From Penicillus capitatus (Eukaryota; Plantae; Chlorophyta), in contig OZ287694.1 in NCBI GenBank assembly GCA_965649825.1, positions 1,673,197 through 1,737,196 on the forward strand: a stretch of 64,000 nucleotides of DNA, read 5' to 3'. Below the pieces are notes generated by a model. The model made no database searches, was not told the origin of the DNA, and saw only the letters and a list, made by a program, of their open reading frames with translations. The position numbers and the translations under genes are program-made. The stretch's first letter is position 1. Every line of letters begins with the position of its first letter. Positions 1-64,000 of the stretch are shown one piece after another.

Positions 1-19
1 CTTGCAAGTATTAGGTAAG

Positions 20-830
20 CCACGAACAAACAAACGTCTTTCGTTTGCGCGAGCTCGAGGCCAAATACGCAGCAAGGCTGGCGAGATACGGTCGCCCGCA
101 AGGGATACCTGCTCTCTCATTACGAAGCATCTGTTTTCAGATGCAGTGCACAGGAAAGAAGATAGGAGAGCCTTTCGAACACTACCCTTCGGAAAACCCC
201 AAAGAAGCTATTAACCTTCGAAACCAAAATCCCAGAAGCATCTAACAGAAATGTCATACCAACGACCTTGGCTGTGCTCGCTTATTCTAAGACGATTGTA
301 CTTAGAAAAGATTCTGTTTTGTAGCAACTGAGTATTCTGCTGCCAATCTTTGCTCTCTGTGTTGCACGATGCCGTTCTTCTTTTGTGTCAGACGACAGAA
401 AGAACTCTGCAGAGACTGGCTTGCTCATATGTTTTGTCCGATAACGTGCTTTCTATAACCTTCACTAGAAGAGAAGAGGAGTCTGTCTCAATCGGATTTG
501 GTGGCCATAGTCTGGGAAGCGGTCGATTTCAAACGAGAGATAATGACAACTCAACGAATCTATTCTTGTTGAGGATATCGAATTGTAGCCGCACCCTCAT
601 GACGTCACCATTATCGAAATAAAAACCCAGATTCCAGCTCTAGTTAGCATCAGACACTTTGTCCTATGCTTTCCATACCAAAAGATTGGCGAAGTGCAAG
701 AGAGAAGTCGCAAGCCACTGAGAGAGAATAAAGAAACCCAGTAGCAAACTTTATCTCCTCATCTCCCATTTCTTCAAGGAAAGAGATATGATCAACGTAT
801 GCAGACATTCAATGAGTGCGCGATGGTTGT
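20..830 (-). pseudogene. Decayed paralog of the C-terminal domain of the pseudokinase at 28532-29230
   Basis: Minus-strand pieces appear in the same order as in the intact gene: HRALIECLH (vs RWSLLHCIH), GDVMRVRLQF (vs GESFRVRLQL), *NRPLP..PIETDSSSLLVKV (vs WDRQFPLPIERFASVVVKV), DASGILVSKVNSFFG (vs DPKRILSQRLNSISPAFG). Interrupted by stops and frameshifts. Confidence 0.45.
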
Positions 831-952
831 CGTGACTCAGTCTCCATTTTTCTAAAGACGGCTTGACAAAAATATCTTGTTATTTTATTAGTCTTGTTCT
901 GTGCGATCTTCAACCGTTCCTTCCGCGATGCGATCTACTCTGTTCTGTCTCC

Positions 953-3388
953 TCAGTGCGTTTTTTGTATCTGCTGCAAGTGATCATCGATCCTTGCGAT
1001 CATGTCACGCATCGATTCGAACTGCCGATTGAAATTCTCGGTACACTGTTGCATCTCTCTCTGCATCATTCTCTCAAATACAAGCAGCTTTCTGGTCTTC
1101 CGTTCTGGAACCTGTTCAACTGTCTGGCTTACAGGAACTAAATAGTGAAAGAAATTCTGTCGATTTTGAGCACCCAGATGAAATCGGCCAAAGTAGCTCT
1201 GGCTTGCCTTGAGTGAGTGCCTTGGCCTATTCTCCGTAATTCTGCCATGACAGAGTTTCCTACACAGGATGGTTGGCTAAGACCTCTGGTCGTCAGTTCA
1301 TTTCTGTGATCACTCACCAAATGATGCGCTGTAGAGCAATGGGGATCCTGAGGGTACACAGAGTGGCTCCTCCCATCTTTGCCCGACATTTCATCAGCTC
1401 CTCCCTCTGAGTGAATCGGACGCTGGTGTATGTGTCGCTCAGGATGGCGATCAGCAGGCTGAGCATCACAATCCCGCCAGCGAAGATGAAGCCGTTGAAC
1501 AGGAGTGATCTCCACACGCCAATGAATGTATGCGTTGATCGAAAAGCCTAAATACACACTGTCATGTGAGTCGGAAATTGACTGCCCAAGGGATGGCACC
1601 TTCTCTTCGAAGTTGCCGGCGGCTGCCTGGAAGAGGATCTTCAGGACATGAAAGAATGAGCTGAGGTCTCCATAGTCGTCATCGTCTCCGCGACATCTTG
1701 TCCTAGCATGCCCCGTAAGCATCTCGTCTGGTTCTGGTGCTACGCCATCGCTGTTGGTATCGTCATAGAACTTCACATTGAAGAGGATTCGAAACGAGAA
1801 AGCGAATCCGATGAGGATAGATGCGAGCAGGGCACAGAAAGGGATGATGGCCCTGAACGAGTAGATGACCACCGAGACGAAGTGTCCGATTCTGTCGAAG
1901 GGACGAAGAGCCTCGACGATCTGTACGAACATGCACATACAGAAAGCGGTATCAGTCACGAATGCACGAGGGATGGGAGATGGGTTACCAGGATCCAGCA
2001 GAGAATGCATTCGACTGAGGTCAAGAAGGCAGAATACTGGTTGTGTTCTGAAGAACCGGCGACGTGAATTGCCAGCAACAGAGTGACCACCGCGCTGAGG
2101 AATCTGCATCGCACGTACGTCAGATCCTTGACCGGTGTACTGACGTGTGGCGCACTTGATCTTGGAGAAACGGATGGTCATTGTGATAAGGGATAACAAG
2201 AAAGTTGCGATGATTAGGAATAAGGAGAACCGTTCCTTCCATTCATCATGCTCTGCGTGTCTCAATCCATGGATTCCTGTAAAGAGCGAGAAGAGGACAG
2301 CTGTCGCTATGTCCAGAATCAGGAGGCAAAGGAATCGACTGTAGAGCGAGTAGAAGACCCAGTTGGAGATGGATCGAATGGACTCTGATTTGAAGACACG
2401 TATTGGAAGGTTGGATGACGCCAGCCGTTCCAACAGATGCTTCCGACAACAAGACCATTTCTGCAGCTTTGAAAGAAGACTGCTATTGTTTGCCGAGGAA
2501 CCGGATCGGATGCGGTTCAGATCAATGCAGAAGAACTTTGCGACAGCAACGACCTGGGGTACTGATTTCTTGTCCATCTCTGCAGCATATTGTTCGCTAT
2601 TGTCCATCCAGAAGTCTTTCGTTGCTGCACTGTTCGGCATCGTCCAGTCGTCCAACTCCTCATCCGTTGTCATCGCGATCGGACACCTGCCATTCTTCTC
2701 GAACAGCGAGTATGGGACCATAAATCTCCCATACTCGAATGAGAACTTGTCATTCTCCAGGTAATCTGACATCAATTCTGGGAACTGTTCGATTAGAGGG
2801 AACACGTAGTGCGTCAGGATGGCACGAGATACCTCCACTGACAGAAGTTTCTTCGCCAGGGTGTCCAAGACGAACTTGGCCACGTCAGCAGACCTTGTTT
2901 TTATAGCCCAGTCCAGAGTGGGACATTCCCCTGTGTCCACGTCGACGAAAAGATCGCGCTCACTGGCAGATTCCATGAAGAGCTCCGCGCCGTGCAGCTG
3001 TTGATGGACGATGGCGTCGCACAGCAGAGGGACGCCGTTGCTGTTTTCGGAGCGAATGACTTCGCTGCCGTGTTCATCAATCAACCTGCACGAACGCACG
3101 CTCGGTCCTTCTTCCCGAATGCTCTTGTCTTTCTCTGTCGCTGTCTCTTCGGTCAAGAGTGGAACGTGGATGTCTGCGCTCGTCACGATGGAGATGCCGT
3201 CGGCGTAACCTGAAGGGAAGGCATGAATTGCGTCTCGCGGTCGCGCGGTTGGGGCACCTTGTCTTGAGGCGTCCCTTGTCGTCTCTGCCTCTAGTGTTCG
3301 TTCGTTCGCATTCCGTCTGTTCAAAGACCGCTCGGCAGATTCCATGACTCCTTTCTCGACATCGCCAGGCACGTAACGGCTGGCCATG
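953..3388 (-). CDS. TRP-type cation channel with degenerate ankyrin-like N-terminus (paralog TRP-1, most divergent), spliced
   Basis: Ankyrin-like NGVPLLCDAI/TLDWAI, S4-S5 linker DRIGHFVSV, pore helix and filter FQAAAGNFE, S6 LSLLIAILSDTY, FHYLVP motif plus coiled-coil tail. Introns include 1548-1599. Stop TGA at 953-955. Likely ATG at 3388 (MASRY). Confidence 0.85.
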
Positions 3389-6300
3389 ATCACAAGCACC
3401 GTTTCTTAAACGTGAGGACGATGTTTTATTGCCAAGGTACAGTGACCAGTTCTGAGATGGAGACCGACAGCACGGGCCCGTATAAGTAGTAATGCGACTG
3501 GTGGAAATGTCGTCGACGGCTAAGTAAATGGAAGTGATGCGGAATCGACGGGGTGCTTCCGAAACGCGGCTCACGACTTTTCTTTATTATGCCTTCGCTC
3601 TTCCAGTGATCAGTTTTGCGTAGGTCATCTGCTCTTCCTCGCGCGGAATCTTATGACAGTTGTCCTGAATGAGTAGCCTTTACGCAACTATTGTTTGTGT
3701 GGACCGGAGAGTCAGGTGGGATTCCTTGAATGTCACAGGACTGTTCGAGTGGACGGTCTCTACACCTCGGTATCTGCGCTCGGAGACATGCCCGTCTGGT
3801 GAGCGACAAGACCTGGATGGCAGTGAGTGCTTAATGCTGCCGAGAAGACTCGGTGTTGTCCTGCATGGATCCTGTCGATGTGCATCCAGCAGAAGGCGAC
3901 GCCGTGGGCGACTCAAGCGATAAAAGGGACGTGCAGAGTGGTCACTTTGCGCCGTCCACATCACTCGGAAATCAGCCACAACACAAGACAGTTCCTAGAA
4001 CTCTTGTGCTGCCTCGTCGACTGATGTTGATGGGGCCGTTCGACGACACACCCAACCAATTGATTCACAGTGACAGTATCACTAAAATCAGAAAAAGGAA
4101 GCTAGTAATGGATTCTGAGACATGCTGCCACAGATAAAGAGTCTCGAAGGAACAACGGCCTCAGAGAAACTGATCAACTACATGCTTGCCGGGGTAGATG
4201 CAGCGAGAAAAGACAGCCAACAGTAACAAGTGGATGGTAATGATGAATGTAGACATCGAGAATGTAATGGATGGATGCCTCCTCGATCGCGTCACATCAC
4301 CATCTCTGAGCAGAGCGCGTGGAGGGAGCGAACGCGTCGAGCTTCTGCGGTACATGACCCACCGTATCCTCGATCCTGCCCACGCTCTTCCCTCCTCACC
4401 ATCCGCTCTTGTGGCAGAGACATTCGACGCTCGATGTGCGCCATACAAGGCACCAGGGCTGTCGATCACTTGAGCGACTTGCGACCGCGCTTGCGAATAC
4501 GCCGTCGAAGTCGTTTCGTGCATTTGAGCCGAATTCTCGACACACAACGTGAGAAGAGTCCCGCAGGCGCCTTCAGCCTCCGTACCTGACTTGGATTCCA
4601 TAAGATCCCGCGGAAGCGAATGAAGCGCTGTGTTCAAACGTAAAAGTCGTCAGTTAAAAACACTCGATCGTTCACATGTCGCTCGACAAATGATGGCATC
4701 GGTCGACACAATCAGCTGTGACGTGCGGGACGTCATCTGCGCGACGATACCGTAAATGAATGCCCGGTCATCGACAATGCACACGGCATCGAGACACACA
4801 ACGAGGACGGCACCTTTCCGTCTGTCGAGGCCGTTCTAGATCCGCTATCTCGAATAAATCCAAAAAAGCGGATGGCAGTGCCACCGGTCGTGCAGTGGAA
4901 CGACAGGCGAACGTTGCAGGCAAAGTCTCGCATTCGGCGGCGCCGTCTCACCCTGATTCGGCAGAGACCTCGTATCGACATCCGCAAGATACGCGTCTCC
5001 GGCGGCTTTCTGTCTCGAGCCACTGCACAGCTACGAGTGACCGATCTAGCCTGGGCAGATTCGGCAGTCTTCTTAATGATCTATTTGTTACAGTAGCATA
5101 CAGTGTGCGTACATAGACCAACGACACGATGCAGAATCACTTGGACTTGCCCTTCTTCGGGCTGGCGTCCTGTCACAAGGCAAAGACCCAGTCAGGAGCT
5201 GCCTCTCTTTAGTGGAAACGTGCCTTTCTGTGCCACTCCCAGTGAGGTTCTTTCGTCCCGAAGTCTAACGCCTTCCTCGCTAGCTTGTGTGCCTCGTCTG
5301 CAGAACCGCAGTCAGTGTCTGTCGTCGTTGCACGACACACCGTTTAGTTTCCTGCTTATGTGACAGAATTCAATCTTGGAAAACAGTGCCACCAGACGCT
5401 TTGACTGTTTTTGCACAAGATAGCGACAGATGAGCACCAAGAATCACTGGCTCACTGTGATGTGGTGCTGGACGATGTCTTCGCTGCGGAGTTTGGTCTT
5501 TCTCTGTAACAGAATCATTCACTCGCAATGGCGTCATTCATACGTTTAGATGCCGACGTTTAAGTGCTGAATCACTATCAGCGCGTCGCCCAACACGAGC
5601 AGTTTGTCGACGCCGAAGCAGGATGCCATGAGCAGACCGAGATTCAAGGCGGCGAACTCTGCTCCCAAGGACGACGAGATATCTTTGCCGCTTCCGCTGC
5701 CGCACCTACGACAGAAGGATGTCGTCTAACCGTGCAGCTATCAGAGGTACTAACCCCATCAGACGGCCGTCCGGAGAGTAGAGTACGGCCCCTGCCCCAT
5801 AGTCCTTGCTCTGATGCCTGGTTCCACAGTGAACGCCTTTCGCACACAACGAGAGCACCTGAAGCTTCCGTCGATGTAGAGTCGGCTGTATTTTTTGCTC
5901 CGTCTAAAACGCTGACAGCGTTGGCGGCATATCGCGCGAATGAATGGCTCACGGGACGGCTTGTTGGCGGACGGCCTGCCTTGTGGCTGCGAATATGAAT
6001 GGGAAGATACGACTGGTCATATTGGTCAAACGCTCAAAGAACGCAGAACGTTTCCCGTCATGGCGCAAATGGGCCAGTCGGAGAGGATATTCAGCGGCAT
6101 GACTGGCCACGCAAACAGCGAACGGTTAGCTGGGGCGCTGTAGACTGTCTAGTGGGAGCTCTGTCTTTCGATCCGTCGCCATCACATCAGGCGAAGTGAT
6201 GGATGGAACCTCGGCTGTCTGAACAGATTGCCTCGAAAGATTCGGATTCTCTCTCCGGACGACGGAGAGCGTTCAAGAGCGGTGCAAAGTAATACAGCAT

Positions 6301-8479
6301 GCTGTCCTTTGTTCGGTGGATCTCACTGAAAACGCATCTTGCCTCGACTGTTTCGTCTGCAATCGTGGGATCGGTCTCATGAGTATCCTATCGTTTTTGG
6401 CTTTTACCTTAATCCGATCCCTACGTTTTATGCATCGACAGATGCATCAAGAGAACTATCCAACAGAACTAGCAGATGGTAATTGGATGACGTCTAACGG
6501 TCAATCAACGTCTGGGAGGCTACCTGAGTTTCTTATGAATTATTCGCCCACTCATAAGATTGCAGTATCAACATCATTTGAAGTCTTTCCTTGCAGTCGT
6601 CGAAAAATCCATCTGATTGTCACGCGTCTACGCCCTGTTCTCTCTTTTTCTTAACCTAACGGACCTCAAGGGTTTCTTAAATAGTCCTTCAGTCCTTGTT
6701 CTGTATACGAAACTGTTCGTCAGTGGAATGGATGATAGTCATTTGTTCGACAGATCTTTCTTGCAAACGGTAAGGCTCGTGCTTAAAGTACTTGAATGCA
6801 TTTGATGATCACTTTCTTCGCTTCGTGCATTCCTGCGTTTTATAAAGGACCTTGGATCTACGAATGCAGGCCGCTGGATCTTTGACAGCACTCAATCCAA
6901 GTTGTTTCTCGAACACAAAGGCGTCAGCTCAGTGTCCGTTACACCGTCGTAGAAGATGGCAAACGATCAGGAAAAGGCAAATCGGTGGGTAGTCGGTCCT
7001 CCGTACGCATATACACAATGTAAGCCATATCAGACGTTAGAGAGCTTTGCCAAGTAATACGGCTAGCTGCGCGACATACTGTCGTAAGTTACAGGAAGCA
7101 ATCCCAGTGGCATCTAGCAGTCACATCGAGAAAGGTCGGCCAATGCGTATTCATCACCAAACAGATGGCATCAAACAGTCAAATCACACATCAACAGGTC
7201 CTGTCATATCTGTTCCATCAGGAACGTTTGTCGTGTCCATACACCAGAGATATGATGCCACGTTCAGACACGAGGAACTCGAGGTTCAAGATGGACGAGC
7301 GAAAAAGCATGGAATATGAGATGGATTCCGAAGTCGCTGACCGACGACGAAGTGCTTCACAAGGGCGACAGTCATCGGCATGATGCGGATGATCATTTCG
7401 GACATTCGATTCCAGCTGAGCCGGCAGAACTCCGCGTTCTTTGGACCTGGCATGCATCCTTGCGTTCAAAAGTCAACGCAAAACTGCGTTCAGACATCTC
7501 AAGCTCAATCCTTTCACTGCAGAGGCATTTGTCGGCGATACCGTACGTAGAGACCTTTGAGCGCGAGGATGGATCCAACGCAGCAAACTTTCCTTCCTGC
7601 GTGTTGGTCTCCTTGACAGGTTCATGCAGAACGTCGACCGCGCGGATGCCGTCGAACGCAAGGTGGTTGCATTTTTCTCCAGTACAGTTACAGAGAATCT
7701 CCAGCACAAATCGAATCGGTCTTCAGGACGGCGATTTCGTATAGCTTCTTAACATCCACCTTCGCATGTTTTAGCCAAAACGTTTCTGTTTGCCATTGTC
7801 GATTCGAACACCGACCGAAGTCTTCTCGTCGCTCTAGCCTATCAGCAATTCAGATGCTTGCGAGTTGTCCGCGGGAGCCGTCGACGATCGTGCTGCGCAA
7901 TACGCCATGTACCCCAATGTGCTTGCGAAGGACCCTGGAGCTGGAAAGGCGCTGACATGCGGCTCATAAAAGGGTCGAGTTTTGGTAAGCCCGACCGAAT
8001 CTGCCAACGCGACATACCAGTCGACAGGTCAGATCACAACGTCGAGGCACATTGCTGCTTCTATCTTCTTTCAGACTTCACTTTGCCACGGTTGGGGAAT
8101 CGGCTCATGATATTCAATCATGTCTCTCCCGTAGGCGGCGTTCAAGAAAGCGAGACATACGCCAATATGTCCGCGGGCCGTGACACTGACATGCACATTG
8201 CAAACCGAGAGGCGCGAACAGTCGATCTTTGACAGCGCGAGTCGGATTCGAACGACAACGCGACTGATGCCGGCCGAGCGCGATGCAGCGTTCTCGACAG
8301 CAGCTTCTCTCGAAGAGTTGTCCGATCTGGATTTCTGTCTTGGGAAGATATGATGGAAACAGCACACTAGACGACCACTCAGTGATCACCGTTTTGTTTA
8401 AGACGACGGCGGCCTACCCGGATGTCACCCTGACGGGTTCCGTACTTCTCTTCGCCGTGCTTTCGATGCTCGCGTAGAG

Positions 8480-8860
8480 GAAGGTTGAATATCTCGACAG
8501 CCTTCTGGCCAACGCCGATAACGAGCTGCGTACCGTCTGCTTCACGGGACTCTGCGGACTCGACGAGAGACTGTCGAGTGCGGAATGCGCTTTCTTCGTC
8601 TTGCACTCGGAGCATCGTCACTTGCAGATCCTTGCCTTTGCTCGCGTTTTTGACGGTCTTGCTGCAGAGCGATCTGACAGCCGGCAGCGTTGTCATCATC
8701 CGTCCGCTAGGCACGGACGAAACGGTGACCGCGACGTAGGTCAGACAAGAACTCAGGGAGGTTCAACGACGTCACACATCTCTCTCCAGCACCTCACGCA
8801 CGACGAGTGCCGACCACGCAGAGCGGTTTCAAGACGGGAGTGCGTCTGTTTTTGGCAACC
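8480..8860 (-). pseudogene. Degenerate WD40-like coding remnant
   Basis: Minus-strand LRGRHSSCVRC and ADGTQLVIGVGQKAVEIFNL resemble WD40 GH..V and S.DG..LV.G...V.I.NL motifs. Frames are broken. Confidence 0.25.
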
Positions 8861-9973
8861 GAACAAGTCTCTCCGCCAAATGGCAATGACAAACATGAGC
8901 AGCCTCCGCCGCCACATCCTTCTCTGCCAAATGCCGCGACTCAGTGAATGAATGCCAATGTCTATCTATCTCACTTATAAAAATGTCAGTTGGCTACATC
9001 TCTGACAAGTTGTGCGAATCTTTCTGGCTGTCACGTCAATTCAGTTCAGTCATTGCCATTGAAATTGTTTGATTCGCTGTGTCCCTGTTCATCTGGATCT
9101 CGAACGGTGTGACAGATTTTTTCGTTTCTCTGAACTGAGGATGCAACGATCGCGCTCGACCTCCCGAATAACATTAAGATGCGTCTATGAGTGAATCCTG
9201 TCGCAATCTCGAATGTGCAATTCGACACCTTCTGTCGATGTGCGGCGGACAGGAATAGTCCCTCTTTCAGCAGAAAGCCGTTTGTCGACTGATCTTAGGT
9301 GACAGTCGCCTCCAGCACGCATGTGTATGCAGAAAGTCCGTTGCTGATCAAAGCGGGAAATCTCATCTCAAGTCAGATCGCTTTGCCTGAGTGGATACTC
9401 ATCGAACGATTGAAAATGATTGATGTCGTTAACAGTGATGGGCCATCAGATGTGCACAGCACAATCACTACAAGGTAGCAGGCAACAACTCTGTGTGTCT
9501 TGCTGGACAGAACAGATAACAGGCATGACCGCGATGACGGTCCCTATAGTGTCCTTCAGACGTATCTGTAAGTTGCCTCAGCATCACTGGAAGTGCGGAG
9601 ACGGAATACGCTGATGCTGTCCCAGATTCCTCGAGCACGCAATGGCAAAGATCTGTGATTCATGAAGCCGATCGCTTTTGTTTCCGTTTCTTACAGATCT
9701 GTTTCATTCCGATTGAACACTAACGAATCCTTTAGCATTGGACTGTCCGGCAAGTACCGCCAGCAATCAAAAAACGCATGAACATCAAAGGTCACCATGA
9801 CCATACGCAGGTCTATCTCCGTGTTGAAGATGTGAAGGGTCAACAAGATACGCACATGCACGAAGAGATGCCCGACGCAAGGGTTAACGACCTTTGCTTT
9901 GTTCAGTTAAAGAAAAGAAGATATAAAAGGCTTCATGATCAACAAAGCACATTCGAATGTGCCAGATTGTTGT

Positions 9974-12341
9974 TCAGGCTGAGGATGGGTCCATCCTATC
10001 CAGCTTCTGGAGGATCTGCTCCATAGCTCTCTCCAATCTGTTCATTCTCGCTTTCAGTCCTTTTATCTCGCCTAAGGCTGCAAACTGCTCCTTGAATCCT
10101 TCCGCGTTCTTTCGAGCTTCAGACTGGACGATTCTTTTGATGGCCACCAGTCTTCCCTGCCATTCGTCGACAGTCGGTTCTAATTCGCTGCCATCAACCG
10201 GCACCAGATAATGGAAGTAGAACTGGCGCTGTTTAGGAACGAACTCTGGGACTGGTAATCCTCGAAAGGAGAGGTAACCGCGAATAAAAGCTCTATATCC
10301 TGCGTTCATTTTTTCCCTACGTCACCATCAAACATTGTCACCAAGCTTCTTCGATTAATCACGGATGAGCCTACAGGATATGTGCGATCAAATGAATATT
10401 TGGAGCCTGACACTTGGCGACTATCTTGAGTCGGAGTTTTCTCAGTTCTGCTTTCTCCTTTGCACGGACTCTGTCGTACGTATCCGTCAGGATGGCGACC
10501 AGTAGATTGATCAGCAAAACCGGTGCAATGCAGATGAAAGTAGCAAACAGTAGAGCGGCCCACACTGTAAGAAGATCACTCGAGGATCGAAACATCTGCA
10601 TCAGAACCACAGGCACAGCATTTAGGAGATAGCATGGAGAGTGGACAAGGACTTACGTCCACCTCGAAGTTTCCGATACACGAGTAGAAGAGGGTTTCCA
10701 TTGTACGCGGAAGGGAGCTGAAGTTGCCATCGTCATCTTTGATGGATCCGCTGTTGAGAAGCGCCATCAATGCAACCGAGTAGCCGAAAACCATGACAGC
10801 GACCAGCAGCAGAAGATGCCAAGAGTCTTCGAATGCTGAATGCACCATCGAAATGAACGGCCCCAGTCGCTCAAATACAGTTGACTCACAGGCTAACTGG
10901 AGCACACTTAGGAGGCACTCGGATGCGTGAGTTTGAAAGGTACCGAGGAGTACTGCAGAATGCACGAGGCAGATGTCAGAAAAGCCGTGTAGTTGCAGTA
11001 ATGATCGTCCACACAAGTCAGTATCAGCAGCACAGCCAGCGCAATCTCCATGGACACAATGCAGAACCTGAATCCATCCATCCGAGAGGTTAACAGGCAG
11101 ATCGACGTCATGAGTGGCTTCTTGCCTTGTAAATGTCGGATAGTACAAAGTGCTCAAACCATGCGTCACACATGAAGTGAGCAACAGTCCCATCGATGGC
11201 GGCCAGCGTTCTGCTCCGACCTCGTCTCGACATCGATACAGCTGGGAAAAAATCGTGAAGGCCAGAGTGCCTGCGCCTTCCAGGATGATGACGAAATAGT
11301 AAGTGCGGCGATGATAATGAAACCACCAATCGACCAAGTTCTTCAGCGTCTCAGATTCGAAGACCTCCACTGGGAAGTCCTGTCTGTAGAGGAGTACACA
11401 GAGAGGTTCTTTTCTGCAATTGCCTTTTGTCGAAGCCGTCGGGTCTTCGACGCAAAGGAACTTGGCGGACATCTCGATCTGAAAATCGATTGACTCCTTC
11501 AAGTCTTCGGAGTGCTCTTTGCAGTGTTCTACCCAGAACGCCCTCGCCGTTTCTGCGGTAAGTCCTCTAAATCTCTCCGGCGGCTCATCTGATGTCATGG
11601 CGATCGCTCGCTTGCCATTCGTGTCAATCAGCGAACGCGGCACCGAAAATCTGGCGTATTCGAATGCGAAGCTGTCGTTCCTGATGTAGTTCTTCATTAG
11701 ACGGGGAAACTCTCTGCTGAGAGGGAAGAGGTAGTTGGTCAGAATGCAGCAGGACTCCTCCATCGGCAACTTCTGCTTTGCCACGCAGTCGAGGACGTAT
11801 TTCGCGACCACCTCTGCTCGGCTGCTCATCGCCCAGTCCAGCGTTCGGCAACAACCGGTTTCAAGGATGACAAATCTGTCATGTCGCCGGGCAAGCTCAA
11901 GCAACAGCCACGCACTCTCAGGCTGTCTCTGGACAATGGCGTCGCAGAGGAGTGGATTGCCATTCGCACTATTCGCCATGTCGATAAGCTTCTCTTCATG
12001 ATCGATGATCAAACTGCCGCGAACACGATCCGTCGTTGGTTGAAACGTTCGTGCGTTTGGGTTTACCGTCGCGTTTCTTCTTCGGTCCAGTAGAGAACCT
12101 CGATGTGAGGCTGATGCGCCTCGTTACGTGGGACATCATTGTCGCGTGCAGGAACAAAGAAAATCGAAACGCCACGTCGAAAAAACGCGTCCAGCCAACG
12201 CATCCGTGCGACGCATCCGGGCAGCGCGTCCTTTCGGTAAACTGTTTGTGCACAACCTTTACGTCCGTTTGGATACGCCGAACGCGCCTTCGACGGAAGC
12301 GCTGGCGTTATGCTGATGGTGTTTCCGACGTCACGAGTCAT
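9974..12341 (-). CDS. TRP-type cation channel paralog TRP-2, spliced
   Basis: MTRDVG start, WTEEETRR then intron 12014-12066, ankyrin-like NGNPLLCDAI, GC-AG intron 11068-11125, ERLGPFISMV, FSSLPRTMETLFYSCIGNFE, INLLVAILTDTYDRV, FHYLVP..EWQGRL, coiled coil, stop at 9974. Confidence 0.88.
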
Positions 12342-13799
12342 GCGTGCGTAACAGTTCGTCCTTCCTCGATTCTCTAGCCGACAAGCTCTCGCCGAAGAAC
12401 GAATGAGCGTCAAGATTAAGCTGCTTGCATAGCCACGCGATGTATGTATATGACTGTACAATTACATGGCTTCGGATTTTACATGTACCATAAGCAAACA
12501 GAGAACAAGAGCATTCATCGCAAGGTTCACAAATTGACAGGAACACGAAAGATCTAGTCATTTAGGAGAGAAGAGATTGCAATGAGATCGCGAAGCTGCC
12601 GTCTGAGCTCGCATTCTAATCGAGGACCGTACTGATGGCTAGTCAGGAACGGAGAGTTTCCGATACACACAAAGAATGTGCAGGTATGCTGAGCGTTCCA
12701 GAGCTGTAAGCATTGGGACACTTAAGATTGGCTTTTTGGATTCCACGTCTCCTCGACTGCGTCTCCGAATATTGCTTCTTATGTCTACTGACTCCAACAT
12801 CAATAACTTGGAGTTCATGCTGTGTGTGCCTGCGTCCTTCTACTGTTGGGAAGAGCGACTGACAGGTGCTTCGAAGAAGGATACATTGATGCTATATACT
12901 TATCCTCTGTCCACACGACAAGATACAGGAGGCTAGGGTTTCTTAGTCACTTTGTACTCTAGGATTCACAGATTACTGATGATCCACTTCTCTTGCATAC
13001 TCCATCAGACGCGAGGACATCTCTCGAAGAAAACTCTGGATTTGAGAGGAGACTGCATCTTCAAATGGCAGATTTGCTCCTGCACTGTCTCATGTGACAT
13101 CATAATCGACGCCTCAATGAAATCGACGGACAGCCTTCCACTGAAAGACTGAATCATTCTCAGTCAGTGTATCTTTGACAGAGAGCATCGATTGCTTGTT
13201 CATATGTTCGAGGTGCAGAGATTCACAATGCTGCGGAGCCTTGACGCAATCGAAAAGCTATCATCGGCAGATTTTGCAAAGTGCTGAACATGCAAGGACC
13301 GGTAGGCAGTGTATGCCCTGAACGTTCCTTACTATGTATGCGATATACCCCCATCGTCAAGATGATCTGATCAAAACACAGGATTAACCGTCGTACAAAC
13401 ATAACCGACGTCGCACCGCACAATGCGCATTTCAGCATTTGTCCTTTCTGTCCGTCCGTCCGTCGACTTCGCCAAACGCAAAGAGCTTCGTCGCGGTGCT
13501 TACTCTCCGAACGAGATAGCCATGCGACGGAAGGTGTTCATCTCGGAACGTCAACCTTCGTGCGCCGACGCACGCACAGCTTGTGAGGTTATCCGTCTTC
13601 GGGAACTGTCCCTAGGTCGACGAAGTAACCTGAACCCTCCGAAAACAGCGAACGCAGCGATGGAAGTCCGATGCGCTTTAACGGTGGACCGCGTTCGCAT
13701 TGCCGAAGTCCGATACCCTGACAGAGGGGTCGGCCAGAACTGGGGCCCGTGACACTACGGTCCGCGACCTGCGCTTGCCGTTGCGCTATCCGTCCGGAG

Positions 13800-13905
13800 C
13801 AGCGTGAACAAAACACGCCTCTCCGGCCACAAAACCGTCTACGTTCTTTCCATCGCCGGCCGTATCGCCAAGCACTTCACGAACGGCTCGTGAGGCACAA
13901 TCCGG
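13800..13905 (+). pseudogene. Single WD40-like repeat remnant
   Basis: LSGHKTVYVLSIAGRIAKHFTNGS*GTIR matches the GH...GS.DGTIR pattern with an in-frame stop. Followed by an intron-like GT..CTGA..CAG segment (about 13932-13991). Confidence 0.3.
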
Positions 13906-13989
13906 TCAGCGGCGTCCCCGGGAAATCCTCGTAATTCAATTCCTTCCTCTGCTCCGCCGTCTTACTGAACATGTGCTTGTGTTCGTCGC

Positions 13990-14620
13990 AGATGCAGCCG
14001 TCACTGGTGGCGGCACCTGGCTGACGCAGCTCTGCGGTGGGCCAAGCGGAGTATGCGTGGACGTGGCGTCATTCGGAAGCACTGGGCCCGATCCAAGCCG
14101 CTCTGCATTCGGATCTGTCTCCAGTACTCTGAAGGCGGCTGGCGAAGGAGACCCCACCCAGGACCCGCATTTTTATCTTTTCTATAAGGGTCTCTGCCTG
14201 TTTAGGGTCTTTTCTTTCCTTCCTGGGTGGGGTTTTTAGATTCTTTCCAATTAGGTGATAGTTTTTAGCACTTTGATCAGGTCCTGCTCTTTCTGTTTTC
14301 TTTACTCAATGTGTTTAGCATAGCCTCTTCCTTGATTGTTCATTTCATGTTCTGTTTCATTTCAACCTGTGATTTTTGGACATTTTGCCCCTCCTCATTT
14401 GATCGTCTTTGATGGTGTTTCGATCTTGTTTCCTTCTATTGTCTGTAGTCCTGTGAATGTGTCTTTGCTTGCTTGTGTACCATCTGGGCTTGAGACCGGC
14501 CCCCTGCTTTCTGTCTTTTGCCTTCCTTCTTCATTTTCGGTCAGCTGAGTGTATCTTTCCTGTTCGCTTTTGTGTGCTGTCGTTCTTTTCTATTTCTTTC
14601 TTGTGTGTACTTTTTTATTC
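13990..14620 (+). mobile_element. Probable 5'-truncated non-LTR retrotransposon relic (L1/Tx1-like ORF2 tail plus T-rich 3' UTR)
   Basis: Short frame HWWRHLADAALRWAKRSMRGRGVIRKHWARSKPLCIRI...* is followed by about 450 nt of strongly T-rich, A-poor sequence (14160-14620) unlike the rest of the window. No RT domain, poly(A) or TSD was seen. Confidence 0.35.
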
Positions 14621-16762
14621 GCGTGCGCGCCGACACGACTCCTTAGCTGGCGCTGCAGGGGGAAAATGCAGTGAGTGTGTGGGGTGTGGCATTGCACGGG
14701 TCGGTGTCCCTGTCGTGGAAGGTGACAGAAGCGGGCCCTGCAAGCTTTCGCAACCCCCCAGGTAACTCGGATCGCTCTCTCATAGGAGCTGACAAGCACG
14801 GTTGTTCGAATAGGCTGTTGGCTGGGTTGCCATCCACCTCCGATGGACGGCTGGCGATATACCTTACCCGGGGCGACGCCTGACTGGAAACAACTGAAGG
14901 TATCAATCCGTGCACAGAGCCACTTCGTTCAACGGGGCGCCGGAAACAACGGCAGCCATGAGGTGGTCAACTAAAGTTTCTCGTCTCCAACTCTCGATCG
15001 CCGCCCTTTACATGTCTACACTAAGCTGTATTCTTAAGGCGGGTGCAGTATGACCATCATGCGCTGCCCTTCTTATTCAAGGAATCCACTCTTACAGAGT
15101 CGCTAATCTGTATGTACCACGCAAACGCCACTCAGATCTTGGCATCATGCCCCCACTTTATGCCTTGTGGGATCTTGTTCTCATTGGCAGTGGGCTCTTT
15201 GCTGTTCATGTTTCTTTTTTCGACCGTGCCAGGAAAGGACAGTCCGTTCTTGGCTTCCTAGGCACAACAAGTTGAACGGAGCGCACGTACACTGACTGCT
15301 GAGTTGTGGAGTGATGTGCCTTGCGTCGCTTAGGTCTGCTGTTCTTCTTCGTTTTAAAGACTAGAAATGAAGAAGAGGGAACAGTTAAATTATACTTATG
15401 ACTAAATAACAGTTCTGGAAGCTGATGGATCTGACACTCATCTTACTTCTTTGCATGGCGATAGTACTTACCGACAGACTGATCTACTACGTTGGGAGTT
15501 TGGGACGACATGCACAGTTGGATGTCCCTTTCGCGCTTGAAAGAGTCTCTTGCCTTCTTGAGTAATGTTTAGTGGGATTCAATGACTCAACTCTCTTCCT
15601 GTCCAATGGACGGACGGCCTCCGGTGATTCCTCTGTAAACGCATAGATGTTTTAACGTCGGCGATGGCAGAAGACACTGCCCGGTCTCATAATCAGTACC
15701 ACCATTTAAGTCATGTTTCTAGATTGCGAGCCCAGTCGATGTCATCTGTTATCTCCGATGTTTGGCCTCATATCTCACCTGCAAATAAGAAGTTAGTGGT
15801 CGTTGTATACGCTAAAAGTGTGCATCTCAACGTTGGCCAGGTCATCCAGTATCAATAGCCGACAAGACGTCCGGATGTGAACTCAGTCTTGGATGAGTAT
15901 TTAGTACTTAAGCACGATCTTCAAGCATTCATTACCTCAAGTTAAAAACTAATGGTCCTCTGTTATAAAGTCTCCTTAATCTCACAATAGTCGTGCCGTA
16001 CGATGGATACGCTGTCAGATCCGAGAGATAACACAAAACAAGGTGACAGATCAGAATTAACGGATTCGCTGTGAGCTGTGCGATGTTTCCGCTTTCTGTA
16101 AAGACACTTATCATTCGGGCGTCCTAATCCTGCCATGTGCAAACAGCTCAAATTTCTGTCCATATCGGCGTCAACTCGTATTGCATGCCCGAGGATGTTT
16201 CTTTGCAAGCCAATGCTGCTTACCGTCTGTAACATTCTTCGCCCCTTTTTGAAAGAAAGCAAGTCACTCGATGTAGATTCGCTCCATGAACTCTTCGCTG
16301 ATTAGGATTTCTAGCAGAAAACAGCTCTATGTGCCGACTGCCGTTGCCGCATCTCTTCAAAGAAACGCATCTTACCTTTCGGACGAAACGAGACAACATA
16401 GAGAAAGCAAACAGATAGAGACAGATCGAAGGATATGGACAGAAAGAAGGCTTTCATCATGGCTGCAACGAATCTTATATATTACGTTCTTGAGACGTAA
16501 CTGCAGCAGAGTGCATCATTTCGCAGAAAAGGATCAGGTACAGGACACGGTCCTTGTCGAATTCGGGGATCGGTTAAGAGAAGAAGCAAGCTTCGAGGCG
16601 ATATTGCAAACATCTGCATTTCATAAAGCCATCGTTATTGTTCTCGATGCCTACACATCTGCTACGTTCCGAAGGAACATTAAAGAATACTTGAACATTG
16701 ATTGGCTAGCGATCAGAAAACGCGTTGACATCAAAAATCATTGCCATACGGAGATTCTATCT

Positions 16763-19135
16763 TCATGTGGCGGCGGACGGGTCAATCCTATCCAGCTTTT
16801 GAAGGACCTGGTCCATAGCTGTCTCCAGCCTACTCGCAGAATTCTCCAGACTGTTCATTCTCTCTTTCAGTCCTTTCACCTCGCCTTCTAAGGCTGCATG
16901 CTGCTCCTTGAATTCTTCCGCGTTCTTTCGAGCTTCAGACTTGATAGCCTTTTCAACCGCCATCAGTCTTCCTTGCCATTTGCCGACACGCGATTCCAGT
17001 TTGCGGCCGTCAACAGGAACCAGATAATGAAAGAAAAAATGATCCGGTTCAGAAGTGACAGCATAACTTGGCAATCCACGAAAGGAAAGATAGGCGTGAA
17101 CCGAATACCTGAGAGCCGATTCCACTTTTTTTCTGTGGCACCATCAATCATTGTCACTGAGCTTTTAGAATAATCTCTGATGAGCTTACGCGATGCGTTT
17201 GTTTGAGCCACGTTTAAAACATGGACAGTTGGAGATGATTCGGAGTCGGAGTTTTCTCAGTTCTGCTTTCTCCTTTGCATGGACTCTGTCGTACGTATCC
17301 GTCAGGATGGCGATCAGCAGACTGATCAGCATAATCGGTGTGAAGTAGATGAAGGAAGCGAACAGCAGAGTGGCCCACACTGTAAGAAAGTTGCTCGAGG
17401 ATCGAAACATCTGCATCGGAAAGACAGGCACAGCATTTAGGAGATAGCAGAAAAGGTGGAGATGGACGTACTTCCACGTCGAAGTTTCCGATGCACGAGT
17501 AGACGAGGGTCTCGATTGCACGTGGAAGGGAACTGAAGTTTCCATCGTCATCTTTAATGTACCCGCTTTGGAAGATCGCCATGAATGCCACCGAATATCC
17601 GAGAATCATAACAGCGACGAGCAGCAGAAAACGCCAGGAGTCCTTGACTGCCGAATTCACCATCGAAATGAACGGCCCCAGTCGATCAGATGCTTGTGCC
17701 AAGCGGAATATCTAGAGATCATGAATGCACGCACTTTGAAGACAGTCAGACAAGTGTCAATGTGAAAGGTACCGAGATCCACTGAAGGATACAACCAAGA
17801 GATAGTAGAAAGGCGGGGTATTCGTAGTCGCTAGTTGTGATGCAGATCTGAATGAAAAGCACATACTCAAGAAGAAGTATGCTGAGCCTGCAGACATCCA
17901 TTCAACAGACTGGTTTGTGGATTAAGACAGTAGATGGTTTCTTGCCTTGCATACGACCAGTAGAAGAAAAGGCCTCCTTTTCGAAGTAGCATCGAAACAG
18001 ACAACAGTCCTAACAGAAGTGGCCGATACGCTGCTCCGATGTCGTCTCTGCGCCAGTACAGTTGGGAAGAGACCGTGAAGATCAGGGTGAGTATGCTATC
18101 GATGGTGATAAAGAAATAGTATAAGTGGCGCGTATAATAGAACCACCAATCGACCAAGGTCTTCAGCGTCTCAGATTCGAGAATCTCTATTGAGAGATCC
18201 TGTTTTTTGAGGTAGATAGAGAGATGAATTCTTTCCTCCGTCAAAAACGGAAACAGACTGCAGCAAAAGAATTTGGCAGCGACCGTCGTTTTCATATCTG
18301 ACAACTGCCGCAGATCGTTTGAGTGTTCCTTGCATCTGGCCATCCAGTAAGCCTTTGTTCCCTCACTGTCGTCCATTGCCCGTTTGTCCGGAGGTGTGTT
18401 TGTCATCATAGCAATCGGATACTTTCCGTTTTTGCGGATCAGAGAACGAGGTACCGTGAATCTGCCGTACTCGAACGAGAACTTGTCGTTCTTGATGTAT
18501 TCCGTCATCAGGTCAGGGAACGCTCCGATGAGAAGCGTGAGGTACTTGGTAAGAATGTCACAGGACTGCTCCAGTGGTAGCTTCTGCTGCGCCACGAAGT
18601 CGAGGACGAATTTCGCAACGACCTCGACCTGGTTGTCGATTGCCCACTTAAGTGTCTGACACTCTCCAGTCTTAGAGTCGACCAGCCTCGCAGGTATCAG
18701 CACCTGCTCAAACAGCAGCAATGCACAGGCAAACTGTTTTTGCGCAATGGCGTCACAGACAAGCGGAGCGCCATTCTTATTCACCGCGTGGACCAGTTCC
18801 TCTCCGTACTTAGTGATCAATCTGTTACAGTCACGCTCCGTCATCGGACGAAACGTTCTCTGGCTTGGGCTTACCGTCGTGTCTCTTCTTCGGTCCAGCA
18901 GTCGACGTCGATGCGAAGCCGGCGCGTTACGATGTTCGAGGCATCGCTGTCTTGTTCTAAAACGGAGGATTTCAAAACGCCGCGTCCAGAAGAAGACGCA
19001 ACAGGTCGACAGGTCTGCCCCCGAGTAAGTCATCCGTGCATTACCTTCATGTTCGTTTGCTTTCGGTGCATCCGAACGCGCCTCTGGTGGTAGCAGTGGT
19101 GTTCCACTACTGCCTTCGCCGGAGCCACGGTTCAT
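16763..19135 (-). CDS. TRP-type cation channel paralog TRP-3 (sister of TRP-2), spliced
   Basis: MNRGSG start, CWTEEETRR then intron, NGAPLVCDAI, GC-AG intron 17888-17945, DRLGPFISMV, FSSLPRAIETLVYSCIGNFD, ISLLIAILTDTYDRV, FHYLVP..KWQGRL, stop at 16763. Confidence 0.88.
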
Positions 19136-19639
19136 GTGTACGCAGCAGTTCGTCTTTCCTCGATACGCTGCTCGAAAAGCGTTCGCCGCAGCACGGATGA
19201 GCGTCGAGATGAAGCTGCTTTCACAGCCACGCGAAATGATGCGCGCGATGGTGTCGGCAGTCCTTTAATGATGGCTGTCACCATCAATAACAGGTATTGA
19301 GTGCAGAAATTACAAAACGATAATCTATCATCCATTTCACCAATGCGATAAGCGAGCAGTATGGTGTCCCTCATCCTACCAGGCTCAACGTGTCTGTAGA
19401 TGTTGATATCGTCCAACTGATGATTTACAATTGGGATCGCACGCGTTCATTAGTCTGCGCCCATTGTCTCACCTTTTCCTCCACCACCCTGACAGAAACC
19501 TTGCGCAAGAACGACAAGACTATCCATGTTTCAGGAAGACAAAGTGAGAATTCTTGAGAAGATTGTCGACCGATGATTGACGGAGTGGATGAACACTGAA
19601 GATTTGGATACTCGAAAACACTCTATTCTTCCCCAGCGG

Positions 19640-19850
19640 TGGTGGCAAATGTCGTTCTTTCTCAAACACGCCAGACGCTCCTCTTCTGCCTTGCAAAACT
19701 TTGCATCGCTGTCGCCATTATTCGTCTAAAACGACAACTCCGTGCGGCAGAAGACGCATCGTGATGTAAAGACGACCTGAAGAATTGCGGCGACCACGGC
19801 ATCGGCAAGGTATCGTACAACCACTCTTCCTCTCAGCATCTTGCGATCCA
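19640..19850 (-). pseudogene. CPSF3: CPSF73 C-terminal domain fragment (copy A)
   Basis: LADAVVAAILQ, intron, FCKAEEERLACLRKN. Homologous to 27205-28085 with mostly synonymous differences in this frame. Confidence 0.55.
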
Positions 19851-19909
19851 GTTTCTCGGCAAAGGCCTTCGGTGTCCATTCGAAGGCACAGAAAAGGCGT
19901 GGATGGTAG

Positions 19910-20530
19910 AAACGTTCATCAGTCGGAGCAGCTGACGTCATCCGACCTCTCCATACGCATCTTCAAGTCGGAGTTCGGATGGACCCTTTCCAGTTGGGAG
20001 TTCCAGTCACGTTTCCATCTACTGTGCTTACTGTATCCTTCCTCTGGATACACTCGCCGTTTTCCTCTCTTTGATGTTTTCCGGCGGTATGGTCTGCGAG
20101 ATATGAATCCGATCTAGCTTGTGATAACTGACTGGTACGTAAGAATTCTCATCATCTCGTGACACTTGCCGCGTGATGACGGTAGAAGTCAGGTTTTCGA
20201 AGATCAAAACAGTCAATGGTAAAGATAAAAGGGAAGAAAGAGTAATTCTTAAACGTAGGACTGTCAGCATTGTGGTCACTGAATGCATAGAAAGAGCATT
20301 ACCAAAACGGCAGTCTTCCTCGCAGATTGTGCATCCAACATGCAGTTTAAAGTGTTTGGTTCAACACAACTAACTCAGCTAGTATTACGATAGTACACTC
20401 GGGACACCTTTCTGAAAGAAGTGGATTCAAGGTCATATCGATTGTCTTGGTTGGAATCCTGTGCAGGTTTCGAACGAAGAGCGCACGCAATGAAGCTGGG
20501 TCCAATTTCATCAGCATTCAACGGTTTGCA
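19910..20530 (+). pseudogene. Inverted decayed TRP fragment (TRP-1-like, pre-S1 to S4-S5 linker)
   Basis: HQSEQLTSSDLSIRIFKSEFGWTLSSWEF vs TRP-1 HLLERLASSNLPIRVFKSESIRSISNWVF; TVEVRFSKIK vs TIRFSKIK; weak KLGP. Contains stops and frameshifts. Confidence 0.55.
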
Positions 20531-21498
20531 TTTAACACGCAGATCTGCCACTGAACCTATTGATCGAGCCAGACAGCTTTTTTGAGTATTTCTCTGTTCT
20601 GCATGTCCGAGAGATTAGACAGTACAAGGTAAGCGCTTTCTTCTCCATGGACACGAAGACTGAAGGAATGAAACAGGAACTATTGTGGAAGGCATGTACA
20701 GAAATGGATTCCAAGCAACGTAGCGACACATCGTGCATCTCCACTGAGACATGAATAAAAGAGTGAAGCTCTGATGCATTCCATCAGATCCAACCCGAGA
20801 ACCATATCTCGTGATCTGATTAGCTTTCTCCGAGTGTGCCCATGGCTCTCTTTGCGCAATCCGTAGAGCGACAGAAATTTTTCTGGTCTCTTAAGGTTAT
20901 CTATCGCACTGTCGTCAGCAGAGACCAACAGATAAGACATCACACAGATATACGATCCCTCCCTGCGGAGGAATCGCAAACAGAGCTGTATGTGAAAGAA
21001 TAGAAGACAATTTGTCCTCTGGCTCACAGAAGTGATTCCCACCAGAGGAGTGATCCGCTCGGAGATTGATCTCTCGGATACTCGACTCTTCGCCTCAGCG
21101 CTTTGCTCTTTTTGAACGCTCTCGGTGCGAAAAGGTGAGAGTTAATCCGTTTTCACTGTCCATTTCTTTCCCCGTCACGGAAACGCCCAGATGCTTCTGT
21201 TGCTGAGATCGTCGTTTTCGTTAGCCCTTTTGCACCTCGCACGAACGAAGCAGACCGAAAACCTAGCTTCGGGTACTCGTAGTCGATTACCATTCGCCCT
21301 CGCGACCATCGCTTGGCAGTGACCAGACATTGATAGGCCCGTCGTCCGTCGAACTTTGCAGAAAACGTGTCGCCGTTGCAGGTGACTGGGAAAAACTGAC
21401 GAGACCTTGAGCAAGGGAGGTTGGTTGTTATGCTCTGCGCTGTCACTGTAGGTGAAGGACAGTTGGTAGCTGCACATTTACATCGCGCGGGAGACCTA

Positions 21499-21521
21499 CT
21501 AGCTTCCGGGTCACGTCAGAA
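21499..21521 (+). promoter_or_regulatory. 23-bp motif conserved upstream of both serpins, containing a bZIP-type TGACGTGA (reverse strand)
   Basis: CTAGCTTCCGGGTCACGTCAGAA is identical at 21499-21521 and 55461-55483, about 100-140 bp upstream of the ATGs. Confidence 0.45.
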
Positions 21522-21617
21522 GCAGGTTAAAAAGACGGCTGTCGCGGCCGTTATTTGTCATCGTAGCCTTTTCGTTTTGCCCTATCTGCGACGGCGTTCC
21601 TTCTAAACTCGAACAGC

Positions 21618-22856
21618 ATGCATTCGGTTTTCATCGGCGAACCGTTATCGACTGCAAACTCGGTGAACGCCTTCGGGCAGAAACTCTTGTCCGAATGGAG
21701 GCCGCAGCACGTGGACGAGAATCTCATCTTCTCGCCCCTGTCCATAGCCGTGTGCTTCCTCCTCGTCTACAACGGCGCTCGCGGCGAGACCAAGGCCGAA
21801 CTCGAGAATCTCTTCGAATTCGATGTGTGCTGGTGCTTCGCACGTGCGATTTGGCTGAGCACCTGTGTCTAGGATGAACGCGTCAGAAGCAGCCTTTCCT
21901 CCAAGGCGACGGCGTACTCGGGCGACTTCGTCGCGAAGATGGCGAACCGCATCTACGTCGAGCAGTCGGTCAAAATCAGGAAAAAGTACGTGAAGCACGT
22001 CGGGCCGGCCAACGTCAGATCGGTGGATTTCCGTCGATCCTCCGAAGACGTCCGCGTCCGAATCAACGCATGGGTGAATAAGAGAACGGCAGGGCTGATT
22101 CCGGATATCCTTCCACAAGGAGTCCTCTCAACCGACACGGCCCTCGTCGCCGTCAACGCCCTCTACTTCAAGGGAAGCTGGAAGACGTGTTTCCCCGCGT
22201 ACGGGACAAGAGACGACATCTTCCACGCAGTCGGTGGCGACCAGAGGGTGCCCTTCATGTCGATATACGTTGAAAGCTTTCGCGTCAAGGATGTGCGTGC
22301 GTTGGACGCCCTTCTGTTTGCCATGCCGTACAAGGGCGATGCATTCACGATGTATGTCCTGCTGCCGAACAAGCGCGACGGATGGAAGACAGCAGAACAG
22401 GGCCTCTCGGGTCAGATCGGCTCACTGTTTGCCGGCGGGTTCCGCGATCGTGAGGTCAACGAGCTCAAAGTGCCCAAGTGGGAAATGGAGCAGACGCTAG
22501 AGCCTCTGAAAGACATGCTTGTCAAGCTCGGCCTATCGACTGCCTTCTCGTCTGCGGCAGATTTCTCTGGAATCTCTCGTATTACACCGTTGAACATCTC
22601 CAAAGTCATTCACAAGGCCAAGATCGTAGTGGACGAAGAGGTCGAGATTCTTTACGGCCTCGGTGATGACTGAAGTGTGTCGTAGGGCGCGGAAGCGTCA
22701 GTGGCGACGGTCGTCGAAGGATTAGAGGGGTTTGGTTCCTATTCCACTTTTCCTCCCCCGTTCAACATCATCGTCGACCGTCCTTTTCTGTACTTCATCG
22801 TGGACGAAGCAGACGGGACGATTCTCTTCCAAGGAACGCAGACAAAGATTGAATGA
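21618..22856 (+). CDS. Serpin A (intracellular, no signal peptide), 2 introns (21825-21872, 22641-22685)
   Basis: NLIFSPLSI, MANRIYV, INAWVNKRTAGLIPDIL, VNALYFKGSW, VPFM, LPNK, PKWEME, HKAKIVVDEE|GAEA hinge, VDRPFLYFI..ILFQG. Confidence 0.95.
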
Positions 22857-24389
22857 CGATGGAGAAAGGCATTGATCAAGAAGTCTCTTGTTGAGGAACG
22901 TTGCTCTTTTCAGTACCTTAGATGGCATGCAGTTTTGCTTTAATGTTTGTCAGAAGTACGATGAACCAGTCCTTTCATCAGTGGCAGACGTTGTGGTCGA
23001 TCAGTTCGACATTTTAATCTCAGACATGAGCCACATTAGAGTACGACGCTCGCTTCAAGACGCATGACGCTACAGAGGGAACGGTGTTTTCTTCTAACAG
23101 CGATTACTTTGACCTTGACAACCCCTTGCCTTCATCCCTGTTTTGGTCCCTTTAGCTCTTCGAGGTAACAAAATGCACGACAGAGTGACATAAGCCACAC
23201 AACTGCGGAGCAAAACTCCACGCTCTACGCCAGCATTCGAATAATGTCAATAAAAAATCTCGAGCTTTGGAATGTCGAAGTTAGAGGACGCGCGTCACTG
23301 GGGTAAACGAAACGATTGTGGCCTGGTTTTACTGGGTTTAAGAAATAAGTAATGGAGGAGTGAGAAGACCGCTGAGAGTGTTTCTACGAGGCAATACACC
23401 TATCACAGAAGTACTGAACCAGTCCGTGCTGTCGAATCGCGACCAAGCAACGATAAGTAAAGAACAAACCCTAATGTGTAAGAGTGAGACAGACCATCCG
23501 TATCTTTGTAAGATGCATGTAGGGCTTCGTCTTCAGTGACCGTTCGGCAGAGATCTGCCAAAACACAACGCACGTCTGGTTTCGTGTGTTCGGAGAGAAC
23601 AAATGCATAAGAAGTGGTCGGAATTATGGTTTAGTGTGACACGTGCGACAGTGGTCGTATCAACGTTCTTAGTGATTCTGGTGTTGCGGGCAAGAATGCC
23701 ATCAGAAAAGGCATAAGTACTGAGGCGAGGACAAAGGACATCTGACACATTGGTTTGTCGCACATTTCTCTTGTTCGAAGGAGAGGTGATCTCAACTGCG
23801 TCGCTCTCCGAATGCTGTTGGACGCTTTTTCGAGGCTATTCCTGTCGAAGCACTCGCACTCATCGCCCCAACCGCGAGCTCGAGCACAGCGCAATGTAAA
23901 AGCATCGGCGTAGCACAGCGAACCGCGAATGATCGGAGCAGCGGCGCCGTTGTCTGCTAGATGGCCACGCTCTCTGCAGGATCGAGGTCGGTCATCTGTG
24001 GAGACCGCGCAAATTCGTACAGAGGTCTCGACACAGTGGAGAGATTTCCGGTGACCGCATCGCGTGGATATACTATTCAAACAACACTCCTTCACAATAC
24101 CAATGAGCGTTCAGCGTCGTTCATGCGTTTCTTGCCCAGGTAAACTTGCGAGAGATTTGTGTGCTAAGATCTGTCTCCGATGAGGAATTGAGGAAACAAT
24201 GAAATGCGTGATTACTTAGAAATCCGATCGGGAAGGTCTTTCGCAGCCACCGTCGGCATGGAATGCCAAAATACCATCGAAAGTGTCAGCAACAACCTCC
24301 CGTTAGACATGCTTCTTGGTAAAGGAAAGCAAGACGAAAAGTAAGATATGTCGCTGCAAAGCAGATTGACTTGCATCCTTAGCAGTCGC

Positions 24390-26969
24390 TCACGCTGAAG
24401 AAGGCTCCAATCTGGCAAGTTTCTGAAGGATCCGGTCAACGGCGTTTTTTATCTCGCCCACGCTTTCTTCCATGTCGCTCATTCTTGTCGACAGTGTTTT
24501 CATCTCACTCATGCTCTCTTCCAAGTTTCTCACTCTGTTGAACATTGTAACAAACTCTTCCGTCGTTTTCTTACTGATCTCTAAGTAACACGAAGTCAAT
24601 TGACAGAACTCTGGCTTGTAATAGTTAGTTGACCTGCGAAAGCTTTCTCGTTCTTTTCTGCTACGGACTTGATAGTTCTTTCGAGTGCGATGAGTCTGCC
24701 ATGCCACTCGTCGTCAGAAGACTCTCCTTCGGTATCTTCGGGAACCAGGAAATGGAAAAAACTGTTCCCCGTCACGCTAATTTCTTCGAATCTATAATAC
24801 TTCCATAAACTGGACAGACTTCGATTTTCATTGAAAATCGAAAAGCACCTATAAACCAGAACATATTCGAAGACCACAACTTCCCCTTTCAATTTTTGAG
24901 TAATCTTATTACCCAATATACGCAGCAATGAAAATGCAGTCGTACGTTGCTTGCAGTCGATGCATTGACTGTTCTACCTTCTCCTTTGACCGAACTCTGT
25001 CATGTGTCTCGGTCAAGATAGAAACAAGCAGACTCATGAGAACAATCGGTCCGACGTAGATGAAGGAATTAAACAGTAAAGTTCTCCAGACTGTGAGAAA
25101 GTCACCAGCAGGGCGAAGCATCTGCACCGCGAAAACTTCGCTGGACGATGCCAGAAGAGCCGTTACGTAGAGGAGCTTACGTCAGTTTCAAAGTTACCAA
25201 GACCGGCATGGAACAGTGTCTCTAACGAACGTGGAAACGTATCAAAGTGGTCTCCGCCGCCAGATTCACCGTCGAAGAGAACCATGAACGCTGCGGAATG
25301 TCCAATCACCAGCAAAAAGCCCATCATCGCGAAAGGCAGCGAGTCCTTCATTGCATAGCCCGCCATCGAAACGAACGGTCCCAATCGGCCGAACGGTCGA
25401 AGGGTTCGAAAGAACTGATCCACACACAAGAAATCGCGTTACTGACGAGAGTACGAGAATGAACTTTGGATGAATCTTACCACGAGCCAGCAGACGATGC
25501 ATCCAACAGATGCCGTGAAAGATGAGAAGGCGGTGTGATGGTCAGTGACGCATGTGTGTACGAAGAGCACCATATCGATAACTAACATAGTCAACCTGTA
25601 CACAGACAACAAAGGGACAGACGAACTAAGATCATCGGTATGCATCACCTCAGCATCGACTGAGACATGTACATTACCCACCAATTTACAGCCAATGTTG
25701 CTGCTACGAGTGCCATTACAATTGCACGCTGGATTAGCCCAACATCGTCGTCTTGACGTCTGTACAGAATGGCAAAGCTCGTGAAAGTCACAGCAGCCAC
25801 GACATCCAGTCTAACGCCCAGCAAATAGACGTCATGGCAGCAGCTAAACAGCCAATCGATGTAAACTCTGACTGTCCTTGATGTGAGAACTTCTTCAGCT
25901 TCTGATACGCCACGAGCACGTAACCTCGCTAATCTATCCATACTACGACAAAGCACTCAGTTTAGTCGAAACGCTACTATGGACGTACTCGTCGTCAATG
26001 TGGAGGCCGAGCAATGCCCGAAGACGAATGCATGAGAATTTTGCCGCTACTTTGATCTGCTGACCCGTAGTGTCCGACAGTTTCTCGCCACGCTTGCTGT
26101 TCTGGATCCAGAGCGCCTTTGGTGCATCACTGTCCATAGCCTGCCAGCTCTCTGGATAATGATCGTCCGTCAGCATCACAACTGGAGTCTCTCCGTTTCT
26201 GCCGAACATGGCCTTCGGCACTTCAAACCTGGCGTACTCCATTGTGAACTTATCTTCGTTCAAGAAACGCAGTATGATCTTGCAGAATCGAGAAAGGAGA
26301 TCCAACACGTTTTCATCCAAGAGTTTGATTGTCTCTGCCACTGTCGTGTACTTTCCTGTCAGTTTGTCCAGAACGAATTCGACTTGAGCTTCAGATCTGT
26401 TGGCGATGGCCCGGGACAAAAGATCACCACCTTCGCATTTGAACGTCATGGGCACCCCATTGCTCTTCGCGTAATCCAGGAGGATGTTTGCACAGTCGAG
26501 TCGGCCTAGTTCCACAGCATTCCAGAAAATCGGCGTACCCTCTGCATCGACAGCGTGGATGATGCGCGTCCCATGTTCAGAAATGAGTCTGTTCAGTTTG
26601 TGAGACGGTTAGGCTACCATGCAGAAGACGAAACGGTATTTACCGTACGGTGCTCTCCAGTGTCCACTCTGACGGAGGGCCCAGAGTCCATATTCTCGTT
26701 TCGCCGGATTCGGAGTCGCCGTCATCTGTGGCAGCATGCAACCGTCACCTCCGCGACGAGGAATGGCGAATGGGACGGGTTGTCCACTCACCAATCGCCG
26801 TCGCTTCTTCGGGTTGTTTCTCTTCCTCGGTCTCCGTTGACAATGCCGGCTCTTGTCGTGGCGCATCATCTTGCTGAAGCGGATGTGAAGACGCCTTCGA
26901 GGAATCGACGTGTTCGAAAGGCAAAAACCCCTCCGCTTCCTCGTTAATCTCTTGATGCGACGAAGACAT
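24390..26969 (-). CDS. TRP-type cation channel paralog TRP-4, spliced, convergent with serpin A
   Basis: MSSSHQ start, PPSEWTLESTVR then intron, GTPIFWNAVELGRLDCA, GRLGPFVSM, FDTFPRSLETLFHAGLGNFE, MSLLVSILTETHDRV, FHFLVP..EWHGRL, coiled coil, stop at 24390. Confidence 0.88.
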
Positions 26970-27204
26970 CTTGCTTGCTCGTCTTGCAGCGTTATCGTAG
27001 AAAGAGGCGGTCGTCAAACACAAGAATCGACAACCGGTTCCGTCGATGACTCCTGACGATGACGCGGCATGCATGCATTATTTTATCGCTATCCTAAGTA
27101 CATGAACTATCATTGAGCGTTCCATGACGCATCTCTTAATGCAAACTAAACCACTGGGCGCATTTGAGGCTTCTCATCCGTTACCAGGATAGCCCAAGCA
27201 GACT

Positions 27205-28085
27205 TCACTGTATAAGAATGGAAGCCAAGGTGCGACGCAGTCTCTCCAGACTCTATCCGATGCCCAATCTTACCACAGGATCTGAGCATTCCATCTTTCT
27301 ATGCATACCCTTAATGATGACATCTTCATCGTTCACCTGGCACAATCCAGTCGTGCGCGGATGAGACACGAGAGTAGAAGGTAAGTGGACAGTCAATCAC
27401 CTACCTCCTTCCATTTCGTTGATCACGGCGTTTCCGTACTGGGTCGTCATCAGGTTTGCAAGGATCTTGATTTCGACCAGACGAACGTCGGCAGTGTTGT
27501 TCTTTCTCAGACACGCCAGACGCTCCTCTTCTGTGTCGCAGAACTGCATCGGCTGTCGTTATCATTCATCTAGATTAACAGGTTTATGCGGACACAGATG
27601 CACTGTGACGCGCCGCCGACCTGAATGGAGAATGGTGGCAACCACTGCATCCGCCAAGGCATGTGCGATACCTCCCACCACTCTTCCACTCCGAAAGCAC
27701 ATGCTCTTCAGCCCCTGTCCAGAATTAAGCCTCTCTCTGAAACGCAGTGGCAGGACGAAGTTATGAACTTGGAGTCGCCTCGGCCTGTGAGATGTGGACG
27801 AGGTTCCCGATAGAAATCGTTCCGCTGGTGCTGCCGGCTTTCTCTGTGACGTTCTCCGCGTACTGAATTCCTTCAAACAGAACTTCCAGGAGGAATCTGA
27901 GCGATTTCATCGAGCAGGAGAACGGGATCATCTGCCGAGTCTCCTAGAGTGCTGTCCGTCTTCAAATCCGTGGGACATATGATGACACACATCTTGCTTC
28001 GGAACGTGTGGCATTTCTTCCATCAAACACGATTGCTATTAGATTCTTTTCGGCTATCTGTACGAGCCGGGCTCCCTTTGCGCTG
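27205..28085 (-). pseudogene. CPSF3: 3' half of CPSF73 (CPSF3/Ysh1), decayed (copy B)
   Basis: IICPTDLK..STL, IPFSCSMKSLRFLLEVLFEG, HVLSEWKSG, LADAVVATIL, ILANLMTTQYG, LT|VNDEDVII..MECSDPVVR..SLERLRRTL follow the known order of the CPSF73 C-terminal region. Contains in-frame TGA/TAG/TAA and frameshifts. The catalytic MBL/beta-CASP part is absent. Confidence 0.7.
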
Positions 28086-28531
28086 CAACGGACGTTCAAT
28101 GTGTGATGCTTCGAACATTCTCTGTTACCAAGAACGCAACGCCGCAGATGCACGATCGCGCGTTCGCTAAGGTCGACCCTTCCCCGAAGGCACTGTGGTT
28201 TTGATCGCACTGGCGGTCGATACAAAGGTGCACAGGTTACAGAGCTCATTGTTTATGTTTATCATCATCAATGTGTGATGTTTTGGAGATAATGATATCG
28301 GCTCAGGGACGTGGTGCCATCAGGAATGCAAATCAACAATGCGCCCGCATGCCTCCACCAGACAATGTTCCCTGAACCTTAAATATCCCTTTTCTCCTAC
28401 TGACTTTCTGCCGGCCGATGACCAAAAAGATGACACAAGCCGTACGTGCCTCCTTGATAAATGAATGTTTCTACGGAAGGAATGCTTTATTCACGACACA
28501 CAGACAAAGACGGATGGATGAATTATGTCCG

Positions 28532-30258
28532 TCACTGCTTGTATGTACGGTTGGATGGATGCGGCCTGGAGAAGGTGACTTTATGTCTGGCAGCACGTTC
28601 CTTAGATGCATCCCTCGCTTGCTGTTGCCTCATACGTCTTTCTTTCTTCGTCACGAGCATCCCCAGCCATTTATACAATCGCAAACGGTTATTGGGATGC
28701 ACTATTTTACAGTAGAGGTGGTGGTACAGATCAAGTTCGAGAGGAAAGCTGTCGCCGAGCTGTACCTTTGTACGGACAGTGACTTGTACGTACTTCTTAT
28801 CTGTCAATCCGAAGGCGGGCGAGATTGAGTTCAGTCGCTGAGAGAGAATCCGTTTCGGATCGAACGCGATCACTGCAGTCGCCGATCCGATCTCGATCCA
28901 CTGGGCGATATCTAACGATTGCTCTTCGGCATCCGACACCTTCACAACGACTGACGCGAATCGCTCGATCGGGAGCGGAAACTGTCGATCCCATGACAGC
29001 TGCAGTCGAACGCGGAAGCTCTCGCCAAGTTTCATCAGGTACACGGGATCGTGCTCGAGATAATCGTCGAAGAAAGCGGGCGCCTCTTTGGTTGTTCTTT
29101 TTTCAAATGGAAGCGCGTGATCGCTTTCCCCAGTGAAAAGCTCGACATCCATATCGATCGTCAGCTTTTCATGAATGCAATGCAGAAGGGACCATCGTTG
29201 CCAGGCCGGATCTAACGCTGGACACAAGTGCCTGAGAGTAAACTAGATAAGCCGGATGTCGGAGGTGAAAAGGCATAAGTCGGTAGCTATACTTTATCCC
29301 GGGAAGTAAAGGGGGTCGCCTTCAGTAATGCTGTCGCCGTTTTTCGCTCTGATGGGTTTTGCAGTAGGCATGACTGGATGCATCGAAGGGTCTGTTCCTC
29401 AAGTGGTACACCGTGTGCGTATCGATCGGCCGAGGGCCACTCCTCTGGAGAGTTCTCTACGGACACCGGCGCTTCCGTAAGCTGTCTGTACAGTAGCTTC
29501 TGAATTCCGCCAACGTCTGTGACAAAAGAACCTATGGTGCAGCGAACGCTAGACGGTGGATCGGGATTGGGCAGAGCCTACGAGTGAAGACTTCAAACGC
29601 GATGACGCCGAAGGACCATATGTCCATCGAAGGCTCAATGCAGATTTGGTCGAGGCCACGATTTGGAGCCTCGATTAGTTCAGGACTATCAAATCTGCTA
29701 ACGTTCGGCTGGACACGACAGGCCTCTCCGACCGAGGTCGCCGCTGAGAAGCTGATCACTTTCCAAGTGAAGTCTCCAGAGAACCACATGATATGCGACG
29801 GATGCAGATTGCCGTGAACGATGCCCGCGTCGTGCATAGACTGCAGGCCTTCCAAAACCTGAACAGCAGGCCACGATGGCATCTGTCCTACGCCCAGAGC
29901 TGAACGCACCGAGTAGACGACTGACATCTGCTCGATGGAAGACATCTGTCGTCCGGACATGAATTCGACAAGTGTAAGGCAGCCTCGTTCCAGCACGATA
30001 AAGGGAGGGAACCCTTCAATGTCTTCTCGGCTTTCTATCATGCTGTCGTGGAGGCGGAATTGGGAGATGGGATGCCGGCAGAGATGCTTGCCTGCAAACG
30101 TGAAGGTGGGCCCCCCGTAGATCACGCTGTGCCCTAACGGCGTTCTTGAATTCTTGTGGACGTCCTGGAAAGAATTTAATGAAGACCTCTCGGCCAGTCG
30201 ACGAATCCATCGCACATCGACCATGCTCTGTTCCCGGAATCTTTTCCGATTGGATCAC
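28532..30258 (-). CDS. Ser/Thr kinase-like pseudokinase with an additional C-terminal domain, spliced; 5' end may lie further upstream
   Basis: VFIK (catalytic Lys kept), FPPFIVLERG, HGNLHPSH in place of HRDLKPxN, WKVISFS in place of WKLIDFG, SPE, DIWSFG, CLLQNPSERKT. Followed by an exon of about 230 aa (28532-29230). Introns include GC-AG 30043-30091. Confidence 0.8.
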
Positions 30259-30752
30259 ATACCTAGGCAGCGCAGACCGTAAGCAAAAAGCAAACGGTTG
30301 AGGTCGCTCTGCCTATCAGCTATGCAACATCCTGTCTCAAGGTCAGCCAGTCGCTTATGGCCGTTTGTATGTATCGCCTCTGTCTTTGCAGACGGATGCG
30401 AGGATGGGATGGGCTGATGGGTGACTGGGAGATCATGCGTCGTGTTTAATCCTAAACTGAAAACGGACTCTTTGAGGCGGACCCTTGCCGAAAGGCTAAT
30501 GTAACGTGCCTGTGCTGATGAACGGTCTCTTCATATATATTACATGCCGGACGTGGTTCATCGGCCTGGGAGCTCATACTTTTATAGCTTAAGGATGCTC
30601 CCGATGGATGATGTCTCGAACTCTCATCTGCGCAGTGTTTGTCATCACCGCGTGGCCAAAGGGCACGCCGCGGAGGAGAAAGAAACGCATGATACGAAGG
30701 AGATTCGTCAAACGGGCACGCATGCCCGCTCCGTTAGCATACGACGGTTGTT

Positions 30753-30816
30753 TTTGCGTAGCTAGGTCATAAAAGGTGTGTCTCTTTGCGTAGCTAGGTC
30801 ATAAATGGTATGTCTC
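30753..30816. repeat. 32-bp tandem duplication (2 copies, 2 mismatches)
   Basis: TTTGCGTAGCTAGGTCATAAAAGGTGTGTCTC / TTTGCGTAGCTAGGTCATAAATGGTATGTCTC. Confidence 0.9.
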
Positions 30817-31831
30817 ACGGGCGATACCGACACGGAACGCGTTGAATCGTCGATAACAGAGCGCGTCCGTCCGCCGATGGGGAACGGGATAAGAACGAGG
30901 GGCACCATCGCATGAGCGATAGACCGTTGTCGAAACTCCTCGTACCGTGATATTGGCTGGTTGGCAGCATCGTAGAATACAACAAGTGAAACGCGCGCGT
31001 CGTTCTCGACACCAAAACAGCATTCGATACGATTTGTTCAAATCGTTCGTTCTCTGCGAACGCAAACAAGCGACGCAAACCGTACGTCAGGTTATAGAAT
31101 CAACGGAAATCGTGTCTTTCACAAGGCGGCTCAAAAAGTCCTTCGTTAAGAACAACGGGACAACAGATATGCTTACGTCGACGCAACCGGACCTATCGTG
31201 CCCGACAGTCATGTCTGACGTATGGCACACGCCTCGTGTCTCCGGTTATCGCTTTGGTCCAACGCCTCTGCGTGACGTCTTTCTTTCCTAGCGAAGAGCT
31301 CCGAGCAAGATATGCTACGATCATGGGATTCATTGTTACACGAGCCCGAACCCAGTCCATGTTACAAGTTCTTGTACGATAGGGCGAAAGGATGACAGAT
31401 ACCATCGTAAATGTCACTCCCCCTCTGCCCTACGGAAAGAAGGAAACGGAACACGAAATTCGGTCATGTCTGTTCACCATAAGGAGAATGCATAGCATCC
31501 ACCGTCCATCGCCCGAGGGTCTTCTCTGTTTTGCGAATGCCGCCTCCAAGAAACGATGGTCAAGGAGGGCGGCGTTCGATCGAGGCGAAACTGCCTTGTT
31601 TATTCCTAATCCTATCTATCTACTGAATGATGGACTCTCCACCTCGATGAGAGAGAACCCTGTCTCCCTTATCGACAAATACAGAGTTGGATGAAAGGCA
31701 AACCCTCCCCTGAGGATGTAACAAACGAAGTAATAATTCTCATGAAGAGTGAATGCTTTCGTCGAGTGGACCGACGCACATTCGGCCTCTCATGAAAAAC
31801 CTAATGCCCGACTCAAGGAACTGGCGTTAAA

Positions 31832-32464
31832 CTAAATTTTAGATGAACTTCTTGTGAATAGGCGTTTTAGAAATGTGCATGCGGATGTCTTTCGATCGCG
31901 TAGCATGCGTATTGCCGTTCGAAAGGATTGGGGGAGACGTTCCCAAAAGATATGGAAACGAGAGCATCGTGGATGCTTCATGCAACGGCCGGAAGAAGGT
32001 ATAGACAATATGCGTAAAGGCATGCTGGGATCATGAAGGAAGGGATATATCGTAGAGAGACCAGGGGGTCTTTCTATCATCTGACATCCAATTGCGCTTT
32101 GATCGGCGTCAAACGCCATCGTCGCTCCATCGACGACGGCCACATCGATATCGGAATTTGCCGCTGCGGAAATGATCCATGAGCGAATCGGATCATCGGC
32201 GTATCGATCGATCAGCATGCATTCGATATCGACGGGGGCGGTTTGCAGGACGTCGCGAAAGAGGCGGTCGTCCAGCGGGTGGATGCGGTTTCGGCGAGAG
32301 CAGTGGCCGACGTCTGTATACGGTGGACGATTCAAATGCGACTCAACGCAGCGGTTGAGAGGGTGGTCTCGGCGAGAAACGAACGCCAGGAAGTGGCTGC
32401 TCATATTGTTCCTCCCGTCACCGTGTCTCCTCTCCGCCGCAGACGCCAGATCTTGCCCGGACAT
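31832..32464 (-). CDS. Hypothetical protein (family not recognised; may include unspliced introns)
   Basis: 210-codon ATG ORF with a protein-like core (RIHPLDDRLFRDVLQTAPVDIECMLIDRYADDPIRSWIISAAANSDIDVAVVDG). No motif recognised. Confidence 0.3.
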   Translation of the reverse strand: MSGQDLASAAERRHGDGRNNMSSHFLAFVSRRDHPLNRCVESHLNRPPYTDVGHCSRRNRIHPLDDRLFRDVLQTAPVDIECMLIDRYADDPIRSWIISAAANSDIDVAVVDGATMAFDADQSAIGCQMIERPPGLSTIYPFLHDPSMPLRILSIPSSGRCMKHPRCSRFHIFWERLPQSFRTAIRMLRDRKTSACTFLKRLFTRSSSKI

Positions 32465-34149
32465 GGAGGTTTATGTTTCTTCGGCGAGAGCTAAGACACA
32501 CAGTACTGGCGTCAGATGATCTAAACCAGAAAGCTTCTATCTGGCAAACGAAAAGACTTACGCGTCGGACGAGGCAGAATTAATGGCAATGCGAAATTGC
32601 TGGAGGGAACTCGCGAGTAGAGCGGGAAAGAAAGAAAAGGAAAGCTATGCTTTCAGCGGATCGGCAAGCGTTTTAAACGGCAAAACATCTCTGAGCAGTA
32701 CTGTCGATACTTGACGCGTCAGCCCACGTCTACCTTTTGCCCAGCTGGTGATCGAAATGATCTGTATCGCCACTGTACTTTCATTGTTTGCAACACCCAC
32801 GGTTTGCACGCATGCTATCCAAGGTTAGACATCGATCAGTCCCATGGGTCCGTCGATAAAGTACTGGACTGACGATGCCTGTTGGGGTATGATATCCTCC
32901 GACACGGCCGCACAGGACAGACGACAAAGATGAGATGGAGAGAGGAGAGCATAGGGTTTGGCAAAACGCGTCGGAATTTCGACAGCAACAACGCGTTCGT
33001 TGCGCCGCGAAGGTGTTCCGTACGTAGAACCGTTCACGTCGGCAAGACGGGGTCGTTTGCCTATCGACCACAGAAAAGACGACACGAAGGGTATGCCGTT
33101 GAATAACGTCATACGCACCGATTATTGATCGGTATAATTTAAAGCATCAACGGGTCTGTTGTGTCATAAGAGAATCGCGTGATCGTTGGCCATTTTGCAA
33201 GGAGAGTGCATCTCTCATACCATTCGTGGCGTACAGTACATGTTGTCGTTCGTCTTAGTGTTTCTCGTTGAAAGGCATCTTTTCACATCAATCAATGACA
33301 CAACCATGTCTGCCACCCCTCTCTTGTCGCGCTGCCGCGCCGCGCTTCGAAGATCGTCAGCGAAAGGCTTAAAGCGTTTACTGTCAGGAGAAACAGAGCC
33401 GTCGCATCGTGACTGCCTAGTTTTTTCAGGATTCTGTCTCCGAAGGGGCACTTACACGACGTGTCATGTCACCTTTGACATGTAAAGACATGAACGTGGA
33501 CACATGTGAACCTTTGCTCTGTAATACGTGAAGCTTTCATCTGACTTTACAGAGCAGTGGTATTTTAGATGTTCGCATTCACGGATTGATACACCAATTG
33601 TGACTAGACTTGTCTAGGCGGGTGAGTCACCCGCCTTCGAGAGCCATAGAAAGTACCTCCAAGAAGCGATGAACCTCATACGAGCGCTCCTTTGGAGACA
33701 GGACCCTGGGAGACGAGGCAGTCCTTGGACAGACATGACATGACGCCACAAAGTAATGACAGTCATTAAGCGAGAGTGTGACATTTCTGATATCACACCT
33801 ATTTGATTGGCGCGGGCTTGCCAGACACAGTCGGTGACGGGTGCGCGTTTACGGTTGTGTCTCCGCGGACCGGACACGCTGTCCGCTTCCTGATGGGACG
33901 GCAGTCCGCGGGGACCGAGGACTATATAGCTGACGTCACCCCTCACCTGTAGCATTTGCATTCGCTCAGGTCCTGTTCCTCCGTCCGACGCTGCGCGTTC
34001 GCGCTGACCGCGACGCGCGAGTCGTATGTATTCCCGTTAGTCGGGGTCAACTCTGATGGGACCTCCATTCTCTGTGTCCGGCGCAGGAATCAACCCCAAT
34101 GGCATACTTCTCGAAATAGTCCAACTGCACTATCCGCTTCGGATCGATC

Positions 34150-34980
34150 CCCGAAGTCGAGGAGAAGAACTTCAATTCCCTTCCACGAGCCGTTGAGACT
34201 CTCTTCCATGCCTCTGTCAAGAGCTATGAGGAAGATGTAAGTGTGTTCGACTGGCACCTACTCTCAACTATCATTCTAACAGACGCTTTTGTCTGACAGA
34301 TGCTTCGTTCATCGAGTGGGTTTCTCGCTGTCTGGAGATCGCTGCTGTTCAGTTCCTTCATCTATGTTGGCGGGATTGTACTCATGAGCCTGCTGGTCGC
34401 TATACTGACCGACACGTATGACAGAGTTCGATCAGAGGAGGGAGCAGAACTGAGAAAGCGCCAGATGAAGCTCATTTCCGGCTTTCAAAATTCGAGGAGA
34501 TTCTTTTATTCTCAACGCGAAAACCAGTAAGTGTATCAGGCTCTAACATTTGCTTACGAAATCTTTCTGGCTCGAAGGAGGGACGAGATCTTTGTTTCAA
34601 ACCTCCCAGGTCAAAGGGTTTTGAAGAAGACACAATCCAACCTTAGCAGCTGCCTTTCCCGATCAGAGACTGAAAGGTACTTTCATTATTTAATACCAGA
34701 AAACAGAAACGAAGAAGCGTCGCCCGATGAAGAATGGCATGGCAGACTTGCGAAACTCGAAAGAGTCATCAAGAAAGAAGCGCTGAATACCGAACAGAGT
34801 CTTGCTAGAAATTTTGCTGGACAGTTCAACTCTCACTCCGAACAGATGAAGGAACTCATGGCAATGTGTTCAGAAACTGCATCTCTGGTTCAGAAAATGG
34901 CAAATCAGTCAGAGGAAACAGAAACCTGGAAAAAAAAGATGGAAAAGAGAGTGGCCAAGATTGAGACCTCTATCAACTAA
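34150..34980 (+). pseudogene. 5'-truncated TRP gene (pore, S6 and C-terminus only), closest to TRP-8
   Basis: FNSLPRAVETLFHASVKSYEED, intron, MLRSSSGFLAVWRSLLF..MSLLVAILTDTYDRV, YFHYLIP..EEWHGRL. The S6 exon differs from 63882-64000 at 7 of 119 nt. Upstream is not open. TAA at 34978 probably truncates SIN(Q)LLQ. Confidence 0.75.
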
Positions 34981-35599
34981 CTTCTTCAAAGACAGGACCC
35001 GCCCGGGACATCTGCAGACGGAATGTGGATTTGGAGGCATTTGAGTACCTTTCCAGCACAGATTTTGAATCGAAGTCTCGTAGACTCGTATGAATAAGCG
35101 AGACTGGTTGGCAGACGACAGTTGTGGCGCACTCTATTCGGAACGTGCTGTAAATGATGGTTTGTTAGTAGACTGACAGATGCGTTCCTTATTACCTTTC
35201 CCTAGTGAAACTGTTCCTTGGATCTGTCTTCGGTAGAGGTGCTTACTCGTCTTCCTCTCCATTGAAAAGAGACAATCAGTGGATAAACGAACATCCGAGC
35301 TGTTGCTTTGTGCTTTTTATTGCGAGAAGATGCGCAGTGCGCGCGGACGACGATGTTCAGATTGGTCCAAAGAATGGACAGTTTTCGGTGTCGCCTAACC
35401 TGTCACTTCTGGCAGACGGTCGTCGTCTGAGGTCGATCATTGATTCTCGTGTCAGCAAACACTGAAGAGTCAAATCTCGGTGGTTGCGGATTCGGAGCAA
35501 AGAGCTTTGTTTCGACAACGATTAAGCGAAGGTTAAGGACCGGTTCTTGTCAACTGGCAGTTGATCTCTACCTTTCGGCTTAACGAAGAGTAGTGCGAG

Positions 35600-36080
35600 T
35601 CGACTTTGTTGCGACTCGTTATCGACGGCATCGCCACTAGTGTTTTCGAATGCACCACTTTCTAACCGCAGGAGATCTACAAGAGTCATCTTACAAACGC
35701 TTTCTAGGATAACAATGCAGAACGATTCAACGCTTAGATAAACGCTCCAGAAAGTTGCCGAGATCGTCGGGAAAAGAGATCGGTTCGCCCAGACGATGGC
35801 AAGGCAGAGAGCGAAACTGACTGCCACAGCTTTACGGCCAACGGCCTCGCGACTGCAGGTTTCTCGGATGGTCGGCGAATCCACTCTTTTCGCAAACGTC
35901 GCTTCACTTTGCTCTTCGACGAACGTTGTGCTGTGATCTGCGCGCAAACCGAGACAATAGCGCGAAAATGTCCCGTCATGTACCTGTCTTTTAGTCCACG
36001 ATGACTCGTCCTTGTTAGTACGAGACAGTTCTGGTGGACACTGTCGGACTGTATCTGTCGCCATTATCTGCAAGCAAACA
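35600..36080 (-). pseudogene. Relic of an unknown, signal-peptide-bearing gene (paralog of 44000-44990)
   Basis: GRKAVAVSFALCLAIVWAN vs MAMGRKVVAVCFALCHVVVLVNG. Clear nucleotide homology between 35740-36080 and 44640-44990. Confidence 0.35.
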
Positions 36081-36384
36081 AGTCACTATAGGTCGATGCG
36101 TATCGACTCGAAGATGAAGGGGTTTACTCTAAACTTCCACATCGGTCGCGTCCCGGGGACGGCATCTGTTTTGCTGCTGTGCGTCGTAAAGGCCATACAT
36201 ACCCTTATGTCGCGCCAACACAACAGAAACGTCACATCATGTCATCAAGCAAAGGCCACTGCTTACCAACTCGACTGTCGTTCCGTCCGCATCGATTCAC
36301 GCTTTGCGCGTTTTCCCACTGTCGTTTTGTCTCTTCAGCGACGCTATGCACGATTTTCGAGACTCCGTCGCTGGCGTCTTAGAT

Positions 36385-37456
36385 ATGGAGTTGAACTTGA
36401 ACAGCGCATTTGAAGTCCTCAGCGCCAGAACAGTTAAAAAGAAGAAACCAGAAGAGAAAGTAAGAAGAAAGGCGCAGCCAAGACGGAACAGACTTGCGCC
36501 TCGAACAGGCGATATCCAGTTGGACTTGACCTGCAGAGAGACGCCCATGCGATGTCTGTCATGGGTCCAGGTCAAAGACCGTCCAATGTGAGCGATTGGG
36601 CAGATGATGATGAATGGGGGTCACATCCAGGAGTGCACGTAAGAGATGAGAGACATGTATGGATCGAGAACCGTCGGCGATGTGACTGTAGATGAGTGCC
36701 GATGTGTCAAACGGGAAGAGTCTTCAAACAGACCTCCACGAAAGTGAAGAGGTAGGGGTCGGGACGTTGCGATCGCATGAGGCGATGCTGCGATGCAGGA
36801 GATTGATCCGCAAGCGTACTTTGGCGTGGAGCTGGGTCCGGAGGACGATCATGAGGAACAGGAAGAGAAAGAGAAGGAAGAAACTAAGGCAGAACCGTCG
36901 GCGGGTGCGTCGACGGAGCATTGCACTGTGCAGTGTGCGATGTTTGTTTGTGCGGTGGCAGAGGAGTTGGCGTTGCTGGAGGAACATCGAAAAAGTATCA
37001 CGTCCAGCCGCAACGCAAAGTCTCGAAATAGGTGTGACGGATGGGTGGTCACACTTCTGCGAAGACTGGATTTCTGTTGGATGGGTGTGCAGGAGCTGAA
37101 GAAGAAGGAGATGGAGGATCTCGATGGACAGTTGGCCAGCCTGGGCATCGACGTCAACGAGAATGCCAAAAACGCAGATTCGCCGAGCAAGAAGAAAAAC
37201 AGGAAGTATAGGGAGAAAGGAAGAACTACTGGGACAGAAGAGATGATCACCCAAACCTCACTGAGGAGAGTGTGACCGAGGAAGCTGCAGACGACAAGGG
37301 CGCAGCATTGACTCCTGGCCAGATAAGGAGCAAATTAGAGAAGAGCAAATCGACGAGAAGAGTTCTCGGAAATGCATCGGGATTGCTGCGGCCGAAGCCA
37401 AAGCGCGAAAAAAGAGAATAAAGGACAGAAAGACTCTGTCCTTAACCATCAAGTAA
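36385..37456 (+). pseudogene. Frameshifted homologue of a conserved green-plant K/E-rich protein of unknown function (recalled as Arabidopsis At2g25670/At4g32610-like)
   Basis: LNLNSAFEVL..KKKK, SNVSDWADDDE, RKVSK*|ELKKKEMEDLDGQLASLGI and AAAEAKARKK match the recalled family motifs. Requires frameshifts and has an in-frame TAG at the splice junction. Confidence 0.55.
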
Positions 37457-37834
37457 AGTGTGAGATAGAGTGAGGATGCATGCATGAGAGTGTGACGCAG
37501 GCGCCCAGTGACTGAGAGGTGAAAGAGATTAACTGAAAGGATTGTCTGTCTGTTTTGTGTGAATCTTGTTTGTGAACAAAACGGAACGCGTGTTCTATGT
37601 AACCTGCTTTGACAACGCTTGATTGCGCAACGCGGGCGGGATCTCGAAAGACACGTCGCCGTCATGAAGGACCCATCGGGCAGCCGGCCTGCAGTTTGGC
37701 AGTATTTAACGAACGAAACGTTGGTATAAAATGCGTTGTGTAATCAGACTTCGTTGTTTTTCCGTCAGTCTAACGTTGCGTCTTTGGCGACTTCGTTATT
37801 GAAGACCAGCACAAGCGCCTCTTCTTTTGGAATT

Positions 37835-40323
37835 ATGGCTTCGACAAAGGGCAGCACTAGCGAGGCTTTATCCGAACCTCTGCTTCGGGGACAGGAGCAT
37901 TTGACGAGCATCGATGTGAAACAGTGGACTGCGACATCATCGGCAGCAGCAAACAGTGCGTCGACAACGCAACAGCAATCGTTGCTCTGCATTCCACATC
38001 AGAAGACGCGATGTTGAAATCCGGACCCCTTTCTGCAGGTGTCGCAGCAAGAAGCACCGGTTCCTCGGCGAATCCGGAGGAAAAACGTCCGACGAAATGG
38101 ACACCTGGGCTAACGCAACAGTGCGCGTCTTCCGGCTTTACAGTGTCAGCGACGGTGTTGTGTGTTGGGCAGATTTATGTTGCAGTACGGTGGATGCATG
38201 ATGGATGTCGTCGATGAGTACGGAGAACCCTTTTTCTGGGCTGCCATCAAAAAGGGTCAACTCGACTGCGCAGGAAAGATCGTCGATAAAGCAAAGAAGG
38301 AAGGCGCTCCAGTGAAGTTCCGACACGAAGACAGCGATCTGCTGGAATGGGCCATCGACCATGACGCGAACAGGGAAGTCAGATTCATCCTTGAAAAATT
38401 GGCGCAGAAATATGCATCCGTGGAAGAAACGTGCTATCTGCTAGAGACCCACTTGCAGGCCATCAGCGAGAAGTTCCCGAAACTGATCGGCGACTTTCTG
38501 AAGCGGGATCGCTTTACCATGGAGTACGCCAGATTCCTAGTACCGCGATCGATTTTTAAAACAGCTAACGCATTCTCCGTTGCCATGATCGTCCGAAAGA
38601 GACTGGATTGTTGGGACAGCATGAACAGCGAAGAGGCAAAGGATTTTTGGGTCCAGAACTGTTCCAAGAGAGATTCGAATCTCCTCATCGATTCTGATAT
38701 GCACGTCACGGCCATTGCCAAGTTCTTCTGCATCGGACAATCGACTTACAGTCGGAAAGCAAGGTGCCATCCAATGATGGAAACCGACTGCCTTTCGAGA
38801 TTGTGTGTCAATAGAAAGCAGAAGCATCTTTGTCAGTGCCTCCATGAGAACCTCCCTGTGGAGGCATTCGAATCTGACACACTTAGGGTCATGACGGCGT
38901 GGTGGTTTCGATTCTTCCGTCTAAGGGTTCTCAAGAACGCTCTGTTGGATTGTTTGTCACCCGTAGCGCTGGCTTTCTTTATCGATCATTATAGAAAAGA
39001 CACGAACGACGGCGTCGATAGTCGTCTGTTTTCGGCTGGACTCCTGGTCCCGGTATTTGTATCACAGTTGGCAGTAAACCTCGACTGCCCCTCACACTTA
39101 AGGCAAGCATCGCGTCATCATTCAGAAGGCTGTATCTAGATCGTGGTGGCCCCCTACAGGCATTTTGTCATTTCTACTGAAGTGATCATATTGATTCACA
39201 CCTGCATCTGGGGTCATGCGACCCATATTTCTGCAATCCTCATATCGATTACATGCATTTTGATATGGATCTTGGTACTCTCTACCATCGTGTCCTTCGC
39301 TTGATGTGTTGTTCTGTGCTTTCTAGATATTTCGCTGTTTACCGTTCATCGATGGCATGGGTCGTATTACTTTGATGATGAATTCAGCATTTAAAGACTC
39401 TCTGTGCGTCTTGTATCCAGTCACGTTGATTATTAGCGGTTATTCCATGGCGTTTACGGCGCTCTTCAATGATGTGTCCAGAGACAAAGAAGGAGAACAT
39501 TTCGTAAACTTTGGGCGAGCATTCGAGACACTCACTTATGCAGGCATTGGGAGTTTCGATGTGGATGTACGTTGCCATACATCTGCTCCCATCTCTTGTG
39601 ATGTGTCGATCCAGATGTTTCGACACTCGAGTAGCCTTCTTGCCGCCTGGGCTGCTATACTCTTCGGTTCTTTCGTCTTCATCGGACCAATTGTGCTTCT
39701 CAGTCTGCTCGTTGGTATTCTGACAGACACATACGACAGAGTTCGATCAAGCGAGAAAGCAGAGCTGAGAAAGTTCCGAATGCGCATCGTGGTCAAACTT
39801 CAGCATCAGTCCAATTCGATCCTCAGTGCAAAACAAGTGTGCGTCTATCAAAAAATGCAACAGAAACTCGAACCGTTAGCTCAACGCTTGTGTTGCATGG
39901 CAGGACGCAACGTGCCAAAGACTTCGGCATTCTCAAAAACGAAGAATTGCGTGAGAGCAGTGAAATTTTGGAGTGTCTGGACGGGACGTATTTCCATTTT
40001 CTGGTGCCTGCCAACGACGAAGAAGGTGAAGTTGACAATGAAGAATGGCAGGGTAGACATATGTCGCTGAAGAGGACCATCACGTCCGAGGCACAAAAGA
40101 ACGAGAGAGTGTCGAAGGGTGAGTGAGGTCCACCCACGTTAAGCAGCACGAGCTTTCGTCGTTGGCAACGTCAGCTGCTGTGCGTGCAGAGAATTCGAAG
40201 AATCTGGCAAACAAGTTGGAGAACATGGAAGGGCGACTGGAGAAAATGGAAAGGTCCATCGATCGTTTGCTGACCGCTGTCGAGCAGAACCGTCCACAGT
40301 CACTGTCCCTCGGATCATCCTGA
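37835..40323 (+). CDS. TRP-type cation channel paralog TRP-6, spliced
   Basis: MASTKG start, KWTPGLTQQ then intron, GEPFFWAAIKKGQLDCA, LLEWAI, GC-AG intron 39103-39158, MGRITLMM, FVNFGRAFETLTYAGIGSFD, LSLLVGILTDTYDRV, FHFLVP..EEWQGR, coiled coil, stop at 40323. Confidence 0.88.
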
Positions 40324-41049
40324 AGCGACCCACTGTTGACATTCGTAGTTTTTTTCAGTATTTTCTACGGCACGTTGCAATGAGTGCATGGTGGATAAAT
40401 GCACAAGAATCGGCATGTCCTTAACGCCTCTGACCACACCACTCCATCGTCTATCGTGATTCGATAAGACTTGCCGTGATTTAGCGGAATGGGCGGTGGC
40501 TTGTATCGTTTTCATTCATGCTGTGATAAGAGTGCAGCTTAAGCACTGTGCTCGTTCGACACAAGATGCTTTTCCGCATCGCACACTCTTTAGAAACGTG
40601 TGACACGGTTTATGGCGCTTGCTTTCTTTCTTTGCACGAAACAATGCACGACACCTAAAAGTATCGTTACTCCAGCAGGAAGCATGTGCCAATGACTGTT
40701 GTTGTGATCAGATTTGTCATGGACGATGTCATTCGCCTTATGTACAAGTCCAACTTACCGTTCCCGCCTCCAAATGCCGCCACAACAGCTGCGATCCATC
40801 CGTCCCGTCGCGCTTTCGATTGCAGATGTCTCGATACGTCAACGCTTCACGAGCGTCGCCATCCATCATTCTGCCAAAATCGCTTGAATCGACCGAAAAG
40901 CAAATCGATTAAGGAGTAAGTCAGATTATCTAGATCTGAACAGTCATGTTCTTTACTTCGCTGATGTGATTGCCGACCTAGTGATTTGACAACACACGTG
41001 TCGTGTACGACAACGACAAAACGCGTAGATTCGTGCTCAGACGTTCTGG

Positions 41050-41710
41050 CCTTCATGTCAAGGGACATACCATTAACGCGCATAGAACGCCGGAGGAATC
41101 CATTTCATCAAGCATCACTCTGGACTCCACGAGCGACACGCGAAGTCGTACGTACCACTCTCAGAGACGCACCGTCGACCCTCAGCATCACTTCCATTGC
41201 ATCACGGCACACCCTCTCCCGTTCACAGTTTAACGGCAGCAGACGCCTCGCTGTTATTGGACCGATTTCCTCGGACGTCTTGAGAGAAGACAGCTGTTTC
41301 TGCTTCTCAAGCGATGCCACACGTCTTGTCACGCGCGACCATGGCGATCTTCGGTAAACAAACACGATCACGTGCTACTGGGGTGTCATGCGGTATGATG
41401 TCATAGGGTCTGGGAGACGGATGGCTTTCGTAAGCTGTGTCGTCAGCGTATCCGAAACGACCGAAGAGTCATCGATCTCGGATTCTGCGACGACCATGCA
41501 TCGCAGTTCGTTCTGCTATGCAGATTTCTCCAATCTGTTTTCGTTGTGGACGAAAACGAGACGTCTATCCGATGCGTCATTCGTCAGGGGTGGAATCGCG
41601 CCGTCCATCCACAGCTCTCCGATGGCTGGAAATTGCCGAATGATGTGACAGCGCGGTGTGTTTCGAATAATGGAGCTCAGAAGGTCTATGTGCACAAGGC
41701 AGAGGTGTTG
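41050..41710 (+). pseudogene. Divergent WD40-like gene or relic upstream of MFS-1 (copy Y1)
   Basis: RRLAVIG..SCFCFSSDATRLVTRDHGDLR|VWETDGFRKLCRQR..ASQFVLL..SVFVVDENETS..GWKL, with an intron at about 41354-41406. Homologous to Y2. Confidence 0.4.
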
Positions 41711-42536
41711 TGACGGGGTATTGTTCTCTCCGCGACAACAAGCGAGCGAGGTGTGGAAAAGCACGACAAACCATTGCTCATCTTTGCCCGTCGAAGACTA
41801 CAACGGCCTGAGAGATGCAACCATCGTTGATATGTACATCCCGCATCAAAAAACGATGGTGACGGTATCGAAAATTATGTGCCTTCAGGAAGACTCCCGC
41901 CATCCGCGTTGCCGCCGCTGGAGTTACTGCTTTGCTTGTCGTCTATCTTACCTTACCTGGCATCATCCCCCGGCAAGGTCAGATCTTCCCTCTTATCGGA
42001 CAAAGCACCCTCCTTGACTGTTTGTGCATGTTCAGGATTGTCTCCTTTACCATCTCTGGTCTGCTTCTGCACATGGTCCTCACTGGAGAGCATCATAAAC
42101 ATGACTTCGCCGTCGTGGTTCTTGCAATGAAGTGCATGTTCTCCTCGAGCACTGTAAGTGAGAATACCTCACTTTTGCGCTGTCGGCAACATTACCGTCT
42201 TGCAGATTCTGTTCTGTCTGCAACCCCTGAGTGCAACTTGCCCGCTCGTGTCCATGATCAAGTATGTGTGTAAGGAAGGATACACTGGCAATAAGAATCC
42301 TAGCCGCTGTCGTCGTCACTCTTTCTGAATCTGCTATCCGATGCCTCGATAAAGAGCAATCACTGTCAGTCATGTCGAGAGATTTGACGGATAAGACATT
42401 CGGTATCAATCAGCTGGCTTATGTACAACGGATACTTTGATGCTGGATAACGCTATCAGTTCTCGTAAAGTAAAAACCGCATCGCATCATTGCCAAACGT
42501 GATTGTTCTTTCCTGTCGACGGTGTCTTGTCATCGA

Positions 42537-43949
42537 ATGGACAACGAAACGATTCTGCACAGTCCGTGTATCCCGCTCGTTGAAGATGTCGCTCGTTCGA
42601 CCATTCGTAAACTCGACCGCCGTTTTCTTCTTCTCCTTGCCAGCGTCATCTTCCTGTCGTACGTTGACCGCAGCGGCGTCGTTTACGCAGCAAACGATCT
42701 CTGTACGGACTTGAAACTGACCCACGGGGAATACGGCAACGGGGTCAGTCTGTTCTACGTCGGCTACCTGCTGTCGGAATTGGCAGGTAACGTCATGCTT
42801 CAGCGCTTCGGCGCGCCGGCGTGGATCTCTTTTATCGTTTTTGCCTGGGGCTTCATTGGTGCAGCACATGGGTTTATTCAACAGACGGTGCAGTTTTATA
42901 CGCTTCGCTTCGTCTCGGGCGTTGCCCAGGGGGGCGTGTTTCCAGCCGTATGGTACATCATTCCCATGTTTTACCCGCCAGAACATGTTACCAATGCATA
43001 CAGTGTGATTTTCGCAGCCATGTCATTTTCGATGCCGCTTTCATCTCCTCTGTTTGCTGGGCTGCTGAGCCTTGGCCCATGCGTAAACGTCAAGGGTTGG
43101 CGTTTGCTGTTTGTTATGGGGGGCATCATCCCAATGGTATTTGCTGTACTGGTGTACATCTGTTTGCCAGCATCTCCTCAAACGGCTCCTTTCCTGAAGA
43201 CAGAGGAGAAAGAGTGGATTGCTGAGAGTCAGGGAGGTCTCCGAAACGAGTGTGACCTCCCGTACTGGGAAGCAATGAAAAGAGTCTTTTCCAATCAAAC
43301 ATGGAATCTGTGCACGACCGTTGCTCTGATTGTCTTTGGCATCTGCAATGTCCTTATGTTCTGGGCAACACTCCTCATTCAAGACATGCTGTATGGAGAG
43401 GACGACAAAGATGACGACACCTGTGGCTCCAAACACGGCAATGCAGCACTGGCGATCGTTATAACAGCCATCCCTTTCCTCTTCTGTGGTGTGCTTTGCC
43501 TGTGGACACGTCGTTTGGATGTACGCAATCGACCCCGAGCCATTGCTATGATATATGTTGCTGGCGGCGTGTTGATGGTTTTGTGGATCGGAACATCACA
43601 CGTTATATTTGTTGTCAGACTGTTGCTGTTGACAGGAGGGATCAGTGCGGCGTATGTTAGTTTCTGCTATGTCGTCGCATTGGCGATTACGTCTTGCGAA
43701 GTATCGGAGCATTCTGTAGCTGCCTCTCTATACAATTCAATAGCGACGATTGGAGCCATTATGCTTCCAATGGCCTTTGGCAATTTGATGGATCTTGTGG
43801 GATCTGGAATGTCGATTTCTTTGTTCGGAGCAGGCTATCTCGTCGCAGCTCTGCTCATTATGAGAGCCGAAGATCCACTTTTGAGAGAGAATGTGGACAG
43901 ACCAGACGAAGACTGCTCTCAGTTGCAAGCGTCGTCTTCATCTTCCTGA
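42537..43949 (+). CDS. MFS transporter, anion:cation symporter (ACS; TtuB/Dal5/Tna1-like) family, intronless (MFS-1)
   Basis: KLDRRFL..FLSYVDRS, GVSLFYVGY, RFGAPAWIS.I.FAWG, GVAQGG.FP..WY.I..FYP, KGWRLLF..GGI, about 12 hydrophobic segments. Single uninterrupted ORF. Confidence 0.93.
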   Translation: MDNETILHSPCIPLVEDVARSTIRKLDRRFLLLLASVIFLSYVDRSGVVYAANDLCTDLKLTHGEYGNGVSLFYVGYLLSELAGNVMLQRFGAPAWISFIVFAWGFIGAAHGFIQQTVQFYTLRFVSGVAQGGVFPAVWYIIPMFYPPEHVTNAYSVIFAAMSFSMPLSSPLFAGLLSLGPCVNVKGWRLLFVMGGIIPMVFAVLVYICLPASPQTAPFLKTEEKEWIAESQGGLRNECDLPYWEAMKRVFSNQTWNLCTTVALIVFGICNVLMFWATLLIQDMLYGEDDKDDDTCGSKHGNAALAIVITAIPFLFCGVLCLWTRRLDVRNRPRAIAMIYVAGGVLMVLWIGTSHVIFVVRLLLLTGGISAAYVSFCYVVALAITSCEVSEHSVAASLYNSIATIGAIMLPMAFGNLMDLVGSGMSISLFGAGYLVAALLIMRAEDPLLRENVDRPDEDCSQLQASSSSS

Positions 43950-43999
43950 TCTTTTTGGCGTTGACATAAGCAGCTCTCGTGGGGATTTTTTTCAGGCGG

Positions 44000-44730
44000 C
44001 GTTAGATCTCTCTGTAGAGAAGGTCAAGGACGTTGCCTGCGTTCAGACGCGTCTGAGCGGAGTGTGGGCATCTAATTCTAGAGAGTGTAATCAGTAATGA
44101 AGACACTATGAGTCGAATTCCGTTCGGGTGTGCCTACTGTTGCTCTGCTACACTTTCCTTACCTCAGAACTATGAACCAACTTAATCTTACTTTCTCTCC
44201 AGGATTGCTAACTCAGTTGTTCAAAGCCATTTTAAGACGATCTTCGATGTGTGACACATTGTCACATCACCTTGTGTCTTGTCGTCGCTTACCGGTGCGA
44301 TTGAGGCATACCGTGGCGTGGACTGTGTTCATGTCGGACCGGTCCCCTCAGCCAACGACGGATTCGTTGTCCTGTTTTGCCGTCAGACTGAACTCGTCGG
44401 ATGTCGAACGCCGCAGTGAAGGCGAGGTGTTGTCATTGGCTGACCTTGTTGAATGAAAACCCGATGCCATTGGGTACGGCGTGGGTGTGGCTTCTAATAG
44501 CTTCCTGAACGTCGCCGATGTTCCTTGGCCTGCGTCCATCGACGACATTGAGCGAATCGGCCGTCCGTTCGACAGGCGAAGGAGCGTTCTCACCTAACAA
44601 GGCGGACCCTTGTGTCACAGACGTATTCGTTCATAAAATTGCTGAGATCGTCGGGAATGGATCCGTTCACCAAGACGACGACATGGCAGAGAGCGAAACA
44701 GACTGCCACGACTTTCCGGCCCATTGCCAT
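44000..44730 (-). pseudogene. Decayed unknown secreted-protein gene antisense and downstream to MFS-1; partial copies follow every MFS gene
   Basis: Signal-peptide-like MAMGRKVVAVCFALCHVVVLVNG. Exon SDGKTGQRIRRWLRGPVRHEHS differs from 54470-54540 mainly at synonymous third positions. Homologous blocks at 48350-48600, 51560-51840 and 54180-54540. All copies contain stops. Confidence 0.4.
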
Positions 44731-45149
44731 ATCGAATCCGGGTTTCTCGGATAGTCGGTCGGCGAATCCGCTCTTTTCGCAGACGACGACGCTCCACTAA
44801 TCACTCTTCGATGAACGTCGTGATCTGCTCTGCGCTCAAACGCAGACAACTGTGCGAAGACGGTGATACGAAGATGTCCCATTATGTGCCCATTGTCTTG
44901 TCGTCTGCAACGACCCTTGAAAGCAGACAGTTCTGGAGGGCGGACGTACTGTCGCGGCATCTGTCGCCATTATCTGCACCGAATGTGTCATTTGTATGTA
45001 GTCAGTCACAAGCCAACTCGAGGTTAAAAGATCTCTTTCTGCGTTGCGCTTCCACCTCTCTGGCTTCTCAGCGACGGTATCTGATTTGCCTCTGTGCGTT
45101 GCCTCTCTTGAAAGAGAACGATCGGACGGAGGCTCGCATTAAGCTCGAA

Positions 45150-46220
45150 TTCCATCCTCTCCCGTTCTCGCCCGCGTACTACAAAGGCTCATTTGCTCAT
45201 CTGATGGAAGCTTTCACATCTTGACCGTCGTCGAACACGGCAGGGTTCAAGAAGATGACGACGACCAGAACACGCAGTGATGGATCGTTCGAAGGATAGT
45301 TGTGCGACCCACCCAGAATGGAGATGTCACGTCATTAACGTCGCCAGCCGCGCCTCCTGCTGCCTTCTTCCAATGCGTCAGGCCGACAATCTGCGCTTCC
45401 TCTTCTCCGATTTCGGCCCCGTCGAGCCTATGTCAAGGGACGTGCAGTGACCCGACTATTGCCAACCAATAGACCCTTTCGCCTACCGCCGCTTGCCTTA
45501 AACGACCCCTCGACGGACAGACGGCACCTTCCGCTTCGAAAACTCAATCCTACCTACAAGGTGACGACAACAGAAAAACGCCGTGCATTTCCCTTTTCGT
45601 TTTCTCTAGTTCCAGCACGGACAACAGATTCTGCCAGGGACGGCAGCCGATTCCCTGCGAGTGATGCAAGCGGGGAGCGCTTTGCTGTCATTGAATCTGT
45701 CACCGCCGACGATGCACTGGAACAGTTAGAACGTCCATGTTGCTCCTTCGCGAAACTCCGACCGTCTCGCACCCACGATCACGGAGTCTTTCGGTCAGGC
45801 TCCTCGTGGAGTGGCCGAGAATGGATCATCTGTCGTAGAGTCTGGGAGACGAGAGACTTCTCAGAGCTGTGTCGAAGACGCTTAAACCGCGATGGGAAAC
45901 TCGTCGCCATCAGCCTCTTCGACTCCAGCGCATCGCAGTTCGTCGAGCTCTATGACGATTTCTGAGTCTGTTTTCTCCATCGACGAAGACGAGACCTCGG
46001 ACGCATGTCTGTTCGCCGAAGAATAGATCGCTCAGCCCGTCTGCCGCTTCCCGAAGGCTGGAGTCTGTTGGATTGTGTGAGGGCCCGTCTCGTGTGGGAC
46101 GACAAACCGCAGCTGATCTCCGCCAGCCGCGTCGAGTTGAACGGACTGGGACTCGTGCTCTCTATCAGGACGGGAGAGGAGAGGGCGTGGAGGATGCTGT
46201 CCTTCGCCGAGCACTTCTGA
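45150..46220 (+). pseudogene. Divergent WD40-like gene or relic upstream of MFS-2 (copy Y2)
   Basis: LICSSDGSFHIL, DGTFRF, ERFAVI..CCSF..THDHGVFR|VWETRDFSELCRRR..ASQFVEL..SVFSIDEDETS..EGWSL. Paired +1/-1 frameshifts near 45960-46010 relative to Y1. Confidence 0.4.
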
Positions 46221-46904
46221 CGGATCATCGTCTGTCGCCGAACTCAGTGTGCTCGCGATGCTCTTCTCGTCACCGGCAGGTGGCTTCGGCCGTCTGGCGG
46301 CTCGAACTGTACGGCATTGTTCCGAGGGATCTCGTTTGAGGAGACGGAATTCATCTCACTCGACGGATGCGACGGCAGACCGACGCATGATGGGACAGTT
46401 GCTGTCACTTCGGACGCACCAGAATCAGGAGGCTCTGCTGAAAGATCGTTCGATGGTAGAAATGAACGACGCGCTTAAGAGGATACTTTAAGGATTCAGC
46501 CGAGAGTGCCGAACGAATCCTCGTTAGTCGCTGCTGGACGAATGTCATGTCACCGAGAGATGTCTGGAGAGATCCCGTTGATCGATCGATCGATCAAAAT
46601 CTACGATTTCAAGATTCCATTCTAGTTCCTTGTTTCCACCATGCTTTCAGTGCGGACGAACGGTCTGTCGCATCACTGTGTAACCATTCTGGCACGACTG
46701 ACATGTTCGCCTATGTTTTCCTGTGACAGATGTGACGTTACGACTGCGACAGACGACGTCGACAAGACGTTGAATGACGGGACGTGATCGCGCACGCGTT
46801 GACAGCCACAGACGAACAGAATCGTATACTGAACGCGGCTGCCACCGTCGCCGCGTCAAGATTCGGTTGATCCGCCGTCTTTTTGTCCGCCAACGTTTTT
46901 CCCG

Positions 46905-48314
46905 ATGCAGTCGCCGACGTCTCAAGTGGCCTACGTTCCTCTAGCAGAGGACGCCGCTCGTTCGACGATTCGGAAACTGGACCGCCGTTTTCTGCTTCTC
47001 CTTGCCGGCGTCACCTTCCTGTCCTACGTCGACCGCAGCAACATCGGCTACGTGGCAAACGACCTCTGTCAAGATTTGAATCTGACCCACGAGGAATACG
47101 GCAAAGGGGTCAGTCTGTTCTATACCGGATACGTTCTGTCGCAAGTGGCAGGCAACGTCATGCTTAAGCGTTTCGGCGCTCCGCGATGGATTTCCTTCAT
47201 CCTTTTTGCCTGGGGCTGTGTCAGTGTCGTATTTGGGTTTATTCAGAACGCGGCGCATTTCTATGTTCTTCGTTTTGTTTCAGGCGTTGCCCAGGGGGGC
47301 GCGTTTCCAGCCGTGTGGTATACCATCCCCATGTTCTACCCGCCAGAACATGTCACCAATGCATACAGCGTTATTTTCGCGGCCGTTTCATTCTCAATCC
47401 CGATCGTATCTCCTATCTCTGCTGGTTTGTTGCGCTTTGGCCCCTGCGTGAACGTCAAGGGGTGGCGTTTGGTTGTTTTTCTTGGAGGCATCATGACTAT
47501 GATGTACACTGTAGTGATTTACTTGTTCCTGCCGGCAACGCCCGAAACAGCTTCATTCTTGGTGGCTGAGGAGAAGGAGTGGATTGCTGCGAACCAAGGA
47601 AAACAGGATAAAAATAACAATCTCTCATTCTGGGAAGAAATGAGGAAGGTTGTTTCGAATGGGACGTGGAGGTTGAGCACCGCCTGCTGCCTGATAAGCT
47701 TTGGCATCGACAGCATCCTCATTTTCTGGACAACGCTAATCATTCATGGCATGCTCTACGGAGAAGACGACGAAGACACCGAGACATGTGGCTCTGAGCA
47801 TGGCAGCGCAGCCTTGGCCGTCGTTGTGACAGCCATCCCCTATCTCGTCTCTGGAGTGCTATGCCTGTGGACGCGTCGACTCGTTGTGCGTAATCGACCT
47901 CGAGTCGCCGCCATCGTTTACACGGCGGGCGGCGTGTTGATGATTTCGTTGATCGGGACACAACACGTCGTTTTCATCGTTCGATTTTTGCTGTTGACGG
48001 GAGCGATAGGTGCATGGAATGTTAGCATCTGCTATGTGACGGCGGTGGCGATTACGTCATGCGAAGCATCGATCCAAGGAGTGGCTGCTTCTGTCAACAA
48101 TTCGGTAGCGACGATTGGCGCCATCGCATTTCCGCTAATCTTCGGCAAATTGACGGATGTACTGGGGTCCAGTATTGCCGTTTCTGTGGTTGGTGGAGCC
48201 TATCTTGTCGCAGCTCTGCTGATCGCGACAGTCGAAGATCCGCTTATGGAGAAGAACGTGGACAGACCCAACGAAGACTCCGATCATTTGCAGGCGTCTT
48301 CTTCATCCGCTTAA
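46905..48314 (+). CDS. ACS-family MFS transporter, intronless (MFS-2)
   Basis: 469-aa ORF; LSYVDRSNIGY, GVSLFYTGY, GVAQGGAFP and the same motif set as MFS-1. Confidence 0.93.
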   Translation: MQSPTSQVAYVPLAEDAARSTIRKLDRRFLLLLAGVTFLSYVDRSNIGYVANDLCQDLNLTHEEYGKGVSLFYTGYVLSQVAGNVMLKRFGAPRWISFILFAWGCVSVVFGFIQNAAHFYVLRFVSGVAQGGAFPAVWYTIPMFYPPEHVTNAYSVIFAAVSFSIPIVSPISAGLLRFGPCVNVKGWRLVVFLGGIMTMMYTVVIYLFLPATPETASFLVAEEKEWIAANQGKQDKNNNLSFWEEMRKVVSNGTWRLSTACCLISFGIDSILIFWTTLIIHGMLYGEDDEDTETCGSEHGSAALAVVVTAIPYLVSGVLCLWTRRLVVRNRPRVAAIVYTAGGVLMISLIGTQHVVFIVRFLLLTGAIGAWNVSICYVTAVAITSCEASIQGVAASVNNSVATIGAIAFPLIFGKLTDVLGSSIAVSVVGGAYLVAALLIATVEDPLMEKNVDRPNEDSDHLQASSSSA

Positions 48315-49529
48315 TTCTTTTGCTGTCGAGATGAACAGCTGCTGTGGTCAGTATCTCAAAAGACGATCAATCTGTCTTTATGATCAAGGACGTTGCTTAC
48401 GTGCCGGTGAATCCTTCAACTGAACGGAGGATGAGCACGTATTCTAGAGACGAATCTGTAAGGGGGGTTATATCAGTCGAATGCGTTTGGGCGTACCTGT
48501 TGCTCTGGCGCGCTTTCCGCATCTCCAGATCGTGCGTTGGTGCATCTTGCGTTCTCCTACGCAACGTCAGCTCGGTCACTCAACGTCACTTCAAGAAGGT
48601 TTCTCTCGCGTTAAATTGGCACCTTACCTTCTGTCTTGAGAATTTGCATATCGCATATCTCGGCGTAAGATCAAGCAAAGCTACGGAGGTCGGTTTGATG
48701 ATACTTCGTCGCGCAACAGAAAGGAGATGAACAGCAACTCAAGCTTGCCGAGTTGCTTAACGAAACCGTACCAATGGCTCACCGTTTGCGCCTTTGCCGG
48801 ACTCAGAAACTACTTTGGACATCTCCGTCGAATCAGGAAGCTTGTGGCTCTGAAGGACTTGAGCACCTCTGCTTGGTTCTGTCCCAAGACAGCTTTGTCA
48901 TTCGACGATTTGTATTCAACCCACAGACTTGCGACGAAACCTTGAACCAAGTCTGATTCTTTAGAGATCTCGATTCAGTGTGCCCTGAGAAATTAGACAT
49001 CGAAAGGCGATTGCTTTCTTTTCCATGAACACGAACGTTGTAAAACTGAAGCCGGAGCAATTGCAGAGTCGTTCAGGCACTGTACAAATATGAATTCGGA
49101 GCACTACAGGTGAAACACATCGTGTGTCACGGACTGGGTAATGGATGAAGAATAAGACGCTGCAATAATGACGAGATGGTACTAGTCTAAAACGCGGAAA
49201 GCATAAGGGTTGTTGATGAGCGCAATGGAGCTAAGGCGTGAACGTCCTTGCTTGGTGACTTCCTTGTCCAGCATCTCCGTATGCGCAGTTGCAGTGGTAA
49301 CCGATAACCTTCGTCACTTGCCAACGGACTGTGCAGTTGTCTCGGCGCATCTGGTGACAGATTCCTTCTTCTGCGCCCGGCGCCAACCGCAAAACAGAGA
49401 CCGATCGCGCAGAAACGTCCTTAAAGCTATGCATACGAAGACTGTTGGATATCAAGACCTCTGTCCTGACCGGTCTAGGACCCGCTGTCATGCACCATGC
49501 GTCAGGAATAGCTGCCCAGCCACTGCAGA

Positions 49530-49740
49530 GATGCTCCCATTTCCTCATGCCGGCAAAGCCACTTGGAGCCGAGAAAATTGCGACGTGACAGGGCAAAGAT
49601 TTTAATCTGATAAGATCCGACAGGAGCCGAGAAGGATCGAATCGAAACTGGCCCATCGGATGGGGAATGCAAAGAAGGAAGTCCGAGAGATCCGGCAAAG
49701 AATACGCAACCTCGCTGAGAAGACGCATCAGGGACCTCCT
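49530..49740 (+). pseudogene. Highly decayed TRP C-terminal fragment
   Basis: HFLMPAKPLGAEKIAT*QGKDFNLIR vs TRP-6 HFLVPANDEEGEVDNEEWQGRHMSLKR (W to TGA at 49586), followed by a coiled-coil-like stretch. Confidence 0.4.
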
Positions 49741-50107
49741 GAGAATGAACGTACATTGGCGCAGGCAGATCGAACGCAGACCCGAGTCTTTCAAGAACGC
49801 AGTGGAAAGCACGGATGGTCACTTCTGAGAGGACACATGTCGCTGCGGACGCTGACGATATAACAACTGACGTCTTATGTTGTCCATCACTCTCTCTGAA
49901 TCTACTATTCGTTGTCTCAATAAAGAGCAATCGCCATCAGTCACGGCAGAAGATTTGACGGGTAGGACGTTCGAGCATCTTCCCGCTTCTGCACAGCTGG
50001 CAGTTCGATTCTGGCTAACGCTATCGATTTTCTTGCAGCATTAAAAACCGCGTCGGATTATTACCAGACGTGGTTATTCTGCTGTCGGAGGCGCGTCTTG
50101 TGGTCCA

Positions 50108-51536
50108 ATGAATAACCAAACGATTCTGCACAGTCCGTATATCCCACTCGTTGAAGATGTCGCTCGTTCGACCATTCGTAAACTCGACCGCCGTTTTCTT
50201 CTTCTCCTTGCCAGCGTCATCTTCCTGTCGTACGTTGACCGCAGCGGCGTCGTTTACGCAGCAAACGATCTCTGTACGGACTTGAAACTGACCCACGGGG
50301 AATACGGCAACAGGGGTCAGTCTGTTCTACGTCGGCTACCTGCTGTCGGAATTGGCAGGTAACGTCATGCTTCAGCGCTTCGGCGCGCAGGCATGGATTT
50401 CGTTCATCCTTTTTGCTTGGGGCTTCATTGGTGCAGCACATGGGTTTATTCAACAGACGGCGCATTTTTATACGCTTCGCTTCCTCTCGGGCGTTGCCCA
50501 GGGGGGCGTGTTTCCAGCCGTATGGTACATCATTCCCATGTTTTACCCGCCAGAACATGTTACCAATGCATACAGTGTGATTTTCGCAGCCATGTCATTT
50601 TCGATGCCGCTTTCATCACCTCTGTTTGCTGGGCTGCTGAGCCTTGGCCCATGCGTAAACGTCAAGGGTTGGCGTTTGCTGTTTGTCGTGGGGGGCATCA
50701 TCCCAATGGTATTTGCTGTACTGGTGTACATCTGTTTGCCAGCATCTCCTCAAACGGCTCCTTTCCTGAAGACAGAGGAGAAAGAGTGGATTGCTGAGAG
50801 TCAGGGAGGTCGCCGAAACGAGTGTGACCTCTCGTACTGGGAAGCAATGAAAAGAGTCTTTTCCAATCAAACATGGAATCTGTGCACAACCGTTGCTCTG
50901 ATTGTCTTTGGCATCTGCAATGTCCTTATGTTCTGGGCAACACTCCTCATTCAAGACATGCTGTATGGAGAGGACGACGAAGATGACAAAGACGACGACA
51001 CCTGTGGCTCCAAACACGGCAATGCAGCACTGGCGATCGTTATGACAGCCATCCCTTTCCTCTTCTGTGGTGTGCTTTGTCTGTGGACACGTCGATTGGT
51101 TGTACACAATCGACCCAGAGTCGCGGCCGCCATTTTTGCCGCTGGCGGCGGGATGATGATTTCGTGGATCGGGGCACAACATATCGCAGCCGCAGTGCGA
51201 TTCCTGTTGCTAACAGGATCGATTACGGCAGGATATGTTGGCCTGTTCTATGTGACGGCAGTGGCGATCATGTCGTGCGCATCGTCGGTCCACTCCGTTG
51301 CTACTTCTCTATACAATGCAATAGCGACGATTGGCGCCATCGCGCTTCCAATCGTCTTTGGCAAACTCATAGATCTCCTGGGATCCGGCACCGCGATTTC
51401 ATTTTTCGGGGGATTTTTTCTTATCGCCACGCTTCTCGTCATAAGAGTCGAGGATCCACTTTTGAAAGAGGGTGCGGACAGACTCCAAGAAGAGCCTCCG
51501 CACACGCAGGCCTCCCCTTCATCTTCTAGCTGTTGA
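50108..51536 (+). pseudogene. ACS-family MFS transporter MFS-3 with a +1 frameshift (pseudogene or assembly error)
   Basis: GGCAACAGGGGTCAG has an extra A at 50312 vs MFS-1 GGCAACGGGGTCAG. Otherwise a full-length open frame. Confidence 0.85.
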
Positions 51537-52732
51537 ATGAAAGAGATGTCACGATTGTCATCTCACGAAACAATAAATCTGTTCGTATAACAGATCAAGG
51601 ACATTGCTTGCAGTTGGATGGATCCTCTAATCAACGGAGAATGAGCACATGTTCAAGAGGCAAGTCTGTAAGGGTGGGGTTTTAGTTGAATACCGTTCGT
51701 GTGTACGTGTTGCACTGGCGCGCTCTCCGCATCTCCAAACTGTGTCGGTGCAGCTTGCGTTCTCACCAGCATCGACAACTCGGTCACTCGACGTCTTCTG
51801 GAGATGATCATTGATGTGTGACACATTGTCACGTCACCTGGGTCCATCTTCATTGCTTGTCTACAGAATGCATCTTCACAGGACTCGCTGGCTTGTGTTG
51901 ATGTGGAATGCGTTGATTGGGATCCGCATTGTTTTCGTCAACAGACAGTCTCTCTGTCGACTGCAGTCCGTAGTCATTTCCAAAGGTCTGTAGCTGCATT
52001 GTTCATCCGTGAATGCATGGAATGGCGTAAAATGAGCATTACTGAAATGACTGTCTTGCTCGCAGATGACGTGTCCAACATGAGTTTAGACGCCTGTCTG
52101 CTTTCGACACGACTCTATGCAATGTCACTGGGACACTCTTCTGGAAGAAGTGGGTTCAAGTCGGCGTCGATTGATTATCTTCGTTGGAATGCTGCGCCGG
52201 TTTCGGACGAAGAGCACTCGCAATGAAGGTTCATCCGATCTCATCTTCACTCCGCAGTTTGTATTCGCTACACAGATCGATCCAGACAGATGCTTAGAAC
52301 ATTTTTCAGTTCAGCATGTCCTGAGGACTCGGATATCAGAAGACGACCATTTCCTTTTCCAAGGAACGAACTCCTGACAATGCAGGCGGAGCAAACGTAG
52401 ACCTCAGTCTGGCAAGAAAGCCAAGGACAGCAATGGTGGTCGCTTCTGGGAGGACACATGTCGCTGCGAGACGCTGATGATGACAACTGACGTCTAATGT
52501 TGTTCAGCGTTCTCTGAATCTGTTACTCGATTTCTCAATAGAGTGGGATCACTGTCACGTCAAAAGATTTGACGGACAAGACTATCTAATATGATCATCT
52601 CGCTTGTGTACAACAGACAATTCGATTGCAGATGGCTTGATGACGGTATCGGTTTTCGTAAATCGAAAAAACGGCATCGCGTTATTGCTAGATGAGATTA
52701 TTTTGCTGTCCGGTGGTGTGTCTTGTTATCGA

Positions 52733-54139
52733 ATGAACGACCGAGCTATTTCGCGAAAAGCGTATATCGCGCTCGGTGAGGATGTCGCCACTTCGACGAT
52801 TCGAAAACTCGACCGCCGTTTTCTGCTTCTCCTTGCCGGCGTCACTTTCCTGTCCTATGTCGACCGCAGTAACATTGGCTACGCGGCAAATGACCTCTGT
52901 CAAGAACTGAAGCTGACCCACGAAGACTACGGCAAGGGGGTCAGTCTGTTCTACGCCGGCTACTTGCTGTCGCAAGTATCAGGCAACGTCATCCTCAAAC
53001 GATTCGGAGCTCCGGCATGGATTTCTTTCATCCTTTTTGCTTGGGGCAATGTTGCTGTGGCGCTTGGGTTTATTCAGAATACCACACAGTTTTATGCTCT
53101 ACGCTTCGTTTTGGGAATTGCCGAGGGCGGCACGTTTCCAGCGATGTGGTACATTATCCCCATGTTCTACCCGCCCGAACATGTCGCCAATGCATACAGC
53201 GTGATCATCGCTTCAGTTTCATTGTCGATGCCGCTTTCGTCTCCTCTCTCTGCGGGTTTGATGAGCCTCGGCCCTTACGTGAACGTCAAGGGGTGGAGAT
53301 TGCTTTTCGTTGTCGAGGGCATCATGCCGATGCTGTACGCCGCATTGGTGTACTTCTGTTTGCCAGCTTCTCCCCAAACGGCTTCGTTTCTGGAAACAAA
53401 GGAGAAGGAGTGGGTTGCTCAGAGTCAAGGAGGTCATCAGAACGAGCACGACCTTTCGTTCTGGGAAGCAACGAAAAGAGTTGTCTCCAACGCAACGTGG
53501 AGGTTATGCGCATTTAGCTGCTTGATTATTTCTGGCGTGGGTAGCGTCCTCATGTTCTGGGCAACACTCATCATTCAAGACATGCTCTACGAAGACGACG
53601 AAGACACCGAGACGTGCGGCTCCAAACATAGCAATGCTACGCTGGCGATCATTATGACAGCCATCCCCTTTCTCGTCTCTGGATTTCTTTGCCTGTGGAC
53701 ACGTCGATTGGATGTGCGCAATCGACCCCGATTCGCTTCTGTCGTGTATGCTACTGGAGGCGTGTTGATGATCTTGTGGATCGGCACACGGCATATCGCA
53801 GTCGTGGTGCGGTTTTTGCTCTTGACAGGAGCGATAACTGCGGGGCATGTTAGCGGCTGCTATGTGTTAGCGCTGGCAATGATGTCGTGCGAAGCATCGG
53901 CGCGTTCTGTGGCCTCCTCTATACTCAACTCAGCGGCGACGATTGGGGGCATCGTGATTCCAATGATTTACGGTAGTGTGACGGATGTGCTGGGATCTGA
54001 CATATCTATTTCATTGTTTGGGGGTTTCTTTCTCGTCGCAGCTCTAATCATTATGAGAGCCAAAGATCCACTTCTGAAAAAGAACGTGGATAGAGAGGAC
54101 GAGGACTCGACCTGCTTACAGACGCCTTCGTCCCCCTAG
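52733..54139 (+). CDS. ACS-family MFS transporter, intronless (MFS-4)
   Basis: MNDRAIS start, LSYVDRSNIGY, GIAEGGTFP, KGWRLLFVVEGI. Stop TAG at 54139. Confidence 0.93.
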   Translation: MNDRAISRKAYIALGEDVATSTIRKLDRRFLLLLAGVTFLSYVDRSNIGYAANDLCQELKLTHEDYGKGVSLFYAGYLLSQVSGNVILKRFGAPAWISFILFAWGNVAVALGFIQNTTQFYALRFVLGIAEGGTFPAMWYIIPMFYPPEHVANAYSVIIASVSLSMPLSSPLSAGLMSLGPYVNVKGWRLLFVVEGIMPMLYAALVYFCLPASPQTASFLETKEKEWVAQSQGGHQNEHDLSFWEATKRVVSNATWRLCAFSCLIISGVGSVLMFWATLIIQDMLYEDDEDTETCGSKHSNATLAIIMTAIPFLVSGFLCLWTRRLDVRNRPRFASVVYATGGVLMILWIGTRHIAVVVRFLLLTGAITAGHVSGCYVLALAMMSCEASARSVASSILNSAATIGGIVIPMIYGSVTDVLGSDISISLFGGFFLVAALIIMRAKDPLLKKNVDREDEDSTCLQTPSSP

Positions 54140-55460
54140 TCTTGTTGCTGTCGAAATAAGCATTTTCGCGATTGTCAATTCTTTCAGAAGACGATAGAAC
54201 TGTCTGTAGCGAAGATTAAGGATGTAGACAGAGCGGAGTATGGGCACCTAATTCTAGAGAGTATGATCAGTGATGAGGACGATATGATTCGAATACCATT
54301 CGGGTGTGCCTGTTGTTGCTCTGGTACACTTTCCGTATTTAAGGACTGTGAACTAACTTCATCTTACTTTCTCCTCAGGGTGACTAACTCGGTCGCTTAT
54401 CGTCGATATGTGACACATATGTCACGCCACCTTGTGTCTTGTCGCCGATCGGGTGCGAGCATTGACTGTGTTCATGTCAGACCGGTCCCCTTAGCCAACG
54501 ACGGATTCGTTGTCCCGTCTTGCCGTCGGACTGAACTCATCGCGAGTCTTACGTCTTCATCGGTTGTCGATTTCGCCTGTCCGATCACCCATCTTCTAAA
54601 CATAGTTGTCGAACAGCGTCTTGCTCCTACACTGTGTGGTGTCGATGGTAGCACACATCCGTTTGGCAAGTCACACTGCTGGTGGTGGGAAGCCCTGGTC
54701 CGCATAGATGCTGTAATAAACCGTACTAGACGATTCGACGATCAAGGGCGAGACATGTTGAAGCCGTCAGTCCGAGCTTCAGCTTTGTGTCTCGCTCAGC
54801 GTCTGTAACTTGATTCTTTGTAGAGAATTGTCAAGTGCTGTACAGATTTCTGCCAGATTCTGGCTACAGCACAGTTCTACTGACTCCTTGGAAAGGTGCT
54901 GGCGAGCAATCATTGATACTCTGGTATGATCCGTTGGATGCAATACCCAAGAACCGCGTATCGTGATCTGATTACTTCATCCCGGGCGCGCCCATGACTC
55001 TCTTTGCGAAATCTGTAGAATGACGGGAGTTTCTTGCTCTCAAGGCTATCTTTAAGACATCACAGGTAAAGGTGATTCCTCTACACCGAAGAATCACAGA
55101 CAGACTTAGCTGTAAAAGAACAGACAACACGGTTGTGTTCTCTGGCAACGAAGGTGATTCTCACTTGCGTTTGCGATCCGCCCGAAAGATGTGTCGCTTG
55201 GATGTTCGATCCTTCCTTCGCCTCAGCGCTGCTCTGTAAAGTCACCAGAACGAGACACAGTGAGGGTTCATCTGTTTTTAACTCTCCATTTCCTTTCTCG
55301 TGGCTTGTCAAACGCTGTACTGAAGGCGCCGTAGGCGTGCAATCTGAATGAGAAATAAAGAGACCTTGAGGAAGAGCGGTTGTCATGCTCTGCGTCTGTC
55401 ACTGTAGAGATGAAGGACAGCTGACAGACGACTACACTGTAACAACGCGCGGGAGTCCTG

Positions 55461-55483
55461 CTAGCTTCCGGGTCACGTCAGAA
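55461..55483 (+). promoter_or_regulatory. Second copy of the conserved serpin upstream motif
   Basis: Identical to 21499-21521. Confidence 0.45.
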
Positions 55484-55621
55484 CCGGGCTACAAAAACAC
55501 CTGTCGCAGAGGTTATCCATCCTCGCAAGCCATTCGCAGCCATTCGTTCCGCGACGGAATTTTCTCCAAATTCGCCTAGGAAGAATACACTCGTGGATAT
55601 CTGCGGCAAATCGTTTTTACC

Positions 55622-56826
55622 ATGACGACGACGAATTCGGTGAACGTCTTCGGGCAGAAGCTCCTGTCGGAATGGCGACAGCAGCACGTCGACGATAACC
55701 TTATCTTCTCTCCCTTGTCTATATCCGCATGCTTCCTCCTCGCCCACAACGGCGCTCGCGGCAAAACCAAGACCGAACTGGAGACGGTCTTCAACTTTAA
55801 TGTACGTACGCTCTCCCTGCCGTACGCCTGTTGAGGACGCATATCTAGGATGAACGCGTCAGACGCGACCTCATGTCCAAACTGACAAAGTACTCCGGCG
55901 ACTCCGTCGCGAAGATGGCGAACCGCATCTACGTCAAAGAGTCTCTGATCCTCGAGGACGCCTACGTGTCGAGCATAGGGTCGGACAACATTGGATTGGC
56001 GGATTTCGTTCGATCCGCTGAAGACGCCCGCGTCCGAATCAACGCGTGGGTCAGTTCGAAAACAGCAGGGCTGATTCCGAATGTCATTCCGCCCGGAGCC
56101 TTCTCGCCCGAGACGGCCCTGGTCGCCGTCAACGCCCTCTACTTCAAGGGCAACTGGGAGACGCGTTTCCCTAAAGACGAGACAAGAGACGACATCTTCT
56201 ACGCAGTCGGTGGCAACCAGAGGGTGCCCTTCATGTCCATGTACGATAAAAGTTTTCGCGTCAAGGAGGTGGCTGCGTTGGACGCCCTTCTGTTTGCCAT
56301 GCCGTACGAGGGCGGTGCATTCACGATGTACGTCCTGCTGCCGAACAAGCGCGACGGATGGAAGACAGCAGAGCAGAGTCTCTCGGATCACATCGGCTCA
56401 CTGTTTGGCGGCGGTTTCGTCTATCGGGAAGTCGACCACCTCAAACTGCCCAAGTGGGAAATGGAACAGACGCTTGATTCGTTGAGCGGAATGCTTGTCA
56501 AGCTCGGTCTGTCGACTGCCTTCTCGTCTGGGGCGGATTTCTCAGGAATCACGCGAGATGCACCGTTGGCGATCTCCAAAGTCATTCACAAGGCCAAGAT
56601 CATTGTGGACGAAGAGGTCAGTGAGGCTTTCTGCGACGTAAGTAACGAGTGAAGTTGCTTGTAGGGTACGGAAGCGGTAGCAGTGACTTATTCTATTGAA
56701 GATGAGACATGTGCTGAAGTCCGTTATCCTCCGTATAACATCACTGTCGACCGTCCTTTTCTGTATTTCATTGTGGACGAAGCAGACAAGACCGTTCTCT
56801 TCCAAGGAACGCAGACAAATATCTGA
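55622..56826 (+). CDS. Serpin B (intracellular), 2 introns (55802-55848, 56617-56664)
   Basis: NLIFSPLSI, MANRIYV, VNALYFKGNW, HKAKIIVDEE|GTEA hinge, VDRPFLYFI..VLFQG. Same intron positions as serpin A. Confidence 0.95.
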
Positions 56827-57175
56827 AAAGGATAGAAGAACATATCGATCAGAAACCTCCTGTTGGGAGACGTTGCTGTTTTCGATGTCTCCAGATTACA
56901 ATGAATGTCACGCCGTATCATAAACCAGTCCTTTCATCAGTGGCAGATGTTTTGGTCGATAGATCGACGCTTTAATTCTCAGACATGAGCCACATTGGAG
57001 TACGACGCCCGCACCAGGACGCACGCCGATACAGAGGAAACGGCGTTTCCTTCAAAAGATTTGCTTTGACCTTGACGACACAGTCCCTTCATCACTGTTC
57101 TGCTCTCTCCAGCTCTTTGAGCGAAGAGATGCACAACAGAGGGACATAGTCCACACAAATACAAAGCAACGCTCC

Positions 57176-57277
57176 GCACTCTGGAGCTTCATTCGGAGAC
57201 AGAGGGATTGCCTACTGAGCGACGGAAGCAAAGTACATCACGTAGATCTTCGCATCACCAATGAAGCTCCAGAGTGC
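57176..57277. repeat. Perfect 18-bp inverted repeat with a 66-nt spacer
   Basis: GCACTCTGGAGCTTCATT (57176-57193) / AATGAAGCTCCAGAGTGC (57260-57277). Confidence 0.9.
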
Positions 57278-57809
57278 AGCGCGATGTAAAACCATCGGCG
57301 CAACCCTCTGAAACACGAACGGTCACAGCAGTAGCTTCTCTGCCTACGAAGTCTCAATATACCTCTACAGGATCGAGTTCGTCTTCATTCAGCATGCAGC
57401 AATGGATGGAACTCGCAGAGGTCTTGATTAACTAACGGGAGATCCGGCGACGGCATTGCGCATACGCTCCACTCAGACAACTCTCGCGTACATTACCACA
57501 ACGAACTGATTGTCCTTCGTTCGTTTCTTTCCCAGGTAATATCACTAAGGATTCGTGTGGCGGATGTTTTCGCCGTGAATAATGCAAGAAACAATGAAAT
57601 GGATGACGACAAGGTGCCCAGTGGGAAGCTCTTCCGACGTCCTAATCAGCAAAGCGAAAAATGTGATAACGCTATTGGACACTGTCAGTGACAGCTTCCC
57701 AGGGAACACACAATCTCTATGAAGGTAAAACAGAACGAGATGAAGACATCGGAGTAAGGTAGACTGGTATGTATGACAAGGATTCGTCCCGATCGAAGTT
57801 GGTTCAAGG

Positions 57810-60414
57810 TCAGGCGAGCTTCTGAAGGATCTGGTCAACAGCGGTTTTCATCTCGCCCATGGTCTCTTCCATGTTACTCATTCTGGTCGACAGTATTTTC
57901 CTCTCACCCGAGGTTTCACCCACATACTCTTTTAATTTACGCAATCTGGTCGACAGTGTTTTCATCACACCGATGCTATCTTTCACCTCTTTTATTCTGT
58001 CGAACACTGCATTCAAGTCCTCTGCTGTTTTCTGGCTCATCTCTAGACAACACGACGTCAGTTTACAGACCTTTGGCTTTGGGTAATGCGTTGACCTCCA
58101 AGCGCTTTCTCGTTCTTCCTTGCTTCAGACTTGATAGTTCTTTCGAGACTGACAAGTTTGCCATGCCACTCGTCGTCATAAGGTTCTTCTTCGATGTCTT
58201 CAGGAACTAGATAATGGAAAAACGTGCCTTTGATTTTTCCGAGTTCTGTGTTTTTCCGGCGTATTGCTGAAAACGCTGTGTCACGTATCCACGATGTGCA
58301 AAGCTCGCCGCACGGCTCAGAACGTGTACACCTGAACACGAAACAGATCCAAAGACCTTGAGCGGCACGCCAATTAACTCTGAGTATTCTTACTTGTCAA
58401 TAAATGCCCCAACCACTGCACAGTCGTACGTTGCTTGCAGTCGGTACATGGCCTGTTCTACCTTCTCCTTCGACCGAACTCTGTCGTGGGTATCGGTCAA
58501 GATGGACACCAGCAAACTCATCAGCACAATCGGTCCGATGAAGACGAAGGAATTGAACAGCAAGGCCCTCCAGATTGTGACAAAGTCACTGGAAGGGCGA
58601 AGCATCTGCAGCAGAAACAGATCGTTAAGTGGGTTATATTAAGAAATGCTTGTTCGGCTGGCAGAACTCACGTCAGTTTCAAAATTCCCGAGCCCTGTGT
58701 GGAACAGCGTCTCCAGCGCATGCGGAAAGGTGTCGAAGTTGTTTTCTTCGCCGTCTCCAAATCCACCGTCGAAGAGAACCATGAAGGCTGCAGAGTATCC
58801 AAGCATCAGCAGGAAGCCCATCATCGCAAAGGGCACGGAGTCGATCACTGCATAGCCCACCATCGAAACGAAGGGTCCCGATCGACCGAATGGTCGAAGC
58901 GTTCGAAAGAACTAACCCACAAGAAACATCGCATAACGACAGAGTGAGGATAGGACTTCTAGATAGATCTTACCACGACCCAGCAGAAGATGCATCCAAC
59001 AGATGCTGTGAATGCGGAGAAGGTGGTATGATGGTCAGTAATGCATGCGTGTGTGAAAAGCACGACGTCGATGATGAACATAACGATCCTGTATACAAAC
59101 ATCCAAGAGCAGATAAAGTATGACTACTAACTGGACTGCCTTGCCTTAGTACTGAAAAGGAACAGAAGATTCCCAACAGATTCCCAAGACACGGTAGAAT
59201 TATGAGTGCCATCACAATTGCACGTTGGATTGGTGCAGCGTCATCGTCCTGATGGCTGTACAGGATGGCAAAGATCGTAAATGCCACAGCAACCACGACA
59301 TCCAACAGGACGCCCATCAAGTAGAAGTTGCGATAGAAGCCATACAACCAGTCAACAAGGATTCTGGTCGTCGCCGACTTGGAATATTTCTTTGTCATTT
59401 CTGTCGCGCCAAAAAGATGATACTTCACAACATCGAAGTTCAATTCTCTACGCAAACGCAGTTAACTCAGTCGAACGCTGTCATAAACACACTTCAATTC
59501 AATCATGTCCCAGAAATCCGGAAGAGCGAGGCAGTAGATCTTCGCAACTGCTGTGATTTTCTGGCCTGCCGTGTCTGACAATTTCTCGCCATACTTACTA
59601 TTCTGAATCCAGAGATCCTTTGCTGCACTGCTATCCACAGCCCAGCTTTCTGGATGACGATCAATAGACATCCCAACTGGAGTCTTGCCGTTTCTGCCGA
59701 ACAGAGCCTTGGGCGCTTCAAACCTGGCGTACTCCATTGTGAACCTATCTTCGGCTAAGAATTTCTGCGCAATCTTGGGAAACTGAGAGAGGAAATCTGA
59801 CAGATGTTTCTTCAAGAGTTCGATCGTTTCTGCCACTGTGCCATATTTTCCTGCGAGTTTGTCCAGAACGAATTCGACACGAGTGTAAGATCCGTTGGCA
59901 ATTGCCCGAGACAAAAGATCGTCACTTCTGCGTTTGAATGTCACGGATACCCCATTGCTCTTTGCATAATCCAGGAGCATGTTTGCACAGTCAAGTCGGT
60001 CTCGTTCCACAGCATTCCAGAAAATCGGCACATCTTCTTCATCAACAGCATGGAAGATATGAGTCCCATGTGCGGAAATAAGTCTGTACAATTTGCGCGA
60101 CGATCAAGCCGCCAAACAAAGATGAGAAACGGTGTTTACCGTCTAGTGCTCTCTGATGTCCACTCTGTCGGAGGGTCAAGAAACCATGGTCTCGTTCCAC
60201 AGGGAACAAAGTCCGCGTAATCCTGCTGCCGAGGCGGAAACGCTCTGGGGGAATTTTCGTGTTTGACAGGCGAGAATCCTATCTCGCTAAGACGTGTTGG
60301 TTTGAACGTTTTTTCGATAGGCGAGAATTCTAACCTTGGAGGCACTCGAGGCACTCGAGGCACTTTTAATGTTCGTCGGTCGGGCTGTCGGAAAGGAAAT
60401 CTATCGTCAGACAT
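57810..60414 (-). CDS. TRP-type cation channel paralog TRP-7 (sister of TRP-4), spliced, convergent with serpin B
   Basis: MSDDRF start, PPTEWTSESTRR then intron, DVPIFWNAVERDRLDCA, GC-AG intron 59089-59144, GRSGPFVSMV, FDTFPHALETLFHTGLGNFE, MSLLVSILTDTHDRV, FHYLVP..EWHGKL, extended coiled coil, stop at 57810. Confidence 0.88.
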
Positions 60415-62059
60415 GAAGAAACACAAACGCGTTCGGGTCGATGACTCCGACTGATGACGCAACATTCATATATTCACCATTATCCCAAGCGCATTTATTA
60501 TCATCGAGGCTTCCGAACGCATCTCCTGATGCAATTGAATAATGGTTTTACAGTGTGATAGGTCAGCCAAAACGATCCATCACACAATGTCCCCTCACTT
60601 CGTCGGTGGATGACACTTACTCTCATCTATCCCGGCTTTGGCCTTACAAACCCCGTAAGAATGACACACGCATCTCGATGTGTTCATGACAAAGCTAATA
60701 CGAACAGACGGACAGTCCACTGAATCGATTTTGCCTCTCGGCGACTTGGTACCTTCACCACGCATTGCTGCATTCCCTTCTCTAGCTTTCTGTTTTCGAT
60801 CACCGTGCGCGTTGCCTATGTCCAAATTCACAAAAATTCATTCTTAATAACCTAAAATTCAAATCTCTGTCTTCCCGTCAAACTTGTTACACGAGATGTC
60901 CCGCTATAGACCGTGAAGGAGCAAAAAAGTTCGCTTGATGAGATGAGGATTCACATGTAAACAGATGTCATTGGTTTGGCCTTCTCTTTCCAAAAAGAAG
61001 GCTCCCTGCACGACACAGATCCACTCTCAGAAGGCCTGTGCAAACGACCCTGTTAGCTTAGAGACAGGTATGTTAGAAATGCAGGTGTTTTCTGTGGCGT
61101 GCTCTGCTCGCATGATTTTAAACTTACTGATGCGAATGGTGAATTGGCCAGCTGTATCTTGCTCCAAGTGAAGGAACCGCGACTTGGCCCTTTTCGCCAC
61201 GTAAACCCTCGTGAGTCAACACTTCTGGAACACTTTGTGATATAAGTTTGCTACAGGAAACGACTGTGCACATCAGAAATGCCTTTACCCGCCATCAATC
61301 GAGTGCGGAACGCGTTTGCATTGCAGAGAGGCAATGCTAACAAGTAGCTAACACACTCTTTGAGTTGGACGTAAAGTGGACATCAAGGCGTCGCATCTTC
61401 TCCGGATACACAACACACATTCTATCACGTTGGTCGCATGACACACCCCACTGAGAGATTTCTTGCCGCGAGGATTAGCTGCACTAGTCTAAGGCAGGGC
61501 AGCGTCAATGGTAGGACGCATAGTGAAGGTGAAGGGAAATACGTGAGCATTGCATCATCGACATCTATCTGGGTTCTCGCTTGAAGCTCCTTTTGTGTAC
61601 TACTTAGCTTCGAAACACTAAAGCACGATCAAGGCTGAAACCTCGGAGAAAACAAACTGTCCGTTTTCAGTGCACCTACAAGCGAGACTTATAATTCCTG
61701 TCCGAAGACTGTAGTTGTGACTCGACAGGTGTATTTTGAACTGTTCGGAGTCTGCGGCCGGATTCGAAGGAAGCTCGCCAGGAGATTCATCTTGATTTCA
61801 TGATAAGAAAGGCATCAACGCCTGTCAATGGAAATGATATAACCCAAGCTGCATCTATATTTACATTAAAGACGATCACATGAACGCGAAATTCTGCCTT
61901 GTAAAACCTAACGTTTGCCGCCTTACAACAGATAGCGACCTGACGACGGCCTGCATTTTGAGAGTAGACCTTTACGCGAACCGTCGACGAGACGCGCGAG
62001 CTGCACATTCGACCTTTCCCGTCTGGAACCGCTTCACTACGGTGCCGTCGCCAGACAAG

Positions 62060-64000
62060 ATGTTTTCACACAGCGGAAGCGAAATTCGAGAAGGCAGCGA
62101 AGACATTACGCAGCCACTTCACGCGCACGAGGATGGCAGCGACGAGGATCTTGAGATGACGCATCTGGCAACAAGAGAACCGACAGCAGGTGACTAGCAA
62201 ACTGGCTGTCTCTTTCTTCTCACGTGGCATGGTGCTACTAAGCGGCCTGTGTTTGTCCAGAACACCATGATGGCTCCGTCTGCGACGAAGAGACACTTGT
62301 TTTTAAAGAGCCTTGGAAGTGGACGATCGAGAAAACGAGACGGTGAACAGTGTTTGGCTTCTTAACGAATCTGATGCTGTGTTCGATGGACAGAGCGATT
62401 TCCGACTACGGAACCAGGGTATTGAGAGCAGTCGACAACACTTATCAGCCAGTTCTCTGGCGTTTGATCAAGAAAGATAAACACGAACCGGCGGCGGAGC
62501 TTCTCCAGTTTGCAAAAGACAACCAAATCCTGGTGACATTCAGGAGTGGAAACGACGACCTTCTGTCGTGGGCGATCGAAAACAAACCCGTCGACAGTGT
62601 CAGATTCATTGTGGACAAACTGGTGGAGGGATGCACTTCGCTTGAAGAAACGTGCTACCTTCTCAACCTACACTTCCACAAGCTGGTGCGACAGTTTCCG
62701 GATCTTATGTGGGATTACTTGCACAAGGACAAGTTCACCTTCGAATACGCCAGATTCAGCATACCCAAGCTTCCCTATCGCATCAAGAGTGGATACCTGG
62801 CTGGATTGTTCACCGATTATCGATTGAAAGACTGGAACACAGCAAACCACGATGAAGCAAAAATGTTTTGGTCCCCCTCGTTCGAAGGTCGGAGAGGAAG
62901 GAGAAGCTACGGAATGCTTGCGGGCAGCACTTCTCTAGCTGACATGAGATCGATGGACACACAGATAGCGGCCGTTGCAAAGTTCTTCTGCATCAGCTAC
63001 GGCGGAAGCCAAACGGTGCCGGGGTAGACGCTTGAAGATCATCCTCTTATGTTATTACTCTTCTGTGTGCAGGTGGGATGGCGAAACCCTCGCAACTGTT
63101 CTCACGCGTTCCGACAGTCCGGTCAAGATTTACGAATCCGAGACAATCAGGGCGCTGACATTCTCCTGGCTTCAGACATATCTTCCTTTGCTTATGATAC
63201 TCCTTTTGTTAGATATGTTGGCCACCTCAACCTTTACAGGATTCGCTCTAGTCTTCGGACACGAAGACCAGCCCAATCGTGCGACTGCGATCATACTGTT
63301 GTCCACGACGCTCATATCACACGGCATTGGATTGTACTTTTGGACATCGGTTCTGAGGTAGAAGATCAGTAATGATGCACCGAATCGCAACGTATTGCGT
63401 GATTCGAGGGTCTGCACATTGCTGCTCACACTTGTGCTTCTGCCACAAGTCTGCCTTATTGATCATCAGAACACGATCACTGCTTTCCAGACATCTCTTT
63501 TATGCGTCCTCCATTGGATGATGGTACTCTCTCACGCATCCCTTCTGACAGCACTAACAGCTTGTTTGCGATCTGCAGATTTTTCGTTCTTTCCGAGCAT
63601 TCAGGCGGACAGGCCCGTTCCTTTCGATGGTCGGCTATGCTCTTAACGATTCTCTGCCTTTTCTGCTGATGGGATTGATTCTGATGCTTGGCTACTCGAC
63701 AGCATTCGTAGTGCTCTACGACGACAGATTCTTCAAAGATGAGGAATTGGGCTTCAATTCCATTCCACGAGCCCTGGAGACCCTCCTCCATGCCTCTGTC
63801 GGGAACTTTGACGAAGACGTGTGTTTGACCGCCGCCACCCTGCTATTGAGTTTCAGTCTAACTGACGTGTTTACCTGACAGATGCTTCGTTCATCGAGCG
63901 GGTTTCTCGCTGTCTGGAGATCGCTGCTGTTCAGTTCCTTCATCTATGTCGGCGGGATTGTACTCATGAGCTTGCTGGTCGCTGTATTGACGGATACGTA
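62060..64000 (+). CDS. TRP-type cation channel paralog TRP-8, truncated by the window edge
   Basis: MFSHSG start, KWTIEKTRR then intron, QPVLWRLI, LLSWAI, FNSIPRALETLLHASVGNFDED, intron, MLRSSSGF..MSLLVAVLTDT at the edge. Confidence 0.85.

Follow-up and report, generated by a model that had tools for sequence, protein, structure and literature searches.

Hyperdivergent reactive-centre loops on a conserved scaffold in a duplicated serpin family of a green alga

The 64-kb window (the whole stretch of 64,000 nucleotides that was analysed) carries two intact serpin genes, serpin A and serpin B, both on the + strand and composed of three exons each. Exon 1 of serpin A (21618..21824) extends from the Met to ...LFEFD, covering helix A onward, and is followed by a 48-nt GT..AG intron 1 (21825..21872) found at the same position in the distant relative L012. 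The 768-nt exon 2 (21873..22640) encodes the serpin core through s5A and ends with ...HKAKIVVDEE, the last two residues being P17-P16. Intron 2 (22641..22685, 45 nt, phase 0) separates P16 Glu from P15 Gly, and exon 3 (22686-22856) contains the hinge, the loop and the C-terminal strands. The hinge P15-P8 (22686..22709) reads GAEASVAT with Ala at P14; the hypervariable loop (22710..22763) reads VVEGLEGFGSYSTFPPPF, with a putative P1 that is Glu in the register of its relatives or Gly by the alpha1-antitrypsin count; and the conserved s1C/s4B/s5B segment with the stop codon (22764..22856), NIIVDRPFLYFIVDEADGTILFQGTQTKIE, matches the serpin signature. Serpin B has the same organization, with an exon 1 (55622..55801) whose boundaries are conserved among the paralogs, a 768-nt exon 2 (55849..56616) ending with ...HKAKIIVDEE, a 48-nt phase 0 intron 2 (56617..56664) between P16 and P15, and an exon 3 (56665-56826) that comprises the hinge P15-P8 (56665..56688, GTEAVAVT), the hypervariable loop (56689..56736, YSIEDETCAEVRYPPY) and the conserved, signature-matching C-terminal strands with the stop codon (56737..56826). 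In both genes the GT..AG intron 2 thus splits ...HKAKI(V/I)VDEE from the hinge G, a junction across which the contiguous ORF of the relative P0005 reads VDEE-GTEAAAS; this intron is also present in L012. The loop sequences reported in the original prediction, GAEASVATVVEGLEGFGSYSTFPPPFNIIV for 22686-22775 and GTEAVAVTYSIEDETCAEVRYPPYNITV for 56665-56748, were recovered from these models, except that the range given for serpin A is one codon too long and takes in the V of VDRPF.

Two additional gene structures were considered and rejected. An upstream exon encoding a signal peptide is not compatible with the conserved block located 5′ of the start codon, which has no common reading frame, and an in-frame stop upstream of serpin B excludes a longer ORF. 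Alternative loop cassette exons were sought by tblastn with the exon 3 peptide; each gene, both in the window and at nine loci, turned out to have exactly one such exon. The window holds no serpin copy beyond A and B, and its Rfam and tRNA scans returned no matches. A CPSF73-like gene has its best named match in Ostreobium quekettii; together with the nearest named serpin, from Caulerpa (see below), these two genes point to an ulvophycean or Bryopsidales-like green alga as the probable host. The relatives of a neighbouring MFS transporter are lineage-specific paralogs and distant bacterial proteins only, and carry no taxonomic signal.

Both proteins match the Pfam Serpin profile (PF00079) almost end to end, serpin A over residues 15-376 (E 1.5e-85) and serpin B over residues 6-367 (E 1.6e-86), spanning profile positions 2-366/368 of 370. 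Identity to named plant and algal serpins is low, with 43% for the closest of them, a protein of Caulerpa lentillifera, and in the literature searched serpins are never mentioned together with Caulerpa, Ostreobium, Bryopsis or Bryopsidales. Sequence matches to solved structures reach an E value of 2e-49, Spn42Da being the best for serpin B. A native serpin fold with an exposed reactive-centre loop is predicted for serpin B: the AlphaFold2 model has a mean pLDDT of 89.8 and a pTM of 0.89, its sole segment with pLDDT below 50 (residues 320-336) is the loop, and Foldseek TM-scores against solved serpins (uncleaved ovalbumin, native MENT, native antithrombin and PAI-2) are 0.82-0.89. The consensus hinge of inhibitory serpins has Glu at P17, Gly at P15, a small Thr or Ser at P14 and small uncharged residues at P12-P9. 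The assignment of A and B to serpins with hinges of this type is supported by the profile matches and by the pattern E-[EKQ]-G-[TA]-[EK]-A-x-x-x-T, found in all 12 paralogs described below, with A, S, T or V at P11-P9. The exceptions are a Lys in L001b (P13) and in L002 (P9) and, as originally noted, Ala at P14 in serpin A, which results from a one-base change (GCG vs ACG) and is unique to this copy, the other 11 having Thr. The PROSITE-type serpin signature at s1C-s4B is matched, as I(I/T)VD(R/H)PFLYF(I/V), by A, B and eight more of the 12 paralogs; in the remaining two, L003 and L008, PY replaces PF. The encoded proteins begin directly at helix A and lack a signal peptide or any N-terminal hydrophobic stretch (maximum 12-residue hydropathy of 0.5-1.8 in the family vs 3.05 in P0005, a secreted relative), and are therefore probably intracellular.

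Serpins A and B belong to a segmental duplication of 6 kb delimited by self-BLAST, each copy of which (20793..27144 and 54945..60534) contains a serpin gene, its flanks and a downstream gene; 21401-23226 aligns with 55360-57182 at 76% identity and 24937-26700 with 58421-60196 at 74%. The family set analysed here comprises 12 genes: A and B (winA and winB in paralog comparisons, in which L-numbers designate the other loci), seven more on the same 1.84-Mb contig, ctg340529, and three from a second sample representing a related organism. At least nine copies are present on ctg340529, located at 389-668 kb, a span of ~280 kb, and retroelement ORFs occur near several copies. The same sample has a 13th, more distant copy on a different contig. 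The ten paralogs beyond A and B were rebuilt as intact gene models, so that none of the 12 genes is disrupted; their GT..AG introns, 44-51 nt long, occupy the same positions throughout, and exon 2 measures 768 nt in 10 cases. The closest between-sample pair, L003-L008, is best described as one of relatives, since orthology is not clean, the L008 gene being the most similar while the flank of L009 is more collinear.

Comparison of the two proteins confirms the claim that hyperdivergent loops sit on a conserved scaffold. Serpins A and B share 257 of 349 scaffold residues (74%) and 6 of 10 hinge residues, but past P8 their loops agree at just 2 of the 16 positions that can be aligned. Across the 12 paralogs, mean pairwise identity is 0.17 in the loop, 0.74 in the scaffold and 0.77 in the hinge, and the loop is the single outlier along the protein: its 23-column window is the lowest of 359, the next lowest non-overlapping one being at 0.50. 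The stretch from P7 to the Pro run on the prime side, roughly 13-21 residues, retains no sequence conservation across the family, and the C-terminal strands past it are 87-97% identical in DNA. Loops differ by substitutions, multi-nucleotide replacements and in-frame indels, with 38% of loop codons changed at 2-3 positions vs 4.8% in the scaffold. They are also biased in composition, Cys reaching 5.6% vs 0.3% in the scaffold (18-fold) and Pro 20% vs 3.6%, with Asp, Asn and Lys nearly absent. A control pair of secreted relatives, P0005 and spliced L012, is 77% identical overall, yet of its 15 loop residues 11 are unchanged, VSAR|SAV among them; this retention at equal overall divergence indicates that hypervariability is specific to the family of A and B.

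Estimates of omega for the scaffold (0.44) and the hinge (0.38; likelihood-ratio test against 1, P = 6e-5) are well below 1. It is hardly credible, then, that these genes are turning into pseudogenes, as duplicates that are no longer expressed or whose decay shows first in the loop. The retroelement ORFs adjoining several copies and the fairly high omega of the scaffold are compatible with this idea, but reading frames and GT..AG splice sites are intact in 13 of 13 copies, all loop indels are in-frame, and the strands following the loop are as well kept as described above.

The loop diverges at or above the neutral rate. With the scaffold synonymous rate imposed, its omega is 4.3 (likelihood-ratio statistic of 152), and sliding-window values of 3.7-4.8 in the loop compare with 1.07 at most elsewhere. 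When five independent contrasts are summed, loop pN (0.41) exceeds both scaffold pS (0.21, P = 9e-8) and intron divergence (0.24, P = 4e-5); limited to the three contrasts in which indels are rare or absent, the counts are 31/108 for the loop vs 128/736 (P = 0.005). In-frame indels make the loop alignments ambiguous, and MAFFT placed one L002 codon wrongly, for which reason we added a nucleotide-level comparison using one alignment procedure for loop and non-coding segments alike. DNA identity in this comparison is 0.62 for the loop vs 0.73-0.77 for introns and 3′ UTR, and pooled loop divergence is ~1.7-2-fold that of introns, UTRs and synonymous sites (P below 1e-4). The youngest trio of copies behaves likewise, with a loop identity of 0.77-0.81 vs 0.86-0.96 in introns.

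Measures taken within the loop are less clear-cut. With a separate rate multiplier, fitted at 2.9, the loop has a maximum-likelihood omega of 1.31, not significantly above 1 (P = 0.21). Nei-Gojobori estimates of pN and pS in the loop are nearly equal (0.41 and 0.42), and we set the corresponding dN/dS aside as uninformative given the high proportion of codons differing at 2-3 positions. Loop codons with a single difference have an N:S ratio of 16:8, below the ~2.9 expected from site numbers. In L003-L008, loop pN equals scaffold pS (0.30), and in winB-L004 loop divergence does not exceed that of its introns and UTR, an alternative alignment with two compensating indels reducing the differences in this pair from 16 to 10. 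These observations, together with a loop DNA identity close to that of introns and UTRs in both pairs, are what would be expected from relaxed constraint only, in which the loop sequence is irrelevant, either because the proteins are non-inhibitory or because only length and flexibility matter, and drifts neutrally while the fold is conserved. We find this explanation unlikely, since the pooled excess over neutral proxies and the faster change in the youngest trio go beyond drift, the hinge, relevant to the inhibitory mechanism only, evolves under as much constraint as the scaffold, the loops have a strong compositional bias, and the secreted pair keeps its loop. By region, dN/dS is thus below 1 in scaffold and hinge and, for the loop, about 1 internally and 4.3 relative to scaffold synonymous sites. 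The proposal of diversifying selection toward different proteases is therefore supported in part: divergence above neutral proxies may reflect positive selection on the loop, but neither the loop-internal omega nor the L003-L008 pair shows an excess.

The discrepancy between strongly positive loop-versus-rest tests and a loop-internal dN/dS of ~1 can be traced to indels, multi-nucleotide changes and gene conversion. Single-step codon models inflate omega where changes are multi-nucleotide, and gene conversion, by lowering the divergence of scaffold, introns and flanks, inflates every comparison of the loop with the rest. Several sequence patterns indicate that gene conversion partly homogenises the scaffolds. 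identity between winA and L001a is 99% across 400 nt of 5′ flank plus exon 1 and drops to 67-90% thereafter; intron 1 of winB differs from that of L005 by 1 nt; intron 2 of L004 matches that of L005 and not that of its sister winB; a permutation test for extended stretches of identity gives 5 of 66 pairs the lowest P that it can yield, 0.0005; and tree topology differs among thirds of the gene. All of these are compatible with a concerted-evolution artefact, in which the loops are old and not fast, and conversion homogenises scaffolds, introns and flanks, with tracts ending at the dissimilar loop. That maximum likelihood favours a 2.9-fold loop rate multiplier over a pure omega effect points in the same direction. 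We regard this scenario as possible, if rather improbable, as the full explanation. True four-fold sites are not elevated in the loop (5/23, 0.22, most of the loop sites being in the Pro run, vs 147/786, 0.19, in the scaffold), loops within clades remain recognisably homologous and differ by local blocks, and the compositional bias is left unexplained. Likewise, a search for donors of loop segments by shared 11-mers in 270 kb of sampled DNA produced only chance-level matches and sharing within clade I. Homogenisation is also compatible with fast loop divergence and need not replace it.

The P1-P1′ bonds originally proposed, G-F in A and T-C in B, are reproduced when 17 residues are counted from P17 Glu as in alpha1-antitrypsin. 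This register is probably off by one, since the 16th residue from P17 is Arg in the outgroups P0005, P0014 and P0017 as well as in paralogs L005 and L008. The residue at this place is Glu in A (GLE|GF) and B (IEDE|TC), making Glu the putative P1 of both. Glu at P1 is rare among serpins; human SERPINB9 (PI-9) has it, and poxvirus CrmA has Asp. The suggestion that the loop of B recalls these inhibitors holds for a few residues, but the acidic motif is absent from the sister paralog of B, L004, which reads SFEVNC|TC at the same place.

Taken together, these results favour, with a probability of about 0.72, a lineage-specific group of segmentally duplicated serpins of inhibitory type in which scaffold and hinge are constrained and loops diverge at or above the neutral rate, the copies presumably differing in specificity. 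The family probably arose through segmental duplication, and its scaffold, hinge and C-terminal strands are kept by purifying selection, with partial homogenisation through gene conversion. According to the suicide-substrate mechanism, a protease would cut the exposed loop at P1-P1′, and the cut loop would then insert into beta-sheet A, dragging the covalently bound protease along. Loop differences could in this way give each copy a distinct protease specificity, and, in the register of the relatives, an ancestral P1 Arg may have been replaced by Glu in A and B. A more ambitious scenario, which we consider doubtful, is that the family forms an immune-like or wound-response repertoire of cytosolic inhibitors in a coenocytic green alga, in which an Arg-P1 loop would have been repeatedly rewritten (to Glu-P1 in A and B) under an arms race with pathogen proteases or with diversifying endogenous cell-death proteases, the modular loop exon and gene conversion maintaining diversity.

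Serpins in which an unchanging scaffold presents hypervariable bait loops are a textbook example of how protease inhibitors are retargeted by gene duplication; for the SERPINA1/SERPINA3 clusters, the classical description is reportedly that of Hill and Hastie in 1987. The duplicated, probably intracellular family described here extends this example to a green alga that is probably akin to the siphonous seaweeds. Should the copies be active inhibitors, their 12 loops would constitute a natural panel for the proteases that such algae must control. The family also provides a methodological caution, in that loop-versus-rest tests can look overwhelming while loop-internal dN/dS stays at ~1.

Four groups of known serpins offer points of comparison. 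CrmA, SERPINB9 and Iripin-4 are of intracellular type, as A and B probably are, and have an acidic P1 or an acidic neighbour of P1, closely followed by Cys; the likeness to A and B concerns a few residues in a putative P1 register and is not one of family kinship. The tick serpin Iripin-4 has Glu at P1 and inhibits granzyme B only weakly (PMC10167670). Drosophila Spn42Da and Manduca serpin-1 likewise display many loops on one scaffold, with a last exon composed of the loop and s1C/s4B/s5B. In Spn42Da, two core exons precede the loop exons, and the intron lies after P8 (PMC4006314). Unlike this arrangement of alternative loop exons, each algal gene has one loop exon and an intron at P16/P15, so loop diversity comes from whole-gene duplication and not from splicing.

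Plant serpins (AtSerpin1, ‘LR’ serpins and rice OsSRP) also belong to the green lineage and mostly lack a signal peptide, and their recent paralogs, like the algal copies, are told apart and named by loop residues. Endogenous cysteine proteases, metacaspase 9 among them, are targets of some of these serpins (PMC3534287), and green algae have serpins according to Roberts and Hejgaard 2008, as cited in the same article. Plant serpin genes typically have one conserved intron (PMC3534287), whereas the A and B genes have two. The plant-type P2-P1 Leu-Arg, which precedes a small residue, is missing from A and B at residues 15-17 counted from P17; in some paralogs Leu-Arg occurs elsewhere, on the prime side in L001b, L006 and L007 and nearer the hinge in L007 and L010 (P6-P5 in L010).

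The rodent and bovine SERPINA1/SERPINA3 clusters share with the algal family clustered duplicates, a conserved scaffold and hinge, and a loop that is a hotspot of divergence; in these mammalian clusters the loop is also a hotspot of inferred positive selection. Selected sites are enriched in the loop of SERPINA1/SERPINA3-type serpins (PMC12646145), the term ‘hypervariable reactive center loop’ is attributed to Barbour et al. 2002 where that work is cited in PMC12646145, and the eight bovine SERPINA3 genes differ from one another in their loops (PMC4593666). These are secreted vertebrate plasma serpins of other exon structure; the algal family, whose members have two tiny introns and no signal peptide, did not give a loop dN/dS formally above 1. 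The pattern observed is thus one already known in animal and plant serpin families, found here in a green alga.

Serpin A (21618-21824, 21873-22640 and 22686-22856, + strand; 381 aa) and serpin B (55622-55801, 55849-56616 and 56665-56826, + strand; 369 aa) are intact three-exon genes and the only two serpin genes of the 64-kb window, whose DNA is eukaryotic with a G+C content of about 50%. Both encode full-length Pfam Serpin domains (E about 1e-85 each) and match solved serpin structures in sequence down to E 2e-49. An AlphaFold2 model of serpin B (mean pLDDT of 89.8), confident save for residues 320-336, which correspond to the reactive-centre loop, aligns with solved serpin structures at TM-scores of 0.82-0.89. 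In each gene, a short GT..AG intron (22641-22685 in A and 56617-56664 in B, + strand) separates a Glu-Glu codon pair from a Gly codon, an exon junction supported by the outgroup serpin P0005, which reads uninterrupted across VDEE-GTEAAAS. Translation of the loop intervals in the original prediction gave exactly the reported loop sequences, although the range for A is one codon too long, and the conserved flanks HKAKI(V/I)VDEE and VDRPFLYFIVDEAD were found as claimed. The two genes are part of a segmental duplication of about 6 kb (20793-27144 versus 54945-60534) that also takes in a downstream gene and non-coding flanks.

The exon-2 ORFs match proteins encoded on a 1,837,688-bp contig of the ENA metagenome assembly ERZ25074695, in which the window occupies positions 452126-516125 in reverse (exact overlap with locus L004). 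Using these ORFs as handles, we fetched nine 20-kb loci and rebuilt ten further serpin genes. Seven of these paralogs are on the same contig, for a total of nine copies over about 389-668 kb on both strands, and the other three come from a second sample, ERZ26696514, where they occupy two contigs. All 12 genes are intact and carry both introns (44-51 nt, GT..AG) at the same positions; a 13th, more distant copy is found on a different contig of the first sample. The nearest taxon-named serpin comes from the Caulerpa lentillifera EukProt proteome (43% identity). For a CPSF73-like gene carried by a related contig, Ostreobium quekettii ranks first among named matches (67% across the N-terminal half), ahead of other green algae. 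These matches point, with moderate confidence, to a green algal host close to the siphonous Bryopsidales; a neighbouring MFS transporter yielded no signal as to taxon. Exon 2 of L002 (9935-10726) contains a 24-nt in-frame insertion, so that one of its surface loops carries REEFT-NEFT-DEFT, a tandem peptide repeat.

The nine clustered copies are interspersed with MFS-transporter genes, ion-transport genes and retroelement ORFs. Three of the serpin copies are preceded, at a distance of a few kb, by reverse-transcriptase and integrase ORFs (Pfam RVT_1, rve, Integrase_H2C2; L003 2592-4883, L005 4546-5157 and L006 5769-8886), and retroelements may have helped to spread the serpin duplication unit. 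In the second sample, both ends of locus L008 carry a CPSF73-like (Beta-Casp) gene fragment plus a 363-aa ORF, in opposite orientation (123-1037, +; 20150-20735, −), suggesting that an inverted duplication of about 20 kb flanks its serpin. Four tandem, apparently intronless MFS genes (42316-54542; 73-86% DNA identity) belong to a family of more than 20 paralogs on the contigs of this organism. Among named proteins, only bacterial MFS transporters (Pseudomonas, Variovorax; 24-25% identity) are related to this family, and a metagenome match labelled 'ACS family tartrate transporter-like' reaches 28%; the family may be an old bacterial acquisition that subsequently expanded. Self-comparison revealed a second segmental duplication (9977-12440 versus 16769-19234, also 1138-3399 and 38162-40070; 65-77% identity) carrying ORFs with weak Pfam Ion_trans matches. 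Similar ORFs adjoin the serpins of L002, L003, L007 and L008, so the serpin, ion-transport and MFS genes were apparently duplicated jointly.

The predicted hyperdivergence of the loop on a conserved scaffold is real and extends to 12-13 paralogs. Serpins A and B are identical at 257 of 349 scaffold and 6 of 10 hinge positions and at only 2 of 16 variable loop positions. Column identity averaged over all pairs of the 12 genes is 0.74 in the scaffold, 0.77 in the hinge and 0.17 in the loop, which is the lowest of 359 windows, the next lowest non-overlapping window reaching 0.50. After P8, the loops read VVEGLEGFGSYSTFPPPF (serpin A), VVEIPAGCARYSTSPPPF (L001a), VSALEGCAPYSTSPPPF (L002), YSIEDETCAEVRYPPY (serpin B), SFEVNCTCAAVRPPPY (L004), VMGPVLETCCLRPPPPPPPPF (L001b), ATCMYAKGLRSPQH (L006), VYSRQRCYRFPPPLF (L005), AIIAVATSAVIGPPPF (L003), AIIFKRTAAVMRPPPL (L008), ALRMVCCGLRPIPPQF (L007) and FIGVFATSISIPF (L009). 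Their composition is biased relative to the scaffold (Cys 5.6% versus 0.3%, Pro 20% versus 3.6%), with Asp, Asn and Lys almost absent. Cysteine, enriched 18-fold (11/196 residues versus 14/4198), occurs in the loops of eight of the 12 paralogs, including serpin B (56710-56712), and usually lies within a few residues of the putative cleavage site, a placement also seen in several intracellular animal serpins. On the prime side of the L001b loop, exon 3 (L001 19304-19480) has eight consecutive Pro codons, (CCT)7 then CCG, compared with three in other copies, which looks like repeat slippage altering loop length.

By contrast, the secreted P0005 and its close relative L012 from another sample, which we spliced at the same two intron positions as the family, are 77% identical overall, about as similar as serpins A and B, and have 11 of 15 loop residues in common, VSAR↓SAV among them. 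Hypervariability thus belongs to the expanded family without signal peptides rather than to the whole serpin lineage. The uninterrupted P0005 ORF lies on a 1958-nt Logan contig (L011 1-588, 641-1852), with 52 nt separating it from an unrelated ORF upstream; as L012 retains both introns, this contig is either transcript-derived or reflects intron loss.

In five phylogenetically independent pairs chosen from the family tree, the proportion of differing sites was 0.41 (non-synonymous) and 0.42 (synonymous, Nei-Gojobori) in the loop, 0.075 and 0.214 in the scaffold, 0.073 (non-synonymous) in the hinge and 0.24 in introns. Loop pN is equal to loop pS but higher than scaffold pS (P = 9e-8) and than the divergence of introns (P = 4e-5). 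The elevated loop pS is for the most part artefactual: codons differing at two or three positions amount to 38% in the loop versus 4.8% in the scaffold, and four-fold sites with the first two bases unchanged are not raised (5/23 versus 147/786). A purpose-written MG94-type codon model, whose tree, kappa and branch lengths were estimated from the scaffold, yielded omega values of 0.44 (scaffold), 0.38 (hinge) and 4.3 (loop; likelihood-ratio statistic against omega = 1 of 152), rising to about 10 in the loop core. Sliding-window omega exceeded 1.1 in loop windows only (3.7-4.8), with secondary peaks near 1 at serpin B residues 160-179 (about 56145-56204) and 190-204 (about 56235-56279). By predicted strand order, we take these patches to be the s3A-s4C loop/s4C and the s3C-s1B region, near the loop in serpins, which makes them possible exosites. 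When the loop was given its own rate multiplier, the fit preferred a 2.9-fold higher rate and an omega of 1.31, not different from 1 (P = 0.21). This result and the equality of loop pN and pS are compatible with neutral drift of the loop, a partial alternative that sits poorly with a pooled loop divergence beyond that of introns and scaffold synonymous sites. With one gapped global alignment procedure for every segment, DNA identity was 0.62 in the loop, 0.75-0.77 in introns, 0.73 in the 3′ UTR, 0.71 in the 5′ flank and 0.89-0.92 in adjacent coding blocks, pooled loop DNA being more diverged than non-coding DNA (P < 1e-4). This excess is clear in the youngest trio and two older pairs but absent in serpin B-L004 and L003-L008. 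Codon inspection revealed blocks of neighbouring changes (e.g. 9 of 12 bases in L001a), one-codon indels, the L001b (CCT)n expansion and an L002 loop misaligned by MAFFT, so that point-substitution models fit the loop poorly. The diversifying selection originally proposed is partly supported: the loop outpaces scaffold synonymous sites and introns, but omega is not significantly above 1 once the loop has its own rate. Sequence conservation is lacking in the loop, whose divergence at least equals that of neutral DNA and is greater in several contrasts; this falls short of formal proof of positive selection.

Gene conversion of the rest of the gene is a second partial alternative, because by cutting divergence everywhere but in the loop it inflates every loop-versus-rest comparison. 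Across 400 nt of 5′ flank plus exon 1, serpin A and L001a share 99% identity, which then drops to 67-90%; intron 1 of serpin B differs from that of L005 by one base; and L004, although sister to serpin B, has an intron 2 that matches L005 instead. Furthermore, tree topology changes along the gene, and five pairs have identity runs at polymorphic sites longer than any of 2000 permutations. No donor for loop segments was found among 270 kb of sampled sequence. A non-coding block about 120-260 nt upstream of the serpin start is common to A and B (about 21400-21500 and 55360-55480; 69-89% identity versus about 50% nearer the ATG), and about 200 nt of the serpin B 3′ flank (about 56990-57180) is 98-100% identical to L004; these stretches may be regulatory elements or recent conversion tracts.

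As originally noted, serpin A has Ala instead of Thr at P14, a single-base change unique in the family. What is known of serpins with Val or Ser at P14 suggests that inhibition could survive this change, and the title of a structure entry among the matches describes a crystallised antithrombin variant with Ala at P14. Counting 17 residues from P17, as in alpha1-antitrypsin, reproduces the predicted P1-P1′ of Gly-Phe in A and Thr-Cys in B. However, the outgroups P0005, P0014 and P0017 and the family members L005 and L008 have Arg as their 16th residue, with Ser, Thr or Cys directly after it, which suggests a scissile bond one residue earlier in this lineage. The putative P1 would then be Glu in A (GLE↓GF) and B (IEDE↓TC), and Ala, Leu, Gly, Cys or Arg in the other copies. 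Serpin registers do vary by one residue, as in alignments to Spn42Da and SERPINB1. Acidic P1 residues occur in CrmA, SERPINB9 and tick Iripin-4 (PMC10167670); the noted resemblance of serpin B to CrmA and PI-9 is limited to a few residues and is absent from the sister copy L004.

A fast, unconserved loop of biased composition, a conserved hinge of use only to the inhibitory mechanism and a related serpin that keeps its loop are what one expects of a panel of putative inhibitors with different specificities. Like plant and clade-B intracellular serpins, the family proteins begin at helix A and lack a hydrophobic leader. A cassette-exon system such as those of Spn42Da and Manduca serpin-1 is ruled out by the single loop exon per gene. 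The last exon is a hinge-to-C-terminus module behind a phase-0 intron at P16/P15, whereas the account of the Spn42Da loop exons in PMC4006314 places the intron after P8. The pattern matches that well described for the SERPINA1/A3 clusters (PMC12646145, PMC4593666) and plant serpin families (PMC3534287); the phenomenon is already known in kind, and the serpin A/B family is a further case.
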